This document shows, one piece after another, positions 1-64,000 of a DNA stretch of 64,000 bases. The notes under the pieces were generated by a model that was given only the letters and a program-made list of their open reading frames with translations, did not search any database and was not told where the DNA came from. The stretch covers positions 16,567-80,566 of the forward strand of contig JBAVEL010000186.1 in the NCBI GenBank assembly GCA_049587715.1, given 5' to 3'. The position numbers and the translations under genes were made by a program. Numbering within the stretch: position 1 is the stretch's first letter; every line of letters starts with the position of its first letter. The DNA comes from Bacteroidota bacterium (GTDB taxonomy: Bacteria > Bacteroidota > Ignavibacteria > UBA10030 > UBA6906).

Positions 1-1064
1 CCGGGGCGAAGGCGCCGGAAAAGGTCCATCGTGAGGAGCGTGGACGTGGAGTTGAAGGTGGCGCTGAGCGACGACATCAATGCGGCCAGAAGCCCCGCCA
101 CCACCAGCCCCCGGAGGCCGGGCGGGAGCAGCGTGGTCACCATCCAGGCGTAGGCGCCGTCTCCGCTCACCTTCCCCCCGGAGAGATGGAGCGCGATGAT
201 TCCCGGCAGGATTAGAAGGAACACGGGGAGGATCTTGAGGAAACCCGCCAGGATGGTGCCCGCACGGGCATGATCCAGGTTCCGGGCGCTCAGGACCCTC
301 TGGACGATGTATTGATCGGTGCACCAGTACCAGATGCCCAGGATCGGCGCCCCGAACACGATGCCGGTCCAGGGGAAGTCCGGATCCGTCACCGGCTTGA
401 ACATGCTCCAGAACTCCCGGGGGGTGCCGGCGACAAGGGCGTCCCACCCGCCCGCCCGATCCAGGCCGATGAGGGTGAGCACCACCGATCCGCCGAGGAG
501 AACGAATGTCTGGAGAAGGTCCGCGTAGATGACGGCGGCAAGCCCCCCCATGACCGTATAGAGACCGGTGACGAGGACGATCAGCACGGCCGAGGTTGTC
601 ATATCCCAGCCCACCACGGCCTGGAGCAGGATTCCCCCCGCATACAGTGAGATGGACGTCTTCGTGAAGACGTAGGCAACCACGGACACGCTGCTGAGAT
701 ACCACCGGGAGGTGCTGTTGTAGCGCCGCTCCAGGAACTCGGGCATGGTGAAGACACCCGAGCGCAGGTAGAACGGCGTGAACACCCAGCCCAGGAGGAG
801 GACGATCAGGCAGGCGAGCCACTCGAAATGGCCCACGGCGAGACCCGACCGGGAGCCCGTCCCCGCCAGACCCAGGAAATGCTCGCTGGAGATGTTGGTG
901 GCGAACAGGGATGCGCCGATGGCGACCCACCCCACATGGCGGCCTGCCAGGAAGTAGTCGGTGCTTGTCTTGCCGCGGCGGGAGAAATACGCCCCGATGG
1001 CAAGGACCGCCCCGAAATACAGGACGAGGATCACGAGATCCACCGTCCCGAGCGAACCGGTCAT
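1..1064 (-). CDS. Sodium:solute symporter (SSS family, SGLT-like), N-terminal ~354 codons; gene continues past window start
   Basis: Reverse translation from ATG at 1064 reads MTGSLGTVDLVILVLYFGAVLAIGAYFSRRGKTSTDYFLAGRHVGWVAIGASLFATNISSEHFLGLAGTG... Further in it reads LLPPGLRGLVVAGLLAALMSSLSATFNS. Both are typical SSS-family TM segments. Absent from the ORF track because it runs off the window edge. Confidence 0.75.
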   Translation of the reverse strand, partial: MTGSLGTVDLVILVLYFGAVLAIGAYFSRRGKTSTDYFLAGRHVGWVAIGASLFATNISSEHFLGLAGTGSRSGLAVGHFEWLACLIVLLLGWVFTPFYLRSGVFTMPEFLERRYNSTSRWYLSSVSVVAYVFTKTSISLYAGGILLQAVVGWDMTTSAVLIVLVTGLYTVMGGLAAVIYADLLQTFVLLGGSVVLTLIGLDRAGGWDALVAGTPREFWSMFKPVTDPDFPWTGIVFGAPILGIWYWCTDQYIVQRVLSARNLDHARAGTILAGFLKILPVFLLILPGIIALHLSGGKVSGDGAYAWMVTTLLPPGLRGLVVAGLLAALMSSLSATFNSTSTLLTMDLFRRLRP

Positions 1065-1088
1065 ACGCGCCTTCCCCGGAGGTGTGCC

Positions 1089-2192
1089 TCAGAGCGAGGC
1101 ATCGGTGGCGGAGTCGAAGAAGTGCAACCGGGAGGCATCGAAGAGGAGTTCGAAGGGTTTGCCCACTTCCGGCGGCGCGTCCGTCGCCAGCCGGGCCACG
1201 AATCTGGCTTCCGGGCCGGCGGCAAAATAGACGAAGACCTCGTTGCCCACCGGTTCCACGACCTCGATGGAGGTCCCGAAGGGGATGACATCCCCGGTCC
1301 CGTGGGGTCTCCGGGCATAGATGTGCTCGGGCCGGATGCCCAGCGTGACCTTCTTCCCGGCGTGCGGCCGGAGGGCTGCCTCCCGGGAGGAGGGCAAGGG
1401 GACGGCGAATTCCGCACCCTCCTGGCGGAATGTCAGCCGTTCACGGACCTCGAGAGTCCCCGGCATGAAGTTCATCGTCGGGCTGCCGATGAAACCAGCC
1501 ACGAACCGGTTTCGCGGGCTGTGATAGATGTTGAGCGGCGTGTCCACCTGCTGGACCACTCCGTCCTTCATGACCACGATCCGGTCCCCCATGGACATCG
1601 CCTCGATCTGGTCGTGGGTCACGTAGATCATGGTGGTCTGGAGCTGGAGGTGGAGCCGGGAGATCTCCGTCCGCATCTGGACCCGGAGATTGGCATCCAG
1701 GTTGCTGAGCGGCTCATCAAAGAGGAATACCTTGGGCTGGCGGACGATGGCCCGACCGAGCGCCACCCTCTGCCGCTGTCCGCCCGAGAGGGCCTTGGGC
1801 TTCCTGTCCAGGAGCCCGTCGATGCCCAGGATCCGACCGGCGTGCCCCACGCGGCGCGCGATCTCCTCCTTGCCCATCTTCCGGAGCTTCAGTCCGAATG
1901 CCAGGTTCTCGGCGACGGACATATGAGGATAGAGGGCGTAGTTCTGGAACACCATGGCAATGTCCCTGTCCTTGGGCGGGATCTGGTTGACCACCGCACC
2001 TCCGATGCTGATGGTGCCCCGGCTGATCTCCTCGAGCCCGGCGATCATCCGGAGGGCGGTGGACTTGCCGCAGCCGGAGGGCCCGACAAGAACCACAAAC
2101 TCCCTGTCGTCCACCGTCACGCTCATATCCCGGACGGCTGTCACCTTGCCGTCGAAGATTTTCCAGACGTTTTCCAGTCGGACTTCTGCCAT
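1089..2192 (-). CDS. Sugar ABC transporter ATP-binding protein (MalK/MsmK/UgpC type)
   Basis: Track ORF 1089..2765(-) trimmed to the internal Met MAEVRLENVWKIFDGKVTAV. Walker A is GPSGCGKST, ABC signature LSGGQRQR, Walker B VFLFDEPLSNLD. A C-terminal MalK-type regulatory domain is present. The upstream 190 codons are low-complexity and treated as a spurious extension. Confidence 0.9.
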   Translation of the reverse strand: MAEVRLENVWKIFDGKVTAVRDMSVTVDDREFVVLVGPSGCGKSTALRMIAGLEEISRGTISIGGAVVNQIPPKDRDIAMVFQNYALYPHMSVAENLAFGLKLRKMGKEEIARRVGHAGRILGIDGLLDRKPKALSGGQRQRVALGRAIVRQPKVFLFDEPLSNLDANLRVQMRTEISRLHLQLQTTMIYVTHDQIEAMSMGDRIVVMKDGVVQQVDTPLNIYHSPRNRFVAGFIGSPTMNFMPGTLEVRERLTFRQEGAEFAVPLPSSREAALRPHAGKKVTLGIRPEHIYARRPHGTGDVIPFGTSIEVVEPVGNEVFVYFAAGPEARFVARLATDAPPEVGKPFELLFDASRLHFFDSATDASL

Positions 2193-2341
2193 GATTCCGG
2201 GGTTCCTCGGGGGGAGGGATGAGGGAACGTTGCGGGTCAATATACCCAGTAGGAGCCGAAAACACAAACGGCGGGGGCTCTCCCGCCGTTTCCGGGGGTC
2301 GACCCGAACGCCCGAGGGGAGGGGGATGGGGAGAAAAGGGC

Positions 2342-2369
2342 TTGACAAACCATCCGGATATGATATATT
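2342..2369 (+). promoter_or_regulatory. Sigma70-like promoter TTGACA-N16/17-TATATT for the lacI-family/GH13 operon
   Basis: cttgacaaaccatccggatatgatatatt lies 50 bp upstream of the LacI-family start at 2418. Confidence 0.55.
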
Positions 2370-2370
2370 T

Positions 2371-2386
2371 GTGGAAGCGCTTCCAC
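2371..2386. promoter_or_regulatory. Perfect 16-bp palindrome GTGGAAGCGCTTCCAC, candidate LacI-family operator
   Basis: Perfect inverted repeat immediately after the -10 element. It sits between the divergent malK-like and lacI-family genes. Confidence 0.6.
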
Positions 2387-2417
2387 GGAAATCGGCTTTC
2401 GGGCTTCTGCACTCCGC

Positions 2418-3491
2418 ATGGCTGTCACCATCTACGATCTGGCGCGGGAAGCCGGTGTCGGCATCGGCACGGTTTCCCGCTGCATGAACAACCATCCCAG
2501 CGTCGCCCCCGGAACCAGACAGCGCGTTCTCAGCATCGCGAAGCGGCTCTCCTATGTTCCGCACGCGCACGCACAGCGCCTCGCCTCCAAGAAGACAAAC
2601 ACGATCGCCATGATCATCCCCTACTTCACGAACTACTTCTTCGTGAAGATCCTGGAGGGGGTGCAGGATCGTGCGTCCGAGTCGGGATTTGATCTCATCC
2701 TGTACGGTGTCAACAACCCGCTCCAGGCGGATGAGTACCTGCGGAAGTCTCTCCGGCGGGGTCACGTGGACGGGGTGCTCTTCTTCTCCATGCGCTTCCC
2801 GGAGGCCTATGTCTCAAAGTTCATCGAGATCCGGCTCCCTCTCGTGCTGGTGGACGCCTTCCATCCCCGGTTCGACTCGATCAGCGTGGAGAACCGGCAG
2901 GGGGCGGTGCTGGCCGTCCGGCACCTCATCCGTCTGGGCCACAGGTCCATCGCGATGATCAATGCCAGTCCCGACGCAGCCCCCGCCCGGGAGCGGATGG
3001 AGGGATACCGCCTGGCGCTGGAAGAGGCCGGGATTCCGTTTTACCCCTCCAGGGTGGTGGTGCCGGAGCGGGGCCGGCAGGACGGATTCCACAGGGACAC
3101 GGGGCGCGCCGGCATGCTGCGGATCCTGGACTCCATGCGGAGGCGGGATCGCGTGACGGCGGTTCTTGTGGCGAGCGATGTGCAGGCCCTCGGAGCGATG
3201 GAGGCCGCCCGGGAGGGGGGAGTGCGGATCCCGGAGGATCTTGCCATGGTCGGGTTCGACGACATCGACCTGGCGGCACAGGCCCGTCTCACCACGATGC
3301 GCCAGCCGATGTACGAAATGGGGATGCTGGCTCTGGAGCGGCTGATGGGCCGTCTCCGGGAGCCCGACGCGCCGCCCAGAGCTGATTCCTTCGTCCCCGA
3401 GCTGGTGGTGCGGCACACTTGCGGCGCGCAGGACGGGGCCGAGGCCCCGTCCCGGCCCGCCCGGAACCTCTCACTCGGGAAGTCTGCATGA
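2418..3491 (+). CDS. LacI-family transcriptional regulator
   Basis: N-terminal HTH IYDLAREAGVGIGTVSRCMNN, followed by a periplasmic-binding-protein-like sugar-binding core. Confidence 0.9.
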   Translation: MAVTIYDLAREAGVGIGTVSRCMNNHPSVAPGTRQRVLSIAKRLSYVPHAHAQRLASKKTNTIAMIIPYFTNYFFVKILEGVQDRASESGFDLILYGVNNPLQADEYLRKSLRRGHVDGVLFFSMRFPEAYVSKFIEIRLPLVLVDAFHPRFDSISVENRQGAVLAVRHLIRLGHRSIAMINASPDAAPARERMEGYRLALEEAGIPFYPSRVVVPERGRQDGFHRDTGRAGMLRILDSMRRRDRVTAVLVASDVQALGAMEAAREGGVRIPEDLAMVGFDDIDLAAQARLTTMRQPMYEMGMLALERLMGRLREPDAPPRADSFVPELVVRHTCGAQDGAEAPSRPARNLSLGKSA

Positions 3492-5380
3492 TCATTGTGC
3501 TACGAATTTGTCCGTCGAAGCTCTACCTCCGGCCGGCGCTTCTTGCAGCGGCCGCCGGCTTCGCCCTTCTCCCCATCCACCCGGCTCGCGCGGAAGGGGA
3601 GGGCCGGGACCCCTCCTCGGTCCCTTCCTGGGCGGCGGAGGCGGTCTGGTATCAGATCTTCCCCGAGAGATTCCGGAACGGCGACCCGGGGAACGATCCT
3701 TCCCCCGCCGACATGGAGGGGTCCTGGCCGCACGAAACGCCTGGACTGTGGCGTGTCTCCGACTGGAAGGGGGACTGGTACGCCCTCCAGGAATGGGAGA
3801 GGGACCCGGGGAAGGGGTTCTTCCACACTGTGCAGCAACGCCGGTACGGGGGAGACCTGCAGGGGGTCCTGGACAAGCTGGACTACCTGGCCGAGCTGGG
3901 CATCACCGCGATCTACTTCAATCCCCTCTTCGAATCCCCGTCGCTGCACAAGTACGACGCGGCGATGTACCATCACATCGACAACAACTTCGGGCCGGAT
4001 CCGGCCGGAGACCGCCTGATCTGGGCCGCCGAGAACCCGGCGGACCCGGCCACGTGGCGCTGGACCTCGGCGGACAGCCTCTTCCTGCGGCTCATTGCGG
4101 AGGCGCACCGGCGGGGGATCAGGATCATCATCGACGGCGTGTTCAACCACGCGGGGATCACCTTCTGGGCGTTCCGGGATGTCCGCCGGCGCGGCGCGGC
4201 GTCGCCGTATGCCGACTGGTTCCGCATCAGGCAGTGGGACGATCCGGCAACCCCCGGGGACGAGTTCGACTACGAGGGCTGGTACGGCGTACGGGAGCTT
4301 CCCGAGTTCCGGGAGGATGACGGAGGCATCGTCCCCGGACCCAGGGAACACATCCGCCATGTGGTGCGCAGGTGGATGGATCCGAACGGAGACGGAGATC
4401 CCTCCGACGGGGTGGACGGGTGGCGCCTGGATGTGGCGGAGATGGTGGCCGTCCCCTTCTGGAGAGAGTTCCGGACCTGGGTGCGGTCACTGAATCCCGA
4501 GGCCTACCTCGTGGGCGAAGTCTGGTGGGAGGACTGGAACGCGGAAAAGATGTTCAACGCCGAGCCGTGGCTCCGGGGCGACGTATTCGACGCCGTCATG
4601 AACTACCGCTGGGCGAGGGAGGCCGGGAGGTTCTTCAAGGCCGACCGGCATCGCATCGGCGCCCCGGAATTCGACGCCCGTCTTGCGCGGCTCCGCGCGG
4701 ACTACCGCCCCGAAGTGAACGGGGTCCTCCTGAACCTGCTGGACAGCCACGATACCGACCGGCTTGCTTCCCAGATTGTGAATCGGGACGCCCTGTACGA
4801 CAAGGGGACGGGTGTGAGCGACAACCGCGCGTATGCGGTGCGGAAACCCGACGCCCGGGAGCGGAGCATCCAGAAGCTGATGGTGCTGCACCAGATGACC
4901 TACGTGGGCGCGCCGTGCGTGTACTATGGAGACGAGGCGGGCATGTGGGGGGCCGACGACCCCGACTGCCGGAAGCCGATGCTCTGGGCGGATGCGGCCT
5001 ACACCCCCGAGGTCTCCCATCCGTTCGGCCTGGAGCGGCCTGCCGACGACAACACCTTTGATGCGGATCTGTTCGCATACTACGCGGAAGCGATCCGGCT
5101 CCGGAAGTCCTTCCCCGCCCTCCGCCTGGGAAGCGTGGAAACGGTGCTGGCCGACGGCCGGAGCAACCTGCTGGTGTACCTGCGCGTCCTTCCCTCCCAG
5201 CGGGTGCTGACGGCGCTCAACCCCGGGGACGGGGCGGCGGCCTGCATCCTGACGGAGAAGGCCCTGGGGGGCGGGCGCCTGATCCGGGTCTTCGGAGAGG
5301 GGAGCGCGGAGCCCGCTCCGGGCGGCGTGTCGGTGACCATCCCCGGGAGATCCGGGTCGGTGTTCAGGGTGGCCCCGTGA
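3488..5380 (+). CDS. Secreted GH13 alpha-amylase-family glycoside hydrolase (cyclomaltodextrinase/neopullulanase-like)
   Basis: Start MIIVLRICPSK... overlaps the LacI stop (ATGA). Signal-peptide-like N-terminus. GH13 conserved regions: IIIDGVFNHAG, GWRLDVAEMV, EVWW, LLDSHDTDR. Track ORF 3419 start rejected because it is read in LacI's own frame. Confidence 0.85.
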   Translation: MIIVLRICPSKLYLRPALLAAAAGFALLPIHPARAEGEGRDPSSVPSWAAEAVWYQIFPERFRNGDPGNDPSPADMEGSWPHETPGLWRVSDWKGDWYALQEWERDPGKGFFHTVQQRRYGGDLQGVLDKLDYLAELGITAIYFNPLFESPSLHKYDAAMYHHIDNNFGPDPAGDRLIWAAENPADPATWRWTSADSLFLRLIAEAHRRGIRIIIDGVFNHAGITFWAFRDVRRRGAASPYADWFRIRQWDDPATPGDEFDYEGWYGVRELPEFREDDGGIVPGPREHIRHVVRRWMDPNGDGDPSDGVDGWRLDVAEMVAVPFWREFRTWVRSLNPEAYLVGEVWWEDWNAEKMFNAEPWLRGDVFDAVMNYRWAREAGRFFKADRHRIGAPEFDARLARLRADYRPEVNGVLLNLLDSHDTDRLASQIVNRDALYDKGTGVSDNRAYAVRKPDARERSIQKLMVLHQMTYVGAPCVYYGDEAGMWGADDPDCRKPMLWADAAYTPEVSHPFGLERPADDNTFDADLFAYYAEAIRLRKSFPALRLGSVETVLADGRSNLLVYLRVLPSQRVLTALNPGDGAAACILTEKALGGGRLIRVFGEGSAEPAPGGVSVTIPGRSGSVFRVAP

Positions 5381-7053
5381 CCAGGGCAGGGCTCGTCTGC
5401 GCCGGAGGGATGCTCCTCCTGTGCGCGGCCTGTGGAAGGGAGGAGGAGGGGGTGCTGGCCCGCGCGGGTGATGTCATCGTCCGGGTGGACGAATTCCGCG
5501 AGCGCTATGCGGCCTACCTGGCAATGGGTTCCGTGCGGGACAATATCGCGGCGCGGCGGGACGTTCTCAACAACATGCTGAACGAAGGGCTCATCCATGC
5601 CGACATGCGGCGCCAGGGGCTGGACCGCGACGCCGAGGCGCGTGACCGCATCGACGCGATCCGCGCTCAGGCTCTCCTGGACGGCTACGCGCGCCGCATC
5701 TCCACCGATACCCTCACGGTCCCGGAAGAGGAGCTGAAGGAGGAATTCCGGCGGACAAACACGCGGGTCCGGGCCCGCTACGTGTACGGGCCCACCCGGG
5801 AGGATGCCCTGCGTCTCAGGAGGCGTCTGGAGTCGGGGGAGAGCTTCGAGGCGCTGGCCCGCGAGGTCTTCGAAGACCCGGGACTCGCCTCCAACGGAGG
5901 ATCCCTCGGGTCTTTCACGGCGGGGGAGATGGAGCCCGCCCTGGAAGAGGCGGCGTTTGCCCTCCCCCCGGGAGCCCTCTCCGGGCCCGTGAAGCTCTCC
6001 ATGGGATTTGCCATCATACGGGTGGACGACCGGAGGCAGGTTCCCCTCGCTTCGGAATACGACTACGCCCGGAAGAAGGAACAGCTTGCCCGGACCGTTG
6101 TCGAGAGGAAGACCCTGGAGTATCTCGGCAGGGAGCTGGAGGGGATTCGCGGGCGCCTTGCCCCCCGCTTCCGGAAGGAAACCGCGGCGGAGCTGCTCGG
6201 GTCCTGGAACGCCCTGTTTCCGGAGGAGGGGGCGGCCGTGGAGCAGTCCGGATCCGCCGCCTCCCCCGACTTCCGTGCCCGCGAGCTTGTCCGGTGGCAG
6301 GAGGGTGCATGGAGCGTGGAGGAATTCATCCGGAGGGCCCGTGCATCGACGGACCGCCAGCGGCGCCGGGTGAAGACCGAAGCGGACCTGGAGGAATTCG
6401 TCACCGGGCTGGCGGCCCGGGAGGTGCTTGCCGTGCGCGCGCGGGCCTCATCCCTGGAGGAGGACCCCGCCGTGCGGGCCCAGGTGGAGAAGCACACCGG
6501 AATCTACATGCTCAAGCGCTGGCGGAGCCGGGTGGAAGAGGCCGCCGTGCGGGGAGGGTGGCCCGAGGATTCCCTGCGGGATGAGTTCCGCCGCAACGGA
6601 AGCCGGTACATGGTACCCCCCGAGGTGAACGTGGCGGAGATCCTGGTACGGACCCGGAAGGAGGCGGAGGATCTGGCTCGGCGGGTCCGCCGGGGCGAGG
6701 ATTTCGGAGCCCTCGCCCGCAGGTACTCCATACGGCCCTCTTCGGCGCGGGCATCAGGGGAACTGGGCTTCGGAACCCGGACGACCTTCGGGATTCTGGG
6801 GGACCGGTTTTTTTCCGCCCGCAGGGGGGCGATCATCGGGCCGGAGTTCGTGGACCCGTACTACGGGGTCTTCACAATTCTGGAACGGAGGGAAGGAAGG
6901 CCCATGACCTTCGAGGAGGCCCGTGGGGCCCTCCTCCGGGACCGGACGGCCTCGGCCAGAAGCGTCGCGTTCCGCGCGGCGGTGGATGGGCTCCGGTCGC
7001 GGGCCGAGGTGGTGATGGATATGGACATGCTTGCCAATCTCGTCGTCGAGTAA
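5377..7053 (+). CDS. SurA/PrsA-like peptidyl-prolyl cis-trans isomerase (two parvulin domains), lipoprotein
   Basis: Lipobox LLLCAACG. Two PpiC-type rotamase domains (GGSLGSFTAGEMEPALEEAAF... and SGELGFGTRTTFGI...). GTG start overlaps the upstream stop; ATG at 5407 is an alternative start. Confidence 0.75.
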   Translation: MTRAGLVCAGGMLLLCAACGREEEGVLARAGDVIVRVDEFRERYAAYLAMGSVRDNIAARRDVLNNMLNEGLIHADMRRQGLDRDAEARDRIDAIRAQALLDGYARRISTDTLTVPEEELKEEFRRTNTRVRARYVYGPTREDALRLRRRLESGESFEALAREVFEDPGLASNGGSLGSFTAGEMEPALEEAAFALPPGALSGPVKLSMGFAIIRVDDRRQVPLASEYDYARKKEQLARTVVERKTLEYLGRELEGIRGRLAPRFRKETAAELLGSWNALFPEEGAAVEQSGSAASPDFRARELVRWQEGAWSVEEFIRRARASTDRQRRRVKTEADLEEFVTGLAAREVLAVRARASSLEEDPAVRAQVEKHTGIYMLKRWRSRVEEAAVRGGWPEDSLRDEFRRNGSRYMVPPEVNVAEILVRTRKEAEDLARRVRRGEDFGALARRYSIRPSSARASGELGFGTRTTFGILGDRFFSARRGAIIGPEFVDPYYGVFTILERREGRPMTFEEARGALLRDRTASARSVAFRAAVDGLRSRAEVVMDMDMLANLVVE

Positions 7054-7072
7054 TCTACCAAAGGAACAACTC

Positions 7073-9877
7073 ATGAACGAACCACGCCGTCATGCCGTCC
7101 TCCTCGGATTGCTGTTGTGCCTGGGAGGAGTCGCCGTTGCCGGAACCACGGGGAAGATCACCGGGACGGTCCGAGACGCCCAGACGGGCGAGCCGATCGT
7201 GGGGGCCAGCATCGTCATCGAGGGAACCCGGACCGGGGCCGCCACGGATGTCGATGGGTACTATGTCATCCTGAACGTTCCGCCCGGCCGCCATACCCTG
7301 GCGGGTTCGGCGGTGGGCTACACCCGCAAGACCATGAGGGACGTGTCCGTTTCGGTGGATCTCACAACGCGGGCGGACTTCTCCCTCTCGCAGGAGGCGG
7401 TGCAGGCGGAGGAGATCGTGGTGACGGCGGAGCGCCGGGTCATCAAGAAGGACCTCACCTCCTCGGAGTCGAGGGTGACGGCCCAGCAAATCGAGAGCCT
7501 CCCCGTCTCGGAAGTGGCGGAGGTGCTGTCGCTCCAGGCCGGGATTACGACGGACAAGGGGGGCGGGATCCACATCCGGGGGGGGCGTACCAGCGAGGTG
7601 GCATACTGGGTGGACGGGGTGTCGGTCTCCGACGTATATGACGGCACGCAGGCCGTGCAGGTGGACAACAACTCCGTGCAGGAGCTGCAGGTCATCAGCG
7701 GCACCTTCAACGCCGAGTACGGCCAGGCCATGTCGGGCATCGTCAACATCGTGACGAAGGACGGGGACCAGGAGTTCCGGGGGAGTCTCTCCTCCTATGC
7801 GGGGGACTATCTCACCGCCGATGACGGCATCTTCTTCAACAGCGACGACATCCGTCCCTTCGCCAGCCGGAACGTGGAAGGGAGCATCAGCGGTCCGGTG
7901 CCGGGGATCCAGGGCCTGACATTCTACGTTTCGGGCCGCTATTTCGAGACCGACGGCTGGCTGTACGGCAACAGGGTGTACAACGCCGACGGCACGCTCG
8001 CATCGGCGGCGGATACAAACCGCGACGATTCCGGGAATCAGCTCTCCCTGGTTCCGGGATCGCATCCCGTCCCCATGAACAACCGCACCCGCCTGTCCGG
8101 GCAGGCCAAGCTGACCTACCAGTTCTCGGGGGACATGAAGCTCGCCCTGAGCGGGCTTGCGAGCGATGTGGAGTTCCGGGACTACAATCACGACTACAAG
8201 TACATGCCGGATGCGGATGTGCGGAAGTTCGACCGGGGATACAGCGTGTCGGCCCTCTGGACACATTCCCTTTCCCCCACATCGCTCTACACCGTCAACA
8301 CGTCCTACTTCATGAAGCAGTTTGACGAGTATCTGTACGAGAACCCCCTGGACCCCCGGTACATTGTCACTCCCGACCCGGTCCTCCGGCAGAGGAACCT
8401 GAGGGAATTCCTGAAGTTCGGGACGAACAACCACCAGTTCGTCCGGCGGACGGAGTCGCGCGTCGCCAAGCTGGACTATACCGACCAGGTCAGCCGGCTG
8501 CACCAGATCAAGGCGGGGGTGGAGGGGAAGCTGCACCGGCTGTATCTGGAGGATTACAACGTCCGCAACGCCCCCAACACCACGACCGTCGTGGTGATTC
8601 CGGAGTGGTACGGCCCCCAATACCAGGAGTACACGGAGCGGCCGGTTGAGTTCTCGGCGTACCTCCAGGACAAGCTGGAGTACGAGAGCATGATCGTGAA
8701 TGTGGGGCTCCGGTTCGACTACTTTGACTCGCGCGGGAGGGTCCCCCTGGATCCCCAGGATCCCAACGCCTTCAATCCCGCCAAGGACGAGAACCGTGTG
8801 GATCTGAACGGGGACGGCATCAAGTCGGATCTGGAGCAGGTGGAACCCGGAGTGCTCTCGGCCCGGCTGGCACGGTGGTACCGCAGCGCCACGGCCAAGT
8901 ACAGTGTGAGCCCCCGCCTCGGCATCTCCTACCCCATTACCGACAGGGGGGTCCTGCACTTTTCCTACGGGCACTTCCTGCAGATTCCCTCTTTCATACA
9001 CCTCTACCAGAACCCCGGCTTCAAGGTGCAGCCCACGCTGGCAGGCGTGCAGGGGGTCTACGGGAACGCCGACCTGGAAGCGCAGAAGACGGTCCAGTAT
9101 GAGCTGGGACTCCAGCAGCAGCTGACCGAGGACTTGAGCTTCGACCTGACCGGGTTCTACCGCGACACGCGGGAGTGGGTGACCACCAGCACCGCCATCC
9201 CCGTCCGGGACCCGGCCACGGCCATCTCCAGCTACACGACCTACGAAAACAAGGACTACGCCAACGCCCGGGGCATCACGCTCTCGTTGAACAAACGTCC
9301 CAGCAATCTCTGGTCCCTCTCCCTCTCGTATACATACCAGACCGCCGAGGGCATCAACTCCAATCCGGACGACGCCCAGGCGGCCCTGGTGAACAACTCA
9401 CAGCCGGCGCAGCAGCTCATCCCCCTGGACTGGGACCAGACACACACCGCCAACCTGACCGTGGGAGTGGGGGAACAGGACTGGGGGGTCTTCCTGCTTG
9501 CCCGTTACGGCTCGGGTCTTCCCTATTCCCCCGTGCTGAACCAGGCGGAGGGAAGTGGCCAGGATGCGAACCGCGCCGCCCTGCGGAACAGCCGCAGACG
9601 GCCCCCCTCCTACACTGTGGACATGCGTCTGTTCAAGAACTTCAGGGTGGAACCCCTGGATGTGAGCGTCTTCCTGAAGGTCTTCAACCTCTTTGACCGC
9701 AGGAACGAGAACGACATCTACGGCGAGACCGGACGGGCCACCGCCACGCCCGCCGCCCTGGGACTCCCCGCTTCGCCCGGCACCGACAGGGTGAACACGG
9801 TGGTGGAGTTCCTGAACCAGCCGCAGTTCTATTCCGAGCCGCGGGAAGTGCAGATCGGACTGGAAATCAACTTCTGA
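7073..9877 (+). CDS. TonB-dependent receptor (carboxypeptidase-regulatory-like domain + plug + beta-barrel)
   Basis: Start MNEPRRHAVLLGLLLCLGGVAVAG (signal peptide). CarboxypepD_reg-like GKITGTVRDAQTGEPIVGASIV..DVDGYYV. Plug motifs IVVTAERR, ESLPVSEVAEVLSLQAGI. Ends in an aromatic residue (..LEINF) typical of OM barrels. Track TTG start at 7031 trimmed. Confidence 0.8.
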   Translation: MNEPRRHAVLLGLLLCLGGVAVAGTTGKITGTVRDAQTGEPIVGASIVIEGTRTGAATDVDGYYVILNVPPGRHTLAGSAVGYTRKTMRDVSVSVDLTTRADFSLSQEAVQAEEIVVTAERRVIKKDLTSSESRVTAQQIESLPVSEVAEVLSLQAGITTDKGGGIHIRGGRTSEVAYWVDGVSVSDVYDGTQAVQVDNNSVQELQVISGTFNAEYGQAMSGIVNIVTKDGDQEFRGSLSSYAGDYLTADDGIFFNSDDIRPFASRNVEGSISGPVPGIQGLTFYVSGRYFETDGWLYGNRVYNADGTLASAADTNRDDSGNQLSLVPGSHPVPMNNRTRLSGQAKLTYQFSGDMKLALSGLASDVEFRDYNHDYKYMPDADVRKFDRGYSVSALWTHSLSPTSLYTVNTSYFMKQFDEYLYENPLDPRYIVTPDPVLRQRNLREFLKFGTNNHQFVRRTESRVAKLDYTDQVSRLHQIKAGVEGKLHRLYLEDYNVRNAPNTTTVVVIPEWYGPQYQEYTERPVEFSAYLQDKLEYESMIVNVGLRFDYFDSRGRVPLDPQDPNAFNPAKDENRVDLNGDGIKSDLEQVEPGVLSARLARWYRSATAKYSVSPRLGISYPITDRGVLHFSYGHFLQIPSFIHLYQNPGFKVQPTLAGVQGVYGNADLEAQKTVQYELGLQQQLTEDLSFDLTGFYRDTREWVTTSTAIPVRDPATAISSYTTYENKDYANARGITLSLNKRPSNLWSLSLSYTYQTAEGINSNPDDAQAALVNNSQPAQQLIPLDWDQTHTANLTVGVGEQDWGVFLLARYGSGLPYSPVLNQAEGSGQDANRAALRNSRRRPPSYTVDMRLFKNFRVEPLDVSVFLKVFNLFDRRNENDIYGETGRATATPAALGLPASPGTDRVNTVVEFLNQPQFYSEPREVQIGLEINF

Positions 9878-9893
9878 CTCAAGGAGAACGTTC

Positions 9894-12800
9894 ATGAAGC
9901 GCCTTTCTCGATGGCTTGCAGCGGGTCTCCTGTGCCTGGCCGCCATGCCGTGGGTCTCCCCCGCACAGCACGTTCCCAGCAAGGAGCGGGTGGACGCGAG
10001 CCTCCGCCGCCGGACGGAGATTGACGGCAACAACGTCCGGACGAGCGTGTTCAATTTCGTCTTCTCGGGTCGTACGAGCGGGGATCCCAGCGCCGGGGTC
10101 CCCTACGAATGGCCCAAGAACACAAAGCGGTACTACGTGGCCCTGGTGGCCCTGTTCGTGGGAGCGGAGGTTTCGGACGACACGGGGAGAACGGTACGGA
10201 TTGTGGACCTCCCGGAGTACCGGCAGAGCCCTTCGGGGGGGAACTGGAACATGAACCCGGTCAAGGGCTACTTCAACGTGGCCCGGGGCAGGATCGCCAA
10301 GAGCGACGAGCCCGATACGTGGCCGGTGTTCTGGCCCGACAAGATGTCGGACCCCGTGGATCCCGGCTGGAGATTCGAGGGGCCCAACAACACCGACCCT
10401 GATCCGACGCGTCCCGCCTGGAACGGCTTCTTCGGGAAGGGGCAGTTCAGCGCCGACCAGGAGCTCTATGCCCGCGTGGGGGACAACAACTACGACCGCT
10501 TTAACTACTCCCCCGACACGACCGACCCGACCCGCCGGGGTCTCGGGCTGATCATTGACCAGAGGGTGCTCGCCTGGTCGCAGGCCTCGGTGGCGGACGC
10601 GGTGTTCTTCATCCACGAGGTGAAGAACGACGGGTCCAAGGACATCAAGAAGACGGCCGTCACGCTCTGGCTTGCCGACTTTGTGGGAGGAGACGGGGAC
10701 TCGCAGGACGACACCCCCGATTTCGACCTGATTCTGGATGTGGCATTCTCCCTGGATGCGGACGGCCTGAGCAGCAATCCCGCCTTCCAGGGGGCCTACG
10801 TGGGAGCGGCTGCCACTCTGTACCTGGAGACCCCCGGCAACGCAGTGGACCGGATCGACAACGACGGCGACTGCCCCGAGTTCGCCATGGGGCCGCGGGT
10901 CCTGTTCCAGACCACCCAGGGGGCCGGTCCGTTCGGGCCGGAGGTACCCGGGAACCAGCTGGATGACAACGGGAACGGGCTCATCGACGAGGACTCCACC
11001 TACATCCCCTTCGGGCAGCAGAGGGGTGTGGGCTTTGCGGACGGAATCGACAACGACGGAAACGGGGAAGCGGGCAGTCCCCTGGTCACGACGGCCATGG
11101 TCAACCAGGCCTCCTCCGATCCCTGGCAGCGCTGGCCCGCCAATCCCGAGAGCGATCCCTTCATGCAGGGCCTCATCCACCTGATTCAGGTGGGGTCGGA
11201 GGACGAGGGGGCGGCTTTCCGCGACCGCATCGACAACAACGGGGACTGCCCGGACTCGCTCCCCACGGTCACGCAGGCCATGATTGATGAGGCCGCCGGC
11301 GATCCCTTCCGACGCTACAGGGTCCCCGGCACCGGGATCATCCTCTATGACGTGGGATCGGAGGATCTGGGACGGAAATATCTCCACAGGGACAACCTGA
11401 GTGTGGCGTTCCTGGATGAAGGCATCGATGAGATGATCGACGAATCCCGGAACGACGGCATCGACAACGACGGCGACTGGGACCCCCTGCGCGACGACGT
11501 GGGGCTGGACGGGGCGCCGGGAACGGGGGATGTGGGGGAGGGGGACGGGAAACCCACTTCGGGCGTGGGAACACCCTTCCCGGGTGAGCCCAACATCGAC
11601 AAGACGGATGTCTCGGAGGCCGACCAGATCGGGCTCACGAACGTCCAGTATCTTCCGGCGGGCGCCATCAACTTTTCCACCACTCCCGACATCTTCTTCT
11701 GGGCCAGTTTCATGCTCCCGGGCAGTTTCGTGGATCCCAGTCTCATCGGCACGGGGGAGTATGACCTCTTCGTCTCCTCGGGTGTGTTCCCCATGCGGGC
11801 GGGTCAGATCGAGCGGATCTCGTATGCCGTGGTGTTCGGCGCGGCCGTGCGTCCCGGGAACGCAATGGTCTCGGGAGCCAAGGCCGACGCGCTGCGGAAG
11901 AGGGATTTCGCGGTGCTGGCCTACAGCGAGGATTACCAGTTTGCCCAGGCGCCCGTGGAGCCGACGCTTACGGCCGTGGCGGGGGACGGGAGGGTCACCC
12001 TGTACTGGGATGACCGGGCGGAATCCTCCGTGGACAGGTTCCTGGCCGGCATCCCGGGAGCCCAGGCCATGGACTTCGAGGGATACCGCATCTACAGGGC
12101 CACGGACGCGGCGTTCGAGGACGCCCGACTGATTACCGACGGATACGGCAGCCCCGCGCCCTTCCTGAAGCCGATTGCGCAGTTCGACATCAAGAACGGC
12201 ATCAAGGGATTCCACCCCACCCCGTACAACGGTGTGCAGTTCGACCTGGGGTCGGACAACGGTCTGATCCATGCCTGGACGGATTCCACCGTCCAGAACG
12301 GCCAGAGATACTACTATGCCATCCGCGCGTACGATCAGGGGTACGTGCCCCTCAGCATCAGCCCGGCGGAGAGCAACCTGAAGATCAGCATCGACAACGT
12401 GACGGGGGAGGTCACCTCGGTGGGAACCTCCATCGCCATCGTGACGCCCGAGGCGCCCGTGGCGGGCTACCTTCCCCCCGAGGTGAGTCCGATCCAGCTC
12501 GTCCGGGGGACCACCACGGGGGTTGTGGGATACACGGTGGTGGATCCCAACCTGGTGAAGGACGGACACCGCTACCGCATCACATTTGCGGACTCGGTGC
12601 TTCCGGGCTCCACCCCGACCGCTCCCGATACCTTCCGGACCACGAGCTACACGCTGGCGGATATCACGGAGGCTGCGTTTCCCGATACCCTGGTGAACCA
12701 GAAGCGGGAGCTGGCCGACACCTCGGAGCAGCCCATCGTGGACGGCTTCCAGCTCACCTTCCGGAACGAGCGCTTCTTCGGCGTGAACCCCGAGCGGTCC

Positions 12801-13628
12801 GGGTGGTCCAACGACAGCATCTGGGCCCTGGATTTCCGGCAATGGAAAGCCATCCCGTTCTTCCAGGGACTCCAGAAACCGGCCGACTATCTGCTGACCT
12901 TCGGCCCCGTGGGATCCGACACCTCCACCCAGTTCACCGTGGCGAGCGGCCCGAGCGGCACCCCGCCCGCCCGACCGGTGAACTTCCGTGTGTTCAACAC
13001 GAGCGAGAACAAACAGATTGACTTCGCCTTCCTGGAGCTGGATAACGGCGGCGGGGCGGGCCTGTTCAGCGCCCGCTACGACGCCTTCGGACGGACCATC
13101 AGCGACATCATCGTGTTTCTGGAGCGCGACGCAAGCGACAGTGTGGTGATCACCTGGAGTTTCCGGGCCGTCTTCGATTCCAGCAGCAGGCGGAGGGGCC
13201 CGCGCGACGGTGACACCGCCGTGGTGGTTCTGGCCAAGCTCTTCCGGTCCTCGGATGTATTCGAGTTTGCGACTTCGGCCCAGAGGGTGGATCCCGACAG
13301 GGCCCGGCGCGAACTGGACCGCATCAAGGTGGTGCCGAATCCCTACGTGGCGGCCGCCGCCTGGGAGGGGAGAAACCCGTTCTCCTCGGGACGCGGCCCC
13401 CGGTCGCTCCACTTCATCCACCTTCCGCAGCGGTGTACCATCAGGATCTTCACGGTGAGCGGGGAGCTTGTGTCCACGATCGAGCACGAGAGCGGGATCC
13501 TGGACGGCACGGCGGAGTGGAACCTTCTCACCCGCGACAACCTGGACGTGGCCTACGGAGTGTACATCTATCACGTGGATGCGCCGGGACTGGGGGAGAA
13601 GGTGGGCAAGTTCGCCATCATCAAGTAG
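9894..13628 (+). CDS. Large (1244 aa) secreted protein with thrombospondin-type-3-like Ca-binding DxDxDG repeats and a T9SS/FlgD-Ig-type C-terminal sorting domain
   Basis: AAGGAG RBS 8 nt upstream. Signal peptide MKRLSRWLAAGLLCLAAMPWVSPA. Repeats RIDNDGDCPE, GIDNDGNGEAG, RIDNNGDCPD, GIDNDGDWDPLRDDVGLDGAPGTGDVGEGDG. C-terminus VVPNPYV..CTIRIFTVSGELVSTIE..GVYIYHV..GKFAIIK. Confidence 0.75.
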   Translation: MKRLSRWLAAGLLCLAAMPWVSPAQHVPSKERVDASLRRRTEIDGNNVRTSVFNFVFSGRTSGDPSAGVPYEWPKNTKRYYVALVALFVGAEVSDDTGRTVRIVDLPEYRQSPSGGNWNMNPVKGYFNVARGRIAKSDEPDTWPVFWPDKMSDPVDPGWRFEGPNNTDPDPTRPAWNGFFGKGQFSADQELYARVGDNNYDRFNYSPDTTDPTRRGLGLIIDQRVLAWSQASVADAVFFIHEVKNDGSKDIKKTAVTLWLADFVGGDGDSQDDTPDFDLILDVAFSLDADGLSSNPAFQGAYVGAAATLYLETPGNAVDRIDNDGDCPEFAMGPRVLFQTTQGAGPFGPEVPGNQLDDNGNGLIDEDSTYIPFGQQRGVGFADGIDNDGNGEAGSPLVTTAMVNQASSDPWQRWPANPESDPFMQGLIHLIQVGSEDEGAAFRDRIDNNGDCPDSLPTVTQAMIDEAAGDPFRRYRVPGTGIILYDVGSEDLGRKYLHRDNLSVAFLDEGIDEMIDESRNDGIDNDGDWDPLRDDVGLDGAPGTGDVGEGDGKPTSGVGTPFPGEPNIDKTDVSEADQIGLTNVQYLPAGAINFSTTPDIFFWASFMLPGSFVDPSLIGTGEYDLFVSSGVFPMRAGQIERISYAVVFGAAVRPGNAMVSGAKADALRKRDFAVLAYSEDYQFAQAPVEPTLTAVAGDGRVTLYWDDRAESSVDRFLAGIPGAQAMDFEGYRIYRATDAAFEDARLITDGYGSPAPFLKPIAQFDIKNGIKGFHPTPYNGVQFDLGSDNGLIHAWTDSTVQNGQRYYYAIRAYDQGYVPLSISPAESNLKISIDNVTGEVTSVGTSIAIVTPEAPVAGYLPPEVSPIQLVRGTTTGVVGYTVVDPNLVKDGHRYRITFADSVLPGSTPTAPDTFRTTSYTLADITEAAFPDTLVNQKRELADTSEQPIVDGFQLTFRNERFFGVNPERSGWSNDSIWALDFRQWKAIPFFQGLQKPADYLLTFGPVGSDTSTQFTVASGPSGTPPARPVNFRVFNTSENKQIDFAFLELDNGGGAGLFSARYDAFGRTISDIIVFLERDASDSVVITWSFRAVFDSSSRRRGPRDGDTAVVVLAKLFRSSDVFEFATSAQRVDPDRARRELDRIKVVPNPYVAAAAWEGRNPFSSGRGPRSLHFIHLPQRCTIRIFTVSGELVSTIEHESGILDGTAEWNLLTRDNLDVAYGVYIYHVDAPGLGEKVGKFAIIK

Positions 13629-13678
13629 AGCCGTCCTCCCATGCGTACAACGAAAAGAATGACGGAGAGGAGAAACCC

Positions 13679-14707
13679 GTGAAACGGTCAGCCGGTTTGT
13701 TCGCCATCATCTTCCTCCTTGGTGCCGCGGCCGCCCCGGCGGCGCAGGCGCAGGAGGTCACCAAAGTCGGCACCACCTCGGCGAAGTTCCTGAGCATCCC
13801 CGTGGGTGCACGCGCGGTGGGAATGGGAGGGGCGTTTGTGGCCGTAGCCAACGATGCCTCCGCCATGTTCTGGAATCCGGCCGGGATCACGAAGATCTTC
13901 CAGGCGGAAGCCCTCTTCACCCATGCCCAGTGGCTTGCCGACATCGACTTCAACTACGGGGGGGTGGTGTTTCCCGTGGAGGGGGTGGGTGTCCTGGGCG
14001 TCAACTTCACCTCGCTGACAATGGACGAGATGGAGCGGACGACGGAACGGCAGCCCGAGGGTACGGGGGAGTTCTTCTCCGTGGGGAGCATCGCCGTGGG
14101 TGTGGCGTACGCGCGGGAGCTCACGGACTGGTTCTCCATCGGGGGAAACGCCAAGTACGTCCGGGAAAGCATCTGGAACTCCAGCGCCACCGGCTTCGCC
14201 GTGGACGTGGGAACGCTGTTCCAGACCCCCTTCTCGGGTCTCCGCTTCGGCGCCGCCATCACGAATTTCGGGACGAAGCTCCAGATGACCGGAGAAGACC
14301 TTCTGGTCCAGAAGGACATCAGCCCGAACAACGGGAACAACCCCAACGTGAACGCGGAGCTGAAAACCGACCGCTTCGACATGCCCCTGACCCTGCGGAT
14401 CGGGCTGGCCTATGAGCCGATTGCGGACGAAGACCAGCAGCTCACGATTGTGGCCGATGCGGTGCACCCCAACGACAACTCCGAGAGCATCAGCATCGGG
14501 GGAGAGTACAGCGGGTTCCGGCGGATACTCTCCATCCGCGGGGGATACCGCTCCCTGGGCCAGCTCGACGCGGAAGAGGAGTTCACCGTGGGAGGCGGAG
14601 TGCGGTACCCCGTGTCACCCGCGCTGACACTGAAGTTCGACTATGCCTTCGAGCGGTTCGGCCGGCTGGACAACGTGCACAAGTTCTCGTTCGGGATCAT
14701 GTTCTGA
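13679..14707 (+). CDS. PorV/PorQ-family outer-membrane beta-barrel (FadL-like, T9SS shuttle/anchor paralog)
   Basis: GTG start with GGAGAGGAG RBS. Signal peptide then hallmark TSAKFLSIPVGARAVGMGGAFVAVANDASAMFWNPAGI. C-terminal ...KFSFGIMF. Family assignment is from motif memory only. Confidence 0.6.
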   Translation: MKRSAGLFAIIFLLGAAAAPAAQAQEVTKVGTTSAKFLSIPVGARAVGMGGAFVAVANDASAMFWNPAGITKIFQAEALFTHAQWLADIDFNYGGVVFPVEGVGVLGVNFTSLTMDEMERTTERQPEGTGEFFSVGSIAVGVAYARELTDWFSIGGNAKYVRESIWNSSATGFAVDVGTLFQTPFSGLRFGAAITNFGTKLQMTGEDLLVQKDISPNNGNNPNVNAELKTDRFDMPLTLRIGLAYEPIADEDQQLTIVADAVHPNDNSESISIGGEYSGFRRILSIRGGYRSLGQLDAEEEFTVGGGVRYPVSPALTLKFDYAFERFGRLDNVHKFSFGIMF

Positions 14708-14762
14708 GGGGAATCCACACAAACAACGTCCGTTCACCCACAACAACAAGCAGGAGGAAGCC

Positions 14763-16664
14763 ATGAGACACCGTTGGCTCATGCATGCCGTAGCCCTGGG
14801 CGTGCTCGTCTGTCTGGCCGCGGGCCTGTCGGTCGCCCAGAACGACGCAACGTTCCAGGTCAACATGAAGATCAAGATGAAGGAGGGAACCTTCCTGCCC
14901 GGGAGCGGGGATATTGTCCGCGTCGCGGGAGGATTCAACAACTGGGGGAGCTCCACCGACACCCTGCGGGATGGGGATGGAGACAGCATCTACACCAAGA
15001 CCATCTCCCTTGCCACCGGGGCCATCCTCTACAAGTTCCTCAAGACCCCGCGGGGAGGCCTCGACTGGGAGGCGGACCCGAACCGGGAATACACGGTGGT
15101 GGCGGGATCCCAGACGATTCCCGTCGTCTATTTCGACCGCGACTCCATCTACAACCCCCCCACGGCGGACGTTCCGGTGACCTTCGGGGTGGACATGGGA
15201 GTGCTCATGTGCGAGGGGTTGTTCCTTCCGGGAAGCGGGGACATCGTGCGCGTGGCGGGGGGGTTCAACAACTGGGGTGGATCCACGGACACCCTCAAGG
15301 ATGCGGACAATGACAGCATCTACACCAAGACGATCACCCTGATGGAGAGCCAGGCCATCCGGTACAAGTTCCTGAAGACCCCCCGGGGGGGGATTGACTG
15401 GGAGGGGAACGTGAATCCCTCCGATCCCGACGGAAACCGCACCTACACCGTTCCCACCGGCGGAGGTCCCATTCCGGTCGCCTACTTCAACAACGATTCG
15501 GTCTGCAGCATCGTGGTGACCGCCAACGTCCTCTGGCAGGCGGAGATGACCCCGTACCAGCAGCTGGGGTGGTTCAACCCCGTCATCGATTCCCTACAGG
15601 TGCGGGGAGGGTTCAACTCATGGGGCGGGTCCCTCATGGACTTCGACCCGCTCACCACGGGGACCTACTTTGTGACCGTGCCCGTGACGGGCTCCGTCGG
15701 AGAGCCGGTGTTCCACAAGTACTTCATCGACCTGGACGAGGCCACGGCCGAGACCCGCTTCCCCGGATACTCGGGGGATGCGGACGGAGTCCGCTATGAG
15801 CATCCATACACCCGGGGAGACGGGAACCGGGGCTTTGCCATTCCCGGCGGCGGCAACCAGGCCACGGAGCTCTTCTGGTTCAGCGACATTCATCCGGGGG
15901 GCCTCCTGAAGAACCTCACGGACACCGTGTCGGTCACGATGCGGGTGGACATGGGGCCGGCCACGCGGGACGCCATCGCCTTCGACCCGGCGGCGGACAG
16001 CGTGCGGATCATCTTCTTCGACCGGATGTGGGTGGGGGCGCAGGCGGCCCGGCAGGGCGGGACGTCGTCGTCGTTCCCCAATATCGATCTCCTCCCCACG
16101 CCCGATCCGGCCGACACGATCTACCAGGGGACCTTCAAGGTCGTGGGGAAGGCCCACTACGGCATCCTGTACGGGTATGAGTTCCGCCAGCCCGGCGGGG
16201 CCACCTCCAGCGAGGGTGCGGGACTCGGCGCCCAGGGAGGGCGGAGGGTCCGTTTCATCCAGCCCCTGGCTCCCAACTCGTTCCCCCGGTTCTATACCGC
16301 TCCGCTGGACAGCTGGAAGAAGAACGCGCCGCTGTTCGGGGAGACTCCTCCCTACAACCCTTCAGCGGGTGTGATCGAAGATCCCACGCCGGGGGTGCCC
16401 GAGGGCTTCACCCTGGGGCAGAACTACCCCAACCCCTTCAACCCGAGCACGAAGTTCCGGTACAGCGTGCCCGAGAAGGCGCGGGTGATGCTCCGGGTGT
16501 ATGATATCCTCGGGCGTGAAGTGGCTACCCTGGTGAATCAGGAGCAGGCGGCGGGAAGCTACATTGCTCTGTTCGAGTCCAACAACCTGCCCACGGGCGT
16601 CTACTTCTACCGCCTGGAGGCGGGCAGGTTCAGCGAGACCCGGAAGATGGTGCTGCTGAGGTAG
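14763..16664 (+). CDS. Secreted protein with three tandem starch/glycogen-binding CBM-like domains (VAGGFNNWG motif) and a T9SS C-terminal sorting domain
   Basis: AGGAGGA RBS. Signal peptide MRHRWLMHAVALGVLVCLAAGLSVAQ. Repeats GDIVRVAGGFNNWG(S/G)STDTL..YKFLKTPRGG(L/I)DWE. C-terminal tail QNYPNPFNPSTKFRYSVPEKARVMLRVYDILGREVATLV..GVYFYRLEAGRFSETRKMVLLR. Confidence 0.8.
   Translation: MRHRWLMHAVALGVLVCLAAGLSVAQNDATFQVNMKIKMKEGTFLPGSGDIVRVAGGFNNWGSSTDTLRDGDGDSIYTKTISLATGAILYKFLKTPRGGLDWEADPNREYTVVAGSQTIPVVYFDRDSIYNPPTADVPVTFGVDMGVLMCEGLFLPGSGDIVRVAGGFNNWGGSTDTLKDADNDSIYTKTITLMESQAIRYKFLKTPRGGIDWEGNVNPSDPDGNRTYTVPTGGGPIPVAYFNNDSVCSIVVTANVLWQAEMTPYQQLGWFNPVIDSLQVRGGFNSWGGSLMDFDPLTTGTYFVTVPVTGSVGEPVFHKYFIDLDEATAETRFPGYSGDADGVRYEHPYTRGDGNRGFAIPGGGNQATELFWFSDIHPGGLLKNLTDTVSVTMRVDMGPATRDAIAFDPAADSVRIIFFDRMWVGAQAARQGGTSSSFPNIDLLPTPDPADTIYQGTFKVVGKAHYGILYGYEFRQPGGATSSEGAGLGAQGGRRVRFIQPLAPNSFPRFYTAPLDSWKKNAPLFGETPPYNPSAGVIEDPTPGVPEGFTLGQNYPNPFNPSTKFRYSVPEKARVMLRVYDILGREVATLVNQEQAAGSYIALFESNNLPTGVYFYRLEAGRFSETRKMVLLR
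14844..15590 (+). repeat. Intragenic tandem duplication of a CBM-like domain (two ~370-nt units with high nucleotide identity)
   Basis: Unit 1 ...ttcctgcccgggagcggggatattgtccgcgtcgcgggaggattcaacaactggggg... and unit 2 ...ttccttccgggaagcggggacatcgtgcgcgtggcgggggggttcaacaactggggt... A third more diverged unit follows. Confidence 0.6.
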
Positions 16665-16694
16665 GCCGGAGGCCCGTTCCGGGATGCCACATTC

Positions 16695-16740
16695 GGGGCC
16701 CCGGCTTCCCTTCACCGGGAGGCCGGGGCCCCCTGTTTCA
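16695..16740. terminator. GC-rich hairpin (GGGGCCCCGGC...GCCGGGGCCCC) between convergent genes
   Basis: 11-bp perfect stem followed by ctgtttc on the plus strand. Lies between the CBM gene end (16664) and the stop of the convergent SGNH/TPR gene (16738). Confidence 0.45.
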
Positions 16741-18765
16741 GGGGGGTGGGAGCCGGCCGAGGAGACCCCGTGCAAGTTCGTTCGCGGGATCCAGAGTGAG
16801 GGACTCCTCCAGGTCCCGCCGGGCTTCCGCCTGCCTCCCCTGCCGGAGCCGGGAAAGGGCCAGGAGGTACCAGGCCGAGGAATGGGCTCCGGCTCCGAAT
16901 TTCCGGGGGCCCGTGCGCTCCACCTCCAGAGCCCGCAGGATCTCCCTCTCGGCTTCAGGGCCGTTGCCCTCGTCCACCAGGATGATGGCAAGCTTCATGC
17001 GGGCGTAGGGGTTCTCCTCCACCCGGAAGCACTCCCGGTAGGCCCGCTTGGCTTCGGTGTTCAGGCCTTCGTCCCTGTAGTAGTCCGCCACTCTCAACAG
17101 GGGCTGGTAGGAGAAGGGGATGACCTTTGCCACGGCCAGGCATTCCCGGCGGGCGGGGCCGTACATCCCCCGGGCCGCGTAGCGGTCGGCCAGAAGGTAG
17201 CGCGCGTCGGACCACGCAAGGCGTCCCCGGATGTACTCGAAGGCCAGGCTGTCCAGGAATCCCGCAGGTATGAATCGGACATCGGGCGGTCCCGACGCAA
17301 ACGGCCATCGGCGCATCAACAGCTCCACGCGGATGCGTCCCACGGTCCTGTCGAAATCGGAAACCGTGGAGGATTCCATGAGCGCATCATCCCCCTTCTC
17401 TGCGGAGTCCGCCCATGCATCGGCGGGAACAAGCAGCCGGTTTCCGCGGATCGTGCGGGCCAGCACCTTTGCCATCAGGAAATAGCCGTCCACATTCGGG
17501 TGCAGGTGCTCCAGGAGGAGCTCCGATCCCGGGATGCCGCCGGGGCTCCGTCTCCGGAATGCGGAATCCACGGGCGCGAGCGGGGTGCCGGTGGCGCGGC
17601 ATATGCGCCCGAGATCATCCATGAATTCGGCGCTGGCCCGGAACCGGAGGGCGTCCAGATCCCGGGCCCGCGCGAACATCGCTTCTGCTTCCCGGTAGTC
17701 TCCCTTTCCAAAGAGCACACTGCCGGCGGCGAAGAATGCCCCCGCGTGGAGGGTATCCAGCGCGGCTGCCTGCCGGTAGCAGGCAAGGGCCGCCTCTGCA
17801 TCCGTGCGCATTTCCAGGTATGTCCCCCGCGCCATGAGGGAGTCCCACCGTCGCCGGGTTTCGTCCGGGAGCCCGGGCCCGTGCACGGCTGAAAAGGGAG
17901 CCTGGGTCCGTGTGTTGCTGACCAGGGAGCACAGGATGAGGGGGACCCCCTGGGAGCGGGCCTCCCGGATGATCATCCCCAGGTTCTCCGTGTAGATTTC
18001 CCTCGCCCTGCGGTAGAGGTCCGATCCGTACGGGATGGTCTGCTCCCGGACCACCTGTGCCATGAGGCTTCCCCGACGGGGATCGGGGGGAGGGGCCAGG
18101 CGGTCGCGCAACTCAAGGTATGCGTCCCGCGCCAGGAGGAAGGTCCGGAATCTGAGCAGAGACAGCGCCAGGCGCGCGGCCAGCCCCCCGCCGGGGATCC
18201 CCACCCGGGAGCCCACCCCGTAGGCCCCGTAGAACTCGTTGTGCCCCACATAGACGATGTAGAGGTCCGGCTGGTAGTTTCCCAGTTCCTCCAGGAAGTC
18301 CCCCACGATGAAGCTCCCGGCCGCGGAAAGCCCCGCATTCACCATCTCAACCTCGTAGCCGGGGAGGAGCGCCCTCAGCCGGTCGCGCAGGAAACCGGGG
18401 GCCGTCGCGTGGAATTCATAGGGGAAACCCGCCATCGTGGATTCGCCCAGGCAGAAGATGCGGATGGTGTTCTTCGGCTTCCGCACCCGGAAGGCGTCGT
18501 CGGCCGGTTCCGGGATGGAAGTGCCCGAACCCGCGAAGTAGCGCCGTCCCACATCCCGGTTGATCCTGAACATCTCCTCCTTGGCGATGCGGGTGCGGAC
18601 CACCAAGTCCAGGTTGCCTCCGTAGTCGATGCGGCGGAGGAACAGCTCCAGACCGGCGAGGAGCAGCCAGGGGATGACGGCCACGACGATCGTAAACAGC
18701 CGGCGACGCGCACGCGGGAGGGGGAGGGCCGGCGGGCGGACCCGGGGCTTGCGGATGCGCTTCAC
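16738..18765 (-). CDS. Membrane-anchored SGNH/GDSL-hydrolase-like domain + C-terminal TPR repeats (paralog A)
   Basis: Track ORF 16738..19176 trimmed to GTG (VKRIRKP...) that overlaps the upstream paralog's stop (GTGA). TM helix LFTIVVAVIPWLLLAGLELFL. SGNH blocks IFCLGESTMAG, VNAGLSA, VYVGHNEF, LLEHLHPN. TPR-like C-terminal half. Confidence 0.65.
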   Translation of the reverse strand: MKRIRKPRVRPPALPLPRARRRLFTIVVAVIPWLLLAGLELFLRRIDYGGNLDLVVRTRIAKEEMFRINRDVGRRYFAGSGTSIPEPADDAFRVRKPKNTIRIFCLGESTMAGFPYEFHATAPGFLRDRLRALLPGYEVEMVNAGLSAAGSFIVGDFLEELGNYQPDLYIVYVGHNEFYGAYGVGSRVGIPGGGLAARLALSLLRFRTFLLARDAYLELRDRLAPPPDPRRGSLMAQVVREQTIPYGSDLYRRAREIYTENLGMIIREARSQGVPLILCSLVSNTRTQAPFSAVHGPGLPDETRRRWDSLMARGTYLEMRTDAEAALACYRQAAALDTLHAGAFFAAGSVLFGKGDYREAEAMFARARDLDALRFRASAEFMDDLGRICRATGTPLAPVDSAFRRRSPGGIPGSELLLEHLHPNVDGYFLMAKVLARTIRGNRLLVPADAWADSAEKGDDALMESSTVSDFDRTVGRIRVELLMRRWPFASGPPDVRFIPAGFLDSLAFEYIRGRLAWSDARYLLADRYAARGMYGPARRECLAVAKVIPFSYQPLLRVADYYRDEGLNTEAKRAYRECFRVEENPYARMKLAIILVDEGNGPEAEREILRALEVERTGPRKFGAGAHSSAWYLLALSRLRQGRQAEARRDLEESLTLDPANELARGLLGRLPPP

Positions 18766-20771
18766 GGCCGCGCCTTTCCTTTGTGCTCCAGCAGACGTCG
18801 GGCAGGGGCAAAAGAGGGATCCGCCCGGAGGACCTCCTCCAGCACGGTCCGGGCCTCCGCCTCCTGCCCGCTCCGGCGGAGGGCGACTGCAAGGAGATAC
18901 CCTGTTTCCGATCTCTCCTGCTTCCGTGCAGCCAGGGGGAGGGCCGATCGCAGGTACCGGGCGGCCGAGGGCAGGTCCTGCTGTTCCAGGGCAATCCCCC
19001 CCAGCATCCGCAGGGCCGTGAACGTCTTTTCCAGGCCGAGGGACCTCTCGTAGGCCTCGCGTGCGTGCTCCAGTCTTCGCTCCTGGACGTAGACCTCGCC
19101 CAGGAGGAGATAGGGAGAGACATTGAAGGGGAATTGGTCCATGAGAACCAGGTACTCCCGGGCCGCCTTTTCCCACTCCCCCGATCGACGGTAGTGTTCC
19201 GCCATGCGCACATGGGCCCTCTCCCAGGTGAGAGCCCCCCGCACCGCTGATTCACCGATCTGAGCCAGCGCGTCCTGTGCCGGGGGAGGAGGGGCAGGGC
19301 GACCCGGCGGAACAAAGGGCCAACCCGAGGTGAGGAGCCGGATGCGGCGCCGGGCGCACCACTCGTCCAGCTCGGTCACGGCCCTGCGTTCCCAGAGCCC
19401 GTTCTCGGGTATGGTGTCCCGTTTCGCCCAGACCGCCTCGTTCTCCACGAGACCCAGCGACCTCACCGCACGGGCGAATTCGCTCCCCATCAGGAAGTAA
19501 CCCCGGAGCGTGGGGTGGAGGTGTTCCAGAATCAGCTCGCGTCCCACGATGGAATCGGGCGAGGCGGCGGCAAAGGCCTGCTCCATGTCAACCACATGCA
19601 CACCGGGTGCGCGCCGGCGGAGAAGGGCCTGGTTGAAGCCGGAACTCTGGCGGAAGCGGAGGAGGTCCAGATCCCGCGCCCTCACGTATTCGGTGCGCGC
19701 CTCGGGTATCCGGCCAAGGGAATCGAGGGCACAGGCCGCCAGAAACCGCGCTCCGGCGTGCGTGCTGTCGATGTTCCGTGCCGCGCGGAAACAATCGAGG
19801 GCGCTCTCGGGAGACGACTCCAGAAGGCGCATGAGCCCTTCGTTCAGCAGGTCGTCGAACCGGTCCTGCATGGTGCCGGAGAGGCCGGCCCGCCGTCCCG
19901 AAACAAAGGGGGGTTGGTGCCGGATATTGGATACCTGCGTGGAGAGGATGACGGGAATGCCGCTCTCCCGGCAGAGTGCAATGATGCGGTCGGTGTTCTC
20001 CAGGTAGATGGAGAGGGCCTCCTCGTAGAGGGGACCGCCGAGGGGCACCTCCTGCCCCCGGGCAAGCCGTTCCATCATGGTTCCCCCGCCCTCCCCAGTG
20101 CCTCCGCCTTCTCCCAGGCGCCCGAGCCCTCCGTAGAGATCCCGGGCGAGTTGAAACACCTTCCAGTGCACCAGCCGCAGATAGAGACGGGTCAACAAAG
20201 CCGAGCGTCCCCCCGACTCCCGCGATGCGGCTCCCAGGGCGCCGTAGAACTCGTTGTGTCCGTCGTAGACGATCACCAGATCCGGTTCCCAGGGGAAGAT
20301 CTCGTCGGCGATGTCGGCAGCGGTGACGCTGTTGGTGGCTGTCATGCCCAGGTTGATGGTCTCGATTGTCTTCTCGGGGAAGAGCGCCCTCAACCGCGTC
20401 CGCAGAAAGGTGGCGAAGGAGCCCCCGTAGCCGTAGGGGTACCCCACCGTTGTGGATCCCCCGAGGAAGAAGATGCGGAATGTCCCGGGGGCCTTGGCGG
20501 AGGGGAAAAAGTCGTGGGACGTGGTGGGGGTGAAGTCCACGCGCGAGAAGTAGCGGGCCTTCACATCGGGATTCATCACGCGGAAGTCCCTGCCGCCGGT
20601 CTGCTCCGCACGGAACAGCTCCAGGTCCGGTCCGTAGCCGGCAATGCGAAGGACGGTTTCCGCCAGCACGAGCAGCAGCAGGGGGAAGACGAGCGTGAAG
20701 ACGAGGTACGCCCGTGCGCGGGTGCGCGGGATGGGGTGGGAGGAGCTCCTGGTGCGGCTCTCTCTCTTCAT
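18762..20771 (-). CDS. Membrane-anchored SGNH/GDSL-hydrolase-like domain + C-terminal TPR repeats (paralog B)
   Basis: Track ORF 18762..21272 trimmed to MKRESRTRSS.. at 20771. TM helix AYLVFTLVFPLLLLVLAETVL. SGNH blocks IFFLGGSTTVG, INLGMTA, VYDGHNEF, ILEHLHPT. TPR-like C-terminal half. Same architecture as paralog A. Confidence 0.65.
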   Translation of the reverse strand: MKRESRTRSSSHPIPRTRARAYLVFTLVFPLLLLVLAETVLRIAGYGPDLELFRAEQTGGRDFRVMNPDVKARYFSRVDFTPTTSHDFFPSAKAPGTFRIFFLGGSTTVGYPYGYGGSFATFLRTRLRALFPEKTIETINLGMTATNSVTAADIADEIFPWEPDLVIVYDGHNEFYGALGAASRESGGRSALLTRLYLRLVHWKVFQLARDLYGGLGRLGEGGGTGEGGGTMMERLARGQEVPLGGPLYEEALSIYLENTDRIIALCRESGIPVILSTQVSNIRHQPPFVSGRRAGLSGTMQDRFDDLLNEGLMRLLESSPESALDCFRAARNIDSTHAGARFLAACALDSLGRIPEARTEYVRARDLDLLRFRQSSGFNQALLRRRAPGVHVVDMEQAFAAASPDSIVGRELILEHLHPTLRGYFLMGSEFARAVRSLGLVENEAVWAKRDTIPENGLWERRAVTELDEWCARRRIRLLTSGWPFVPPGRPAPPPPAQDALAQIGESAVRGALTWERAHVRMAEHYRRSGEWEKAAREYLVLMDQFPFNVSPYLLLGEVYVQERRLEHAREAYERSLGLEKTFTALRMLGGIALEQQDLPSAARYLRSALPLAARKQERSETGYLLAVALRRSGQEAEARTVLEEVLRADPSFAPARRLLEHKGKARP

Positions 20772-21057
20772 GCGTGCTCCGTCTTCCGGGGTGCGGAGGG
20801 CTCCTGAAGGGCCCCTTCCGTGGAGGGTCAATATAGAACCTTTGGGCTGGGATTCAACGGAAGGGCCGCCGTTCGTTGATTTTCGAGCCCTTCTTTCGTA
20901 TGTTGGGCGTGCACCGCGGCGCGAGAATCCGTCCCCCCGGCACCGTGCGCGCATGCGGTCGCCCCCCAGCCGAAGTTCTCCGAGAGGCATGCCTCCGCCG
21001 GCGTTGCCGGGATGGGCAGAAGGGGAAGAATTGCGAAACCGAGGAAGGAGCAAGACA

Positions 21058-23823
21058 ATGAAACGATGGATCCGCGCAGCATGGCTTCTTGCGGCGGGGT
21101 TCTGGACCCTGCACGCCCAGGACAGCGTGGATGTTACGTTCCGGTATGCCGTGACTCCCTTCCCGACCGGGCTGGAGGTGCGCGGGGAGGCGGACAACTG
21201 GGGAAGCCCTCCCGCCTGGCTCATGCAGTACCAGGGCGGCAACCTCTGGTCGTATACCGCCCGCCTGCGCATCGGGGGACATCAGGGGGGCGGAGTCCCC
21301 GGCGGATACCAGTACAAGTTCTGGCACAACGGCATCACGGGGAACTGGCCGAATGATCCCCTCAACCACCATGTGAATACCTCGGACAACGACAACACGG
21401 TGGTGTATGTGCGGAATCCCACCATCTATCATTTCCTTCCGAACCAGCGGAGCGGTACCGTGGGCTCGGAGTTCCCGGTGATCAGCGCGTACCTCTATCC
21501 CGCGGTGGGAAGCACCCTGGATACCGGTTCCATCACGCTCACCATCGACGGAACCCCGTACACGGGTCTCGGGAGCGGATACAACCCGGCCGCGAAGCTC
21601 TTCAGCGTCACCTCGCCGGTCTCGCTGGCCGACGGGGGCCACTCCATGATCCTCCGGGCGGGCTCGAGCGCCGATACGGTCACCTTCATCGTGCAGGTGG
21701 GGGGGCCTCCGGTGGCTCCGCTCCCCCCCTATGCCCGGCACGGTGTGACCCTCCCGCAGCAGGCCTCGAACGATTCCACCACCTTCCGTCTGCGTGTCGG
21801 GGGAACCACCTACGTGGTGCTGCGGGTGGCCCCCCTGGGCCAGCCGGTCTCCTCCGCCCCGCCGGTGTTCATGCGGAAGAACCCCTCTTCGGATGACTGG
21901 TGGCTGAACGTGAAGCTTCCCCCCGGGACCTACGAGTACCAGTACCAGACGAGCAGCGGGGCGCTCTTCAACGACCCCTGGGGGAGACACACCGGGACGT
22001 TCGGCACCCGCTTCACGGTGGGACCCGAAGGCCTGAGTGCGGATGACTACGTCTGGAGGAGCACCTCCTACACCCGCCCCCCCCTGGAGAAGCTGGTGAT
22101 CTATGAGCTGCATGTGGGGGAGTTCGCGGGGGGATTCTACGGCCTCCCCGCGGGTCAGGCGGGTTTCCCCCAGCTGACGACCCTCCTCCCGTATCTGGAT
22201 TCCCTGGGTGTGAACGCGGTGGAGCTGATGCCCATCAACGACTTCGGTCTGGTGGGTCCATCGGGCCACAGCTGGGGGTACGACCACAACTCCCACTTCG
22301 CCCTGGAGCCCTCCTACGGCTCGCCCAGGGATTTCAAGGTCTTCGTGGACTCCGCCCACGCCAGGGGGATCGCCGTCATTGTGGATATGGTGCTGAACCA
22401 CCTGAACGACACGGGTCCCCTCTGGAAGATGCAGCCGGATGTCGGTGCCAACCCGTACTTCAAGGCCTTCAACGACCTCCGCTACAACGAGGACTACTTC
22501 GAGTTGTTCAGGGACATGGACCACTGGACCGATGAAACCCAGGAATACGTCACCGAAGCCCTGAAGATGTGGATCGACCAGTACCGGGTGGACGGCTACC
22601 GGTATGACCTGACCCAGGGAATCGGCTGGAACGTGAATGAGCCCACCCGCGGCGTCCTGGGGTGGGCCAACCGGATTGCGCAGGATTACAGCGGCGCGGT
22701 GTACCAGATTGCGGAGCACCTCCCGGAAAGCCCCGCACTCATCTACTACAGCGGCCTCACCGGAGGATGGCACGACAGCTTCCGGGATGAGATCTTCGAC
22801 GAAGCGCGGTTCCGGAACACGTCTCTTCTCGATTTCGAAAACCTGATTCTGGACCTGGGGGCCTATCCGGGGAACGACACCCCTTCCCTCCCGAACCGCT
22901 ATGCGAACAGGACCGAGCCGGTCAACGCGAACGTCAACCACGACGAGCAGTCCCTCATCTATGAGATGACCACCTTCCAGGGCGTGCCCCTGCCGGAGGC
23001 GCTCGTGCGCGACCGTCTCTATGCGGTCTTCATGTTCACCTCCCTCGGCATCCCGATGCTCTGGGAGGGGATGGAGCTGAGCGCCCCCCGGGGATGGCAG
23101 AACGACGGGCAGAAGCTGAGCTACAGGCCCGTGGAGTGGAATCTGCGCCCCACCGCGCGCGGACAGGAGCACCTGGGGTACTACCGGAGTCTGATCCGCC
23201 AGCGCACGCTGAATCCCGCCCTCACGCGTGGGACCCTCCGGAAGCTTTTCCGCTACAATGCCGAGAAGGTTCTGGTGTGGGGCCTGGAAGACACCGTCTC
23301 GGGGGCGCGGGTCATGGCCGTGGCCAATCTCAGCGGCTTCCAGCGCACCGTTGCCGGAGTTCCCTGGCTCGCTCCCGGGGCGTGGTACGACATCTGGACC
23401 CAGGCCCTTTTCCAGGTTTCCTCCGTCCCTCTGGATACCATGACGCTGGCCCCCTATACGGCCCGTGTGTACTCCACCCTGAGCGACAGCATCCTGTTGC
23501 CGGTGGCGCAGGACCGGGCCGCCCTGCCCCGAGAGCCGGCCCTCCGGCAGAACTACCCCAATCCCTTCAACCCGTCCACCACCATCCTCTTCGACATCGC
23601 GGCCGCGGGCGGAGTGAAGCTGGAGGTGTTTACCGTCGCAGGGCGCCGTGTGCGGACGCTCCGGGATGGTGCTTTCCCGGCCGGGCGGTTTGCGGCTGTC
23701 TGGGACGGCACGAACGACGCCGGTGAGCCCGTCTCCAGCGGGGTCTACATCTATCGCCTGACGGCGGAAGGCGGCGGGGGGTCGCCAGCGGTCCTGACGA
23801 ACCGCATGGTGCTCTTGAGATGA
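21058..23823 (+). CDS. GH13 pullulanase/isoamylase-type alpha-glucan hydrolase with N-terminal beta-sandwich domains and T9SS C-terminal sorting domain
   Basis: RBS GGAAGGAG. Signal peptide MKRWIRAAWLLAAGFWTLHAQ. LVIYELHVGEF and AVIVDMVLNHL, GYRYDLTQ are GH13 regions. C-terminal QNYPNPFNPSTTILFDIAAAGGVKLEVFTVAGRRVRTLRDG..GVYIYRL..NRMVLLR. Track start 20644 rejected. Confidence 0.85.
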   Translation: MKRWIRAAWLLAAGFWTLHAQDSVDVTFRYAVTPFPTGLEVRGEADNWGSPPAWLMQYQGGNLWSYTARLRIGGHQGGGVPGGYQYKFWHNGITGNWPNDPLNHHVNTSDNDNTVVYVRNPTIYHFLPNQRSGTVGSEFPVISAYLYPAVGSTLDTGSITLTIDGTPYTGLGSGYNPAAKLFSVTSPVSLADGGHSMILRAGSSADTVTFIVQVGGPPVAPLPPYARHGVTLPQQASNDSTTFRLRVGGTTYVVLRVAPLGQPVSSAPPVFMRKNPSSDDWWLNVKLPPGTYEYQYQTSSGALFNDPWGRHTGTFGTRFTVGPEGLSADDYVWRSTSYTRPPLEKLVIYELHVGEFAGGFYGLPAGQAGFPQLTTLLPYLDSLGVNAVELMPINDFGLVGPSGHSWGYDHNSHFALEPSYGSPRDFKVFVDSAHARGIAVIVDMVLNHLNDTGPLWKMQPDVGANPYFKAFNDLRYNEDYFELFRDMDHWTDETQEYVTEALKMWIDQYRVDGYRYDLTQGIGWNVNEPTRGVLGWANRIAQDYSGAVYQIAEHLPESPALIYYSGLTGGWHDSFRDEIFDEARFRNTSLLDFENLILDLGAYPGNDTPSLPNRYANRTEPVNANVNHDEQSLIYEMTTFQGVPLPEALVRDRLYAVFMFTSLGIPMLWEGMELSAPRGWQNDGQKLSYRPVEWNLRPTARGQEHLGYYRSLIRQRTLNPALTRGTLRKLFRYNAEKVLVWGLEDTVSGARVMAVANLSGFQRTVAGVPWLAPGAWYDIWTQALFQVSSVPLDTMTLAPYTARVYSTLSDSILLPVAQDRAALPREPALRQNYPNPFNPSTTILFDIAAAGGVKLEVFTVAGRRVRTLRDGAFPAGRFAAVWDGTNDAGEPVSSGVYIYRLTAEGGGGSPAVLTNRMVLLR

Positions 23824-26486
23824 AACCCTCCCCGGTCGTGATGTGCCCTGGCGCGTTGCGGGCGCGCGGGGCTGCCCTTGCCGCCTTTCTTGCGATCCTG
23901 TCCTCCGGGTTCTTTCCGATCGCAGCTCAGCCGCGCCCGGCGGGGGAAGGGGTGGAGTTCTCGTTTCAGGGCTCCGGGGGGGAAACGGGCGTCTCCCTTG
24001 TGGGTGATTTCAACGGATGGTCCGGCGACGAGGATCGCCTCACCCCCGGAGAGGGAGGAATCTGGAGAATCACCCGGACGATGCGCCCCGGGGTGTACCA
24101 GTATCTGTTTCTGGTGGACGGCCGGGAATACGTCCGGGATGCCGGCAACCCCGCCTCCGTGGAGAACTACAACGCGTCCTCCCGGAACTCGGTCTTCGTC
24201 CTTACGGAGGATTTCCGTGTGCTCTTGTCCCCCTCCCGGGACCGGCCGCTTGCCAATCCCGGGGATGTCTACCCTCCGGCCCCCGATGCGGGGACGCTCT
24301 ACCTCAACATCGTGTGGCACCAGCATCAGCCCCTCTACGTCAACCCTGAAACCGACGAGCTCCGCGGTCCGTGGGTCCGCACCCATGCCACCAAGGATTA
24401 CTACGACATGGCGGCGATCCTGCGGCGCTATCCGGACATCCATTGCACCATCAACCTGACGTCTTCCCTCCTGCACCAGCTTCAGGAGTACTATGTGGAT
24501 CGGCTCCGGCCCTTTGTGGACGCGCGCGCATCCCGCGTGGATGCCTCGGGCTTCCTCGCTGCATGGAAGGGGAGAACGGATCCCTGGATCGACCTCGCTC
24601 TCACCCCCGCCGAGGAATTCCGGGGCGAACAGATCGACCTGCTCTACCGGAACGCCTGGAATGCCTTCGGGATCAGCGAGGTGCAGATCGGGCGCTTCCC
24701 CGCGTATGCCGGCCTGAAGAAACGGTGGGAGAGCGCGGGTGATTCCCTTGCGGTGTTCTCCGTGCAGGAGATGCGGGAGATCAAGTTCTGGTTCTATGCG
24801 GCGCATTTCGATCCCGACTTTCTCCGGGGTCCCGTGCCGCTCCCGGGAGGCGGCCTCTGCAATCTGAGCGACGTGGTGGAGGAGAGATCGGACGGCACGT
24901 TCCACGTCCGGGTGCCCGTCACGGAGGACCTGTGCAACCGGATGGTGGCCGAAGCGTGGAAGGTTATGGCAGCCGTGGTGCCGGTGCACCGGGAGCTCAT
25001 GGGCGCTCCGGGGAGAATGGACGGGCAGATCGAGGTCATCACTACTCCCTTCTATCATCCGATTCTCCCTCTGGTGTACGATTCCGACCTGGCGCGCATC
25101 TGCCAGGGCGATGACGTCCTGCCTCCCCGGTTCTCGTACCCGGCCGACGCGGACGCGCAGGTGGAGAAGGCGGTCCGGATGTACCGGTCGCTCTTCGGCG
25201 CACCCCCCCTGGGCATGTGGCCCGGGGAGGGGGCTCTGGCCCAGGAGGTGCTTGGCATCCTGGCGCGGCACGGGATCCTCTGGACCGCCACGGACGTGAA
25301 GGTGCTCCAGCGCTCCGAGCCCTCCGGCCGGCCCAACACCACGCCGTACGGATTTTCCGCGTCCGCGGGGAGGGAAGACGGAACGGGAAAGACGGTCGCC
25401 GTGGTCTTCCGGGATACCGATCTCTCCGACAGGATCGGGTTCAAGTACCAGAACGAAACGGGCGAGGAGGCGGCGGAGGACTTTGTCCGTTCGCTTCTCT
25501 CCATGGCGCCCCGCAGGGGAGGGGAGGACGTGCTCATCACGGTCATCCTGGACGGGGAGAACGCCTGGGAGTGGTACCGGAAGGACAACGACGGAAAGCA
25601 GTTCCTGAACGCCTTCTACAGGAAGCTGAGCGTTCTCCACGCCGGGCGGCGGATTGTCACCGTCACGACGGCCGAGTATCTGGGGGGGAATCCGGCCCGC
25701 GGAGTGCCTCCCCACCCCCTGGAACGGCTGCCCCGCATGGACCGGCTCTGGCCCGGATCCTGGATCAACGCAAACTACGACACCTGGGTGGGGGAGCCGG
25801 AGGAGAACCGTGCCTGGGAGTACCTTCTCCGCGCGCGGCAGGATCTGGAGCTGTCGGGACTTCCGCAACCCGACCCCTCCGCCTCTCCTCCCGGGCAGGG
25901 AACCCCTGCCTGGCACGCCTACCGGGCATGGGAGGCGATGTACGCAGCCGAGGGTTCCGACTGGTTCTGGTGGTACGGGGCGGATCAGACCGCCCCCGCG
26001 GGAGAACAGCCGTTCGATGACGCATTCCGCACGCACCTGGAGAACGTGTACCGGTTTGCCGCCCTGGCCGGGTCGGCCATCCGGTCGCCGGGCTTCGATC
26101 CCGTGATCCGGCAGGGACACCATTCCGCGCCCGGACAGGGGGCCATGGCCCGCAGCACGAGGATGGTCCGGTTCGTCTGCGATGTGCGCGCGGTGGAAGT
26201 CCCGACGGCCGTCTACATTGTGGGGAACAGAGACGACCTGGGTGCATGGACCCCCAACGCCGTCGCCATGCGGGATGACGGCAGCGGGGGGGATGCAGTT
26301 GCGGGAGACGGCTTCTGGACCCTCGAGATATCCGTTCCCCTTGGAGAGGGGGTCGAGTACAAGTACACGAACAGCGGCGCGCGGGGACAGTGGGTCCCCG
26401 GCGAGGAATTCCCCTCCCGGCACCGGTCGGTCGTGGTTGCCCCGGGAGACGGGGTGCAGATCGTTCAGGACGTTTTCGGGAAGTAA
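23820..26486 (+). CDS. GH57-family alpha-glucan-active enzyme with N-terminal CBM48-like and C-terminal CBM20-like domains
   Basis: ATGA overlap with the upstream stop. Signal-like N-terminus. GDFNGWSGDE..YQYLFLVDGREY is an AMPK-beta/CBM48-like module. NIVWHQHQPLYV is the GH57 signature. C-terminal VYIVGNRDDLGAWTPNAVAM..EYKYT is starch-binding-like. Confidence 0.8.
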   Translation: MKPSPVVMCPGALRARGAALAAFLAILSSGFFPIAAQPRPAGEGVEFSFQGSGGETGVSLVGDFNGWSGDEDRLTPGEGGIWRITRTMRPGVYQYLFLVDGREYVRDAGNPASVENYNASSRNSVFVLTEDFRVLLSPSRDRPLANPGDVYPPAPDAGTLYLNIVWHQHQPLYVNPETDELRGPWVRTHATKDYYDMAAILRRYPDIHCTINLTSSLLHQLQEYYVDRLRPFVDARASRVDASGFLAAWKGRTDPWIDLALTPAEEFRGEQIDLLYRNAWNAFGISEVQIGRFPAYAGLKKRWESAGDSLAVFSVQEMREIKFWFYAAHFDPDFLRGPVPLPGGGLCNLSDVVEERSDGTFHVRVPVTEDLCNRMVAEAWKVMAAVVPVHRELMGAPGRMDGQIEVITTPFYHPILPLVYDSDLARICQGDDVLPPRFSYPADADAQVEKAVRMYRSLFGAPPLGMWPGEGALAQEVLGILARHGILWTATDVKVLQRSEPSGRPNTTPYGFSASAGREDGTGKTVAVVFRDTDLSDRIGFKYQNETGEEAAEDFVRSLLSMAPRRGGEDVLITVILDGENAWEWYRKDNDGKQFLNAFYRKLSVLHAGRRIVTVTTAEYLGGNPARGVPPHPLERLPRMDRLWPGSWINANYDTWVGEPEENRAWEYLLRARQDLELSGLPQPDPSASPPGQGTPAWHAYRAWEAMYAAEGSDWFWWYGADQTAPAGEQPFDDAFRTHLENVYRFAALAGSAIRSPGFDPVIRQGHHSAPGQGAMARSTRMVRFVCDVRAVEVPTAVYIVGNRDDLGAWTPNAVAMRDDGSGGDAVAGDGFWTLEISVPLGEGVEYKYTNSGARGQWVPGEEFPSRHRSVVVAPGDGVQIVQDVFGK

Positions 26487-26487
26487 C

Positions 26488-28422
26488 ATGCCCGCTTCCG
26501 GTCTTGCGGCTCTCGAGCACGCGCTCCTATCCTCGCGGAGGGGGCGCCGACGGGGACCCGTCTACGAGGTTCCTTCCCTCTGGACTTCGCATGGGACTCC
26601 CCCCAGGCGGCTCCGGGTGGATCCCGTTCTCCACTATCTTTCCCTTGTGCGGCGGATCCGCAGGCTCCGCCCGCGTCCGCGCCCCCGGATCCCGTCGGGA
26701 GGGGAGTGGAGCCGCGACGCCGTCGTCTACAACATGTTCGTGCGGTGCACGGCGGCTTTCGATCATAACGGGAACGGACGACTCGAGACGGGGGTCCGGT
26801 CCGACGGTTTCAGGGAGACCGGAACCTTCCTGAAGGCGATCGCCATGCTTCCCTACGTCCGGTGGCTGGGGGCCGACACCGTCCATCTGCTCCCCATCAC
26901 GGCCATCGGCCGGGACGGCAACAAGGGGACCCTCGGGTCTCCGTATGCCATCCGCAATCCGTACCTTCTGGACGAGAACCTTGCGGAGCCGGCTCTGGGA
27001 CTGGGTGTGGAAACCGAGTTCAAGGCCTTCATGGAGGCGGCGCACCGCCTGGGCCTGCGGGTGGTGGTGGAGTTCGTCTTCCGCACGGCTGCGAAGGATG
27101 CAGACTGGGTGGCGGAACACCCCGAGTGGTTCTACTGGATACGCGCGGATGTCTCCGACCGGGGCGGGCACGGCGCGGATGAAACCCGCTACGGTTCCCC
27201 CCTCTTCACACCCGAGGAACTCGGATCCATCCACCGGATGGTGGGAGAGCACGCCTTCAACGCGCTGATACCCCCCCACGAGATATACCGCTCCATGTTC
27301 ACCGACCCTCCCCCTGCGTCCAGCATCCGGAAGCGGGGGGATTCCTGGGTCGGAACCCTTCCGGGAGGAACCCTGGTGAAGATCCCCGGGGCGTTCGCCG
27401 ATTGGCCCCCCGACGACCACCAGCCCCCCTGGGGGGACGTGACGTACCTGCGGCTCTACGACATGCCCGGGTTCAACTACATTGCCTACAACACGATCCG
27501 CATGTACGACTCCCGGCTCGCGCAGCCGCGCAACGAAAACCGGCCCCTCTGGGACCGGATTGCCGGGATCATTCCCCATTATCAGAAGGCGTTTGGAATA
27601 GACGGTGTGATGATCGACATGGGCCATGCCCTGCCGATGCCGTTGAAGGCGGAAATCGTGCGCGCCGCCCGGTCCGTGGACGGCGATTTCGCCTTCTGGG
27701 ACGAGAACTTCTCGATCCAGCGGAAGAGCAGGGAGGAGGGGTACAATGCCGTGTTCGGCTTTCTCTGGGCCGACCAGCACCATCCCCCGCGGGTCCGGTC
27801 GCTCTGGAGGAGGATGGGCGAGGAGGGCTTTCCCATCCCCTTCTTTGCCACGCCCGAAAACCACAATACCCCGCGGGCAGCTTCCCGGGGCGGGGGCCTG
27901 GTGTACGCCCGCTGGGCCTGGCTGGTGAACAACTTCATACCGGCGATTCCCTTCCTGCACTCGGGTTTCGAGCTGGGAGAGACGCACCCCATCAACACGG
28001 GGCTGGACTTCACGCCCGACCAGCTCCGGAGCCTTCCTTCCGCCGGGCTCCCGTTGTTCAGCGAGCATGCTTTCCGCTGGACCCGCCGGCAGGCATTCCC
28101 CGCGTGGGTGCGGAAGGTTTCGGCCCTCCGGACAGCGTACAGGGGGCTCATCACCGATTCTGCTCCCGGCCGCTTCCGGCTGCTGCACGACCCGAACGAG
28201 AGGATCCTTGCGTTCGCCAGGGTTCCGGAGGGGGCCGGGCCCTGTCTGGCCGTGGTGACCAATATGAACTGGGAGGGAAAAGAGGCCGCCGCCACGCGGC
28301 TCGAAACCTCCAAGAAGGCGGTCCGGGACCTTCTCACGGGGAGGTCCCTGGCCGTGCAAGGGGGATGGCTGCGGAGTGAGCTTCCTCCGGGCGGCTCCAT
28401 TGTTTTCGAGTTCTCCGCATGA
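26488..28422 (+). CDS. Alpha-amylase catalytic-domain protein (GH13-like), apparently cytoplasmic
   Basis: Track ORF 26182 trimmed to MPASGLAAL.. one nt after the GH57 stop. Motifs AMLPYVRWLGADTVHLLPI, GIDGVMIDMGHAL, AFWDENF, FFATPENHNTP resemble GH13 regions I-IV. No signal peptide. Confidence 0.6.
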   Translation: MPASGLAALEHALLSSRRGRRRGPVYEVPSLWTSHGTPPRRLRVDPVLHYLSLVRRIRRLRPRPRPRIPSGGEWSRDAVVYNMFVRCTAAFDHNGNGRLETGVRSDGFRETGTFLKAIAMLPYVRWLGADTVHLLPITAIGRDGNKGTLGSPYAIRNPYLLDENLAEPALGLGVETEFKAFMEAAHRLGLRVVVEFVFRTAAKDADWVAEHPEWFYWIRADVSDRGGHGADETRYGSPLFTPEELGSIHRMVGEHAFNALIPPHEIYRSMFTDPPPASSIRKRGDSWVGTLPGGTLVKIPGAFADWPPDDHQPPWGDVTYLRLYDMPGFNYIAYNTIRMYDSRLAQPRNENRPLWDRIAGIIPHYQKAFGIDGVMIDMGHALPMPLKAEIVRAARSVDGDFAFWDENFSIQRKSREEGYNAVFGFLWADQHHPPRVRSLWRRMGEEGFPIPFFATPENHNTPRAASRGGGLVYARWAWLVNNFIPAIPFLHSGFELGETHPINTGLDFTPDQLRSLPSAGLPLFSEHAFRWTRRQAFPAWVRKVSALRTAYRGLITDSAPGRFRLLHDPNERILAFARVPEGAGPCLAVVTNMNWEGKEAAATRLETSKKAVRDLLTGRSLAVQGGWLRSELPPGGSIVFEFSA

Positions 28423-29669
28423 GGAACCGCCGCGCATGGGGATGGGCCCTCCTGGCCGTGGGCGCCGGCTTCCTGTTCGGGCTCTGGGCGGGGTGCGCCC
28501 CTCCCCGGGACCCCCGGCACCTCGTCATCTGGCACCAGATGCGGGTGGACGAGCGGCTGATCCTGGAGGAACAACTCCGGCAGTTCATGGCGGAGAACCC
28601 GGGTGTGAGGGTGGAGCAGATCTACAAGGAGACCGAGGAGCTGAGGTCGGGCTTCATCATTGCCGCCATTGCAGGGCAGGGTCCCGACCTGGTGTACGGC
28701 CCGTCGGATCAGGTGGGGCCGTTCGAAGTCATGGGCATCATCCGGCCCCTGGAGGACCTGTTTTCCCCCGCGTATCTTGCCTCGTTCACCCCCGCCGGAC
28801 TGACCTGGTACCGGGGGCATCTGTATCAGATGGCCGACAAGCTCGGCAATCACCTGACCCTCATCTACAACAAAGACATGCTCCGCAGGCCCCCCGAGAC
28901 GGACGAGGACCTGATTGCGGAAGGCATGCGCCTGACCTCCGATACGGACGGGGACGGGAAGACGGACGTGTACGGCCTTTGCTGGAACTACACCGAGCCC
29001 TTCTTCTTCATCCCATTCATGACGGGTTTCGGGGGCTGGGTGATGACGGAGGAGGGCGTTCCGACGCTGGAGAGCAGGGGGACGGTGGACGGCCTGCGGT
29101 TCATCCGGGACCTGCGGGACCGGTTCAAGATCATCCCCGGGGAGGCGGACTACAACATCGCCGACATGCTCTTCAAGGACGGGAAGAGCGCCATGATCAT
29201 CAACGGGGACTGGTCCTGGGCCGGGTACAGAAAAGCGGGAATCAACATCGGTGTGGCTCCTCTGCCGCGCATTACCTCCACGGGACTCTGGTGCGCCCCC
29301 ATGGTATCCCCCAAGGGGTATTCCCTGAACGCCAATGTGCCGGCCGAAAAGACCGAACTCGTGGTGCGCCTTCTGGAGTTCCTGATGCGGCCCGAGATCC
29401 AGCTCTCCACGGCCCGGGCTCTCTCCACGATGCCCACCCGGCGGGAGGCCCTCCAGTCGGAATACGTCCAGAATGACGAGACGCTCCGGAATTCCGCCCG
29501 GCAGATCGAGCAGGGGAGGCCCATGCCGGTGGTGCCCGAGCTGCGGGCCATCTGGGACGCCATGCGCCCCGCCTATCAGGCCGTTCTGGGGGGGGCCATG
29601 ACGCCGGAAGAGGCGGCCCGCGCCATGCAGCAGCTTGCCCTCCGGAAGATCAGGGAGCTCAATGAATAA
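28419..29669 (+). CDS. Maltose/maltodextrin ABC transporter substrate-binding lipoprotein (MalE-like)
   Basis: ATGA overlap with the upstream stop. Lipobox LFGLWAGC. Extracellular solute-binding protein family 1 features along its length. Confidence 0.8.
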   Translation: MRNRRAWGWALLAVGAGFLFGLWAGCAPPRDPRHLVIWHQMRVDERLILEEQLRQFMAENPGVRVEQIYKETEELRSGFIIAAIAGQGPDLVYGPSDQVGPFEVMGIIRPLEDLFSPAYLASFTPAGLTWYRGHLYQMADKLGNHLTLIYNKDMLRRPPETDEDLIAEGMRLTSDTDGDGKTDVYGLCWNYTEPFFFIPFMTGFGGWVMTEEGVPTLESRGTVDGLRFIRDLRDRFKIIPGEADYNIADMLFKDGKSAMIINGDWSWAGYRKAGINIGVAPLPRITSTGLWCAPMVSPKGYSLNANVPAEKTELVVRLLEFLMRPEIQLSTARALSTMPTRREALQSEYVQNDETLRNSARQIEQGRPMPVVPELRAIWDAMRPAYQAVLGGAMTPEEAARAMQQLALRKIRELNE

Positions 29670-29720
29670 GGGCACCCATACCGGGCGCCGGCCCGGACCT
29701 GTCGCGGGGAGTGACACCGC

Positions 29721-30617
29721 ATGAACCGTTCATCCAACCGGCTCTTCATCGCCTTCCTGGTGGTGCCCGCCTTTCTGATTCTCCTGGCGGTGGTGTTCTA
29801 CCCCTTCGTCTACAATGTGGTGATCTCCTTCTCGAACATGAACCTCCGCCACATCAAGGACTGGGAGCTGATCGGGCCGCGCCAGTACGTCAAGGTGTTT
29901 ACCGAACCGACCCAGCCCGATTTCTATATGGTCTTCGGGAAGACGATCATTTGGACAGCCGTGAACGTCTTCTTTCACGTGGTGGTGGGCGTGTTCCTTG
30001 CGCTCGTGTTGAACCAGAAGGACATCCGGGGGAAACCCCTCTTCCGCACCCTCCTGATACTGCCCTGGGCCGTGCCGCAGTACATCGTGGCCCTCACCTG
30101 GCGCGGGATGTTCAACTACGAATACGGGTCCGTCAACCTCCTGCTCACGCGCTACCTGAACCTTCCCGCCGTGGAGTGGCTCAAGAGCCCGACGGAGGCG
30201 TTTCTCGCATGCATCATCACCAACGTCTGGCTCGGGTTCCCGTTCATGATGGTGATCGCCCTGGGCGCTCTCCAGAGCATCCCCCACGAGCTGTACGAGG
30301 CGGCGGACATAGACGGCGCCTCCTGGCGGCACAAGCTGACGAAGATCACCCTCCCCCTGATCCGGCCCGTGATGATTCCCGCCGTCACGCTCGGCACGGT
30401 CTGGACATTCAACAACCTGAACATCGTCTGGCTGGTGAGTAATGCGGGGGAGCCCTCGGACCAGACGCACATTCTTGTTTCCTTTGTGTACAAGGCGGCC
30501 TTCAACCTGTACCGGTACGGCTACGCGGCGGCCCTTTCCATGGTGATCTTTGCCCTGCTGCTGGCCTTCAGTCTCTTCTTCATGAAGCGGACCCGGGCAA
30601 CCGAGGCGGCCTACTGA
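29721..30617 (+). CDS. Sugar ABC transporter permease (MalF/UgpA-like)
   Basis: Six-TM permease. EAA-type motif region YEAADIDGASWRHKLTKITLPLIRP. Confidence 0.9.
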   Translation: MNRSSNRLFIAFLVVPAFLILLAVVFYPFVYNVVISFSNMNLRHIKDWELIGPRQYVKVFTEPTQPDFYMVFGKTIIWTAVNVFFHVVVGVFLALVLNQKDIRGKPLFRTLLILPWAVPQYIVALTWRGMFNYEYGSVNLLLTRYLNLPAVEWLKSPTEAFLACIITNVWLGFPFMMVIALGALQSIPHELYEAADIDGASWRHKLTKITLPLIRPVMIPAVTLGTVWTFNNLNIVWLVSNAGEPSDQTHILVSFVYKAAFNLYRYGYAAALSMVIFALLLAFSLFFMKRTRATEAAY

Positions 30618-30638
30618 CCGGCGCCTGAAAGGATCATC

Positions 30639-31472
30639 ATGCGGCCCAAGACCATCCTGCGGCGTGTCGCCAGCTATGCAGTGCTCATCCTCTTCTCGGC
30701 AATCGCCGTCTATCCCGTCCTCCAGGTGGTGACCATTTCGCTGCGCCCTGCGGACCGGCTGCTCTCCACATCGCTCGAGGTGATCCCCGAGAACGCAACC
30801 CTGGAGGCCTACCGTTCGCTGTTCACCGACCGTCCCTTTCTGCTCTGGATGGGGAACAGCCTGCTGGTTTCGCTTGTGGTCACCCTGACCGGGGTGGTGC
30901 TGGCCTCCACCACCGGGTATGCCTTCAGCCGGTTCAACTTCGCGGGGAAGAGGCTGGGGCTCCTCAGTCTCCTGACCACGCAGATGTTCCCCGCCACGAT
31001 GCTGCTCCTCCCCCTGTATATCATGCTCATCCACCTGGGGCTCATCAACACCTTTCTGGGGGTCATCGTCATCTATACGGCCACGGCGCTCCCGTTCACC
31101 ATCTGGACCATGAAGGGATACTACGATACCATTCCATACAGTCTGGAGGAGGCGGCGAGGATCGACGGCTGCAACCAGTTCCAGGCCTTCTACAAGATCA
31201 TCCTTCCCTTGGCCGCGCCTGCCCTGGTCATTACCGCCCTCTTCTCATTCATGACCGCGTGGTCGGAGTACCTGGTGGCCGCACAGATCCTTCAGGACAC
31301 GGGTCTCTGGACCCTGCCGCTGGGGCTCAAGTCGTTTGAGTCCAACATGACCACGGAGTGGGGCCTCTACGGGGCCTCCTCCCTGATCGTGGCGGTGCCC
31401 GTGGTGGTTCTGTTCCTGGGACTCAGCCGGTATCTTGTGTCCGGGCTGACCCTGGGGAGTGTGAAGGGCTGA
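30639..31472 (+). CDS. Sugar ABC transporter permease (MalG/UgpE-like)
   Basis: Permease with EAA-type motif LEEAARIDGCNQFQAFYKIILPLAAP. Confidence 0.9.
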   Translation: MRPKTILRRVASYAVLILFSAIAVYPVLQVVTISLRPADRLLSTSLEVIPENATLEAYRSLFTDRPFLLWMGNSLLVSLVVTLTGVVLASTTGYAFSRFNFAGKRLGLLSLLTTQMFPATMLLLPLYIMLIHLGLINTFLGVIVIYTATALPFTIWTMKGYYDTIPYSLEEAARIDGCNQFQAFYKIILPLAAPALVITALFSFMTAWSEYLVAAQILQDTGLWTLPLGLKSFESNMTTEWGLYGASSLIVAVPVVVLFLGLSRYLVSGLTLGSVKG

Positions 31473-31478
31473 GAAGTC

Positions 31479-34400
31479 TCAGCGGCGGCTGCGCGCCGCG
31501 TCGTAGAGGTTGGATTCCCGGGCCGATTCTCTTCCTCCACCCGTCCATTCGGAGGCCCGCAGGGAAACGGTTCTGAATTCCCCGAGTCCCGCTGCACCGT
31601 GGTCGTCCTGGGCCCCCGCCAGCACCGTGATACCCCAGGCGGAATCCGGCACGCCCAGATAGCGGAGGGGAAGGGAAAACGCGACCCGCGCCCTCTGCGC
31701 GTCCCCGATGGGGGAGACCGCATCACCGGGAGCGGGTACGTAGGCGGCCAGGGTCTCCCCCGAGGCGTCCTCCACGCGGACTCCTCCCCCCACGAGTATC
31801 AGACGTTCATACGCATCCCGCGCATCCATCAGAAAGCCGGCATTGGCGGGGATACTGACCGCGCCCGAGCCGGGGATGCCGTCTGTGTCGATTGCGATGG
31901 CCGCGAGGGTGAGCTGGAACCCGTACTCGGGGTGCCAGCCGGGGTCGGCCAGGGACCGGAACCGAAGCTCCAGGTATGCGTTGGAGTCGTCCCGGCTGAG
32001 GGTGAATCCCGTGAGATCCAGACAGCCCCCCCGGAAGGCCGGATGGGTGGGGTAGGTGTACCTGCCCAGCGTCTCTCCCCCCGGACCCACCCCTGTGTCG
32101 TCCCCCTCGGGGTCCTCCAGTCGCACAAGCACCCGCGCGGCCGGGTTGGCTGCTTTGACCTGTGCCAGATTGAGGATCGGATGGGTGGGGCCGCCCACGG
32201 ATCTCAGGCCGGGAAGGAGCATGGGAACGGCGAACCTCAGACCCCCGAGGGCAGGATCCGGGTGACGGAGGGTTTCGGATACTTCAGCCGGGGTGGTCTT
32301 CTGTCCATTGACGTAACAGGTTATCTCTCTCCCTCTCAACACGACTCTCAGCTCGCCCCGGGGCGGGATGGCGACCTTGAGGCCCAACTCCGCTCCGTCC
32401 TCCCCCGGGAGCGAGAGCTCCACCGTACCCCCCCGGCGGAGGTTCCTCCCCCACAGGAGGACCGTTTGCGTGGGTCCGTCCCGCAGGATCTCCACAGGGA
32501 CCCCCCGTCCGTCCAGGTTCAGAACAGCCCTCACGTTTCCCAGGGCCCGGGGGATCCGTGGCCGGAGCCGTATTCTGTGGTGGAGAATCTCCACCCGGGC
32601 CCCCAGGTAGTCGTCGTAGAAGTTCCGTATGAACTCGGCCAGATTCCAGGCCTGCGAGAAGGTTCCGGAAAGCTCCGGTTCCTGCGCCCCCTCCCTGGGG
32701 AGAGCATCCAGGAGCTCCGACTGCGTCCCCACTGCTCCCCGGTCCAGGATCTGGGCGGCTGCGTTCGAGGTGAGCCGGAAGGCCGTTTCCTGAAGGGAGA
32801 AGCGGCAGAGCTCCGCAACCACGGGTCCCGAGAGCCATGTCCAGACGGTTCCGTTGTGGTAGGCCGCGTCGGGGGGGTAGAAGGGCTGGTTCCTGTGATA
32901 CGGATGGAAGCCCGGGTCCCCCTGCCACAGGGAGGCCACTCCGTGCTCATAGGTGAGGTTTCCCACAATCCGGGCGAGCGCCTCCGCCCGTACGGAGTCG
33001 GGGAGAAGCTCCATCGTGAAGATGGCGTTGGGCCTCAGACGAACGTCCGCTGAGCCGTCGCGGTTCAGGTGGTCGGCGATCCCCGCCGGCGTGATGAAGC
33101 GTTCCCGGAAGGATGCCCCGACACGTGTGTGGAGGCTGTCCCACCGCCGGGCGGATGGGGCATCCCCCATCCGTGTGGCGAACCAGACCCCCGCCTCCAG
33201 CTGGCGCGACCAGAGGGCCTGTATGTCGTTTGCCCTGTCGCCGCGCGCACTCCAGGGGCCGTCGGGACCGACCGCATCCATCCAGGTCTCGGCATCTCCG
33301 TGGATGAGGAATCCCGAGCTGTCGGTGTGCCGGCGGATGGTTCCTTCGATGGACCGGATCACCGTGGGATAAACGGCAAGGGCGAATACCGAGTCGCCGG
33401 AGCGGAGGACGTAGTCCCGCGCCGTCTCCACAAAGCGGGGGGTCCCGTCCGCCGTGTTGTAGGCCTTCTCCCGCGCGGTCACGATGTTGGGAATGCGGCC
33501 CTCATCGGGGGAGGCGGGGTCCGTGTTCTGAAACCCCGCGAACGAAAGGAGGATTTCCCTGGCCAGACTCCAGCGACCCGTGACCAGCGCCGCTCCGGGG
33601 AGCGAGATGAAGGTATCCCTACCCCAGTAGGAGTTGAACCAGGGGAGCCCCGCAAAGATGCCGCGCCCGCGCTGATTCATAACCAGCGCATCCAGGGACA
33701 GCTTCGCCCAGGCAAGAGCGCGATCGAAGCGGGGGTCCGAGGTGCGGACCCCGGTGGCCGAAAGGAGGGCTTCCATCCGGTCGCGGCGGCGTTTCTCCAG
33801 CATCCCCACGCGCCCGGGTACGGAGCGGAGGAGCGCTTCGGCCTGCTCCCGGGATCCGCCCCCCGCAAAGACGAAAAGGTGCAGCCGGGCATTGCGCCGG
33901 GAGAGCCGGATGAGCGCCCTGCGGGCCTCCGCCCCCTCTCCCTCCTGCACGCGCGCAGGGAGGCATGCGGGCCCCCCTGCGGAGAGCCAGCGTCCCGGCG
34001 GCGGGGTCCCGGGTGCCTCTGCCCCGGTGCCCGAGAAATCCATGGAGGCCGTGTTCTCCGAGAGGAACACACCGGCCTGTGCGGGATATGTCCCGCCTCC
34101 CGGGTAGACCTCCACGCCCGCCTGGACGGGACGCGGCGCCTGGAGGCGCACGTAGAAGACAGGGAGGGAATCCGCCATTCTCACCTCCTCGGTGATTCCC
34201 CCGCCGTACCGGCGCACCAGGCGGTCGGGGAATACCGTGACCTCCACGGCGTCCGCCCTGTCCAGAGGGCGTCCCTCCAGGAAAAGCCGGTAGTCGTCCA
34301 GAAGCTCGGTCCCGTCCACGTTGAACCCCTGCCAGCCGCTCCGGGAGCGCCCGTGGGTTTCCCCGTACAGGAACGCGGATTGTCCGTTCGTGAAGGAGAA

Positions 34401-34517
34401 CTCCCGGGAGGTTCCCTCCACACGAATGCCCAGTTCATCCAGGGTGATTGCGCTCCCGCCCCCTTCAGCCGGCGCTGCAAGGAGAGAGAAGAGGGAGAGG
34501 ATGAGTGCTTTCATCAC
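31479..34517 (-). CDS. Secreted amylo-alpha-1,6-glucosidase-family (glycogen-debranching GDE_C/GH133-like) protein with extra C-terminal domains
   Basis: Signal peptide MMKALILSLFSLLAAPAEG. GLPWFNSYWGRDTFISLPG and YHNGTVWTWLSGP are characteristic of the GDE C-terminal (alpha/alpha)6 barrel. Confidence 0.75.
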   Translation of the reverse strand: MMKALILSLFSLLAAPAEGGGSAITLDELGIRVEGTSREFSFTNGQSAFLYGETHGRSRSGWQGFNVDGTELLDDYRLFLEGRPLDRADAVEVTVFPDRLVRRYGGGITEEVRMADSLPVFYVRLQAPRPVQAGVEVYPGGGTYPAQAGVFLSENTASMDFSGTGAEAPGTPPPGRWLSAGGPACLPARVQEGEGAEARRALIRLSRRNARLHLFVFAGGGSREQAEALLRSVPGRVGMLEKRRRDRMEALLSATGVRTSDPRFDRALAWAKLSLDALVMNQRGRGIFAGLPWFNSYWGRDTFISLPGAALVTGRWSLAREILLSFAGFQNTDPASPDEGRIPNIVTAREKAYNTADGTPRFVETARDYVLRSGDSVFALAVYPTVIRSIEGTIRRHTDSSGFLIHGDAETWMDAVGPDGPWSARGDRANDIQALWSRQLEAGVWFATRMGDAPSARRWDSLHTRVGASFRERFITPAGIADHLNRDGSADVRLRPNAIFTMELLPDSVRAEALARIVGNLTYEHGVASLWQGDPGFHPYHRNQPFYPPDAAYHNGTVWTWLSGPVVAELCRFSLQETAFRLTSNAAAQILDRGAVGTQSELLDALPREGAQEPELSGTFSQAWNLAEFIRNFYDDYLGARVEILHHRIRLRPRIPRALGNVRAVLNLDGRGVPVEILRDGPTQTVLLWGRNLRRGGTVELSLPGEDGAELGLKVAIPPRGELRVVLRGREITCYVNGQKTTPAEVSETLRHPDPALGGLRFAVPMLLPGLRSVGGPTHPILNLAQVKAANPAARVLVRLEDPEGDDTGVGPGGETLGRYTYPTHPAFRGGCLDLTGFTLSRDDSNAYLELRFRSLADPGWHPEYGFQLTLAAIAIDTDGIPGSGAVSIPANAGFLMDARDAYERLILVGGGVRVEDASGETLAAYVPAPGDAVSPIGDAQRARVAFSLPLRYLGVPDSAWGITVLAGAQDDHGAAGLGEFRTVSLRASEWTGGGRESARESNLYDAARSRR

Positions 34518-35719
34518 GGCTTCGTTTCCCAGAATTGAATGAGGATGTCGTCGATGCGCGCCCGCCAGTTGACCCAGTTATGCCCTTCGGGGTATTCCGC
34601 GTACGTGCAGGGCACCCCCCGGTCCTGGAGGATGTCCGCCATCCTCCGGGTGTGGACCCGTGCATCCCGGATGGTTCCCGTATCCAGATAGAACCGGATC
34701 CCCAGGGGGGGGGCCGCTGCCATCAGCCGCATCATCCGCTCTTCATCCCACCAGTAGGCCGGACTCTGTGCCGCGCAAAGCCCGAACAGGTCGGGCCTCC
34801 GGAAGGCGGCGTATGTTGCGATGAGGCCCCCCAGGGAGGCCCCCATGACGGCGTGCTCGGCGGGAGCCGAAAGAACCCTGTACCGGGCCGATAGTGCCGG
34901 CAGGACTTCCTCCGTCAGGTACGCTACAAACGTGTCGCTCATGGCGTAGTCCTGCATCCGCATGCTTGTGCGGGAATCTCCGGGATCGGTCCGCGGATCC
35001 AGAAAGACCGCCAGGATGGGTCTGATCTTCCCCTCATCCAAGAGGTTGTCCAGCACCGTCTGCATGAAGCCCAGAGAAAGGTACTCCCCGCCGTCCATCA
35101 CGAGAAGGAGACCCAGCGAGTCCTCCTCCCCGCTCCGGGAGGGGGGGAGGTAGACCGTTGCGGGGTGGGTCCTCCCGAGGAGGGAGCTCCTGATGTGCAG
35201 GGTGTCCAGACGGCCCCGTCTCACCCCGCTCCGGGAGAGGACCCAGGGAGACGACACATAGTCCGGCATCCGGATCTCGGAGTTCGGGCCGTACCCCCCC
35301 TGGGCCTGCAGGGTGTTGAAGGGGTCCAGCATCCAGACCGAATCCACGACGAGCTTGTACTCGAAGCGGGCGGCCCGGGGTACGGAAACGGCCAGATGAA
35401 ACAGGTCTGTACCCCCAATGCGGCGCATGGTGTCGGCCGAGGGGTTCCAGCCGTTGAGATCGCTCGGCACGGAGACCCGCCCTCCCACCCCCGAGTAGAG
35501 GAAATGCACGACGGTATCCTCCACCACGGGGAGGCCCCGGACGGCGATCCCCCGTGTGAAGGCCGCCGCCAGGGAATCCCGTTCCGCCGGATTCTCAAGC
35601 CGCTCGATCCGCTCCAGGAAGAGGGAGAAAGCCCGAGGGGACTCGGGCATCCGGGCTCGCGCCGGAGGAGGAAGGGCTCCCGCGACGAGCCAGGCAAGCA
35701 GCAGGACTGCTGTTGCCAT
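34514..35719 (-). CDS. Esterase-family alpha/beta hydrolase with N-terminal CBM48/Ig-like domain (paralog 1)
   Basis: Track ORF 34514..36166 trimmed to MATAVLLLAWLVAGALPPPA (signal). DLNGWNPSAD is a CBM48-like motif. Nucleophile elbow MGASLGG. Enterochelin-esterase/putative-esterase fold. Confidence 0.75.
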   Translation of the reverse strand: MATAVLLLAWLVAGALPPPARARMPESPRAFSLFLERIERLENPAERDSLAAAFTRGIAVRGLPVVEDTVVHFLYSGVGGRVSVPSDLNGWNPSADTMRRIGGTDLFHLAVSVPRAARFEYKLVVDSVWMLDPFNTLQAQGGYGPNSEIRMPDYVSSPWVLSRSGVRRGRLDTLHIRSSLLGRTHPATVYLPPSRSGEEDSLGLLLVMDGGEYLSLGFMQTVLDNLLDEGKIRPILAVFLDPRTDPGDSRTSMRMQDYAMSDTFVAYLTEEVLPALSARYRVLSAPAEHAVMGASLGGLIATYAAFRRPDLFGLCAAQSPAYWWDEERMMRLMAAAPPLGIRFYLDTGTIRDARVHTRRMADILQDRGVPCTYAEYPEGHNWVNWRARIDDILIQFWETKP

Positions 35720-35747
35720 GGGGGATGCCGCCCTCGCCGGCCGCACC

Positions 35748-36983
35748 TCAGGGTCTCCAGCCGAAAAACCGGCGGAGGATGTCAGGGAGTTCGTTCCGCC
35801 ACCTCCCCCAGCTGTGCCCGTCGGGGAATTCCCTGTAGGCGAGGGGGTATCCCCGCTCTTCGAGCACCTGCCGCAGACGGCGATTCCCGGCGATGAAATC
35901 GCCCTCGCGGGCCCGTGCCGCTCCTCCCACGGAGGTCTCGTACGTACCGCAGTCGAGATAGAGCGAAACATCCGGCCGGGGGAGACGTGCCGCCAGGGAG
36001 GCCAGCGTGTCGGACCGGAACGAGACGTACCCCGACTGGCTTGCCGCATTGGCGAACACATCCGGCCGGGAAAGTGCAAGCCCCAGGGATATGAGCCCGC
36101 CGTACGACGCTCCCATCGCCAGGCGGGCGGAAGGGCGTGGGATGGTGCGGAAGAGGCTGTCCACAAGCGGAACCAGCTCGTCGGCGACGAAGGAGATGTA
36201 GCTGCCGTTCAGCCCGTATTCCGTGGTGCGGTCGGTCCCGGGACCGGGAGGGGGGACGATGAAGACGGCTGCAAGCGGCGGGACCGCTTCCGCCCCATGC
36301 ATGGCGTCGAGCACGAGGACCGCCTGCGCAAACCTCAGGTAGTCCCCTCCGTCCTGGAAGTAGGCCACCCCACAGCGGAAGGAGGCCCCGGCGTATCCCG
36401 GCGGCGTGTACACGTGCACCTCGTGGGCATAGCCGAGATGGGCGCTCTTTACTCTGAGCGTGGAGAGACTCCCCCCGGGCGCCTCCGGGGCCGCGTCCGG
36501 CTCCGGAGCCCTGCGGAAGCCCGGCATGGCAAGCTCCGAGTTGGGCCCGTATCCTCCCGGCGCCGTGCGGGGGTTCTCGGGATCAAGAATGAAGGAGCCG
36601 TTCCCCAGAAGGAGCTTGTAATCCAGCCGCGCCTCGCACGGGAAGCCCATGCGGAGATGGAAGAGGTCGGTCCCCGGAAGCCGCCGGAAGGGGATCCGGG
36701 AACTCCACCCGGTCATGTCTCCCGTCAGAAAGACGCTGTCGGTGCTTCCACGGTAGAGGAAGGTCGCCGTGTCTCCCGCCGCATCCACGAGGGGAAGGCG
36801 TCCCCTGGCACTCCGGCTCCAGAGCCCCTCGACCAGACGCTCCCGTTCCTCCCCGGGGGGCGCCGCCTCGGCGCCCGCCAGCAGCGCGGGGAACCCGGGT
36901 TCAACGCCCTGCGGTCGTGTGGCGGCGCATCCGGCCGCACTCAGGAGGGCGGGGATCAGGAGGAGGAAGACGGTGGACTTCAC
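35748..36983 (-). CDS. Esterase-family alpha/beta hydrolase lipoprotein with N-terminal CBM48/Ig-like domain (paralog 2)
   Basis: GTG start. Lipobox LLSAAGC. GDMTGWSS module. Nucleophile elbow MGASYGG. Same architecture as the adjacent paralog. Confidence 0.75.
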   Translation of the reverse strand: MKSTVFLLLIPALLSAAGCAATRPQGVEPGFPALLAGAEAAPPGEERERLVEGLWSRSARGRLPLVDAAGDTATFLYRGSTDSVFLTGDMTGWSSRIPFRRLPGTDLFHLRMGFPCEARLDYKLLLGNGSFILDPENPRTAPGGYGPNSELAMPGFRRAPEPDAAPEAPGGSLSTLRVKSAHLGYAHEVHVYTPPGYAGASFRCGVAYFQDGGDYLRFAQAVLVLDAMHGAEAVPPLAAVFIVPPPGPGTDRTTEYGLNGSYISFVADELVPLVDSLFRTIPRPSARLAMGASYGGLISLGLALSRPDVFANAASQSGYVSFRSDTLASLAARLPRPDVSLYLDCGTYETSVGGAARAREGDFIAGNRRLRQVLEERGYPLAYREFPDGHSWGRWRNELPDILRRFFGWRP

Positions 36984-37036
36984 CTTCGGGCATGCGCCTG
37001 TGGATGGCGGAATATACGCACGCGGGATGCGGGAAG

Positions 37037-37044
37037 CAATCGGC
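37037..37044. repeat. Target-site duplication copy 1 (CAATCGGC)
   Basis: 8-bp direct repeat abutting IRL. The identical 8-mer abuts IRR at 40053-40060. Confidence 0.65.
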
Positions 37045-37079
37045 GGTACTGTCCTAATTAGGGGGAGGTTGTCCTAAAT
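37045..37079. repeat. Left terminal inverted repeat (IRL, 35 bp; contains two tgtcctaa sub-repeats)
   Basis: See the mobile_element entry. Confidence 0.75.
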
Positions 37080-37185
37080 CGGTGGGAGTTCCACGATCCT
37101 CGCGCCATACATGAAACGCGAGTTTAGAATCCAACCAGCTTGGAAGGCTGGTTTTCTTCATGACCGCTTCACTCCCACCGATTCA

Positions 37186-38025
37186 TTATGCGGCCGCCCT
37201 CTGTGTTGCCCAACCCGACAAACCCGTCCATGTCCAAATGTGCTTTGTTAGACCCGCCTCCATCGCGGGGGTAACGCGTAGCGTCTCGTGGACCCTGGCG
37301 AAGTTGTAATGCCAGAAGTACAGCGCCAGAGCCGCTTTTAGGTTCTCCCATTTCTTGCTGTAGGCGTTGGTGAGACGCGCAAACCGCTTCATCCCTATCC
37401 TCATGCTGAGATTCTGCCTCTCAATGTGGGAGGTTGAAATGTGCTTCCGCTTAGGCTTGCCGAAGACGGGTATTATTTCCACCCGGACAATGCCTGCCGG
37501 ACTGTACCGCCTTTCAGGGCTTCTATCCACCTGGGCGTAACTCTTCGCAACCTGCCCGTAGTCAATATCTGCCCCCCAAATCCTATCCACAACATCGCGG
37601 TAGGGCGAGAAGGCATCGGTTGAAAGTTGGAATCGTGTCTTGACGCGGGCGGCCACATCCCGCATGAATACCTCTGCGGTCTGGACGGTCCGCTTCCCAA
37701 GTCTGAAAGACGGGATGAGCTTGGAGTCGCTGTCCATAGCCACAAAGCAATACTGATCGCCCGTAAACTCGTCTTGGTTTTCGGGGCGAATGAAACGCTG
37801 GTGCTTCCCTACATAGGTCCAGATTTCATCAACTTGGAGTCTCTTCACGCTCAGGTCCCGCATTTCAGAGTCCATGAACGCCTCACACGCTTCCCCGGCT
37901 GATACGAGAAGCCGCATGATCGTGTCCCGGTGAATCCCGGATAGGCGTTCGGTGGATCGGATTGAGTTCCCTTCGGCCAAGAGGGAAAGGGCAAGGGCCT
38001 TCTTTTCAGCAGACAGTACGTTCAT
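37186..38025 (-). CDS. IS1-family-like transposase (single ORF: N-terminal HTH + DDE catalytic domain)
   Basis: N-terminal HTH MNVLSAEKKALALSLLAEGNSIRSTERLSGIHRDTIMRLL. Catalytic region KRLQVDEIWTYVGKH...CFVAMDSDSKL...ISTSHIERQNLSMRIGMKRFARLTNAYSKKWENLKAALALYFWHYNF. Its spacing parallels E. coli IS1 InsB (MDEQWGYVG...[25 protein letters not shown]). GGAG RBS. An IS1595-like assignment is not excluded. Confidence 0.75.
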   Translation of the reverse strand: MNVLSAEKKALALSLLAEGNSIRSTERLSGIHRDTIMRLLVSAGEACEAFMDSEMRDLSVKRLQVDEIWTYVGKHQRFIRPENQDEFTGDQYCFVAMDSDSKLIPSFRLGKRTVQTAEVFMRDVAARVKTRFQLSTDAFSPYRDVVDRIWGADIDYGQVAKSYAQVDRSPERRYSPAGIVRVEIIPVFGKPKRKHISTSHIERQNLSMRIGMKRFARLTNAYSKKWENLKAALALYFWHYNFARVHETLRVTPAMEAGLTKHIWTWTGLSGWATQRAAA

Positions 38026-38048
38026 CGCGAGTCTCCGTCAGATTCCGA

Positions 38049-38077
38049 TTTGACTTTCCCCCGCGATGAACGTATAT
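38049..38077 (+). promoter_or_regulatory. Sigma70-like promoter TTGACT-N17-TATATT facing away from the transposase start
   Basis: ttgactttcccccgcgatgaacgtatatt lies immediately upstream (on the plus strand) of a structured ~190-nt region ending in an intrinsic terminator. Confidence 0.5.
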
Positions 38078-38084
38078 TAGGTCA

Positions 38085-38275
38085 GGGTCTATGTCCGTTC
38101 ACGCGGGCATGGATTTCAGGGCTTCGAAGGTGGTCACACACCTGAGAAGCCCGCTTGTAAGCGGGCCTACTGTGGTATTTTGAGCTGCTTACTCATACAC
38201 CCATCCTTTCCCGAAGCGTTGCAGCGCTTCGATTGAGGTTTGACAGAGGCGCTCTTAGTGAGCGCCTTTTTATTT
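38085..38275 (+). ncRNA. Candidate small RNA (~190 nt) inside the mobile element, between the transposase 5-prime end and the 128-aa gene 3-prime end
   Basis: Bounded by the TTGACT-N17-TATATT promoter and an intrinsic terminator (aggcgctc ttagt gagcgcct + ttttattt). Two further hairpins lie inside (gcccgcttgtaagcgggc, cgaagcgttgcagcgcttcg). The only ORF is 30 codons without a convincing RBS. Confidence 0.3.
38247..38275 (+). terminator. Intrinsic terminator (8-bp GC stem + TTTTATTT) for the candidate sRNA
   Basis: AGGCGCTCttagtGAGCGCCTttttattt. Oriented for plus-strand transcription. Overlaps the stop codon of the convergent 128-aa gene. Confidence 0.5.
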
Positions 38276-38656
38276 GAGGTCATAGACCCCTCGGGCCGCC
38301 CGCTTAAGTCTTGCACTCTTCTTATCACATTCCTGGGACAGAATAGCACCAAGAGCCCTCGCCTTGTCCTTGTTATCGCCCAGACTGATCCCCTTTTCCT
38401 CCACCGCGAACTTCAAGACCTCTTCATTCGTCACATGTCTCCCCATCCTATGAATCAGCTCGATAGTCGCATCTACAACACGGCCTCGGATCGTGTTCGA
38501 GCCTGGGCGTGGCGGAGAGACTGAGACGGCCAACGCTCCTGTCTCGCCCCCAGACTCGCCCTTGCGTATCGCGATCAGTTGAAGAAGAAGCTCCCTTTCC
38601 CTTTCAATCTCTGTAAGTCGGGCCTCCAGGACTTCGGTCGAAAGTGTGGCACACAT
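38270..38656 (-). CDS. Hypothetical 128-aa protein (N-terminal coiled coil, possible C-terminal DNA-binding fold), cargo of the mobile element
   Basis: ATG at 38656 with AGGAG RBS. Its own TTGACA-N17-TATACT promoter lies upstream. Sequence is MCATLSTEVLEARLTEIERERELLLQLIAIRKG...TIRGRVVDATIELIHRMGRHVTNEEVLKFAVEEKGISLG... No family recognised. Confidence 0.6.
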   Translation of the reverse strand: MCATLSTEVLEARLTEIERERELLLQLIAIRKGESGGETGALAVSVSPPRPGSNTIRGRVVDATIELIHRMGRHVTNEEVLKFAVEEKGISLGDNKDKARALGAILSQECDKKSARLKRAARGVYDLK

Positions 38657-38683
38657 GTTTAGGTTCTCCTATTAGCCGGGTAT

Positions 38684-38712
38684 AGTATACAAAAAAACCC
38701 TTTACTTGTCAA
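38684..38712 (-). promoter_or_regulatory. Sigma70-like promoter TTGACA-N17-TATACT for the 128-aa gene (minus strand)
   Basis: Reverse complement reads cTTGACAagtaaagggtttttttgTATACTataccc, about 28 nt upstream of the ATG. Confidence 0.6.
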
Positions 38713-38748
38713 GCCCACCACGGTCCGCATTTTAGGCTTCCTATGGAC

Positions 38749-38776
38749 GCCGCAATGCATTATGCCGCAATCAATT
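38749..38776. promoter_or_regulatory. Two direct 13-mer repeats GCCGCAATnnATT between divergent promoters (candidate operator)
   Basis: acGCCGCAATgcATTatGCCGCAATcaATTgtgg lies between the 128-aa gene promoter and the panA-like promoter. Confidence 0.35.
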
Positions 38777-38784
38777 GTGGTTGC

Positions 38785-38813
38785 TTGCTTTTTGTGTTTC
38801 GCTGTTGTATATT
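38785..38813 (+). promoter_or_regulatory. Promoter TTGCTT-N17-TATATT for the Panacea-domain operon
   Basis: ttgcttgctttttgtgtttcgctgttgtatatt. The transcript would start ~25 nt before the strong AGGAGG RBS of the 38844 gene. Confidence 0.45.
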
Positions 38814-38843
38814 GGGTTGTAGAACATACCAGGAGGTCACAAC

Positions 38844-39314
38844 ATGTATCCCATGAAGGCCATCGCCAACTTCTTCATTGATAGGGCGATGAAGGAGGGG
38901 GCCGAAATGAGCCCTATGAAGATCCAAAAGCTGTTATATTTCGCTTACGGGATATACCACGTCAAAACGGGGGAACCTTTGTTTAGCGATAGGTTCGAAG
39001 TATGGAAATACGGTCCCGTTATCTCTGAGCTTTACCATTTGCTCAAGGGATACGGAAGCGATCAGATCGACAGGCTTTTGCCGGATTTTGACATGGCAAC
39101 TATGAGAGTTGTCACGCCGACGATCCCGAGGGAAGAAAAGGAATTACTCGTCTTTCTAACTGAGTTTTGGGAGGTCTACAGGGGGTATTCGCCTATTCGG
39201 CTCTCAAATGCAACCCATCTTCCTGGAACACCGTGGGATGAGGCGAATCGAGCAGGCGAGAAGGTCATCAGCGATCAACGCATGGATGCCTACTTCAGCG
39301 GCTTGGTGCAATGA
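38844..39314 (+). CDS. Panacea-domain (DUF4065) protein, PanA-like putative antitoxin
   Basis: AGGAGG RBS 7 nt upstream. MSPMKIQKLLYFAYGIYHVKTGEPLFSDRFEVWKYGPVISELYHLLKGYG matches the conserved Panacea core (SocA/PanA antitoxins). Stop overlaps the next start (ATGA). Confidence 0.8.
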   Translation: MYPMKAIANFFIDRAMKEGAEMSPMKIQKLLYFAYGIYHVKTGEPLFSDRFEVWKYGPVISELYHLLKGYGSDQIDRLLPDFDMATMRVVTPTIPREEKELLVFLTEFWEVYRGYSPIRLSNATHLPGTPWDEANRAGEKVISDQRMDAYFSGLVQ

Positions 39315-39661
39315 AACTCATGGGAGTCCCGAAGTTACCCCCAGGTCCAGAAGCGCCCACGCTCCAAACACAGCAGGAAATGGAGCTTTACCATTGTAAG
39401 GAGTCGGACCTTAGACTAAGGGGGATAGCACAGGACATTGAGGAAAGAAAGACCTACGCTCGAAAAACCTTCAGATTAGCAGGCTGGTGGCTCTTTGGGG
39501 TGTTTGTCTTGCTTATCCTGGGTGGGCTCAAAATGGAGCCTCTCATGTTCCAATTGCCCGAGAGCGTATTGTTGGCTGTGATCGGGGGAACAACTCTAAA
39601 CATACTGGGGGTCTTTGTGTTCGTAATGAAGTACCTCTTCGATGTGAAGAGGGAGGTATAG
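39311..39661 (+). CDS. Small (116 aa) protein with a soluble N-terminal region and two C-terminal TM helices; candidate cognate toxin of the Panacea antitoxin
   Basis: Translationally coupled to the Panacea gene. TM1 FRLAGWWLFGVFVLLILGGL, TM2 SVLLAVIGGTTLNILGVFVFVM. No family recognised. Confidence 0.55.
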   Translation: MKLMGVPKLPPGPEAPTLQTQQEMELYHCKESDLRLRGIAQDIEERKTYARKTFRLAGWWLFGVFVLLILGGLKMEPLMFQLPESVLLAVIGGTTLNILGVFVFVMKYLFDVKREV

Positions 39662-39696
39662 AAAAAACCCCGAAGCTGTTTGCAGCAACTTCGGGG
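39662..39696 (-). terminator. Perfect 8-bp GC hairpin (CCCCGAAG/CTTCGGGG) with the T-run on the minus strand, immediately after the 116-aa gene stop
   Basis: Plus strand aaaaaaCCCCGAAGctgtttgcagcaaCTTCGGGGtcgg. The U-tract exists only for minus-strand transcription. It may also serve as a 3-prime stabiliser of the plus-strand operon. Confidence 0.45.
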
Positions 39697-39766
39697 TCGG
39701 AAACCGTTCCGCCCGGCTAACTGATGGGGCAAGCTTCGAGGCGGAGGGCTCAAGGTATTGCTCTCC

Positions 39767-39795
39767 AATATACAAAACTCTGAGCCCGAAAGCAA
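39767..39795 (-). promoter_or_regulatory. Possible convergent promoter TTGCTT-N17-TATATT (minus strand), same architecture as the panA-like promoter
   Basis: Reverse complement reads gcTTGCTTtcgggctcagagttttgTATATTgg. It shares ttgtatattgg with the 38785-38813 promoter. It would drive a short transcript ending at the 39662-39696 terminator. Confidence 0.3.
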
Positions 39796-39984
39796 GCCCC
39801 CGCCACTCATCGAAAGGGCCTCTTCTATGGCCATTTCAGGGTCTCGGCAGGGCTATAGGCTCATTTTCGTTGCCTATATCACGCTGAGAAATAGGAAGCG
39901 GATCTACGCAAGAGATTATGGCTTGCGGGCGTTCGCGATTTGGGTGAGGGACGATTAGTCTCTGACCCATCTGAGGCAAAACAC

Positions 39985-40021
39985 GGGACCCCGCATTGCT
40001 GTTCGGGGTCCCGTTCTATTT
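39985..40021. terminator. Bidirectional hairpin terminator (GGGACCCCG/CGGGGTCCC) just inside IRR
   Basis: 9-bp perfect stem. gttctattt follows on the plus strand and gtgttttg follows on the minus strand. Confidence 0.45.
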
Positions 40022-40052
40022 AGGACAAAACCCCTCTAATTAGGACAGCACC
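40018..40052. repeat. Right terminal inverted repeat (IRR, 35 bp)
   Basis: atttaggacaaaacccctctaattaggacagcacc is the inverse complement of IRL at 30/35 positions. Confidence 0.75.
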
Positions 40053-40060
40053 CAATCGGC
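40053..40060. repeat. Target-site duplication copy 2 (CAATCGGC)
   Basis: 8-bp direct repeat abutting IRR. Confidence 0.65.
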
Positions 40061-40150
40061 CCTCTGTTTGATTTTCGTGGCACCAGGCGTTATCTTGAGC
40101 CGGGCGCACGCGGCGGGGGCGCGTATCGGGGACCATCAGACGAACGCTGC

Positions 40151-40531
40151 ATGGAGCAGGAACACAGGCCGGGAGTTCTCCTCTGCGAGGACCAGGAGCA
40201 GATCCTGGAGCTGATGGTCCTTGTCTTCGAGATGGAGGGCTTCGAAGTCCACCGGGCCAGGGACGGCGAGGAGGGTCTGGCTGTCCTGGGAGCGGCAATG
40301 GAACGGATTGACGCCCTGGTGACGGACCTGGGCCTTCCCCGCCTGGAGGGGCTGGAGTTGATCGCCCGGGCCCGCGCGATCAAGCCCTCCCTCAAGATCA
40401 TAGGATCCAGCGGCTACGGACGGGCGAACGTGCGGGAGGAGGTCCTGGCGGCGGGAGCAGACGATTTCATGGGGAAGCCGATTGCAGCGAAGGATCTCGT
40501 GGACAGGGTGAAGGGACTCCTGGGGCTGTGA
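40151..40531 (+). CDS. Single-domain response regulator (CheY-like receiver)
   Basis: REC-domain features: phospho-acceptor region [11 protein letters not shown] and lysine in FMGKP. Confidence 0.8.
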
Positions 40532-40941
40532 AGACCGCTACGGAGTACCTCTGGTTCGAAACTCCCGCCCGGAGAGACTACGTCAACATCACCGCCGAGG
40601 TGGAGCGCATCGTCGCCCGGAGCGGGGTGACGGAGGGGATGGCGCTCGTTTCCGCCATGCACATCACCTCCGCGGTGTACGTCAACGACGCGGAGGAGGG
40701 GCTCATCCGGGACATTGACGAGTGGCTGGAGAAGCTCGCTCCGTTCGGGAAGGACTACCGGCACCACCGGACCGGCGAGACAAACGGGGATGCGCACCTG
40801 AAGAGCCTCCTCCTGCACCACGAGGTGATTCTCCCCGTGACCGCCGGGAAACTGGACCTCGGGACCTGGCAGCAGGTCTACTACGCGGAATTCGACGGGA
40901 GGAGGAGAAAGCGTGTGGTGGTGAAGGTGATCGGACAATGA
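40528..40941 (+). CDS. YjbQ/UPF0047-family protein (secondary thiamine-phosphate synthase-like)
   Basis: GTG start overlapping the upstream stop. [45 protein letters not shown] matches the YjbQ family. Confidence 0.75.
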
Positions 40942-42326
40942 GCGCGCGCAAACGACAGGCGGTCGCGTTGTTGCTGGCGCTGGCATGCGCCCCCTGGGCC
41001 CGCCCTGTTGCGGGGACCGGCCTCTCGCAGGGAGTCCCCCCCTCGGAGCCCCTTTCCCTCATGGTGGACGTTGCCAGGTTCCGGGGGGATGAAGAACGGG
41101 CCTGGGTGGAGATTTCCTACGCAGTCCCCGAGCGCACGCTGACATACGGCCGGGATGCGGCGGGCCTCACGGCCCGGCTGGAGATGGAGGCGGATGTGCT
41201 CGCAGGGGACTCGGCGGTGTTCACCCAGCGGTGGAACGTCCCGCACTCCGCCGCCGATTCGGCCCGGATCGCCGTCATGAACCTGGTGGGGGTGGTGCAG
41301 GTCCCCCTTGCACCCGGATCCTACATGCTCCGTCTCACGGCGCGCGATGCCCTTGCCCCCTCCCGCCTTGCCACGGTGACCCTTCCACTCTCCGTAGCGG
41401 CCCCGGCCCGCACACGGCCCGTTCTGAGCGACATCCAGCTTGCGGCCCGGATCACACGCAACGCCGGACAGGGGAGCCAGTTCTACAAGAACACGCTGGA
41501 GGTGCGGCCCAGCGTGGAAGGTGTCTTCGGGCCCGGGCACGACCTCTACTACTATGCGGAGGCGTACAACCTGGATGCGGAGGGGGGGCCGGGCGAATTC
41601 CGCCTCCGGGCTTCGGTGCGGGATGCGGTGGGGCGGGAGCTCATCGCCCGGGACCGGGTGCGCAGACGGCCCGGTGAGTCGGCGGTTCTGGTGGACAGCA
41701 TCGGCGTGGCCGCGCTCCCGACGGGGAGCTATGTGCTGACCCTGATGTTGTGGGGCGCAGAGCCGGCCGCAGCCGACAGCTCCCTCCGCCGCTTCTTTGT
41801 CTACAATCCCTCCCTGGGAGTGGATTCCACCCTGGTATTGCTCGATGCCCGGGTCCCTTCGGCGGAATATGCGCGCATGGAAGATTCGGAGCTGGATCGT
41901 GAGTTTGCGTGGCTCCGGTACGAGGCCTCCGGGGACGAGAAGAACAGGTTTGAGGAGCTGGAAGGCGCGGATGCCAAACGGCGCTATCTGGAGGATTTCT
42001 GGAGCCGGCGCCCCCCCGGGAAACGCCTCGTATGCCTGGAGCGGGTCCGCTACGCCAACACCCACTACGGGTTTCTGGGGAGGCACGGGTACCGGTCCGA
42101 TCGGGGCCGGGTACACGTGGTGTACGGGCCGCCGGACGACATCGAACGCCATCCAAACGAAGCCGAAAGCAGACCCTATGAGATCTGGACGTATCACGCG
42201 ATACAGACCGGCGTCATCTTCGTTTTCGTCCTCCGTCAGGAGGGGGGGGACTATGAACTGGTGCATTCCACCCACCGGAACGAGTTGCAGGATGCGAACT
42301 GGCAGAGGTTTGCCGTTACCCGGTAG
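40938..42326 (+). CDS. GWxTD-domain secreted protein
   Basis: Track ORF 40722 trimmed to [23 protein letters not shown] (signal). C-terminal [40 protein letters not shown] is the GWxTD-type domain. Confidence 0.65.
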
Positions 42327-42413
42327 GGCCGGGGCCCCCGCGCCCGCCCCGATGCGGAGGCCCCGGGCGGCTGCGCCCGGGGCTTTTGTCTGTCCGAGAG
42401 TGTTCCTCGCCTC

Positions 42414-43310
42414 ATGATGGAGATGCTGGAGTACGGCGGATTTGCGGTTCTCCGCTGGTGCGCCGGGCGGCTTTCCTTCCGGGGTGCGGGGCGCCTGGGG
42501 AAGGCGCTGGGGAGCGCCGTCTTTCTCCTGACTCCCTTCCGGAAGCGCGTGACCCTGGAGAACCTGCGGCGGGCCTTTCCGGAGCGCACGGGGAAAGAGC
42601 TGCGCGATCTGGCCCTGGAGGCGTACGAGAACTTCGGGATCACATTCCTCGAGATGCTCTGGTCCGGCAGGCAGCCTGCCGGGGAGCTCATGCGGGTGGT
42701 GGAACTGCGCAACTCCCGGGCGGTCGAGGCCCGCCTCCGGGAGGGGGGAGGAATCATCATTCTCTCGGGGCACTTCGGGAACTGGGAGTTCATCCTTCAG
42801 GGAGTCCGGCTTCGCCTGGGGGTTCCCGTTGCGACGATCGTGCAGCGCCAGCGGAACGGCCGGGTGGATGCCGCCTTGGACGCGATCCGCACGAGGTTCG
42901 GAAACCGGACCATCTCGATGGGCGTGGCCTCGCGCGAAGCCGTGCGCATCCTGAAGGGAGGGGGAGTGCTCTGCGTTCTGGGGGACCAGAGCGGGCCGAG
43001 GGAATCGGTGTTTGTGGACTTCTTCGGCCGCCCTGCGGCCACACACCGCGGTGTGGCGGCCTTTGCCCTGAGGATCGGCGTCCCGCTGGTGATGGTGTAC
43101 GTGGAGCGGCACGAAGACGGCACGTATGAGGCCCTCTTCGAGGAGGTCCCTCTCCCCGCAGGAACCGGGGAGGACGCCGTGACGGAGCTGACCCGGACGC
43201 ACGCGGCCATGCTGGAGCGGCGGATCCGGATGCACCCCGGGCAGTGGCTCTGGATGCACAAACGATGGAAGCACCGGGAACCGTTGCCCCAGCGGGGGGA
43301 TGAGGCATGA
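42414..43310 (+). CDS. Lipid A biosynthesis late acyltransferase (LpxL/HtrB family, LPLAT)
   Basis: HFGNWE acyltransferase motif. Lauroyl/myristoyl-acyltransferase family-like length and layout. Confidence 0.75.
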   Translation: MMEMLEYGGFAVLRWCAGRLSFRGAGRLGKALGSAVFLLTPFRKRVTLENLRRAFPERTGKELRDLALEAYENFGITFLEMLWSGRQPAGELMRVVELRNSRAVEARLREGGGIIILSGHFGNWEFILQGVRLRLGVPVATIVQRQRNGRVDAALDAIRTRFGNRTISMGVASREAVRILKGGGVLCVLGDQSGPRESVFVDFFGRPAATHRGVAAFALRIGVPLVMVYVERHEDGTYEALFEEVPLPAGTGEDAVTELTRTHAAMLERRIRMHPGQWLWMHKRWKHREPLPQRGDEA

Positions 43311-44356
43311 GCCCGGACGGGAAGACCCGCTTTCTGGTCGTTCAGACGGGGTTTCTGGGGGATCTGGTGCTCACCCTCCCCTGTGTGCAGTTGCTCCGGG
43401 ATCGTATGGAGGGGGCCCTCATCACGGTGGCCGCGATTCCCCCAACGGCCCCGGCTCTGGAGAACCATCCGGCCGTGGCCGGCGTCCTGGTCTATGACAA
43501 GAAGGGGTCCGATGCGGGGTGGGCGGGGTTTCGACGGGTGAAGGGCGCGGTGCGGAGCGGAGGGTTCGATGCGGCCGTCATTCCCCACCGATCGATCCGG
43601 AGTGCGGCCCTCTGCCGGTTGGGAGGCATACGGCGGAGGATCGGCTTCGACAGGAGCGCAGGGCGGTTTCTCCTTACCGATGTGGTCCCCTACCGGAGGG
43701 ACCTGCATGAGAGTGCGCGGAACATCCGCCTGCTCCATCCCCTGGGGATCCGGGAGGAGGGAATCGTCCTCCCCGCGCTCTATCCGGACGAAGAGGACCG
43801 GAAGGCGGTGGACGCGCTCCTTCGGGCGGGAGGCGTTGGGCCGGGCGCGGCTCTCGCTGCCGTGGCCCCCGGCTCCGTGTGGGCCACCAAGCGCTGGCCC
43901 GAGGACCGCTATGTCACCCTCGTGCGGGGACTGCGCCAAGCCGGCATGGGTGTGGTATTGGTGGGGGGCCCCGGAGATGCGGCCCTCGCCGGGAGAATCA
44001 GGGAGGCGGCAGGGGCGGAGGGTGTTCTGAATGCGGCGGGGCCCATGAGCATCCTCCAGTCGGCGGAGCTCATCGGACGCTGCCGGGTCTGCATCACCAA
44101 TGACAGCGCCCCGCTTCACCTTGCCGCGGCCATGCGGACGCCTGCCGTGGCGATTTTCGGTCCCACGGTTCCGGCCTTCGGGTTCGGGCCTGTGGGGGAG
44201 AGGGATGCCGTGGTGGAGCTGGCGGGGCTGGGGTGCCGCCCGTGCGCAATACACGGGGGGAGGGAGTGTCCGATCGGCACCTTCGAGTGCATGAAGGGCA
44301 TTCCGCCCGGGCCCGTGCTGGTCGAGGCCCTGCGTTCGGCCGGATGTCCGGGTTGA
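43307..44356 (+). CDS. Glycosyltransferase family 9 (LPS heptosyltransferase-like)
   Basis: FLVVQTGFLGDLVLTLP N-terminus and C-terminal ITNDSAPLHLAAAMRTPAVAIFGPT are GT9 hallmarks. Confidence 0.8.
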   Translation: MSPDGKTRFLVVQTGFLGDLVLTLPCVQLLRDRMEGALITVAAIPPTAPALENHPAVAGVLVYDKKGSDAGWAGFRRVKGAVRSGGFDAAVIPHRSIRSAALCRLGGIRRRIGFDRSAGRFLLTDVVPYRRDLHESARNIRLLHPLGIREEGIVLPALYPDEEDRKAVDALLRAGGVGPGAALAAVAPGSVWATKRWPEDRYVTLVRGLRQAGMGVVLVGGPGDAALAGRIREAAGAEGVLNAAGPMSILQSAELIGRCRVCITNDSAPLHLAAAMRTPAVAIFGPTVPAFGFGPVGERDAVVELAGLGCRPCAIHGGRECPIGTFECMKGIPPGPVLVEALRSAGCPG

Positions 44357-44413
44357 TAGGCAGCTTTTTTTTGGGTATCATAAATATCAGGCCGGCCCCG
44401 AGGGGGGCGGCGC

Positions 44414-44487
<74 letters not shown>

Positions 44488-44531
44488 CACATCGCCTTAT
44501 CCACAGAGGACACATCCAGGGAACCGGGAGC

Positions 44532-45221
44532 ATGCTGCGACCCAAGCACAAGATCAGCAGGCGCGAGATGAAGGAGGATGCGCTTGTCACCACCTACGCG
44601 CAGGTGACGTCGTTCTACGAGCGTCACCGGAGGACCATCCAGTACGGCGTGCTGGCGGCGGCCGGCCTCATCATTCTTGCCGTCGTCCTGGCCAACAACA
44701 GGAGTTCGGGGAATGAAAAGGCCATGACCGCCCTGGGGAAGGTGTATCCTCTCTATGATGCGGGCCAGTTCCAGCAGGCGGTGGACGGGGTGCCGGAACG
44801 CAACATCCAGGGCCTGGCATCCATCGTGGACAACTACGGGAGCACTCCGTCGGGCGAGCTGGCGCGATTCTACCTGGCCGGCTGCTACTTCCAGCTCGGC
44901 CGTTACGACGAGGCGCTGGAACACTTCGAGGACTGCAGCCCCGAAGGGGACTTTCTCGAGGCCTCCCGTCTGGCGGGAATGGGCGCCTGCCGGGAGGCGC
45001 GGGGGGAGCACGCCGAGGCGGCATCCCTCTTCGAAAAGGCGTCCGGGCTGGACCGCAAGGCGGCCGCCGCTCCCGAGAACCTCTTCCACGCAGCACGGAA
45101 CCTGGGCCTGGCGGGGGAGAAGGAGCGGGCCATCGAGCTGTACACCCGCCTGAAGAAAGAGTACCCCGCGAGCGTGTATGCCCGGGAGGTGGACCGCGCC
45201 ATTGCAGGGCTCTCCGTGTAG
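44532..45221 (+). CDS. Membrane-anchored TPR-repeat protein (YfgM-like)
   Basis: N-terminal TM helix [23 protein letters not shown]-like repeats follow. Confidence 0.55.
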
Positions 45222-45266
45222 GCCCGGCCCGCGCCGCGTTCCCCGGGGAACGGCGGCACCCCCCCT

Positions 45267-46616
45267 ATGACCCTATTCCCGGACAGGGAACTGACGGGGA
45301 AAGTCCTGAGGATCTCGGCGCCCGCCGTGGCCGGGCTCTCCTCTCAGATGCTGGTGTCGGTAACGGAAACGGCGATGGCGGGCCGGCTGGAAAACACTGA
45401 GGTCGTGCTTGCCGCGCTGGGGCTGGGTCTTCTGGCCACCTGGGCGGTCACCAGTTTCTTCTCCAGTTTTTCCACAGGCACGCATGTGCTGGCGGCCCGC
45501 CGGACGGGGTCCGGGGATCCGGAGGGCGCCGGAGCCGTTCTGAACAACTCCCTGGCCGTGGCGGCCGTTGTGGGGGTCGGATGCGGGGCCCTCGGCTTTC
45601 TTTTCTCCTACGACATCCTGGATTTCTTTGCCAGCGACCCTGCGGTGGCCCGGGCCGGGACCGCGTACATGCAATGGAGGTTCGTGGGTCTCGCCTTCTT
45701 CCTGGTGGTGGTTTCCTACCGCGGGTTCTTCAACGGCATCGGACACACCGGGGTCTTCATGATCTCGGCCATCATCATCAATTTCTCCAACGTCCTTCTG
45801 AACTACCTGCTGATCTTCGGATCCCTGGGATTCCCCCGGATGGGTCTTGCGGGCGCCGGGCTGGCCTCCGCCCTGAGCAACGCGGTCGGCGTCCTCTTCT
45901 TTGCGGGTGCAACTTTCCTCCCCGGCTACCGAAGGACCTACAGGTACTACCGCGCCCTCCAGCTCCGGACTCATGTGGTGGCTCAGATTGTCCGGATCTC
46001 GGCGCCGGTGTCGTTCCAGAACATACTGATCCTGGTCGGGTTCCTGGTGTTTGTGGCCGTGGCGGGCCGGCTGGGGACCCCCGAACAGGCGGCAAGTCAG
46101 GTGGTCATCTCGGCCCTGTTCATGTCTTTTCTTCCCTGCTTCGGCTTCGGGATCGGGGCGCAGACCCTGGTGGGGCAGAGTCTCGGGACGGGAGACCACG
46201 GCCTGGCGCGCCGCTACGGCATGGAGGCCGCCCGGCTGGCCACCATGTTCACCGTGGTGCTGGGGGCGGTGTTTGTCTTCTTTCCCGGATGGGTGATCTC
46301 CCTCATCACCAACGACGTGTCCGTCTCCCTGCGGGCGCGTCCCATCCTGCAGCTTGCGGGGGGGACGCAGGTGTTCTATGCGGGCGGGATCGTGCTGGCG
46401 CACGCGCTCCAGGCGGCGGGCGCCACCGTGTACGTCATGGTGGTGGAGGTTCTGACCCACTGGGTTGTGTTCCTCCCGGCCTGCTACGTCATGGGCGTGG
46501 TCCTCGAAGGGGGGCTTCTCTGGGCCTGGCTCGCCCTCCCTGTCTACATCCTTTCCTACACGGGGCTCATCTACGCCCGCTACCGCGGGACCGGGTGGGT
46601 GCGCATACGGGTCTGA
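45267..46616 (+). CDS. MATE-family efflux transporter
   Basis: 12-TM protein. N-terminal LRISAPAVAGLSSQMLVSVTETAMAGRL and repeated second half are typical of NorM/MatE. Confidence 0.85.
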   Translation: MTLFPDRELTGKVLRISAPAVAGLSSQMLVSVTETAMAGRLENTEVVLAALGLGLLATWAVTSFFSSFSTGTHVLAARRTGSGDPEGAGAVLNNSLAVAAVVGVGCGALGFLFSYDILDFFASDPAVARAGTAYMQWRFVGLAFFLVVVSYRGFFNGIGHTGVFMISAIIINFSNVLLNYLLIFGSLGFPRMGLAGAGLASALSNAVGVLFFAGATFLPGYRRTYRYYRALQLRTHVVAQIVRISAPVSFQNILILVGFLVFVAVAGRLGTPEQAASQVVISALFMSFLPCFGFGIGAQTLVGQSLGTGDHGLARRYGMEAARLATMFTVVLGAVFVFFPGWVISLITNDVSVSLRARPILQLAGGTQVFYAGGIVLAHALQAAGATVYVMVVEVLTHWVVFLPACYVMGVVLEGGLLWAWLALPVYILSYTGLIYARYRGTGWVRIRV

Positions 46617-46623
46617 CGGACGC

Positions 46624-48765
46624 ATGAAGATACGGCGATTCATAAGCGTCGGGTCCGCCCTGCTGCTTCTGGGGCTGGTTCTTGCCGCGGACGTCGTGCG
46701 CCGGAACGTGGACCTGGACATCGGGTGGCTGGGGGCGGTGAGAGACCTCATGATCATTGCCGCTCTGACCCTCGGCTCGGTCTCCCTGGACTCCACCCTG
46801 GCCCGGCGCGATGCCACCGCGGTGCGCCGGCTTGCCATCGCGCTGATTGCTACGGTCGTGACGGGCGTGCTGGCTGTCACGATCGCCCTGAGCGTGGATC
46901 TGGCGTTCGATGCCAAGGACTTTCTGCTCCTCCCCTTGAACTACCAGGCGCTGTTCGGGGCCACGGTGATTTCGACAGCCCTTGGCCTCTACGCCGCGCT
47001 CCTCCTCCGGATTCTGGTGGAGTTCGTGCTCTACAAGCGGCGCAAGGCCGCCCTGCGCATCCTGAGGGTCTTTCTCATTGTCGCGGCCGCCTCCGCCCTG
47101 CAGGGGTTCTTCTTGCGGCCTCTGGAAGCCGGGGTGGTCTCCGCCGTCCTGTTCGGTCTGGGAGCGGCGCTGGCCGCCGCCAACAGTTTCCGGCTCTCCT
47201 GGATCGTGTATCTTTCCCGCCGGGAGAAGTTCTTCAGTCTCGTGTTTTCGCTTCTGCTCTTCCTGGGGCTGCTGGGGATGAACGTGGCCCTGGCGGGAGA
47301 GGGTTCCGTCAGCCAGGCCGTCCTCTTCTGGTCGCACCCCGTGGCCCGGTTCGTGAGCCTGGTGCTCCTGTTCGGGAACATCTACTTCGGCATGGCGTTC
47401 GTCAGTGCCCTCTTCCATCTTCCCACCGCCGATGCATTCGACCGCAAGATCACGGAGGTCTCATCCCTGCATACCCTGAGCCGGCTGGTGACGCAGGCCT
47501 TCGATTTCGACAAGCTGGCGGGGAGCGTGACGTCCATGACGCTGCAGGTCTGCGAGGCGCAGAGCAGCTGGCTGGAGGTGATCCAGACGGGGGACCGGGG
47601 AGGACCGGATCCCCGTGCGGGGGTGTTTCGCGTGCGGGTTGCCGGGCTCCGGAACATCACGCCCGCCGAGATCGACCGTCTGTTCCCGCCGGAGAAAAGG
47701 GGCCTGCGGGAGCTGGTCATGGAGCAGCGCTCGCCGCTTGTGGTGGACGACGTGGCGCGGGACGAGCGGTTCGGCCGGGTGCAGAAAGCCGGGCTGCGGG
47801 TGGGCTCGCTCGTGATGGTGCCCCTCGCCTCTCACACGGGCCCCGTGGGGTTTCTCTACGTCACGAAGGATTCCGAGCACGGGTTCTTCAAGGACGATGT
47901 GGATGCCGTCTCGGCCTTCGCGGACCAGGCCACCATTGCGATCGAGAACTCGCGTCTCATCAGCACCTCCCTCGAGAGGGAGCGGCTCCTCAGGGAAATG
48001 ATGCTGGCCGCCGAGATGCAGAGGCGGCTTCTCCCCCAGACGCTGCCCCGGCTGGGAGCGGTGGAGCTGGACGCCGTCTCCACTCCGGCGTTTGAAGTCG
48101 GAGGAGACTACTACGATTTCCTGCAGCTCGATGCAAACCGCCTGGGGATCGTGGTGGGCGACGTTTCCGGAAAGGGGATCTCGGCCGCATTCTACATGTC
48201 GGAAGTGAAGGGGATCTTCCAGTCCCTGGGACGCCTGTACCCTTCCCCCGCGGAGTTCATGGTGAGGGCGAACGAGGCGCTGGGCACCTCGATTGACAAA
48301 CACTCCTTTATTACCTTACTTTATGCCGTTCTCGACGTCGCGTCGGGGACCCTCACGCTCGCGCGTGCGGGCCACTGTCCGATGCTGCATGTCTCCGGAA
48401 GCGGGGCCTCCTATGTGCGTCCCCCGGGGATGGGCCTCGGACTCAGCCGTGACGCCACCTTCGCCGCCACCCTCCGCGAACAGACCGTACGCCTGCGGAG
48501 GGGGGATGTCTGTGTGTTCTACACGGACGGGGTGACCGAGGCCCGGAAGGGGGACGAGGAGTACGGCTACGACCGCCTGGCGGGGGCCGCCGTCCGGGCC
48601 GCGGGGCTCCCCGCGGCCGGCATACGGGACGCGATTCTCGGGGACATCCGCGCGCATGTGGGCCAGCGGGTGAACGACGACGATCTTACCCTCGTCGTCC
48701 TGCGCTGGCGGGGGAATTCCGCGGCCGCCGTGACAGGTCACGCCCAACCGGAGGTTCGTCCATGA
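46624..48765 (+). CDS. Membrane-bound GAF + PP2C-type serine phosphatase (SpoIIE/RsbU family)
   Basis: Track ORF 46465 trimmed to MKIRRFISV. Multiple N-terminal TM helices. GAF-like middle region. C-terminal PP2C motifs GGDYYDF, VGDVSGKGISAA, FYTDGVTEA, DDDLTLVVL. Confidence 0.8.
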   Translation: MKIRRFISVGSALLLLGLVLAADVVRRNVDLDIGWLGAVRDLMIIAALTLGSVSLDSTLARRDATAVRRLAIALIATVVTGVLAVTIALSVDLAFDAKDFLLLPLNYQALFGATVISTALGLYAALLLRILVEFVLYKRRKAALRILRVFLIVAAASALQGFFLRPLEAGVVSAVLFGLGAALAAANSFRLSWIVYLSRREKFFSLVFSLLLFLGLLGMNVALAGEGSVSQAVLFWSHPVARFVSLVLLFGNIYFGMAFVSALFHLPTADAFDRKITEVSSLHTLSRLVTQAFDFDKLAGSVTSMTLQVCEAQSSWLEVIQTGDRGGPDPRAGVFRVRVAGLRNITPAEIDRLFPPEKRGLRELVMEQRSPLVVDDVARDERFGRVQKAGLRVGSLVMVPLASHTGPVGFLYVTKDSEHGFFKDDVDAVSAFADQATIAIENSRLISTSLERERLLREMMLAAEMQRRLLPQTLPRLGAVELDAVSTPAFEVGGDYYDFLQLDANRLGIVVGDVSGKGISAAFYMSEVKGIFQSLGRLYPSPAEFMVRANEALGTSIDKHSFITLLYAVLDVASGTLTLARAGHCPMLHVSGSGASYVRPPGMGLGLSRDATFAATLREQTVRLRRGDVCVFYTDGVTEARKGDEEYGYDRLAGAAVRAAGLPAAGIRDAILGDIRAHVGQRVNDDDLTLVVLRWRGNSAAAVTGHAQPEVRP

Positions 48766-49133
48766 GTGAATTCAGAATCGCACACAGGGAATCCGGCGAT
48801 GTCCAGGTGCTCGAGTTGCGGGGGTACCTGGATGCGCACACGGCACCCAGGCTGGAGGAAGCATTTCAGTCCCTCCTGGACGGGAAACGCTACCGGATCG
48901 TCGTCAACTGCCGGGACCTCTCGTACATCAGCAGTGCGGGCCTGGGAGTGTTCATGGCCTTCATCGAGGATGTGCGCAAGAATGCGGGGGACATCAAGCT
49001 CACCAACCTCTCCCCCCGGGTGTACAATGTCTTCGACCTTCTCGGATTCCCGATTCTCTACGAGATCTTCAAGGAGGAGCAGGAGGCCGTTGCCCGCTTC
49101 TTCGCCGCGTCCCGTGCAGGACAGGGCACATGA
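48762..49133 (+). CDS. STAS-domain anti-sigma-factor antagonist (RsbV/SpoIIAA-like)
   Basis: VLELRGYLDAHTAPRLEE..DLSYISSAGLGVF has the conserved phosphorylatable Ser in the SSAGLG context. Confidence 0.85.
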   Translation: MSEFRIAHRESGDVQVLELRGYLDAHTAPRLEEAFQSLLDGKRYRIVVNCRDLSYISSAGLGVFMAFIEDVRKNAGDIKLTNLSPRVYNVFDLLGFPILYEIFKEEQEAVARFFAASRAGQGT

Positions 49134-49567
49134 CCCTGCATGCCGCCGTGCCCGAACGGAGGATGGACATAGAGAGCCGCACCGAACGGCTGATGGAGGT
49201 CCGGGAGTTCGTCTCCTCGGCGGCCAGAGCATTCGGCTTCAGCGAAGATGAAGCCGGCAAGATCGCCCTGGCTGCGGACGAGGCCTGCACGAACATCATC
49301 AAGCACGCGTACGCCTTCGACCCTGCCCAGAAGATCGCCATCACCATCCAGGACGGGCCCGAGGCCTTCGAGATTCTCATCTCCGACAGCGGAAGGTACT
49401 TCGACCCGGACGCCATTCCGGCCCCCGACATGAAGGAGTATCTCTCCCACTACCGCCGCGGCGGGCTGGGAGTGTACCTCATGCGCGCCCTCATGGACCG
49501 GGTGGAGTACACCATCGTTCCCGGTCAGCGGAACCAGGTCCGCCTGGTGAAGTACCTCCGGCGCTGA
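49130..49567 (+). CDS. Anti-sigma regulatory factor Ser/Thr kinase (RsbW/SpoIIAB-like, HATPase_c)
   Basis: DEACTNIIKHAY N-box and GGLGVYLM G-box. ATGA overlap with the STAS gene. Confidence 0.8.
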   Translation: MTLHAAVPERRMDIESRTERLMEVREFVSSAARAFGFSEDEAGKIALAADEACTNIIKHAYAFDPAQKIAITIQDGPEAFEILISDSGRYFDPDAIPAPDMKEYLSHYRRGGLGVYLMRALMDRVEYTIVPGQRNQVRLVKYLRR

Positions 49568-49586
49568 ACCTCTTTCCTCCCCCGCC

Positions 49587-51329
49587 ATGAGCAAAGGCCG
49601 CACCGCACGCCCCCGCACCCCGGGCGACGAAGCCGGATTCAGCCACGACACGCTCTTCGAGTTCAGCAAGGTCGTCAATTCGGCCGTGGACCTGAAGTTC
49701 ATCCTGAGCCACGTCCTTCTCACCATTATGGGACGGCTCCTTGCCTCGCGGGGGCTTGCCCTGCTGACAGAGCCCGAGGGAGAGTGCGCCACCGCCATGG
49801 TGAAGGGGTTTCCCCCCGGCACGACGGATCTCCGTCTGCGTGTTGTACGGCCTCCCCGCTCGCTGCTTGCGGCTGGAAGGGGTGCGGGCCGTCAGAAGCC
49901 CTGGCGGCAGACGCTTTCCCGGTTGGGGGTGGAGCTGGTGCTCCCCATGTACGCCGATGACCGGTTGGCCGGCATGCTCTGCTTCGGGGGAAGGTTCTCC
50001 CGGGCGCCTCTCTCCCCGCAGGAGAAGACCCACCTCCTGGCCCTTGCCAACATCTCCGCCACGGCCATTCAGAAGGCGGACATGCTGGCCCGCCTGGAGG
50101 AGACCAACCGGCGTCTGGACGGGAAGATCCAGGAGCTGAACACACTCTTTGAGCTGGGAAAGGAGCTGAGCGCCGTGCTGGACCCCGAACGCCTGGTCCG
50201 CACGCTCGTCTTCTCCCTGTTGGGACAGATCGGAGTGAGCCGCTACCTCATCGCCCTGAGGCAGGGCCCCGATGTGCATGTGGCGGCCTCCCGCATCGAC
50301 GGGCCCCCTCCGCAGGGGGAGCTCCTCGCGTCGCTCCTCCGGCTGAAGGGTCCCCGGCTCCTGGCGGATGTGGTGCCGCAGAAGGGGACCGACGCGGGCC
50401 CCACCCTCGCCTCCGCAGGCCTCCAGGTTGCCGTGCCCATGATCACGCAGGGCGAGGCACGGGGCCTCCTCCTTCTGGGAGAAAAGCTGAGCCGGGAGCC
50501 CTACGGGCAGGCGGATCTGGAATTTCTCTTCTCAGCCGCGAACCTGGCCATCATCTCTCTGGAGAACGCCCGCCTGTTCCAGGAGGCGATCGAGAAACAG
50601 AAGATGGAGGACGAACTGGCCATCGCCCGGGAGATCCAGAAGGGGCTTCTCCCGAGGGTCCTGCCCGTGGTGGGAGGGCTGGAGGTGGCTGCCGTCAACA
50701 TCTCCTCCCGGCAGGTGGGAGGGGACTACTATGATGCCATCGAAGCGCCGGGTGGAAAATGCGTGTTCGCCGTGGGGGATGTCTCGGGGAAGGGGACTCC
50801 GGCATCGCTTCTGATGGCCAACCTGCAGGCCGCCATCCGCGCCCTGGTGCCGCTGGATCTTCCCCTGGGGGAACTGACCGCCAGGGCCAACGATCTGGTC
50901 TGCCGGAACACGGGATCCGATCGCTTCATCACGTTCTTCTGGCTCGTGATGCACCCCCCGACCCGCTCTCTCCGCTACGTGAATGCGGGACACAACTATC
51001 CGATGCTTCTCCGGCGCGACGGGTCCCTGGAGCGGCTGAGCCGCGGGGGCATGATCCTGGGGGTGCTTCCCTCTGCCGGCCCCTACGAAGAGGGGTGCAC
51101 GCAGCTTGACAGCGGGGATGTGCTGGTTCTTTTCACGGACGGGGTGAGCGAGGCCTTCGACCCGGAGGGACGGGAGTACGGGGAGGAGCGGCTCCAGGCC
51201 GTTGTGCGGGCCCGGGCCTCCGATCCGGCGGGGGCGATCCTGGATGCGGTCCAGGAGGATATCAGGAACTTCACCCGTGGCGCCCCCCCATCCGACGACA
51301 TCACCCTCATGGTGCTGAAGGCCGTGTAG
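49587..51329 (+). CDS. Cytoplasmic GAF + PP2C-type serine phosphatase (SpoIIE/RsbU family), second copy
   Basis: PP2C motifs GGDYYDA, VGDVSGKGTPASL, FTDGVSEA, SDDITLMVL. GAF-like N-terminal half. Confidence 0.8.
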   Translation: MSKGRTARPRTPGDEAGFSHDTLFEFSKVVNSAVDLKFILSHVLLTIMGRLLASRGLALLTEPEGECATAMVKGFPPGTTDLRLRVVRPPRSLLAAGRGAGRQKPWRQTLSRLGVELVLPMYADDRLAGMLCFGGRFSRAPLSPQEKTHLLALANISATAIQKADMLARLEETNRRLDGKIQELNTLFELGKELSAVLDPERLVRTLVFSLLGQIGVSRYLIALRQGPDVHVAASRIDGPPPQGELLASLLRLKGPRLLADVVPQKGTDAGPTLASAGLQVAVPMITQGEARGLLLLGEKLSREPYGQADLEFLFSAANLAIISLENARLFQEAIEKQKMEDELAIAREIQKGLLPRVLPVVGGLEVAAVNISSRQVGGDYYDAIEAPGGKCVFAVGDVSGKGTPASLLMANLQAAIRALVPLDLPLGELTARANDLVCRNTGSDRFITFFWLVMHPPTRSLRYVNAGHNYPMLLRRDGSLERLSRGGMILGVLPSAGPYEEGCTQLDSGDVLVLFTDGVSEAFDPEGREYGEERLQAVVRARASDPAGAILDAVQEDIRNFTRGAPPSDDITLMVLKAV

Positions 51330-51494
51330 GCCGGGCGCGTTGTTTCTGTCGGCCCGAATGGGTACATTCACCGTGGGAATGGCCCTTATCCGATGCATGG
51401 TACCCCTTCTTTTCCAAGGCGTTAGCCGGCCCGCTTCAGGTATTGCCGACGGGCCGCCGGCGCCCTCCCCCCGTGGACGGAGCACGAACAGGCG

Positions 51495-54077
51495 ATGAGC
51501 TACCCGTTTCGTTCCATCGAACCCAGGTGGCAGGCCTACTGGGAACAACAGAAGACCTTCCGGACGGAGGATCCTCCCCCGGGGACCCCCAAGGCCTACG
51601 TGCTGGACATGTTTCCGTATCCCTCGGGCTCAGGGCTTCATGTGGGGCATCCCGAGGGCTACACGGCCACCGACATCCTCTGCCGGTATCTGCGGATGAA
51701 GGGGGTGCGCGTGCTGCATCCCATCGGCTGGGACGCTTTCGGGCTGCCGGCGGAGCGGTACGCCATGCAGACCAACATCCACCCCCGGGTGACTACCGCC
51801 CAGAACATCGCGACCTTCCGGAGGCAGATCCGGATGCTGGGTCTCAGTTACGATTGGGACAGGGAGGTGGACACCACCCATCCCGACTACTATCGCTGGA
51901 CCCAGTGGATCTTCCTGCGGATCTACGACTCCTGGTATGACACCCGGGCTGGGCGCGCCCGCCCCGTGAGCACCCTGGTGGAGGAGCTGGAGAGGGAGGG
52001 AACCTGCGGCCTGGACTGCGAGACCCGTCTGACGGCCGCCGGCTGGCGGGGTCTGTCACGGAAGGAGAAGCACGACTTCCTCGCAGGGTTCCGCCTTGCA
52101 TACCTGGCGGAGGTTCCGGTCAACTGGTGCGAGGCCCTGGGGACCGTTCTGGCGAATGAAGAGGTGGATGAGTGGGCGGAGAAGGGCTACACGGTGGAGC
52201 GCCGGCCCATGCGGCAGTGGATGATGCGCATCACGGCTTACGCCGAGAGGTTCCTTGAGGATGCGGGGCGTCTGGACTGGCCCGCCTCCACACTGGAGCA
52301 GCAGAGGAACTGGATCGGACGCTCCGAGGGGGCCGAGATTCTTTTCCCTGCCGCCGGGACCGGTGCCCCGGTCAGGGTTTTCACCACCCGGCCCGATACC
52401 CTCTTCGGGGCGACCTACATGGTCCTGGCCCCCGAGCATCCCCTGGTGGACCGGTTTGTGGCGGCGGAGCGGCGTGCGGAGGTGGACGCCTACAGGGAAC
52501 GTTCCCGCACCCGGACCGACCGGGAGCGGGGGATGGACCAGGCCAAGACGGGGGAGTTCACCGGGGGATACGTGCAGAACCCCGCCACCGGGAGGCCCAT
52601 CCCGGTCTGGATTGCGGATTACGTGCTGATGGGGTACGGAACCGGCGCGATCATGGCGGTCCCCGGCCACGACGAGCGGGACCATGCCTTTGCCCTTGCG
52701 CACGGGCTCCCGATTCTGGAGGTCGTGGCGGGAGGGGACGTCTCGCGGGAGGCCTTCTCAGCAGACGGCACCTCCGTGGCATCCTCCAACGCAGAAGTGT
52801 CCCTGGACGGCCTTTCCAGCGTCGAGGCCAGGAAGCGCATCACGGCGTGGCTCGAGGCCCGCGGCCTCGGACACACCGCCGTGCAGTACAAGCTCAGGGA
52901 CTGGCTCTTCTCCCGGCAACGGTACTGGGGCGAGCCCATTCCCATCATGCACCTGGAGGACGGGACCATGACCACCGTCCCCGAGGAGCAGCTTCCCCTT
53001 CACCTTCCCGACCTGAAGCGCTTTCAGCCCAGCGGCACCACCGAGTCGCCGCTGGCGCTTGCGCGGGAGTGGGTGGAGGTGACGGACCCGGCGACGGGGC
53101 TCCGGGGCCGCCGGGAAACCAACACGATGCCCCAGTGGGCGGGATCCTGCTGGTACTACCTGCGGTTCATCGATCCCCGGAACGGAAAGGCGTTTTGCGA
53201 CCCGGCCCGGGAGCGGACCTGGATGCCGGTGGACCTGTACGTGGGAGGGGCCGAGCATGCCGTGCTGCACCTTCTGTATGCGCGTTTCTGGCACAAGGTT
53301 CTGTACGACCTGGGGCATGTGAGCACACCGGAACCGTTCGTGAAGCTCCGGCATCAGGGCATCATCCTGGGGGAGGACTCCAGCAAGATGTCCAAGTCGC
53401 GGGGCAACGTGGTGAACCCCGACGATATCGTGCAGGAATACGGGGCCGACGCCATGCGGCTGTTCGAGATGTTCATGGGGCCCCTGGAAGACATGAAGCC
53501 CTGGAACACCCGGGGGGTGGAGGGGGTGCAGCGCTTTCTGAACAGGGTCTGGCGGCTGTACGCGGCCGAGGACGGCTCCCTCCATCCCGACCTGAAGGAT
53601 GTGCCCGCCCCCGCGGAACTCCGGCGCACCTTCCATGCCACGGTCCGGAAGGTGGGGGAGGACATCGAGGCGCTCCGTTTCAACACCGCCATTGCCCAGA
53701 TGATGATCTTCGTGAACGAGGCGACGAAGGCGGAACTGCGTCCGCGGGAGGTGCTGGAGCCCTTCCTGCTCCTGCTGGCCCCCTTTGCCCCGCACTGCGC
53801 CGAGGAACTCTGGCGCCTCACGGGTCACGGGGAGAGTCTGGCGCGCGGGCCGTGGCCGGCGTACGACCCGCTCATCCTGGAACTTGAGCACCTGGAGGTG
53901 GTGGTGCAGGTGAACGGAAAGGTGCGGTCCAGGATCTCGGTGCGGGCCGGCACCCCCGAGAAGGAGCTGGAGGCGCTCGCCCTGGCCGACCCCGATGTGC
54001 AGAGGCACATGGAGGGGAAGCAGTTCGTGCGGGCGGTCGCGGTGAAGGACAGGATCGTGAACCTGGTGGTCCGGTAG
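51495..54077 (+). CDS. leuS: Leucine--tRNA ligase
   Basis: [22 protein letters not shown] (HIGH-type motif), KMSKS present (SKMSKSRGN), full-length class I LeuS layout. Confidence 0.95.
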
Positions 54078-54078
54078 C

Positions 54079-54900
54079 GTGGAGCCGAAGCTCTCGGTGG
54101 TGCTCACGACGCTCAACGAAGAGCGGAATGTTGAGCGGTGCCTCGGAAGCGTGCGGTGGGCCGACGAGGTCGTGGTGGTGGATTCCTTCAGCCGGGACGG
54201 CACGGTGGAGCGCGCCCGGGCGTTCACAGACAGAATCTATCAGCATGAGTACCCGGGCTCCAGCAGGCAGGTGGAGCGGGGCATCGGCTACGCACGCGGC
54301 CCCTGGATACTGGTGCTGGATGCCGATGAGGAGGTGACACCCCCCCTGGCGGCGGAGATACGGGAGACCCTCGCTGCGGACCCCGATGCGGCGGGATTCG
54401 ACATCCTCCGGAAGCCCTCCGCTTTCGGGCGGTGGATCGAGCACGGGGGGTGGTTCCCGGACTACCAGTTCCGCCTCTTCCGGAAGGACCGGTACAGGGC
54501 CAATCACCGGGAGGTGCACGGGGGGTTCGAGCCCCTGGGAAAAAAGGGGCGGCTGCGGCACCTTCTCCTCCACCATACCTACGAGACGATCTACTCGTAT
54601 GTGGGGAAGATGAACGACTACACATCCCTCCAGGTGTCCACGATGCTCGCGGAGCGTCCGGGGATCCGTGTGGTCCGGCGGGATCTCCTGCTCCACCCCC
54701 TCTCGCATTTCCTGCGGATGTACTTCTCGCGCCGCGGCTACCGGGACGGCTTCCACGGCTTCGTGCTGGCCCTTCTGGATGCCGTCTACACCCTGCTTCT
54801 CTATGCCAAGGTCTGGGAGTACGGCGAGCGGAAGGCCCGGCCAGAGGGCCCGCTCCCCCCCGTGACGAACACCGAACTGAACCGGCTGAAGCACCCATGA
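54079..54900 (+). CDS. Glycosyltransferase family 2 (LPS core-type), paralog 1
   Basis: GTG start. LSVVLTTLNEERNVERCLGSVRWADEVVVVDSFSRDGT and LVLDADE are the GT2 DXD region. Confidence 0.75.
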   Translation: MEPKLSVVLTTLNEERNVERCLGSVRWADEVVVVDSFSRDGTVERARAFTDRIYQHEYPGSSRQVERGIGYARGPWILVLDADEEVTPPLAAEIRETLAADPDAAGFDILRKPSAFGRWIEHGGWFPDYQFRLFRKDRYRANHREVHGGFEPLGKKGRLRHLLLHHTYETIYSYVGKMNDYTSLQVSTMLAERPGIRVVRRDLLLHPLSHFLRMYFSRRGYRDGFHGFVLALLDAVYTLLLYAKVWEYGERKARPEGPLPPVTNTELNRLKHP

Positions 54901-56741
54901 TTGCCGTCTACAAACGCATCCTTTCGTTCGTCCGCCCCTACGGTGGGCTCCTGGCGCTCTCGGTTGTGTTGTCGCTGTTCTTCTCTGTCTTCAGCGGCCT
55001 CTCCCTCTATCTCACCATTCCCCTTCTGGAAACCCTCTTCAGCGGGCCCCCGGGCGCCGCGACGGCGCCCGCCTCGGGAGCCCCGGCGCTCCTTCCCGGA
55101 TGGCTGGCGGGGTTGCGGGAGGGACTGGGAGACCTTATCCGCGGCGCGCTCTTCCGGGACACGGTGGGGGAGACCCTCCGGAACATCTGCGCAGCCATCG
55201 TGGGTGCCTTTCTGCTGAAGAACCTCTTCGGCTATCTGCAGTCGAACCTGATGACGCACGTGGAGCAGGGGCTGGTGCGCGACATCCGGAACCGGCTCTA
55301 CGCGCACATCCACAACCTCCCCCTGGCCTACTTCACGAATGAGCGGACGGGGAACCTGATTTCCCGTGTGATGAACGACGTGACCATCGTGAACTCGGGC
55401 ATATCGGCCACATTCAACACCCTCATCCGGGAGCCCCTCCTTGTGGCGGTGTACATGGGCATCGCCCTGATGCTGAGCTGGCAGCTCACGTTGACCGCCT
55501 TTCTCGTGTTTCCCGCGGTGCTGCTGGTCATTGCCTCCGTGGGCCGGCGGGTCCACCGGGAAAGCGGGAAGGTGCAGGAGCGCATGGCGGACATGACCTC
55601 GGTGCTCCATGAGACCATCACGGGCGTGAAGGTGGTGAAGGCCTTCGGGATGGAGGAATTCGAGACCAGGAAATTCCGGGGGGAGAACAACCGCTTTTTC
55701 CAGACGGTCCTGGGTATCACCCGGATCCGGAACCTCTCCTCCCCCGCCACCGAGTTTCTGAGCGCCCTGGGGGGCGCCGCGGTCATCTGGTACGGGGGCA
55801 TGCTTGTGCTTTCCGAAGGCACCATGCGGGCCAGCGAGTTCCTGGGCTTCCTGTTCGCCGTGTTCCAGCTTCTTCCCCCCATCAAGGAGCTGAGCAGCGT
55901 GAACAACAGGATGCAGGAGGCGGCCGCCGCCGGCAGGCGGGTCTTTGACATCCTGGACACCGAGCCCCACATCCGGAACGCCGCCTCTCCCGTGCGCCTC
56001 CGGGGATTTGCGGACAGCATCGAGTTCCGGAACGTCTCGTTCCAGTACGAACGGGGCGACCCCGTGCTGACGGACATCAACCTGACGGTGCGCAAAGGGG
56101 AGGTGGTGGCCGTTGTGGGGCCCAGCGGGAGCGGCAAGTCCACGCTGGCGGACCTGATTCCCCGGTTCTACGACCCCACCGCGGGCATCATCACGATCGA
56201 CGGGGTGGACCTGCGGCAGGCGGAGGTGGGCTCGCTGCGCGAGATGATCGGCATTGTCACCCAGGAGACCATCCTCTTCAATGACACGGTGCGCAACAAC
56301 ATCGCCTACGGACTGGAAAGCTGCGACGCCGCCAGGGTACAGGCCGCCGCGGAGGCCGCCAACGCCCATGCCTTCATCATGGAGATGCCCGGGGGCTATG
56401 ATGCGGTGATCGGGGAGCGGGGTGTGAAGATCTCGGGCGGGGAGAGACAGCGGCTGGCCCTGGCCCGGGCCATTCTCAAGAACCCCCCGATCCTCATCCT
56501 GGACGAGGCCACCTCCGCCCTGGACACGGAATCCGAGATCCTGGTCCAGCAGGCCATCGAGCGCCTGATGGCGGGGAGGACCTCGATGGTGATCGCCCAC
56601 CGGCTCTCCACCATCCAGCACGCAAACCGCATCCTTGTGCTGGACGGGGGGAGGATCGTGGAGTCGGGCACGCACAGGGATCTGCTGGGGAACCCGCAGG
56701 GTCTGTACCGGAAGCTCTATGAGCTCCAGTTCCGTGCATAG
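54897..56741 (+). CDS. msbA: Lipid A/lipid export ABC transporter permease-ATPase (MsbA-like)
   Basis: Track ORF 54432 trimmed to MIAVYKRILSF (ATGA overlap). Six-TM domain followed by an NBD. Walker A GPSGSGKST, ABC signature ISGGERQR, Walker B ILILDEATSALD. Confidence 0.85.
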   Translation: MIAVYKRILSFVRPYGGLLALSVVLSLFFSVFSGLSLYLTIPLLETLFSGPPGAATAPASGAPALLPGWLAGLREGLGDLIRGALFRDTVGETLRNICAAIVGAFLLKNLFGYLQSNLMTHVEQGLVRDIRNRLYAHIHNLPLAYFTNERTGNLISRVMNDVTIVNSGISATFNTLIREPLLVAVYMGIALMLSWQLTLTAFLVFPAVLLVIASVGRRVHRESGKVQERMADMTSVLHETITGVKVVKAFGMEEFETRKFRGENNRFFQTVLGITRIRNLSSPATEFLSALGGAAVIWYGGMLVLSEGTMRASEFLGFLFAVFQLLPPIKELSSVNNRMQEAAAAGRRVFDILDTEPHIRNAASPVRLRGFADSIEFRNVSFQYERGDPVLTDINLTVRKGEVVAVVGPSGSGKSTLADLIPRFYDPTAGIITIDGVDLRQAEVGSLREMIGIVTQETILFNDTVRNNIAYGLESCDAARVQAAAEAANAHAFIMEMPGGYDAVIGERGVKISGGERQRLALARAILKNPPILILDEATSALDTESEILVQQAIERLMAGRTSMVIAHRLSTIQHANRILVLDGGRIVESGTHRDLLGNPQGLYRKLYELQFRA

Positions 56742-56811
56742 CGGTCCCGCTGCGCCGGACTTCCCCCCGGGGGCGGCCGGCGGCACCACGGGTCCCTCCC
56801 TCTGGGAGCGG

Positions 56812-57996
56812 ATGCTTCTGGTGTGCGTGGTTCTCCTTCTCGCCTCCTCGTATGTCTCCATTGCCGTGAACTCCCTGGCTCTGGGGGCCTGCGCCCTCCT
56901 CTGGGCCGCCGCCATGATCCGGGAACGGCGCTGGGGAGTCTCCGCCACCCCCCTCGACTGGTGCTTTGCGGCCTACGCGGGGGCGGAGATCCTCTCTTCC
57001 ATCTTCTCGGCCGACCCGGCGCAGTCCTTCACCCTCGCCCGCCGCGTGTTGCTTGTGGGGATTGTGTACCTGCTGGCCTCGACGGTCGGAACCAGGCGCC
57101 GCCTGCAGATGCTGGCGGTCGTGCTGCTTGCCTCGGCGGCGGCTGTGGGGACCCTGGGCGTCGGGAAGCTCGCATTCGGGAACCCGGTGGAGAACACCCG
57201 TCTGGGCATCTTCCAGTTCTACATGACCACATCGGAGCTCATGATGATCGGGGTCCTGCTCCTGGCCCCCTTCACGGTGCACCCCGGCACCCCATGGCGC
57301 ATCCGTGCGGCGTGTGTCGCGGGGCTTGTGCCGGTGCTCGTGTCGCTCTATGCCACCGTGACGCGGGGTTCCTACCTGGCGGCCGCCGGCGGACTGGTGT
57401 TCATTGCCCTGGCGCGGAGGCCGCGCGTGCTCCTTCCCCTCCTCGTGCTGTTCGCGGCGGTGCTGGTGTTCGCCCCTCCGTATGTCCGGAGCAGGATCGA
57501 GAGCATCGTGGATTTTTCGCACCACGAGAATGCCTCGCGGCTGATGCTCTGGAAGACGGGCCTCCGGATGTTCGCCGACCACCCCCTGGTGGGAATCGGC
57601 GACATCGACATGCACGAGCTCTACCTTCGCTATGCCGAGGAGGGGGATCCCGCCCAGCACGGGCACTTTCACAATGTGGCGGTGCAGTTCCTGGTGACCC
57701 TGGGGATCGCGGGCTTTGCGGCGGTGGCGGCCCTCTTCGTGCAGATCGTCCGGACGGAGTGGCGGATCTACCGGCGAGTCCGGGATGACTGGTTCGGGGG
57801 ATCCCTCGTGCTGGGATCTCTGGCTGTGTTCGTGGGGTTCCACGTGAGCGGCCTCACCGAATGGACGTTTGGAGACCAGGAGATCGTGACGCTCTTCTGG
57901 ATCACCGTCGGGTTCGCCCTGGCGGCGGAGAAGACCGCCCTTCCACTCAAGGAGGATCATGGCCACCCTCACGGTGGTGACGCTCGCCCTGAATGA
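56812..57996 (+). CDS. O-antigen ligase/polymerase-family membrane protein (WaaL-like)
   Basis: Polytopic membrane protein with a periplasmic loop ...ASRLMLWKTGLRMFADHPLVGIGD... typical of the Wzy_C/O-antigen ligase domain. Start uncertain (ATG 56812 chosen; in-frame upstream GTG is possible). Confidence 0.65.
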   Translation: MLLVCVVLLLASSYVSIAVNSLALGACALLWAAAMIRERRWGVSATPLDWCFAAYAGAEILSSIFSADPAQSFTLARRVLLVGIVYLLASTVGTRRRLQMLAVVLLASAAAVGTLGVGKLAFGNPVENTRLGIFQFYMTTSELMMIGVLLLAPFTVHPGTPWRIRAACVAGLVPVLVSLYATVTRGSYLAAAGGLVFIALARRPRVLLPLLVLFAAVLVFAPPYVRSRIESIVDFSHHENASRLMLWKTGLRMFADHPLVGIGDIDMHELYLRYAEEGDPAQHGHFHNVAVQFLVTLGIAGFAAVAALFVQIVRTEWRIYRRVRDDWFGGSLVLGSLAVFVGFHVSGLTEWTFGDQEIVTLFWITVGFALAAEKTALPLKEDHGHPHGGDARPE

Positions 57997-58723
57997 GGAA
58001 CGGAACATCCGGGATTGCCTTGCCTCCGTGCGGTGGGCGGACCAGATCCTGGTGGTGGATTCAGGGAGCACGGACCGGACACGCGAGATAGCGGCCGGCT
58101 TTACGGACCATGTGCTCCGGCTGGAGTGGAAGGGGTTCGGAGGCACCAAGAACGAGGCCCTCGCGCATGCCTGCGGAGACTGGATTCTCTGGATGGATGC
58201 CGACGAGCGGGTGACCCCGGAGCTGGAGGCGGAGATCCGCCGCATCCTGGAAGAGGACCCGCCCGACATCTGTGCCTACGATGTGGCCCGGCGCTCCCAT
58301 TTCCTGGGGCGGTGGATGCGGCACGGGGGTTGGTACCCTTCCCGGGTGGTCCGCCTCTTCCGCCGCGGCAGGGGCCGCTTCACGGAAGCCCGGGTGCACG
58401 AGGGGCTCGAGGTGGAGGGAGGGAAGGGGAGCCTGCGGAGTGACCTGCTCCACTACACGGACCCGGATCTCCACCACTACTTCCGGAAGTTCAACAGGTA
58501 CACCACCCTGGCGGCCGAGGAGCTGGGGGCGGGGGGAAGGCGGTTCTCCCTCCGGGACCTCCTCCTTCGTCCCCCGTTCCAGTTCGTGAAGATGTATCTG
58601 CTGCGGCGGGGTTTTCTGGACGGCATACAGGGGTTCGTCCTGGCGGCGTGTTCGGCCGCCTACGTGTTCGTGAAGTACGCCAAGCTCTGGGAACGGGAAC
58701 ATCCTCGGAAGGAGAACTCATGA
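57959..58723 (+). CDS. Glycosyltransferase family 2 (LPS core-type), paralog 2
   Basis: LTVVTLALNEERNIRDCLASVRWADQILVVDSGSTDRT and LWMDADE. Clear paralog of the 54079 gene. Confidence 0.8.
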   Translation: MATLTVVTLALNEERNIRDCLASVRWADQILVVDSGSTDRTREIAAGFTDHVLRLEWKGFGGTKNEALAHACGDWILWMDADERVTPELEAEIRRILEEDPPDICAYDVARRSHFLGRWMRHGGWYPSRVVRLFRRGRGRFTEARVHEGLEVEGGKGSLRSDLLHYTDPDLHHYFRKFNRYTTLAAEELGAGGRRFSLRDLLLRPPFQFVKMYLLRRGFLDGIQGFVLAACSAAYVFVKYAKLWEREHPRKENS

Positions 58724-59022
58724 GCGACAGGGAGCAACAGGCGGCGCTCTTTGCGGCCCTGGTCTCGATGCTTCAGGCATCCGCCATGCAGGCCATGGGA
58801 AAGCTCCGGAACGACCACACGGGCAAGGTGGAGCGGAACCTCCCTCTGGCCCGGCTCCTGATCGATATGCTGAACATGCTGCACGAGCGGATGGGGGGGG
58901 TGCTGGAGCCGGGCGAGGAGCGGACCCTTGCCTCCGTGCTCACCGACCTCCGGCTCAACTTTGTGGATGAGTCGGCCAGGCAGGAGCCGGAGAAGGAAGA
59001 GAAGGGAGAAACGCCGCCATGA
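58720..59022 (+). CDS. DUF1844-family small protein
   Basis: Track ORF trimmed to MSDREQQAALFAALVSMLQASAMQAMGKL (ATGA overlap). Matches the DUF1844 pattern. Confidence 0.55.
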   Translation: MSDREQQAALFAALVSMLQASAMQAMGKLRNDHTGKVERNLPLARLLIDMLNMLHERMGGVLEPGEERTLASVLTDLRLNFVDESARQEPEKEEKGETPP

Positions 59023-59891
59023 TGTTCGGAGTAGTGGGAAACCTGGAGAAGGAGGGACTGGCGGAGGCGGCGGGACGGTTTCTGGATCTCTGCGCCCGCG
59101 CCCGCGCCAGGTGCCTTGTGGATGAGCGGATCGCGGCCCTGATGCCAGGCCCTGGCCTCGGGTCCGCCGACCGGGTGAGTGTGGAGGATTGCATCGCGGG
59201 GGCGGGAGTGCTCGTGGCTTTCGGAGGGGACGGCACCATTCTCTCTTTCGCCCGCCGTGTGGGAAGGAGGGAGACCCCCATTCTGGGCATCAACCTCGGG
59301 AAGCTGGGCTTCCTGGCGGAGTTCGCCCCCGAGGAGATGGAGCAGGCCATCGGAGACATCACCGCGGGGAAGTTCCGGGTGGAGGAGCGCCTGGTGCTGG
59401 AGGGAACCCTGGAGGGAAAGCCCCAGCGCCTGCTCCATGCGGTGAACGACATCGTGGTGGACAAGTCCCGCTCACCCCGCGTGATGGCCCTGGAGGTGTT
59501 CGTGGACGGCGCCTTCGCCGCAACCTACGCAGCCGACGGGTTGATTGTCTCCACACCGACGGGCTCCACCGGCTACGCCCTCTCGAGCGGAGGCCCCATT
59601 GTGGCCCCCACGAGCAGGGTCTTGGGCATCACGCCCATCTCCCCCCATACACTGAGCGGGCGTCCGCTCATCGTTCCCGAGGAGAGCCGCATCCGGCTTG
59701 TGGTGCGCGGTCCGGTGGAGGAGGTGCTGGTGGCATCCGACGGACAGGTGGAGGAGCTTCTCCCTCCCCCCGTGAAGGTGCTGATAGGCAGGGCGGACTT
59801 CCGCCTGAAGCTGGTGAAGCGTGTGGACAGGACCTATTTCGATGTCCTGCGCGCCAAGCTCTTCTGGGGGAACGACGTGCGCCGGAGCTGA
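59019..59891 (+). CDS. nadK: NAD(+) kinase
   Basis: GGDGT motif (VAFGGDGTILS), NE/D short motif region DGLIVSTPTGSTGYALSSGGPIV. Confidence 0.9.
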   Translation: MMFGVVGNLEKEGLAEAAGRFLDLCARARARCLVDERIAALMPGPGLGSADRVSVEDCIAGAGVLVAFGGDGTILSFARRVGRRETPILGINLGKLGFLAEFAPEEMEQAIGDITAGKFRVEERLVLEGTLEGKPQRLLHAVNDIVVDKSRSPRVMALEVFVDGAFAATYAADGLIVSTPTGSTGYALSSGGPIVAPTSRVLGITPISPHTLSGRPLIVPEESRIRLVVRGPVEEVLVASDGQVEELLPPPVKVLIGRADFRLKLVKRVDRTYFDVLRAKLFWGNDVRRS

Positions 59892-59901
59892 GGCCGGCGG
59901 C

Positions 59902-60324
59902 TCAGTTGTTCTGGGCCCCTTCCGCGATCCAGGTGCGGATGCCGTTGATCTGATTCTGGTTGAGGGGATTCCTGTTGAGGGGCATCCGCTGTCCCAGCCG
60001 GTTCTCGATCCGGAGCACGAGGTTGCTCTCATCGGGCCGGGTGGGGATGATCGTGCCGATGGGAGAGTTGTACACGGTGTTGGCGTGGGATGTGAGCTGA
60101 AGGGGGCTCGTGTGCTGCCCGTCGTCATGACAGCCCGCCAGGGCGCAGGTCTGCCGGAAGAGAAGGTCCACGTGGAGGCCGTACCGGACTCCCGAGAGGG
60201 GAAACACCACGTCCGAGGGACTTCCGTCGGGACCCGCGGCAGGTTCGTCCTTGCATCCGTAGAGACCCAGCGCGGCAAAAAGGATCACTCCCGGGATGAG
60301 GGGAAGCCGGGCAGGCGTTCTCAT
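59902..60324 (-). CDS. Hypothetical lipoprotein
   Basis: Lipobox LGLYGC. Contains CALAGCH (CX4CH, not canonical CXXCH). Confidence 0.5.
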   Translation of the reverse strand: MRTPARLPLIPGVILFAALGLYGCKDEPAAGPDGSPSDVVFPLSGVRYGLHVDLLFRQTCALAGCHDDGQHTSPLQLTSHANTVYNSPIGTIIPTRPDESNLVLRIENRLGQRMPLNRNPLNQNQINGIRTWIAEGAQNN

Positions 60325-60977
60325 ACCGCCCCCTCGGGGGCAAGGAGGAGCCCCGCCAGGTGCGCCGACACCAGGTATGAGTAGAACACCGTGAACACCA
60401 CCCCCACGAAGAAGAGCACAATCCCCGCTCCCGCCAGGGACTGGATCCCGGCGATGAGAAGGGCGGCCACGAGCGAGTTCTCCCAGTTGCGGCCGAACCG
60501 CCGGAAGACGTCGGCCACATCCAGCGCATCCGCGATGGACTCCCTCTCGGCGAACTTCCCCGCAATGACGGGGGCAAAGACGGTGAAGAGGAGGGCGTAG
60601 GGGAGAGCCAGGAGCATGATGAACATCGCCGCGAACCCCCGCAGGATGCCGGACCCCCCGCCTGCGCCCAGGTTCTCACCCAGGATTCCGAGGACCAGAA
60701 AAGGAATGACGACCAGGAAGATCGGCACACTGTAGGCCGCCAGGACAACGCAGAACTTGAAACCCGCCACGAACTTCCCCCCGATGTCGTCCCACTCGGG
60801 AAGGGGATTGGCTTCCCCCCGCATGACCCGCTGTGTCACCCGCACGCAGTAGCCCGCCAGGATGAAGATCCCTATGATGAGGGCCGAGAGCAGCACGAAC
60901 AGCCCCCCCACCAGGAATTTCCGTATCCAGTCGGGGTCCTTGAAGGGAAAGGAGAATGCCTTGGCCAGGCCCTGCAT
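60321..60977 (-). CDS. DUF4013-like polytopic membrane protein
   Basis: Four or more TM helices. N-terminal FSFPFKDPDWIRKFLVGGL is typical of DUF4013. Confidence 0.55.
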   Translation of the reverse strand: MQGLAKAFSFPFKDPDWIRKFLVGGLFVLLSALIIGIFILAGYCVRVTQRVMRGEANPLPEWDDIGGKFVAGFKFCVVLAAYSVPIFLVVIPFLVLGILGENLGAGGGSGILRGFAAMFIMLLALPYALLFTVFAPVIAGKFAERESIADALDVADVFRRFGRNWENSLVAALLIAGIQSLAGAGIVLFFVGVVFTVFYSYLVSAHLAGLLLAPEGAV

Positions 60978-61042
60978 CCGCGCCTCCGCATGTGCAAGCG
61001 AAAGTACGCAAACCGGGGCGGAGATTCAACACATCAGGCGCG

Positions 61043-61071
61043 TTGACATTCGGGATGCGATTCGGTATATT
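61043..61071 (+). promoter_or_regulatory. Consensus sigma70 promoter TTGACA-N17-TATATT for tRNA-Ala
   Basis: cgTTGACAttcgggatgcgattcggTATATTtc, about 45 nt upstream of the tRNA. Confidence 0.6.
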
Positions 61072-61114
61072 TCATTCCCCGGAGCGGGCAGACACCCCAG
61101 GCCGGTCCGGAATC

Positions 61115-61187
61115 GGGGCTGTAGCTCAGCTGGGAGAGCGCGTGAATGGCATTCACGAGGTCAGGGGTTCGATCCCCCTCAGCTCCA
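61115..61187 (+). tRNA. tRNA-Ala (anticodon GGC)
   Basis: Acceptor ggggctg/cagctcc with the G3:U70 wobble pair, the alanine identity element. Anticodon arm cgtga-atGGCat-tcacg. T arm agggg-ttcgatc-cccct. CCA not encoded. Confidence 0.85.
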
Positions 61188-61190
61188 CAA

Positions 61191-61220
61191 GGCCTTCCAG
61201 CGAGGAAGGCCTTTTTTCTT
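61191..61220 (+). terminator. Intrinsic terminator after tRNA-Ala
   Basis: GGCCTTCCagcgaGGAAGGCC followed by ttttttctt. Confidence 0.7.
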
Positions 61221-61494
61221 GCCTCCTTGGAGATCCGCCCGCGTGTTCCGCCTTCTCACCCCGGGTACACGGCCCCGCCCGGATGGGGTCTGTGACCCGG
61301 GCCGGATTCCGGTCTCGCCGCTGTGCTTCTGCCCCCCCCCGCGCGGGCAGGATCCGATTGCGTCTTGGACGGCGGATGGCTATCATGGCACGGGTGAGGG
61401 CCTCGCGGCCCGAGTCCGGATCCCCTCCTCCAGCATCTGATTCAATCCCGAGCCCGGACAGAGGGGATTCCGCCGATACGCCCATCCGGATACG

Positions 61495-63603
61495 ATGAAC
61501 ACCATCCGAATGAACCGGCTGGCGGGGGAGAAGAGCCCCTACCTGCTCCAGCATGCTTCCAATCCCGTGGACTGGTATCCGTGGGGGGAGGAGGCCTTCC
61601 GCGAGGCGAGGGACAAGGGGAAGCCCATCCTCCTCTCCATCGGCTACTCCGCCTGCCACTGGTGCCACGTGATGGAACAGGAGTCCTTCGACTCTCCCGG
61701 AACCGCCCGTATCATGAATGCCCGCTTCGTGAACATCAAGGTGGACAGGGAAGAGCGTCCCGATGTGGACCGGGTGTACATGGCGGCGCTCCAGGCCATG
61801 GGGGAGGGGGGCGGATGGCCCATGACCATGTTTCTGACCCCGGACCTGAGGCCCTTCTTCGGGGGCACGTATTTCCCTCCCGTTGCGCGCCACGGTCGGA
61901 TAGGGTTCCCCGAGCTTCTGGAACGCGTGGCACACGCCTGGGAACATGACAGGGAGAAACTCCTTGGATCAGCAGGCCGGCTCATGGGGTTTCTGGCCCG
62001 TCCGGGGCCTTCCGGAGCCGGGGAACCGGGCGAGGACGTCCCGCCGAAATGTCTGGAGGAACTCTCCCGCCAGTACGATCCCGTGCACGGCGGATTCGGA
62101 GGCCCCCCGAAATTCCCCCGGCCCTCCGTATTCCGCTTCCTGATCACCCGTCATCTCCTCACCCGGGACTCCGATGCGCTCCGCATGTGCCGGAACACCG
62201 TCAGGGCCATCCTCCGGGGAGGGATCCATGATCAGATCGGAGGGGGATTCCACAGGTATTCGGTGGACGGCGAGTGGCGCACCCCCCATTTTGAGAAGAT
62301 GCTGTACGATCAGGCCCAGATGGCGGAGGCATGCCTGGATTTGTACCTCCTGGATCGGGAACCTGTCTGGGCCGAGGGGGCCCGCGGAGCCCTGGAATAC
62401 GTGCGGGAGCACCTGACCTCCCCCGACGGGGGATTCTACTCCTCGGAAGACGCCGACAGCCCCCGCCCCGGGAACCCCTCCGAGCGGGGAGAGGGAGCCT
62501 ATTATCTCTGGAGCCGGAAAGAGGTGGATCGGATTCTGAGCGCGGAGGATGCAGGGCTCTTTGCCCGCACCTACGGGGTGACGGAGGAGGGGAACGCTCT
62601 CGCCGATGCGCACGGGGAATTTGCGGGGCTGAACATACTCCACCTGTCCCGCGGGGAAGAGGGCGCACCCGATGGCGCCGCCCGGGCCATCGACCGCTCC
62701 ATCCGGATTCTGAAGGCCCGGCGGAGCAGGCGGCCCAGCCCCTTCCGGGATGAGAAGGTGCTGGCGGCCTGGAACGGGCTCATGATCGGGGCCTTTGCAC
62801 GCGGGTTCCAGGTGCTTGGAGAGCCCGCCTACCTGCAGGCGGCCTGCCGGGCTGCCGCATTCGTGTGGGCGAACCTGTTCCATCCCCCCGACGGTCCCCT
62901 TCTGAGGCGCTGGCACCAGGGGGAGCCCCGCCACCGCGGGCAGCTTGAGGACTACGCCTTCCTCGTACAGGGGTTTCTGGACCTCTACGAGGCATCGCTG
63001 GATCTGGGGTGGCTGGAGAAGGCCCTGGTTCTCACCCGACTTCAGACGGAGACATTCAGGGATGGTGAACGCGGGGGATTCTTCGACAGCCCCGGGGATG
63101 ATTCCTCCATCCTGATCCGCACAAAGGACCTCCACGACGGGGCCGAGCCGTGCGGGAACTCCGTTGCCGCCATGAACCTCGTCCGCCTCTGGCGCATGAC
63201 GGGAAAGGGGGAGTACCTGGAGGGGGCATCGGGCGTGTTCCGGGGGGCCGCGGCGGTGCTGGAGGAAATGCCTTCGGTGCTCCCTCTCATGTGTGCGGCC
63301 CTCTCGCTTCTGGGGGGACCCGCATTCGGGGTCGTCATCACGGGGCGGAAGGGGGAGGCGCAGACCGAGGCGCTCATCGCCCAGGTCCGGCACAGACACA
63401 TCCCCGGAAGGGTGCTGCTTCTGGCGGAGGCGGGCGATGAGCGGCTGGAGCGGATCGCCCCTTTCGCCGCGCAACTTGCCGCCTCAGCAGGCGGGCCGGC
63501 CGCCTATCTGTGCGATGCGGGAAGCTGCCGCCTCCCCGTGTCGGATCCGGTCGATTTGGGGAAGTTGCTGGATGCTCAGCCGCCCGGTCCAGGCCTTCCC
63601 TGA
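61495..63603 (+). CDS. Thioredoxin-domain protein YyaL/DUF255 family (thioredoxin fold + six-hairpin glycosidase-like domain)
   Basis: N-terminal [32 protein letters not shown] is the DUF255 thioredoxin-like motif with CxxC. Long (alpha/alpha)6-like C-terminal part. Confidence 0.8.
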
Positions 63604-64000
63604 TGGCGAAGACTGATGAAGAGCCCCGCTCCTCCTATCGTCATCATGATGAGGGATTGTATGGCCGTCTTGTAGGAGACGGACGTCTCCCCGAAAGCCG
63701 AGACCAGGAACAGCGCCCCTGTGGCAAGCAGCAGCGCATAGAGAGCCAGCATGACCGTCCGTGCCCGGTGCCTCGTGGCGGGCGTATCCGCGGCGAAATA
63801 GCGGTTGTAGAGGATCAGCCCCGTGATCGCCAGCAGATTCATCCCGGCAAACAGAAGCCAGAAAGTCCGGATGACGGAGGAGGGATCGGCGCTCCTGACC
63901 ACCGGCTTCAGCATGGTCTCGTACAGCGTGCCGCCCAGATTCGATCCCAGGAGACTCCCGATCACGCCGTACAGGAAGGCGTATCCCATGTACACGGCCT
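63576..64000 (-). CDS. Polytopic membrane protein, C-terminal part (gene continues beyond window end)
   Basis: Track ORF 63576..63995 shows three or more TM helices ([47 protein letters not shown]). The true start is probably outside the window. Confidence 0.45.

Follow-up and report, generated by a model that had tools for sequence, protein, structure and literature searches.

A conserved triad of TonB-dependent transporter, giant secreted protein and PorV-like barrel as candidate core of a SusD-independent glycan-uptake module

Which protein captures glycans for the TonB-dependent transporter (TBDT) of an alpha-glucan utilization locus devoid of SusD is the question raised by the window analyzed here, i.e., 64,000 nt of contig JBAVEL010000186.1 from a Bacteroidota bacterium of the Ignavibacteria (GCA_049587715.1). 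In agreement with a preliminary description of this DNA, the locus combines three GH13 genes, GH57, GDE_C, MalEFGK and a CBM20 protein with a LacI-family regulator, and a SusD-like gene is found neither among the GC3-supported ORFs between 1 and 37 kb of the window nor in any annotated orthologous or paralogous locus examined. Probably, the classical SusC/SusD glycan-capture pair is replaced by a triad of TBDT, a giant secreted protein and a PorV-like barrel, and with somewhat better than even confidence we regard this triad as the conserved core of a SusD-independent, T9SS-reliant outer membrane glycan-uptake module, specialized here for alpha-glucans and working by the mechanism proposed below.

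The single strong promoter site within 2000–17500 is a sigma-70-like candidate deduced from consensus matching (2342–2369; TTGACA-16-TATATT with TG extension, 11 of 12 matches; plus strand, as all features below unless stated otherwise). It precedes the LacI-family gene (2418–3491; LacI HTH 52.9 bits, Peripla_BP_3 122.3 bits), a homologue of which flanks 18 of 79 related loci, at times on the opposite strand or weakly similar. Then follows a GH13 alpha-amylase with signal peptide, probably periplasmic (3485–5380; Alpha-amylase 179.7 bits), whose gene overlaps by 4 nt with the start of a SurA-like parvulin PPIase gene (5377–7053; two rotamase domains in HMM scans) and lies directly 5' of the PPIase in many relatives as well. 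The PPIase of the window carries a lipoprotein-like signal (LLLCAAC), lipidation not being conserved in orthologues. Beyond the triad, a CBM20/CBM48-like repeat protein with canonical T9SS type A tail is encoded (14763–16664; CBM_20 35.3 bits; TIGR04183 42.9 vs. cutoff 23), which is probably a surface starch-binding protein, followed by a GH13 enzyme with T9SS-type C-terminal domain (CTD), a candidate surface amylase/pullulanase (21064–23823; Alpha-amylase, FlgD_ig, NYPNPFNPST tail). The 3' part of the locus (23820–31472) comprises GH57+CBM20, a GH13-like gene and a MalE/MalF/MalG-type ABC importer, and a MalK-type ATPase is encoded on the minus strand (1089–2765).

The triad itself consists, as initially described, of three consecutive co-oriented genes with short spacers (16 and 50 nt), encoding the TBDT (7073–9877; ATG start, 934 aa), the giant, a secreted protein of an unnamed family (9894–13628; 1244 aa), and a PorV/PorQ-family outer membrane barrel (13679–14707; 342 aa). 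For the latter, GTG at 13679 is the most likely start, with GGAGAGGAG just before it, rather than the ORF start at 13433, which overlaps the giant gene. Spacing across the triad is operon-like and counts in favor of the uptake-module reading. Pfam and NCBIfam HMMs bear out the TBDT as a CarboxypepD_reg-plug-barrel receptor, with signal peptide, CarboxypepD_reg-like N-terminal domain (CarbopepD_reg_2, 72.9 bits), plug (Plug, 46.2 bits), large barrel with terminal F (OMP_b-brl_4/3) and a TonB-box-like EEIVVTAER at 7409–7435. Membership in the SusC/RagA family, on the other hand, was rejected (TIGR04056, 89.4 bits vs. cutoff 368.25). The PorV/PorQ-family assignment of the third gene, which the preliminary description had staked on HMM searches, stands as well: NF033709 (PorV_fam) is matched at 229.6 bits (cutoff 90), the GARAVGMGGAF...NPAG signature is found, and the nearest solved relative is PorV from F. 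johnsoniae (6h3i_F, E 2e-9). According to the equivalog models, however, the barrel is neither PorV proper (77.8 bits vs. cutoff 250) nor PorQ proper (90.9 bits vs. cutoff 220), nor is it PorV2.

Synteny of the triad in relatives and its co-occurrence across FCB genomes, both envisaged at the outset as checks, are evident from 79 species-level loci of at least six FCB lineages (Ignavibacteria, Melioribacter, Calditrichota, Marinimicrobia, Rhodothermales, Zhuqueibacter), with at least 586 genome matches confirmed by tblastn. Wherever sequence suffices, these loci show a fixed order of SurA-like PPIase, TBDT, giant, PorV-like barrel and CBM20/T9SS protein; the three-gene cassette initially delineated is thus real, but the conserved unit extends beyond it in both directions. 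As for the PPIase, 62 related loci have it 5' of the TBDT, and the remaining 17 stop short of that position; a TBDT of one specific clade directly precedes the giant wherever upstream sequence is available, namely in 70 orthologous and eight paralogous loci. Likewise, the PorV-like barrel directly follows all giant copies bearing the family tail in every related or paralogous locus with enough sequence. In 65 related loci, the CBM20/T9SS protein is encoded 3' of the barrel; of the 14 others, 13 run out of sequence no more than about 500 nt from the barrel gene, and the last one (L058) extends 9 kb beyond the barrel with no match to this protein. Median identity across phyla amounts to 49% for the giant, 44 and 47% for the two barrels and 33% for the CBM protein. 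The giant family is large, with more than 1350 full-length homologues, every one labelled hypothetical, and 4296 cluster-50 representatives at E<1e-3.

Triad synteny extends to seven distant paralogous loci keeping the family tail, and in distant paralogues (31–42% identity) the TBDT-giant-barrel arrangement is kept with full-length homology for all three proteins. TBDT, giant and barrel are co-diversified as a unit, across phyla and substrate types. Paralogous triads are found next to CBM9-T9SS, GH16, GH3 and GH5 genes (L086), GH3 (L087), GH26 (L088) and MFS+ROK (L092), and distant relatives of the SurA-like PPIase are encoded near two of them (L087 and L093). Since the triad also resides beside genes of beta-glucan/mannan type and others, it represents a general module rather than a starch-specific one. 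Hence, the glucan capture initially proposed would be a single case of a broader system. The CBM20 protein is the likelier starch binder; starch binding could be accounted for by this separate protein, with the giant not needed. As to the distribution of the canonical system, susCD genes are reported to be scarce in Ignavibacteriales and absent from Kapabacteria CAZyme clusters (PMC10576277), while the cassette-bearing Melioribacter roseus has a canonical sus operon, too (PMC3534657). Because such hosts possess both, the module is not a mere stand-in where SusD is missing.

The giant starts with a type I signal peptide (residues 1–24, mature N-terminus Gln25) and did not match any Pfam family when scanned whole and as five pieces. 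In a fold search, its N-terminal part (9966–10868) belongs to a galactose-mutarotase-like or GH-type carbohydrate-binding beta-supersandwich, to which residues ~580–650 probably contribute extra strands, and the best matches of this region are N-domains of alpha-glucan-active GH15 enzymes. Of the lectin/CBM or peptidase folds to be looked for according to the preliminary description, a carbohydrate-binding-type supersandwich was found, and a peptidase fold was not. The supersandwich fold also occurs in numerous proteins not binding sugars by themselves (e.g., YidC P1, amine oxidases), and in GH15, GH65 and GH94 enzymes it forms a structural N-domain, not a lectin. Moreover, the N-terminal domain is conserved at 28–46% among paralogues from loci of differing substrates, which argues for a generic rather than a substrate-specific role. 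The adjacent Asp-rich region (10848–11480) holds five (I/L)DN(D/N)G-type loops (residues 319–529), two of them within a tandem repeat of about 60 aa (z = 15). By their motif, the loops are putatively Ca-binding, and the region is shortened or missing in paralogues. The many thrombospondin-type-3-like DxDxDG repeats initially reported were overstated, as the strict DxDxDG motif is absent from the giant and Pfam TSP_3 gives no match. Further Fn3/Ig-like domains follow, first an Fn3-like one with an FEGYRIYR motif (11958–12335; weak match to Fn3-like 3mpc) and then more beta-sandwich domains up to ~13300; the Foldseek matches here are strings of Fn3 domains.

The C-terminal domain (13326–13625) is a seven-strand beta-sandwich and represents a variant, specific to this family, of the type A sorting domain of the T9SS, with VVPNPY, a 19-aa insertion at 13350–13406 (AAAAWEGRNPFSSGRGPRS) containing a near-invariant GRGxR, and GKFAIIK as last residues. 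Of the T9SS-type sorting tail initially ascribed to the giant, the kinship with type A holds at the profile-profile level (hhalign 95.9% with genuine type A CTDs) and at the fold level, but no threshold of any curated T9SS CTD HMM is reached, and T9SS export is uncertain for this reason. The giant also keeps a Lys close to its C-terminus, which makes contact with PorV in F. johnsoniae structures. The insertion variant co-occurs with the adjoining barrel gene, whereas a PorV-like gene is missing downstream of the only paralogue whose tail is of the ordinary type A (P0170, n = 1). We infer T9SS export of the giant, retention of its CTD and docking on the adjoining barrel. The sole NCBIfam match of the giant, at a sub-threshold level, is to the PorZ C-terminus, a resemblance also seen in Foldseek, and the PorZ CTD is known to remain uncleaved and to bind PorQ (PMC10202324). 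Giant and barrel might therefore form, beside the TBDT, a PorZ/PorQ-like sorting or attachment platform for the other T9SS cargo encoded there (GH13-CTD, CBM-CTD) without binding glycans. Conservation of the full giant, including its N-terminus, among paralogues serving differing substrates would suit such a role, as would the T9SS-tailed CBM and GH proteins alongside most triads examined. However, the defining beta-propellers of PorZ are missing, similarity being limited to the terminal sandwich domains, general attachment would require neither a copy per glycan locus nor strict TBDT adjacency, and the N-terminal fold is typical for carbohydrate-active proteins. We thus consider this platform rather improbable.

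In view of the architecture of the giant, with Ig/Fn3-like domains strung together over a long stretch and Asp-rich loops, a co-regulated surface adhesin or surface-layer protein not directly involved in transport can also be envisaged, with the barrel as secretion carrier and anchor in the manner of SprF for the adhesin SprB, a precedent for a cognate carrier (PMC10202324; PMC10994853). Yet fast evolution and variable length are usual for adhesins, whereas the giant shows about 50% identity and nearly constant length across phyla, a conservation level that fits several protein-protein interfaces, and it is never parted from the one-clade TBDT. Accordingly, this explanation appears improbable. 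Still less credit can be given to an unrecognized carbohydrate-active hydrolase, lyase or transglycosylase working at the transporter mouth, despite numerous invariant positions (Asp, Glu, His, Trp, Tyr) and top overall fold matches from GH15, GH65, GH94 and GH116 enzymes. These matches cover only the non-catalytic N-domain, the model is almost entirely beta without any (alpha/alpha)6, TIM-barrel, beta-helix or other catalytic fold, in line with the lack of a recognizable catalytic motif stated initially, CAZy-type Pfam matches were not obtained, and one scaffold across alpha-glucan, beta-glucan and mannan paralogues would be unusual for an active site. Finally, a TBDT-folding assembly of barrel, PPIase and giant akin to the BAM accessories BamG-BamH and BamJ/K is highly improbable, since, although the BAM of Bacteroidota has a FadL-like barrel as platform for a PPIase-containing extracellular dome (PMC12578637) and the cassette includes a SurA-like PPIase, the barrel gives a weak NCBIfam match to BamG at 27.9 bits (cutoff 250) while passing the PorV_fam cutoff, the module is multi-copy and bound to particular glycan loci rather than housekeeping, and BamA or BamD genes were not found nearby.

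For the favored uptake module, the following sequence of events is proposed. The Sec signal would take the giant through the inner membrane, and its divergent type-A-like CTD would be recognized in the T9SS translocon by the barrel encoded just 3', acting as private carrier. With the CTD uncleaved, the giant would be held at the surface on its barrel, as in PorU/PorV, PorZ/PorQ and SprB/SprF. Presented on the Fn3/Ig-like stalk, supersandwich and Asp-rich region may bind glucan chains or the oligosaccharides that the T9SS-anchored GH13 enzyme and the CBM20 protein set free, and the giant may hand these over to the adjoining TBDT for import. Periplasmic GH13 and the MalEFGK-type importer would complete uptake and breakdown, the SurA-like PPIase might be a dedicated periplasmic chaperone of the large outer membrane components, and the LacI-family protein would control the operon. 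The initial interpretation of the giant as PorV-anchored substrate-binding partner of the TBDT is thus partly supported, sugar binding and TBDT contact being inferred.

A description of this module was not found in the literature, but several known systems share traits with it. As in SusC/SusD (RagA/RagB), a TBDT with carboxypeptidase-regulatory-like N-terminus adjoins the gene of a surface partner, and the pair has been multiplied and diversified as a unit, each copy lying among the CAZymes, surface glycan-binding proteins and regulator dedicated to a single glycan. In contrast, the triad TBDT is outside the SusC/RagA family by HMM, its partner is a beta-rich protein of 1000–1600 aa with Sec signal and T9SS-like CTD instead of a SusD-fold TPR lipoprotein, display would need the T9SS and not lipoprotein export, and a PorV-family barrel is the third obligatory gene. 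MalA of Caulobacter is a SusD-independent carbohydrate TBDT importing oligosaccharides, and so is SuxA of Xanthomonas (PMC1790865). Both are encoded, like the triad, in sugar loci together with inner-membrane transporters and a LacI-type regulator, but an adjacent giant or PorV-like barrel has not been described as needed, and their hosts lack the T9SS. Precedent for conserved adjoining surface partners from otherwise unknown families comes from Bacteroides, where non-SusC TBDTs have alternative lipoprotein 'lids' (Price et al., bioRxiv 10.1101/2023.03.17.533168); these are small lipoproteins for small substrates, whereas the giant is unlipidated in the window, about ten times larger and has its own barrel.

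Regarding surface anchorage, giant and barrel resemble the PorU-PorV, PorZ-PorQ and SprB-SprF pairs, although the giant is unrelated to these cargos beyond the terminal domain, its CTD, marked by a conserved insertion, constitutes a subtype of its own, and the pair is tied to a TBDT and glycan loci. The sprF gene adjoins sprB, just as the barrel gene adjoins that of the giant. In these pairs, a barrel of the PorV superfamily (PorP family in the case of SprF, a dedicated alternative carrier) is combined with a cargo retaining its anchoring CTD (PMC10202324; PMC10994853), a retention that is proposed for the giant as well. The xylan locus Rmar_1067-1073 of Rhodothermus marinus encodes a LacI protein, two CTD-bearing xylanolytic enzymes, the TonB-dependent receptor Rmar_1070, the hypothetical proteins Rmar_1071, with a Por CTD, and Rmar_1072, treated as such, and another CTD protein, and a SusC/SusD pair is present there, too (PMC6987092). 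By the published table, its gene order matches that of the triad locus.

The window has a G+C content of about 65%, and a run of plus-strand genes stands out in it by codon-position G+C. The run comprises a LacI-family regulator (2418–3491), a GH13 amylase carrying a signal peptide (about 3485–5380) and a SurA-like parvulin-type PPIase (5377–7053), followed by the TonB-dependent receptor (TBDT, 7073–9877), the 1244-aa giant protein (9894–13628), the PorV/PorQ-family barrel (13679–14707) and a protein of CBM20/CBM48-like repeats that ends in a canonical T9SS type A tail (14763–16664; TIGR04183 at 42.9 bits versus a cutoff of 23). Intergenic spacers along the cassette are −4, 19, 16, 50 and 55 nt, and the only strong sigma-70-like site is found 5' of the LacI gene. 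Further alpha-glucan genes within the first 37 kb encode a T9SS-tailed GH13, a GH57 with CBM20, another GH13-like protein, MalE/F/G-type ABC components, a MalK-type ATPase and an amylo-alpha-1,6-glucosidase. The matches for LacI, GH13, GH57 and Mal genes bear out the alpha-glucan locus under a LacI-family regulator that had been recognized in the preliminary description. The signal sequence of the PPIase (5377–5460) is of the lipoprotein type and followed by acidic residues (C-GREEEG) in the window and in many orthologues, while many others, including several from Ignavibacteria and Melioribacteraceae, show a plain signal peptide. As the lipobox is present in some orthologues only, lipoprotein status was dropped as a conserved trait.

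An island of low G+C (37100–40100; 0.51 versus 0.65) separates the alpha-glucan locus from a response-regulator gene. It encodes a 279-aa transposase-like protein (37186–38025, minus strand), a 156-aa protein resembling a DUF4065/Panacea-type antitoxin (38844–39314) and a small membrane protein, and is probably a mobile insertion. A GWxTD-domain protein (40722–42326; 36.7 bits) is encoded ahead of a lipid A acyltransferase and of a heptosyltransferase of family GT9. Farther along lie genes for LeuRS, an ABC exporter and two GAF-SpoIIE phosphatases; all of these are unrelated to the triad of TBDT, giant and barrel.

The TBDT has a plug domain and, C-terminal to it, a large beta-barrel, with CarbopepD_reg_2 (72.9 bits), Plug (46.2 bits, cutoff 23.9), OMP_b-brl_4 (51.6 bits, cutoff 30) and OMP_b-brl_3 (49.2 bits, cutoff 27) from Pfam and several TonB receptor models of NCBIfam matching at sub-family level. 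Judged by sequence resemblance, a TonB-box-like segment, EEIVVTAER, lies at residues 113–121, after the CarboxypepD_reg domain and ahead of the plug. The SusC/RagA model TIGR04056, however, aligns only at its positions 2–208 and reaches 89.4 bits versus a cutoff of 368.25, placing the receptor outside SusC/RagA; likewise, SusC homologues from the PDB align only with the N-terminal approximately 180–240 residues. In line with the SusD-less cassette proposed earlier, SusD Pfam families are absent from all genes of the window locus and from the annotated related loci, so that the definition of a canonical PUL, with a SusD-family gene next to the TBDT, does not apply. Assignment of the barrel to the PorV family, for which an HMM check had been suggested, is firm: NF033709 matches over model positions 1–326 of 326 at 229.6 bits versus 90, the Pfam PorV model at 33 bits versus 27, and the nearest solved relative is PorV of F. 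johnsoniae (PDB, E 2e-9). The barrel stays below the equivalog cutoffs for PorV (77.8 versus 250), PorQ (90.9 versus 220) and PorV2 (89.6 versus 325). An identity as BamG was rejected at 27.9 bits versus 250 (NF053685). Its most plausible start is GTG at 13679, with the Shine-Dalgarno-like GGAGAGGAG upstream; a start at 13433, within the giant coding region, is a long-open-frame artefact of mechanical ORF calling, and the overlap 13433–13678 is not real. When read by eye, the predicted signal-peptidase I sites of giant (A/QHVPS), barrel (AQA/QEVTK) and CBM protein (VA/QNDAT) all give products beginning with Gln, with mature N-termini at 9966, 13745 and 14835. A Q-rule, i.e., an N-terminal pyroglutamate, has been described for secreted proteins of Bacteroidetes, and the three Gln-first products fit it.

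For the giant, neither Pfam nor NCBIfam holds a family, whether the protein is scanned whole or in five pieces, apart from a sub-threshold NCBIfam match to the PorZ C-terminus. The many thrombospondin-type-3-like DxDxDG repeats attributed to it reduce to five (I/L)DN(D/N)G loops, two of which lie within a tandem repeat of about 60 aa (z = 15), and PF02412 gives no hit at E ≤ 5 in residues 301–570. A profile of 40 giant homologues searched against PDB sequences matched just Fn3, weakly, and a toxin, by chance. AlphaFold2 models built with 40 homologues are nearly all beta (residues 45–1244, pLDDT 77 and pTM 0.57; residues 25–690, pTM 0.74). When the full 1200-residue model was compared with the PDB by Foldseek, generic Fn3 strings dominated and PorZ was the sole informative match; hence, the N-terminal 666 residues were modelled separately. 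By fold, this region matches the supersandwich of the galactose-mutarotase-like or glycoside-hydrolase carbohydrate-binding type, a domain that may bind sugar, and no catalytic domain accompanies it in the models. It is followed by the Asp-rich region, an Fn3-like domain (FEGYRIYR), more sandwiches and a seven-strand terminal domain, whereas the two beta-propellers preceding the CTD (C-terminal sorting domain) in PorZ are absent. A separate family of about 950-aa proteins shares the supersandwich (43–45% identity to residues 8–316) but has an ordinary Por_Secre_tail; it is represented at 19522–20361 of the related locus L052 and by the proteins P0203, P0224, P0237, P0245, P0265, P0268 and P0269, with P0203 additionally matching residues 578–664 and 875–1228. 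One copy lies directly 3' of a T9SS-tailed GH13 gene in a related starch locus.

With regard to the T9SS-type sorting tail ascribed to the giant, no CTD model passed: TIGR04183 and PF18962 (type A) gave no match at E ≤ 5 to either the whole protein or its last 122 residues, and CHU_C (type B) reached only E 0.14. Nevertheless, the extreme C-terminus is a seven-strand Ig-like sandwich homologous to known CTDs and bears a conserved Lys near its end. The terminal domain is a distinct CTD subtype, beginning with VVPNPY, containing an insertion of 15–19 residues with a near-invariant GRGxR, which is modelled at low confidence, and ending with GKFAxIK. A single homologue, P0170 (212–3541 of locus L089), has an ordinary type A tail (NFPNPFNP...KRMMLLR) instead; here, none of the genes downstream is PorV-like, and the locus lacks its upstream part. 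This one case is consistent with the family-specific tail being matched to the private barrel. A T9SS in the source organism we infer solely from the canonical CTDs encoded by neighbouring genes.

More than 1350 full-length homologues of the giant with 50–75% identity were found, all annotated as hypothetical and none with a Pfam domain, and a scan of one genome per species confirmed at least 586 relatives. Synteny was mapped by tblastn of the window proteins for the best 79 of the loci of these at least 586 relatives, which belong to Ignavibacteria, Melioribacteraceae (including a cultured Melioribacter), Calditrichota, Marinimicrobia/Neomarinimicrobiota, Rhodothermales/Rubricoccaceae, Zhuqueibacter and MAGs labelled Bacteroidota. 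As far as contigs reach, the order PPIase, TBDT, giant, PorV-like barrel and CBM/T9SS protein is uniform and on one strand across the 79 loci, and a GH13 gene is usually located just 5' of the cassette or within 10 kb; in locus L058, the CBM/T9SS gene was not detected despite 9 kb available 3' of the barrel. The triad is thus syntenic in relatives, and its genes are consecutive and co-oriented as first described, but the conserved unit exceeds three genes, with the PPIase and the CBM/T9SS protein to be added. Median identity to the window protein is 49% for the giant, 47% for the barrel, 44% for the TBDT, 33% for the CBM protein and 29% for the PPIase. Pairwise identities correlate highly among all cassette proteins, a correlation that does not discriminate partners because shared phylogeny raises all values. 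A housekeeping role, prompted by the high conservation, was dropped, as all copies lie in glycan loci and the cassette has paralogues. In one genome, two triad-type cassettes stand in tandem (L035, 68–3356), the last part of another giant (45% identity), together with its PorV-like gene, directly preceding the GH13-PPIase-TBDT-giant-barrel cassette, and locus L050 carries a second LacI and TBDT pair downstream.

When 1.84 billion cluster representatives were searched exhaustively with HMMER, 4296 relatives of the giant emerged at E < 1e-3. Distant members of about 1040 aa form a group represented in Ignavibacterium album, Melioribacteraceae, Rosettibacter, Calditrichaeota and WOR-3, with loci encoding, in this order, a CBM9-T9SS protein, a TBDT, the giant paralogue and a PorV-like barrel, followed, depending on the locus, by GH16, GH3 and GH5 (many T9SS-tailed), by GH3 or by GH26. 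More distant members place the triad beside MFS and ROK genes or beside genes for GDSL/TPR, CBM9 and FG-GAP proteins. Compared with the window, the paralogous loci show 32–41% identity for the TBDT (full length where the contig allows) and 36–49% for the barrel, while the giants share the N-terminal domain (28–46%) and also the C-terminal 700 residues, with a variable Asp-rich insert. As TBDT and barrel are homologous in all these loci, the three genes have been duplicated and have diverged as one unit. The triad is a general module and not specific for starch; accordingly, glucan capture as originally suggested fits the alpha-glucan context here, but the module is broader and also occurs in other glycan loci. 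An intermediate idea, namely that loci for different substrates had exchanged the N-terminal domain, proved wrong, since BLAST shows paralogues sharing both this domain and the C-terminal core. Within the window, two proteins that each combine GDSL-lipase and TPR parts are encoded side by side in the glucan locus (16738–19176 and 18762–21272, minus strand), and similar GDSL or GDSL/TPR proteins also adjoin very distant paralogous triads in loci L093 and L095.

PorV-superfamily barrels are carriers binding CTDs in the SprA translocon, and cargo that keeps its CTD is docked on a cognate barrel in the pairs PorU/PorV, PorZ/PorQ and type B SprB/SprF (PMC10202324; PMC10994853). In the BAM complex of Bacteroidota, extracellular proteins can also be mounted on FadL-like barrels (PMC12578637). 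In analogy to these cases, the downstream barrel would be reserved for the giant, as its carrier and anchor. Anchored in this way, the giant might work, via its supersandwich, with the neighbouring TBDT by capturing or handing over glucan fragments, which the T9SS-anchored GH13 would produce and the CBM20 protein would retain. Uptake would then be finished by a periplasmic GH13 and the MalEFGK system, and the SurA-like PPIase would chaperone the large outer-membrane components. TBDT, giant and barrel probably act as a single functional unit in glycan uptake independent of SusD, and for the full chain, with a barrel-anchored giant acting with the TBDT in glucan uptake, the balance tips slightly in favour. 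The preliminary interpretation is supported in part: every computational test run on it came out in its favour, and the analysis shows family memberships, folds, synteny and the paralogy of the module as a whole, while we infer the mechanistic core, i.e., how the giant is secreted, that it keeps its CTD and docks on the barrel, and that it binds sugar and contacts the TBDT.

Given the resemblance of the giant to PorZ and the preservation of its whole scaffold across substrates, giant and barrel might instead form a PorZ/PorQ-like sorting platform for the other T9SS cargo of the locus. As the giant lacks the propellers of PorZ and is found at one copy per locus, we regard this as unlikely. Slightly less likely still is an adhesin with a private carrier, considering that the giant evolves slowly and its link to a TBDT is unbroken. 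An unrecognised enzyme is improbable, the fold matches covering non-catalytic N-domains only. With a barrel so far under the BamG cutoff, a BAM-like assembly aid is very improbable.

Returning to the giant as a barrel-anchored partner of the TBDT, one may tentatively go further, albeit with the balance slightly on the other side: the triad may represent a hitherto unrecognised, ancient and widespread class of outer-membrane glycan import, employing a T9SS-delivered partner on a private PorV-family barrel instead of a SusD lipoprotein, and be the main polysaccharide route in FCB lineages poor in SusD (Ignavibacteria, Kapabacteria-like groups, Calditrichota, Marinimicrobia and part of Rhodothermota). 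The resulting three-protein complex of two barrels and a surface protein of about 130 kDa would be without structural precedent. SusC/SusD accounts for glycan uptake in Bacteroidota. Few or no susCD genes occur in large environmental FCB lineages that degrade polysaccharides; they are reportedly scarce in Ignavibacteriales and absent in CAZyme clusters of Kapabacteria (PMC10576277), and the triad is a testable candidate for substrate capture by the TBDT. In M. roseus, which has a canonical sus operon (PMC3534657), the triad cassette is also present (L026, L083), demonstrating that both systems can coexist. The giant family, which counts thousands of members and is covered by neither Pfam nor NCBIfam, would mark polysaccharide loci outside Bacteroidia for CAZyme-cluster predictors. 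If the proposal is true, the cognate carrier logic of the T9SS would reach beyond adhesins and sortase components to nutrient uptake, and structural studies would gain a new type of TBDT partner. The module is open to experiment in the cultured carriers Melioribacter, Ignavibacterium, Rosettibacter and, probably, Rhodothermus marinus.

Full-text literature searches returned no paper naming, studying or describing the giant family or the triad. By gene order and labels alone, a look-alike is the xylan locus Rmar_1067-1073 of the cultured and genetically tractable R. marinus, comprising LacI, CTD-bearing GH43 and GH10, a TonB-dependent receptor, a hypothetical CTD protein, a hypothetical protein and another hypothetical CTD protein (PMC6987092, Table 1). 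The closest functional analogue is SusC/SusD, whose pairs likewise duplicate and diverge as a unit, but the TBDT here is outside SusC/RagA (89 versus 368 bits) and SusD is absent. In mechanism, the giant/barrel pair would resemble PorZ-PorQ, PorU-PorV and SprB-SprF, whereas the barrel is no named equivalog and the giant is unrelated to their cargo beyond the tail. To judge from the literature searched, the way in which a TBDT-centred glycan locus is combined here with a T9SS cognate-carrier pair is without earlier description.

Follow-up and report, generated by a model that had tools for sequence, protein, structure and literature searches.

Two genes in the 64-kb window (the whole stretch of DNA analysed, 64,000 nucleotides) end in T9SS sorting tails, one encoding a CBM-only protein and the other a GH13 alpha-amylase-family enzyme. 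They are probably the exported, cell-surface or extracellular parts of a conserved locus for the use of alpha-glucans (starch/glycogen). Observed for the pair were the domain content, the tails, intact catalytic residues, conservation of gene order and the distribution of both families. The two cargo genes and their parts are:

14763..16664, + strand: CBM-only cargo, 633 aa, with signal peptide, four CBM20-like modules, linker and type A CTD
14841..15497, + strand: CBM20-like modules D1 (aa 27-125) and D2 (aa 136-245)
15513..16352, + strand: divergent modules D3 (aa 251-380) and D4 (aa 388-530), both beta-sandwiches
16425..16661, + strand: type A T9SS CTD of the CBM protein, from TIGR04183, PF18962 and a fold match
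21058..23823, + strand: GH13 alpha-amylase-family cargo, 921 aa, with signal peptide, N-terminal beta-sandwich domains, catalytic domain and CTD
22075..23157, + strand: GH13 catalytic domain, with D443/N447/H448, R515-D517 (nucleophile), E553-H554 (acid/base) and H628-D629 kept
23533..23820, + strand: type A CTD of the GH13 cargo, a longer-loop variant, from TIGR04183, FlgD_ig and hhalign

The CBM protein starts at the ATG at 14763, with AGGAGG ahead of it, and the GH13 cargo gene stops at 23823. The N-termini of both cargoes were judged by eye to be Sec signal peptides (MRHRWLMHAVALGVLVCLAAGLSVA and MKRWIRAAWLLAAGFWTLHA, each followed by Q). A canonical lipobox, also sought by eye, was absent from both proteins.

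The first-pass annotation had assigned T9SS sorting tails to both proteins and proposed an HMM search with TIGR04183. The search bore this out, as both tails exceeded the cut-off of 23 bits. The CBM tail scored 42.9-44.4 bits (E = 1.2e-11 at 44.4) and also passed PF18962 (35.7-37.3 bits, cut-off 27), while the GH13 tail scored 31.4 bits with TIGR04183 (E = 1.4e-7). Compared by hhalign, the two tail families matched with 100% probability (E = 3e-51, 43% identity). Both cargoes share the C-terminus QNYPNPFNPST...GVY.YRL...(K/R)MVLLR, which reaches the last residue. The CBM tail matches the mirolase CTD 8qb1 in fold, and the seven-strand beta-sandwich of solved CTDs was found. Within the window, only the ORFs at 14763-16664 and 21058-23823 match the family CTD HMM. 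When the CBM alignment was used to scan the genome collection, the tail motif QN[YF]PNPFN dominated the matches, most of which were unrelated CTD proteins.

The GH13 tail scored higher with FlgD_ig (41.6 bits) than with PF18962 (18.4 bits, under the cut-off of 27). In addition, none of the T9SS core genes sought (PorK/L/M/N, Sov/SprA and PorU) was found in the 64-kb window, which holds a PorV/PorQ-family barrel only. Both observations would suit tails that do not direct secretion but serve adhesion or structure as ordinary Ig-like or FlgD-like beta-sandwiches, on proteins that stay in the periplasm. Such an interpretation is very improbable considering that both tails pass TIGR04183, occupy the extreme C-terminus with the YPNPF, GVY.YRL and K/R-M-x-L-L-K/R motifs, are homologous to each other and, in the CBM protein, resemble a solved T9SS CTD. 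Moreover, the periplasmic enzymes of the locus (a second GH13 at 3488-5380 and a GH57) have no tail, and the periplasm would be a poor place for a starch-granule binder.

The CBM protein is identical to NCBI MGA9117601.1, named 'T9SS type A sorting domain-containing protein'. The tandem repeat described from the letters is real: 'VRVAGGFNNWG' occurs twice, with 'VRGGFNSWG' as a degenerate third copy. The protein scores above the HMM cut-off for CBM20, has the CBM20 fold and carries the site-1 Trp/Lys/Trp/Asn set. These canonical residues are W61/K91/W102/N107 in D1 and W171/K202/W213/N225 in D2, two modules that are 67% identical. D3 and D4 share 24-30% identity with D1 and D2. The data support a tandem-CBM20 cargo without a catalytic role, predicted to bind starch.

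The GH13 cargo is identical to an NCBI protein named 'alpha-amylase family glycosyl hydrolase'. PF00128 gave 64 bits, and regions I-IV read DMVLNH, GYRYD(517), AE(553)H and NHD(629), with the transition-state stabiliser Asp. Across 30 homologues, D443, H448, R515, D517, E553, H554, H628 and D629 are invariant and N447 is kept in at least 90%. D517 aligns with the residue changed to Ala in 8xxa. Judged by these conserved residues, the enzyme is catalytically intact.

Its nearest solved relatives by the family profile are 8xx9 (E = 1e-52), which we take to be a Rhodothermus marinus enzyme, and 8dl1 (E = 3e-47). BoGH13ASus (PDB 8DGE/8DL1) and 8xx9 share the conserved sequence regions of the GH13 cargo, including a SHDEQ-type region IV. 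Going by these nearest solved structures, the cargo is closest to the GH13_47 alpha-amylases (BoGH13ASus and 8xx9). BoGH13ASus is the outer-surface amylase of the Bacteroides ovatus starch PUL (PMC11239784). It differs from the GH13 cargo in being a lipoprotein within a SusC/D PUL, whereas the cargo has a CTD and other N-terminal domains.

The same enzyme had been described as a debranching pullulanase or isoamylase, a claim that fared poorly. Each debranching model fell far under its cut-off (pulA_typeI 69 of 504.5 bits, GlgX 85 of 640.9 and pullulan_Gpos 30 of 1042). With the family profile, 8xx9 (182 bits) and BoGH13ASus (164 bits) outranked the best pullulanase (2wan, 117 bits), so that alpha-amylases lead by 47-65 bits. 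A debranching role is nevertheless compatible with the position of the cargo in the CBM48-associated part of GH13 and with partial TreZ, GlgX, GlgB and pulA matches. Characterised GH13_47 alpha-amylases are also said to tolerate alpha-1,6 linkages (PMC11239784). On balance we regard a debranching enzyme of the pullulanase or isoamylase type as improbable and keep the alpha-amylase assignment.

Both cargo families are widespread: for each, homologues with a CTD number in the hundreds in Ignavibacteria, Calditrichia and 'Bacteroidota' MAGs. About 180 CBM homologues keep the tail, as do nearly all of the best 120 GH13 homologues listed. The genes that surround the two cargoes are:

1089-2765, - strand: MalK ATPase (Pfam)
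2418-3491, + strand: LacI (Pfam)
3488..5380, + strand: second GH13 alpha-amylase, with signal peptide and without CTD, probably periplasmic
5377..7053, + strand: SurA-like double-parvulin peptidyl-prolyl isomerase (PPIase), its position kept in relatives
7073..9877, + strand: TonB-dependent receptor (CarboxypepD_reg, Plug, barrel), not of the SusC class
9894..13628, + strand: protein X, 1244 aa, secreted and nearly all-beta, with a divergent CTD-like C-terminal domain
13679..14707, + strand: PorV/PorQ-family outer-membrane barrel of the 14-strand type, 342 aa, GTG start after GGAGAGGAG
16738..20771, - strand: GDSL/SGNH + TPR membrane-anchored tandem paralogues (16738-18762 and 18762-20771)
23820..26486, + strand: GH57 enzyme with CBM48-like and CBM20 modules and signal peptide, without CTD
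28419-29669, + strand: solute-binding protein (Pfam)
29721-30617 and 30639-31472, + strand: putative maltodextrin-type ABC permease ORFs, from position

The CBM gene closes a run of genes that overlap or are separated by short gaps (in order GH13, PPIase, TonB-dependent receptor, X, PorV-like barrel and CBM). The order GH13, PPIase, receptor, X, PorV-like, CBM-CTD, ..., GH13-CTD, solute-binding protein, permease is repeated in a relative with a CBM protein of 52% identity, and the gene order of the locus was also seen in more distant genomes. The two ORFs at 29721-30617 and 30639-31472 were taken as permeases because of their position and because a BPD_transp_1 gene follows the solute-binding protein at a related locus. 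The GDSL/SGNH paralogues, 37% identical, lie between the two cargo genes, and the pair recurs at related loci.

This gene order bears on the proposal that starch capture is organised by T9SS and not by a Sus-type lipoprotein system, which stood in part. No match to SusD was obtained with any locus ORF scanned. The receptor reached 89.4 bits on the SusC model TIGR04056 (cut-off 368), over its N-terminal part only, and neither cargo has a lipobox. A SusD gene adjoining a SusC/RagA-class receptor, which defines a Sus-type PUL, was not found. The part that did not stand is a separation from Sus-like logic: the operon is conserved around a TonB-dependent receptor, and as the CBM gene ends this receptor-containing run, the system is not independent of such logic. 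Sigma70-like promoters, also put forward by the first-pass annotation, were no more frequent than expected in a scan (2 sites found, 2.4 expected). A scan for the Bacteroides -7 motif found 1 occurrence, with 3.7 expected, and hence no enrichment.

In the proposed mechanism, both cargoes would reach the periplasm via Sec, and the type A CTD would then be recognised by a T9SS-type outer-membrane translocon (SprA/Sov plus a PorV-type shuttle). Once outside, the 4xCBM20 protein would catch starch as a functional analogue of SusE/SusF, and the GH13_47-like alpha-amylase, a putative functional analogue of SusG/BoGH13ASus, would convert starch to maltooligosaccharides. These products would enter through the TonB-dependent receptor of the same operon, after which the GH57 and the CTD-less GH13 would trim them in the periplasm. 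The trimmed products would be imported by a MalEFGK-type ABC system under LacI control. Like the CBM protein, SusE/SusF of Bacteroides are non-catalytic tandem starch-binding beta-sandwiches encoded near the outer-membrane transporter of a starch locus. They are, however, lipoproteins with CBM families of their own, whereas the CBM protein combines a T9SS tail with four CBM20-like modules and has no lipobox. Sequence homology between the CBM protein and SusE/F was not detected, and SusE/F were absent from the best structural matches.

We infer an export route and a surface location for the cargoes, which may be attached covalently, retained by a PorV-like barrel or set free; covalent anchoring is a putative fate. 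The barrel gene directly upstream of the CBM gene scored 228.7 bits with NF033709 (cut-off 90) and fell under the equivalog cut-offs for PorV (76 of 250), PorQ (90 of 220) and PorV2 (89 of 325). Its best PDB match is Flavobacterium johnsoniae PorV (6h3i_F, E = 2e-9). A BAM-related reading of the PPIase, receptor and PorV-like set (BamG, FadL-like) was dropped, as BamG scored 26.5 bits against 250. SprA was sought among ORFs of more than 1500 aa at related loci, and the two tested were large CTD cargo proteins and not SprA.

A published BLAST survey reported SprA, PorV and Plug only for Ignavibacterium and Melioribacter (PMC11705866), from which it follows that the canonical motor, ring and sortase may be absent from the lineage or unrecognisably divergent. 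The cargoes could then take a reduced, non-canonical CTD route, with a SprA-type translocon and PorV-family barrels and without the PorK/L/M/N ring and motor or PorU/A-LPS attachment. Such a route would leave them free or bound non-covalently to a PorV-like barrel, and they would not count as 'T9SS-anchored' in the sense used for Porphyromonas. The locus-specific PorV/PorQ-family barrel gene adjoining a cargo fits this alternative. Uncleaved CTDs are known to be retained by cognate PorV-like barrels in PorZ-PorQ and SprB-SprF (PMC10202324; PMC9143113), and release, not anchoring, is the fate of many T9SS substrates (PMC10202324). Against this, the survey was BLAST-based with Flavobacterium queries and may therefore have missed divergent PorK/L/M/N, and the host MAG lies outside the genera it covered. 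A reduced route is possible, if rather unlikely.

The T9SS-type translocon of the proposed mechanism has precedents. Experiments have established that F. johnsoniae secretes amylases by T9SS (PMC11885536), and Por tails on CBM-bearing CAZymes of Melioribacter (Ignavibacteriae) were noted in 2013 (PMC3534657). As here, the F. johnsoniae amylases and the Melioribacter roseus CAZymes combine an N-terminal Sec signal with a C-terminal TIGR04183 domain on starch-active or CBM-bearing proteins. They differ from the present case in the tail, which here has the 'QNYPNPFNPST' form usual in Ignavibacteria, Calditrichia and further FCB lineages outside Bacteroidia. They also differ in the host, here from an uncultured lineage of 65% GC with a putative T9SS machinery; it is an Ignavibacteria-like member of the Bacteroidota/FCB group.

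The tailed pair is an ordinary finding, since CAZymes and CBM proteins with CTDs are well known as characteristic of the FCB group and NCBI already lists both proteins under such names. A T9SS-tailed starch binder with an amylase is a common arrangement, already annotated in these bacteria. The locus is a clean example of a Sus-like starch system assembled outside Bacteroidia without SusD or lipoproteins.

The neighbouring large uncharacterised protein X is less ordinary than the cargo pair, and the conserved triad of receptor, X and PorV-like barrel could matter more than the tailed cargoes. X gave no Pfam domain, and nothing usable was obtained from NCBIfam or by sequence against the PDB. 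Its sequence contains Asp/Asn/Gly-rich motifs resembling calcium sites and a marginal Fn3-like segment, and traces of other families are weak PorZ/PorU tail matches and a sub-threshold CHU_C match. At E <= 1e-30, the triad comprises 544 clusters (50% identity) without family annotation. X is always encoded between the receptor and the PorV-like barrel, at loci that target different glycans.

These observations led to a broader proposal, in which the locus belongs to a kind of polysaccharide-utilisation locus that lacks SusD, has not been described before and occurs widely in Ignavibacteria-like bacteria and other FCB members outside Bacteroidia. Its invariant core would be a CarboxypepD_reg-type receptor, X (about 1100-1250 aa) and a dedicated PorV/FadL-like barrel. 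X would be exported by the CTD route, held by the barrel and serve as a glycan-binding partner replacing SusD. The two tailed genes would be cargo, with swappable CTD-tagged CBM proteins and hydrolases setting the substrate. Taken jointly, these statements are tentative, the balance lying somewhat against them. PorZ-PorQ and SprB-SprF are comparable in that each pairs a CTD protein with the cognate PorV-like barrel that holds it, encoded close by. In contrast to those pairs, X is neither PorZ nor SprB, the barrel is under the PorV and PorQ equivalog cut-offs, and both are embedded in glycan-uptake operons next to a TonB-dependent receptor.

If X is indeed a T9SS-delivered partner of a TonB-dependent transporter, a second general glycan-uptake architecture would exist in environmental FCB bacteria. 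PUL prediction in MAGs, at present dependent on SusC/SusD pairs, could then be improved. X contains a galactose-mutarotase-like beta-supersandwich and a divergent PorZ-like CTD, and under this SusD-less proposal its retention by the barrel is likened to that of PorZ by PorQ. The candidate substrate sets are CBM20 with GH13 for starch, CBM9 with GH26 for mannan, and CBM9 with GH3.

The stretch singled out by the first-pass annotation (14763-23823) lies in a window of 65% GC. It opens with the ATG of a gene for a protein with CBM20-like modules, the CBM cargo, and closes with the stop codon of a second gene, the GH13 cargo. Both genes are preceded by strong Shine-Dalgarno sequences. Strong sites of this kind in the host contrast with Bacteroidia. 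The two cargo genes are members of a starch locus, listed here with reference to the T9SS type A C-terminal sorting domain (CTD).

Features of the starch locus
1089-2765, minus strand: MalK
2418-3491, plus strand: LacI
3488-5380, plus strand: GH13 protein with a signal peptide and without a CTD
5377-7053, plus strand: SurA-like double-parvulin PPIase
7073-9877, plus strand: TonB-dependent receptor (SusC model 89 bits, cut-off 368)
9894-13628, plus strand: protein X (1244 aa)
13679-14707, plus strand: PorV/PorQ-family barrel (NF033709 228.7 bits, cut-off 90)
14763-16664, plus strand: CBM cargo (633 aa)
16738-18762, minus strand: membrane-anchored GDSL/SGNH and TPR protein, first of a tandem pair
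18762-20771, minus strand: membrane-anchored GDSL/SGNH and TPR protein, second of the pair
21058-23823, plus strand: GH13 cargo (921 aa)
23820-26486, plus strand: GH57 protein with CBM20 and without a CTD
after GH57: hDGE-like protein
after the hDGE-like protein: solute-binding protein, then two ORFs
following these two ORFs, minus strand: GDE-type enzyme

The two ORFs past the solute-binding protein are taken to be putative permeases from where they lie and because a BPD_transp_1 gene occupies the equivalent position in the related locus L001. No SusD was present among the scanned locus ORFs, and no T9SS core gene was found in the window. From the first GH13 gene through the CBM cargo gene, neighbors overlap or are at most 55 nt apart, an arrangement suggestive of an operon. 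The same gene order was found in L001, which has a 52%-identical CBM protein, as well as in ENA contigs, a Marinimicrobia-labelled MAG and three genome-collection loci. The GDSL-TPR genes (37% mutual identity) lie in tandem between the cargo genes on the opposite strand, with the stop and start sharing one base; genes like these are also carried by related loci (one in L001, two in L088), a non-starch locus among them. In several relatives the SurA-like PPIase gene (5377-7053) is kept directly 5' of the receptor. SprA of F. johnsoniae binds a PPIase.

The CBM cargo tail passed both TIGR04183, where it reached 42.9-44.4 bits (cut-off 23), and Pfam PF18962, where it reached 35.7-37.3 bits (cut-off 27). 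The GH13 cargo tail passed TIGR04183 (31.4 bits), fell below the cut-off of PF18962 (18.4 bits) and gave 41.6 bits on FlgD_ig. Family profiles of the two tails matched each other with 100% probability (E 3e-51, 43% identity), and a family tail HMM matched only these two of the window ORFs. These scores and the mutual homology, with the quoted sequence features also found, confirm the earlier observation that both proteins carry T9SS tails. The 'QNYPNPFNPST' variant of the tail, 45-61% identical over about 90 aa, occurs in Ignavibacteria, Calditrichia and KSB1 and also in Gemmatimonadota, Balneolaceae and Rhodothermaceae genomes (loci L003-L082); tail matches amounted to about 160 ORFs across roughly 1.3 Mb of fetched loci. 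This kind of tail-bearing protein is already known, and both cargo proteins are themselves annotated in NCBI. The CBM cargo is identical to MGA9117601.1, 'MAG: T9SS type A sorting domain-containing protein [Bacteroidota bacterium]', and the GH13 cargo to a protein entitled 'alpha-amylase family glycosyl hydrolase'.

The CBM cargo is predicted to fold into four beta-sandwich modules, D1-D4. D1 and D2 share 67% identity; D3 and D4 are more divergent and match this pair at 24-30%. The protein exceeds the Pfam CBM_20 cut-off, and its site-1 residues correspond in alignment to those in the starch-binding domain of A. niger glucoamylase. Among 36 homologs, W61, K91 and W102 of D1 and W171, K202, W213 and N225 of D2 are 90-100% conserved; N107 of D1 falls below 90%. 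The protein has no catalytic domain. At least 186 homologs were found, nearly all with CBM20 and a Por tail, from MAGs labelled Ignavibacteria, Ignavibacteriae or Bacteroidota.

The GH13 cargo keeps the conserved regions and catalytic residues of its family. D443, H448, R515, D517, E553, H554, H628 and D629 are invariant among 30 homologs, 90% or more of which also keep N447. It had been called pullulanase-type, an identity that finds no support in debranching-model scores far below cut-off (pulA_typeI, 69 bits against 504; GlgX, 85 against 641) or in the better matches to alpha-amylases. With both the single sequence and the family profile, the closest solved structures were the alpha-amylases 8xx9 (182 bits by profile) and 8dge/8dl1 (164 bits), with pullulanase 2wan next (117 bits) and then TreZ (110 bits). 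The 8DL1 structure is that of BoGH13ASus from Bacteroides ovatus, which belongs with a Rhodothermus marinus alpha-amylase to GH13_47; both are described as able to tolerate alpha-1,6 linkages (PMC11239784). From these model scores and nearest structures, the protein is best described as a predicted GH13_47-like alpha-amylase. It has about 1300 relatives, and nearly all of the best 120 listed have Por_Secre_tail and/or FlgD_ig tails.

The promoters had been described as sigma70-like rather than Bacteroides-like. Sigma-70-like matches numbered 2 in 5000-24500 (2.4 expected), and the Bacteroides -7 motif TAnnTTTG occurred once in the window (3.7 expected); neither count exceeds expectation, and so neither backs any claim on promoter type. 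The earlier interpretation is partly right: it holds for the tails, the CBM-only cargo and the lack of SusD among the scanned ORFs, not for pullulanase or promoter type.

The best-supported route runs in five steps through putative machinery. Both cargo proteins would reach the periplasm by Sec and cross a putative SprA-type translocon in a CTD-dependent manner. Outside the cell, the CBM20 array would capture starch and the amylase would cleave it; the receptor would then take up oligosaccharides, to be trimmed in the periplasm and imported by the ABC system. Amylase secretion in F. johnsoniae is established as T9SS-dependent (PMC11885536), and Melioribacter CBM-bearing CAZymes with Por tails were described in 2013 (PMC3534657). 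A BLAST survey reported only SprA, PorV and Plug in Ignavibacterium and Melioribacter (PMC11705866). Many T9SS substrates are released, not attached (PMC10202324). In all five ORFs starting at 9894, 13679, 14763, 21058 and 23820, Gln directly follows the apparent signal-peptidase site (cleavage between A and Q), in agreement with the Bacteroidetes 'Q-rule' (PMC5837995).

Protein X contains no Pfam domain and bears only 'hypothetical' names. At 60-75% identity, it is nevertheless better conserved than its neighbors. Searching all of 1.84 billion cluster representatives with HMMER turned up 4298 relatives at E <= 1e-3, of which 544 reached E <= 1e-30; conservation is concentrated in the C-terminal two-thirds, with a variable N-terminal third. 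The predicted model (pLDDT 77) is almost all-beta. The tail (VVPNPY...GKFAIIK) is strongly conserved, related to the GH13-family CTD (94.9% probability, E 4e-8) and weakly matched to the PorZ and PorU tails.

In ten independent contexts, the same receptor class lies upstream of X and a PorV/FadL-like barrel downstream. The adjacent cargo varies: CBM20-CTD and GH13 for starch, CBM9-CTD with GH3 (L057), with GH26-CTD (L087) or with FG-GAP/ASPIC proteins (L088). GDSL-TPR genes recur in these contexts too. The locus-specific barrel, whose gene separates those of X and the CBM cargo, has F. johnsoniae PorV as its top PDB match and does not qualify as an equivalog of either PorV or PorQ. Barrel and receptor also adjoin in Balneola (L081), Rhodohalobacter (L061) and Calditrichia (L012) loci. 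Because X and its cognate barrel can be likened to PorZ-PorQ and SprB-SprF (PMC9143113, PMC10202324), we propose by analogy that X may be a CTD-exported surface protein, kept by the barrel and partnering the receptor. The core of receptor, X and PorV-like barrel merits separate study.

Two further features lie elsewhere in the window.
37186-38025, minus strand: IS1/IS481-like transposase ORF
40722-42326, plus strand: GWxTD-domain protein (TIGR04514, 65.8 bits)

Beside the transposase ORF, GC dips from about 65% to 51% over 2 kb (about 38000-40000); this stretch, with the transposase ORF, is probably an insertion. The GWxTD gene lies 5' of lipid A/LPS genes, LpxL-like and heptosyltransferase, with MsbA further on.

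What the first reader, a model, noticed from the sequence alone, without database searches (positions are those of the whole stretch)
37037..40060. 3-kb low-GC IS1-family-like transposon-like element with cargo, intact IRs and an 8-bp target-site duplication
Structure:
- An interior of 3008 bp is bounded by 35-bp imperfect inverted repeats matching at 30/35 positions. Each contains two tgtcctaa sub-repeats.
- Both IRs are flanked by the direct repeat CAATCGGC.
- Removing the element and one repeat copy reconstitutes a ~150-bp divergent intergenic region between an esterase gene and a response-regulator gene.

Contents:
- One transposase ORF whose N-terminal HTH and DE.W.YVG / IERxNL regions parallel IS1 InsA/InsB.
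- Three coding passengers, plus a candidate small RNA and terminators.

Composition is clearly AT-richer than the ~2/3-GC flanks. Intact IRs and TSD argue for a recent, possibly still mobile insertion. IS-with-passenger elements of this family are unusual.
Basis: partly seen in the sequence, partly recalled or inferred. Interest (0 to 1): 0.8.

Follow-up and report, generated by a model that had tools for sequence, protein, structure and literature searches.

The report
IS1-like transposon carrying a toxin-antitoxin cassette
A 3-kb jumping gene of the IS1 family has landed between two host genes, bringing a four-gene PanA-type toxin-antitoxin cassette; it is a genuine, intact element but one ordinary member of a very large, little-described group of cargo-carrying IS1 relatives.

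Summary
Window 37045-40052 (3008 bp, 52.5% GC against 66-68% around it) is bounded by 35-nt inverted repeats (30/35). Each repeat holds two TGTCCTAA motifs 20 nt apart, and the element is flanked by a perfect 8-bp duplication, CAATCGGC.

It encodes one intact single-ORF IS1-family DDE transposase with an InsA-type HTH and an InsB-type catalytic core (D66, D137, E202).

The cargo is a conserved four-gene module:
- a helical, possibly DNA-binding protein (ORF128);
- a Panacea-domain antitoxin (PanA);
- an overlapping two-transmembrane-helix toxin candidate;
- a 43-aa protein.

This module also occurs elsewhere without any transposase.

Across 160 related loci, 105 relatives have both ends delimited. 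They carry a near-invariant 17-nt terminus (GGTAGTGTCCTAATTTG), and 85 of them have perfect 8-9-bp duplications. Nearly all are 2.1-6.9 kb, so cargo is the rule in this clade, not "unusual". That cargo is rich in toxin-antitoxin, restriction-modification and defence genes.

The window's subclade adds two features: doubled terminal motifs, and a conserved structured transposase leader whose 15-bp hairpin buries the start codon.

Verdict: a new member of a known kind (a transporter IS) and probably still mobile. No empty-site allele was found.

The parts
37037..37044 (.). Left copy of the 8-bp target-site duplication, CAATCGGC
   Evidence: It abuts the terminal repeat. 8-bp duplications are seen in 85 of 105 relatives.
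37045..37079 (+). Terminal inverted repeat at the transposase-proximal end. The outer site is GGTACTGTCCTAATTAG and the inner site TTGTCCTAAAT, with TGTCCTAA at 37050 and 37070.
   Evidence: The doubled motif is shared with subclade relatives L082-L087.
37133..37160 (+). Terminator-like hairpin plus T-run, facing inward just inside the end. This is weak evidence.
   Evidence: The fold is -12.2 kcal/mol with z = -1.8.
37186..38025 (-). Transposase gene, 279 aa. It is a single-ORF IS1-family DDE enzyme with an N-terminal HTH (about residues 9-46) and invariant D66, D98, D137 and E202.
38017..38074 (-). 15-bp hairpin in the transposase leader (arms 38060-38074 and 38017-38031) that buries the AUG
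   Evidence: I14; -29.1 kcal/mol, z = -4.75. The structure is kept with different sequence and G-U pairs in L082 and L083, and in L084 by my reading of the sequence printed.
38026..38269 (-). Conserved, highly structured 244-nt transposase leader. It includes a conserved block GAAAGGxxxGGTGTATGAGTAA..GCTxAAAATA, which reads as a Shine-Dalgarno site plus a short ORF ending at 38167.
   Evidence: (z = -6.9). It travels with the transposase, not with the upstream gene (L083).
38050..38277 (+). Candidate antisense RNA of about 190 nt. It has the promoter-like site TTGACT-17-TATATT (38050-38078) and an intrinsic terminator (38245-38269 plus a T-run).
   Evidence: z = -6.4. I read the promoter-like and terminator elements as conserved in L082, L083 and L084 from the sequences. 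Expression was not tested.
38270..38656 (-). ORF128: an N-terminal long helix, a disordered linker and a C-terminal three-helix domain. It is a possible DNA-binding regulator of the cassette.
   Evidence: HARE-HTH, E 0.09; no significant fold match. Homologues occur beside PanA and beside the transposase.
38657..38843 (.). Divergent promoter region. P(ORF128) is TTGACA-17-TATACT (38712..38684, - strand). P(panA) is TTGCTT-17-TATATT, at about 38783-38811 by my own count of the sequence. Two 15-nt direct repeats lie at 38749-38778.
   Evidence: (D17). The blocks are conserved in four loci.
38844..39314 (+). PanA: a Panacea (SocA-like, DUF4065) domain antitoxin, 156 aa
   Evidence: Pfam PF13274 at 67 bits against a cut-off of 25.7. 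NCBIfam SocA_antitoxin gives E 6e-29.
39311..39661 (+). ORF116, the candidate PanT toxin. It has a charged N-terminal half and two C-terminal transmembrane helices (about residues 53-80 and 84-107). Its start overlaps the panA stop (ATGA).
   Evidence: It always follows a Panacea gene in L084, L162-L167.
39666..39698 (.). GC-rich hairpin after the toxin gene. It is terminator-like and usable on both strands.
   Evidence: Its only Rfam match, anti-hemB, is sub-threshold (21 bits against 49.5).
39827..39958 (+). ORF43: a conserved 43-aa protein (..GYxLIFVAYITLRNxKRIYAxxYGLRAFAIWV..) and the fourth gene of the cassette
   Evidence: It is conserved at protein level in L084, L124 and L162-L167. No family matches it.
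39984..40013 (-). Inward-facing terminator-like hairpin just inside the far end
   Evidence: -23.6 kcal/mol, z = -4.3, followed by GUGUUUUG on the - strand.
40018..40052 (-). Terminal inverted repeat at the cargo-side end, with outer and inner TGTCCTAA sites
40053..40060 (.). Right copy of the 8-bp target-site duplication, CAATCGGC

Best explanation
The feature is a 3008-bp transporter insertion sequence: a single IS1-family transposase plus passenger genes between one pair of inverted repeats. It inserted into the 151-bp divergent promoter region between an esterase gene and a response-regulator gene of a high-GC host.

Inferred mechanism of movement:
- The N-terminal HTH of the 279-aa DDE transposase binds the TGTCCTAA-containing sites. 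This subclade has two such sites per end, 20 nt apart.
- The D66/D137/E202 centre cuts at the GG termini and joins them to target cuts staggered by 8 bp, which produces CAATCGGC on both sides.

Inferred control of the transposase:
- A 15-bp hairpin buries the AUG.
- The leader is conserved and highly structured, with a possible antisense RNA.
- Terminator-like hairpins sit just inside both ends.

The cargo is a self-contained four-gene PanA-type toxin-antitoxin-like module. PanA is inferred to neutralise the overlapping two-helix membrane toxin by direct binding. ORF128 probably regulates the divergent promoters. The role of ORF43 is unknown.

The module would stabilise the element (addiction), act in phage defence, or both.

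Shown here: the anatomy, the homologies, and the conservation across relatives. Inferred only: DNA binding, toxicity, neutralisation, regulation, and present-day mobility.
For: - Boundaries: the repeats and the duplication, and a GC step that coincides with them.
- Family behaviour: 105 relatives have both conserved termini and 85 have perfect 8-9-bp duplications.
- Transposase: IS1 homology, with the HTH, D and E motifs aligned to E. coli InsA and InsB. The acidic residues are invariant in 120 homologues.
- Scale: more than 6400 homologues were found, and 1078 clusters at 50% identity match at E<=1e-30.
- Doubled end motifs are shared by L082-L087.
- Start-codon hairpin: 11-15 bp in the window, L082 and L083 against about 6 in shuffles, with compensatory and G-U changes. 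L084 has a 13-bp equivalent by my reading.
- Leader conservation.
- Cargo: the Panacea domain scores 67 bits. The PanA-ORF116 pair is conserved with overlapping or abutting genes in independent loci. The hydropathy profile shows two transmembrane segments.
- Published precedent: PanA antitoxins neutralise small toxins that have a charged N-terminus and C-terminal transmembrane helices by depolarising the membrane, and PanAT pairs often sit near transposases (PMC8832971).
- The whole four-gene module recurs with and without the transposase.
Against: - No empty-site allele, second copy or excision product was found, so mobility is untested.
- The window transposase falls just under the curated cut-offs (23.0 against 24.1 bits in Pfam; 62.9 against 100 in NCBIfam).
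- The cargo-side end of L084, the only other element with the same cassette, could not be located.
- ORF116 has no match to any characterised toxin family. ORF128 has no significant fold match.
- The strand and function of the conserved leader RNA are unresolved.
- The start-codon hairpin is not a general feature of the wider family: mean stem 7.3 against 6.8 in controls.
Confidence: 0.85

Rival explanations
1. It is a dead relic. The element inserted in the past and can no longer move, and its cargo persists only because the toxin-antitoxin pair resists loss.
For: - There is only one copy in 64 kb.
- No empty site or sibling copy was found.
- The two repeats differ at 5 of 35 positions.
- The closest transposase in public data is only 79% identical.
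Against: - The ORF is full length with all invariant residues.
- The outer 17 nt of the ends differ at one position only.
- The duplication is perfect.
- The 15-point GC deficit has not been ameliorated.
- The regulatory hairpin is intact.
Confidence: 0.25
2. The cargo is primarily an anti-phage abortive-infection system rather than an addiction module for the element.
For: - Cargo across the family is dominated by conflict genes: methylases, a 881-aa protein with N6-methylase and Eco57I/MmeI-type methylase domains, AIPR, GmrSD, DndB, Zeta, PIN, PemK and Panacea.
- PanA matches phage protein families strongly (phrog_1281, E 5e-40).
- The module also lives without a transposase.
Against: - No PADLOC defence model matches any cargo protein beyond a weak DarG-like hit.
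- No phage challenge data exist.
- The two roles are not mutually exclusive.
Confidence: 0.4
3. It is a small IS (transposase plus leader, about 1.2 kb) that landed beside a resident PanA island. On this reading the 3-kb unit is not a single mobile element.
For: - The same four-gene module exists elsewhere without transposase or repeats.
- The leader travels with the transposase, not with ORF128 (L083).
Against: - The only inverted-repeat partner of the transposase-side end lies beyond the cargo, at 40018-40052.
- The duplication flanks the whole 3 kb.
- Low GC spans the whole 3 kb, including the cargo at 44-55%.
- Relatives confirmed by a duplication span 2.1-6.9 kb.
Confidence: 0.04
4. It belongs to the IS1595 family (also 8-bp duplications, also known for passenger genes) rather than to IS1.
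For: - The duplication is 8 bp and the element carries passenger genes.
- From general knowledge of ISfinder, the two families are related.
Against: - No IS1595 model matched the transposase at E<=0.1 in Pfam or NCBIfam, whereas the IS1 models did.
- The same Pfam IS1595 model did detect an unrelated nested transposase among the cargo proteins, so it works.
Confidence: 0.05

Closest known systems
IS1 of Escherichia coli (the classical IS1 family)
   Same: - The DDE transposase is homologous.
- The HTH aligns to InsA residues 57-90.
- The DEIW and IERQNL motifs align to InsB's DEQW and IERHNL.
- The termini begin GGTnnTG.
- The target duplication is in the 8-9-bp range.
   Different: - It has one continuous ORF instead of insA/insB' joined by a frameshift.
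- It has no InsA-type zinc-finger segment; the alignment starts at the HTH.
- It has a roughly 40-aa C-terminal extension.
- It is 3008 bp against 768 bp, and carries four passenger genes.
- It has doubled terminal motifs and a 244-nt structured leader.
Transporter IS (tIS): IS derivatives carrying passenger genes, described for IS1595 and other families (Siguier et al. 2009, cited in PMC7986276 and PMC9330008)
   Same: There is one transposase and one pair of repeats, with passenger genes unrelated to transposition inside the element. The concept fits exactly.
   Different: In this clade cargo appears to be obligatory and is dominated by toxin-antitoxin and defence genes. Whether ISfinder already lists this clade could not be checked. 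My recollection that its IS1 table has a single-ORF subgroup reaching about 4.6 kb is from memory only.
PanAT toxin-antitoxin pairs with membrane-disrupting PanT toxins (Kurata et al. 2022, PMC8832971)
   Same: - The antitoxin has a Panacea domain.
- It is followed by a small toxin with a charged N-terminus and C-terminal transmembrane helices.
- The genes overlap.
- The pair is associated with a transposase.
   Different: - This is a conserved four-gene module, with a divergent helical protein and a 43-aa protein.
- The toxin has no detectable similarity to any annotated family.
- Nothing has been tested experimentally.
Toxin-antitoxin pairs inside Tn3-family transposons (PMC7157771), and Tn7-like transposons with defence cargo (PMC8649781)
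   Same: A transposon carries toxin-antitoxin or defence genes as an integral, possibly stabilising, passenger.
   Different: The transposition machinery is entirely different, and the element is far smaller. There is no resolvase or res site and no TnsABC-type genes.
IS10/Tn10 control of transposase (fold-back inhibition and antisense RNA-OUT; from general knowledge)
   Same: A hairpin sequesters the transposase start codon, there is a candidate antisense RNA, and the ends are insulated from outside transcription.
   Different: The candidate antisense RNA here does not overlap the ribosome-binding site; it starts about 50 nt upstream of it. No expression data exist, and the sequences are unrelated.

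Membership tests
IS1 family (insertion sequences) | DDE transposase homologous to IS1 InsAB' | tested here: met
   - NCBIfam transpos_IS1 gives E 3.7e-17, and Pfam DDE_Tnp_IS1 gives E 1e-4.
- BLASTP against E. coli InsB gives E 3e-4 and against InsA E 6e-4, with the motifs aligned.
- NCBI names the identical protein an IS1 family transposase.
IS1 family (insertion sequences) | Reaches the curated score cut-offs of the family models | tested here: not met
   Pfam gives 23.0 bits against 24.1, and NCBIfam gives 62.9 bits against 100. Relatives of about 50% identity do pass the Pfam cut-off, at 30.9-35.2 bits.
IS1 family (insertion sequences) | Terminal inverted repeats beginning GGnnnTG | tested here: met
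   The ends read GGTACTG and GGTGCTG. E. coli IS1A reads GGTGATG.
IS1 family (insertion sequences) | Target-site duplication of 8-9 bp | tested here: met
   The duplication here is 8 bp. Among 85 relatives with perfect duplications, 82 are 8 bp and 3 are 9 bp.
IS1 family (insertion sequences) | Two ORFs (insA, insB') fused by programmed -1 frameshifting | tested here: not met
   There is a single 279-aa ORF spanning both the HTH and the catalytic regions.
IS1 family (insertion sequences) | N-terminal zinc finger preceding the HTH (InsA residues about 1-50) | tested here: not met
   The alignment to InsA covers only its residues 57-90, which match residues 13-46 here. The 12 residues that precede them contain no cysteine.
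IS1 family (insertion sequences) | Small size (about 0.75-1.2 kb) with no passenger genes | tested here: not met
   The element is 3008 bp with four passenger genes.
Transporter IS (tIS) | A single IS-type transposase and one pair of repeats enclosing passenger genes, flanked by a duplication | tested here: met
   (no second transposase copy in the window). The same architecture is seen in 105 relatives.
IS1595 family | ISXO2-like DDE domain (Pfam PF12762, NCBIfam transpos_IS1595) | tested here: not met
   No hit at E<=0.1.
Composite transposon | Two IS copies flanking the cargo | tested here: not met
   There is one transposase gene only (tblastn of the window), and the ends are 35-nt repeats, not IS copies.
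PanAT toxin-antitoxin systems | Antitoxin with a Panacea (DUF4065, PF13274) domain | tested here: met
   67 bits against a cut-off of 25.7, covering profile positions 1-112 of 113.
PanAT toxin-antitoxin systems | [quoted passage not shown] | tested here: met
   The genes overlap by 4 nt. The same pair is found in L084, in L162-L165 and in L166-L167, from different samples and contexts.
PanAT toxin-antitoxin systems | The partner is toxic, and PanA neutralises it by complex formation | not testable with these tools
   This requires expression assays. Only the two-transmembrane-helix architecture was shown.

The most novel reading that the evidence does not exclude
The element may be one representative of a very large clade of IS1-like transposons that has not been described as such. 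Its scale: more than 6400 clusters at 90% identity, and about 1000 clusters at 50% identity at E<=1e-30, across many phyla.

On this reading the clade would be defined by four things:
- an almost invariant 17-nt terminus, GGTAGTGTCCTAATTTG;
- a strict 8-bp duplication;
- obligatory cargo made up mainly of toxin-antitoxin, restriction-modification and defence genes, making these elements miniature shuttles for conflict systems;
- lineage-specific RNA control of the transposase (a start-codon hairpin plus an antisense RNA) and an uncharacterised accessory protein of about 100 aa in half of the members.
Probability: 0.3. Interest if true: 0.6.

Novelty: new member of a known kind. Interest (0 to 1): 0.4.

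Why it matters
For this genome, the finding marks a clean and probably recent horizontal acquisition. It splits a divergent promoter region and brings in a membrane-toxin/antitoxin cassette.

More broadly, the relatives show that a whole branch of the IS1 family behaves as minimal cargo transposons of 2-7 kb that ferry toxin-antitoxin, restriction-modification and defence genes between phyla. The termini are conserved enough to delimit these elements automatically.

That gives three practical things:
- a simple handle (the terminus plus the 8-bp duplication) for mining small defence-carrying transposons in metagenomes;
- a four-gene PanA module with two uncharacterised partners that could be tested;
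- a compact example of hairpin and antisense-RNA control of a transposase.

Tried and rejected
- **Empty-site allele.** Exact-protein look-ups of the flanking esterase, response regulator and YjbQ genes returned only contigs of the same genome from one sample (L081, L175) or nothing.
- **Context of the closest transposases.** Look-ups for P0001 and P0002 found nothing on record.
- **Rfam.** There was no family match in 36500-40600 except a sub-threshold anti-hemB hit on a terminator.
- **ORF128 fold.** The AlphaFold model has pLDDT 77. Foldseek against the PDB gave no match below E = 1, only weak winged-helix-like hits. The Pfam HARE-HTH match is only E 0.09.
- **PADLOC.** No defence system model matched.
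- **The c1 accessory protein.** This roughly 100-aa protein is common in relatives. It is absent from the window element, unrelated to ORF128 (hhalign probability 0.2), and has no PDB or Pfam match.
- **Start-codon hairpin as a family-wide trait.** Not supported outside the subclade.
- **A protein-coding reading of the leader's short ORF.** The frame is open in all four leaders, but the compensatory changes in hairpin 2 are non-synonymous, which favours RNA structure.
- **Literature.** ISMhu11 is not in the searchable library, and no paper describing this clade was found.
- **Plasmid relatives.** They are about 42% identical (Acidiphilium, Mesorhizobium) and lack the TGTCCTAA termini, so they belong to a more distant branch.

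Full report

Yes. The repeat finder reports arms at 37045-37079 and 40018-40052: 35 nt, 86% complementary, and the longest inverted pair in the region. Each arm contains TGTCCTAA twice, 20 nt apart. The 17-nt terminal motif GGTRCTGTCCTAATTAG occurs only at these two ends in the whole 64-kb window, against 0.04 matches expected by chance.

CAATCGGC abuts both arms, at 37037-37044 and 40053-40060. The 8-mer alone is not rare, with 6 copies against 3.1 expected. An identical 8-mer at these two fixed positions, however, has a chance of about 3e-5.

The 3008-bp unit is 52.5% GC, against 67.5% and 66.9% in the 5 kb on either side. It is the only part of the window below 60% GC.

Removing it and one repeat copy leaves 151 bp between the start of a divergently oriented esterase gene (36983, - strand; Pfam Esterase, 108 bits) and a response-regulator receiver gene (40151, + strand; 78.5 bits).

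**2. The transposase**

The 279-aa ORF at 37186-38025 (- strand) matches two family models:

| Model | E-value | Score | Curated cut-off |
|---|---|---|---|
| NCBIfam transpos_IS1 | 3.7e-17 | 62.9 bits | 100 |
| Pfam DDE_Tnp_IS1 | 1e-4 | 23.0 bits | 24.1 |

No IS1595 model matches it. The identical protein is in NCBI as 'MAG: IS1 family transposase [Bacteroidota bacterium]' on an 80,880-bp contig.

I compared it with E. coli K-12 IS1A, fetched:
- InsA's HTH (residues 57-90) aligns to residues 13-46.
- InsB's DEQWGYVG and IERHNLNLR align to DEIWTYVG and IERQNLSMR.

The protein is a single-ORF fusion of an InsA-type HTH with an InsB-type catalytic core. It has no frameshift and no zinc-finger segment.

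In an alignment of 120 homologues, D66, D98, D137 and E202 are invariant. I take D66, D137 and E202 as the catalytic triad, by analogy with other DDE enzymes; this is an inference.

IS1A begins GGTGATG and this element begins GGTACTG and GGTGCTG.

**3. The family**

The transposase has more than 6400 homologues among 90%-identity clusters. Among 50%-identity representatives it has 18,061 matches, 1078 of them at E<=1e-30.

I fetched 80 genomic loci and 80 metagenomic loci from many phyla, with transposases 45-63% identical to the query. My scripts found the following:
- Almost every locus has one TGTCCTAA upstream and one TTAGGACA downstream of the gene.
- The consensus terminus is GGTAGTGTCCTAATTTG(A), with 80-99% conservation per position over 17 nt and no conservation beyond that.
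- Of 105 loci with both ends delimited, 85 have a perfect duplication at exactly the predicted position: 82 of 8 bp and 3 of 9 bp.
- Those confirmed by a duplication run from 2110 to 6856 bp. The smallest motif-defined unit is 1724 bp and the median is 3216 bp.

The transposase gene needs only about 0.84 kb, so every confirmed element carries at least 1.2 kb of other sequence. This settles the duplication question by family behaviour. It also overturns the idea that cargo is unusual here.

Cargo is very variable: 141 sequence clusters among 69 elements. A Pfam scan of 104 cargo proteins found:
- C5, N4/N6 and N6 DNA methylases;
- a 881-aa protein with N6-methylase and Eco57I/MmeI-type methylase domains;
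- Zeta toxin, PemK/MazF, PIN and Panacea;
- AIPR, GmrSD, DndB, Vsr, HNH, DUF3800, KilA-N and IrrE-type peptidase.

This is a conflict-system repertoire.

A more distant relative on an Acidiphilium plasmid (42% identity) sits next to a RES-Xre toxin-antitoxin pair but lacks these termini.

**4. The window's own subclade**

The closest loci with DNA are L082-L087, with transposases 61-63% identical. They share the doubled terminal motif, with an outer GGTACTGTCCT.. site and an inner TTGTCCTAA site 20 nt further in, at both ends. L083 and L085 show 8-bp duplications (GTTTTTTT and AAGGGGGA). Two sites per end, two helical turns apart, suggest two transposase-binding sites per end; this is an inference.

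The 244 nt between ORF128 and the transposase are about 72-75% identical among the window, L082, L083 and L084. That is at least as conserved as the proteins. In L083 this stretch follows a different upstream gene, so it belongs to the transposase module.

The stretch folds far better than shuffled sequence on either strand (z = -6.9 and -6.4), and several hairpins show compensatory changes.

The clearest element is a 15-bp hairpin with arms at 38060-38074 and 38017-38031 (-29.1 kcal/mol, z = -4.75) that contains the AUG. L082 (11 bp) and L083 (13 bp) keep a hairpin at the same place with different sequence, including G-U pairs that work only on the transposase strand. L084 has a 13-bp equivalent by my reading of the sequence printed. 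This is start-codon occlusion of the kind known from IS10 (general knowledge). It is not seen across the wider family.

On the opposite strand there is a promoter-like TTGACT-17-TATATT (38050-38078) and a canonical terminator (38245-38269 plus a T-run). From the sequences, I read both elements as conserved in all four leaders.

Which strand is functional is unresolved. A short ORF ending MSK(Q/V)LKI.. with a good ribosome-binding site is also conserved, but the compensatory changes in hairpin 2 are non-synonymous, which favours RNA structure. Rfam has no match.

Both ends carry inward-facing terminator-like hairpins. The one at 37133-37153 is weak; the one at 39984-40013 gives -23.6 kcal/mol.

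**5. The cargo**

- *PanA* (38844-39314) is a Panacea/SocA-type antitoxin, at 67 bits against a cut-off of 25.7.
- *ORF116* starts at the ATGA overlap with the PanA stop (39311). It has a charged N-terminal half and two hydrophobic segments at about residues 53-80 and 84-107. That is the architecture reported for the membrane-depolarising PanT toxins (PMC8832971). It has only nine detectable homologues, and in every locus with context it follows a Panacea gene.
- *ORF128* (38270-38656, - strand) has 15 homologues. It is predicted as one long helix, a disordered linker and a three-helix domain (pLDDT 77). It has no significant PDB match and only a marginal HARE-HTH hit.
- *ORF43* (39827-39958) is conserved at protein level.

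The four genes form one module. ORF125/128 is divergent from PanA-toxin-ORF43. The module recurs with both promoters conserved (TTGACA-17-TATACT for ORF128 and TTGCTT-17-TATATT for panA) in two settings:
- in L162-L167, with no transposase and no terminal motifs;
- in L084, L169 and L170, next to a subclade transposase.

ORF128 homologues are also found directly upstream of a transposase where no Panacea gene is nearby. So the module is a pre-existing unit that this transposon lineage has captured.

**6. How it most likely works**

The statement is given under the best explanation. Shown here: the boundaries, the duplication, the homologies, the conservation and the RNA structures. Inferred only: DNA binding, catalysis, toxicity, neutralisation, regulation and current mobility.

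**7. Comparison with what is known, and novelty**

By transposase homology, terminus and duplication, this is an IS1-family element. It fails the classical definition on five counts: the frameshifted two-ORF layout, the zinc finger, the size, the absence of passengers, and (narrowly) the curated model cut-offs.

It fits the published category of transporter IS, meaning IS derivatives that carry passenger genes (PMC7986276, PMC9330008). From memory only, ISfinder lists a single-ORF IS1 subgroup reaching about 4.6 kb; I could not check this.

Toxin-antitoxin genes inside transposons are known (Tn3 family, PMC7157771). So is defence cargo on transposons (Tn7-like, PMC8649781). The proximity of PanAT pairs to transposases has also been noted (PMC8832971).

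The window element is therefore a new member of a known kind. What may be under-described is the scale and uniformity of the clade, namely its invariant terminus, its obligatory conflict-gene cargo and its leader RNA. I found no paper on that.

**8. Limits**

- No empty site, second copy or expression data were found.
- The cargo-side end of L084 was not found.
- Some element boundaries in my script are heuristic; 20 of the 105 lack a perfect duplication, partly because doubled ends were mis-delimited.
- Logan contigs of the same sample break inside the transposase (37375) and 107 nt to the right of the element (40167). This is uninformative.

Noticed in passing
L001-L080, e.g. L004:4477-4782 (-), L028:6819-7100 (+): A conserved protein of about 100 aa (..TVWxGxVxVF..CYAWS..KRRYxAVLHxPPVDSPEKAVRAAIV) occurs in 36 of 69 family elements. 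In half of them it lies immediately downstream of the transposase gene in the same orientation; in the other half it lies upstream on the opposite strand. It has no Pfam or PDB match and is unrelated to ORF128. It may be an accessory factor of the family, and it is absent from the window element.
   Followed up: partly
P0146-P0293; L049, L060, L075: Many 50%-identity representatives of the transposase are 530-670 aa long. The IS1-like domain sits in the C-terminal half, behind an N-terminal extension of about 300 aa that has no Pfam match.
   Followed up: partly
L162:3945-5651, L166:3966-5778 (also L163-L165, L167): The same four-gene module (125-aa helical protein, divergent from PanA, the 2-TM protein and the 43-aa protein) occurs in other genomes with no transposase and no TGTCCTAA termini. 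In L162 it lies between trp biosynthesis, DNA-alkylation-repair and methylase genes.
   Followed up: partly
window 38167-38283 (- strand); L082, L083, L084 leaders: A short reading frame ending ..CMSK(Q/V)LKI.. with a good ribosome-binding site is open in all four subclade leaders, and gene callers annotate it as 38-45 aa. Its N-terminal part is not conserved as protein. It could be a leader peptide or a by-product of RNA structure.
   Followed up: partly
85 duplications in L001-L161: The target duplications show a weak symmetric bias: T is depleted at positions 1-3, A is depleted at positions 6-8, and G is favoured at position 8. This hints at a loose target preference.
   Followed up: no
L173 (Acidiphilium multivorum plasmid NZ_CP041717.1, 246811-248531): A cultured-organism relative of the transposase (42% identity) lies directly beside a RES-domain toxin and an Xre/MbcA antitoxin pair. 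Its termini differ from the TGTCCTAA type.
   Followed up: partly
window 33909-37375 and 40167 onward; L081, L175: Short-read contigs from run SRR28011736 are 100% identical to the window over the parts compared. They break inside the transposase gene (37375) and 107 nt to the right of the element (40167). This could reflect repeats or strain heterogeneity in that sample.
   Followed up: no
window 34514-36983 (- strand): Two tandem paralogous esterase-family genes (411 and about 401 aa) lie immediately to the left of the insertion. The insertion separates their promoter region from the response-regulator and YjbQ genes.
   Followed up: no
window 38749-38778: Two tandem 15-nt direct repeats (GCCGCAATGCATTAT and GCCGCAATCAATTGT) lie between the divergent ORF128 and panA promoters. 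They are partly conserved in three other loci and are candidate operator sites.
   Followed up: partly
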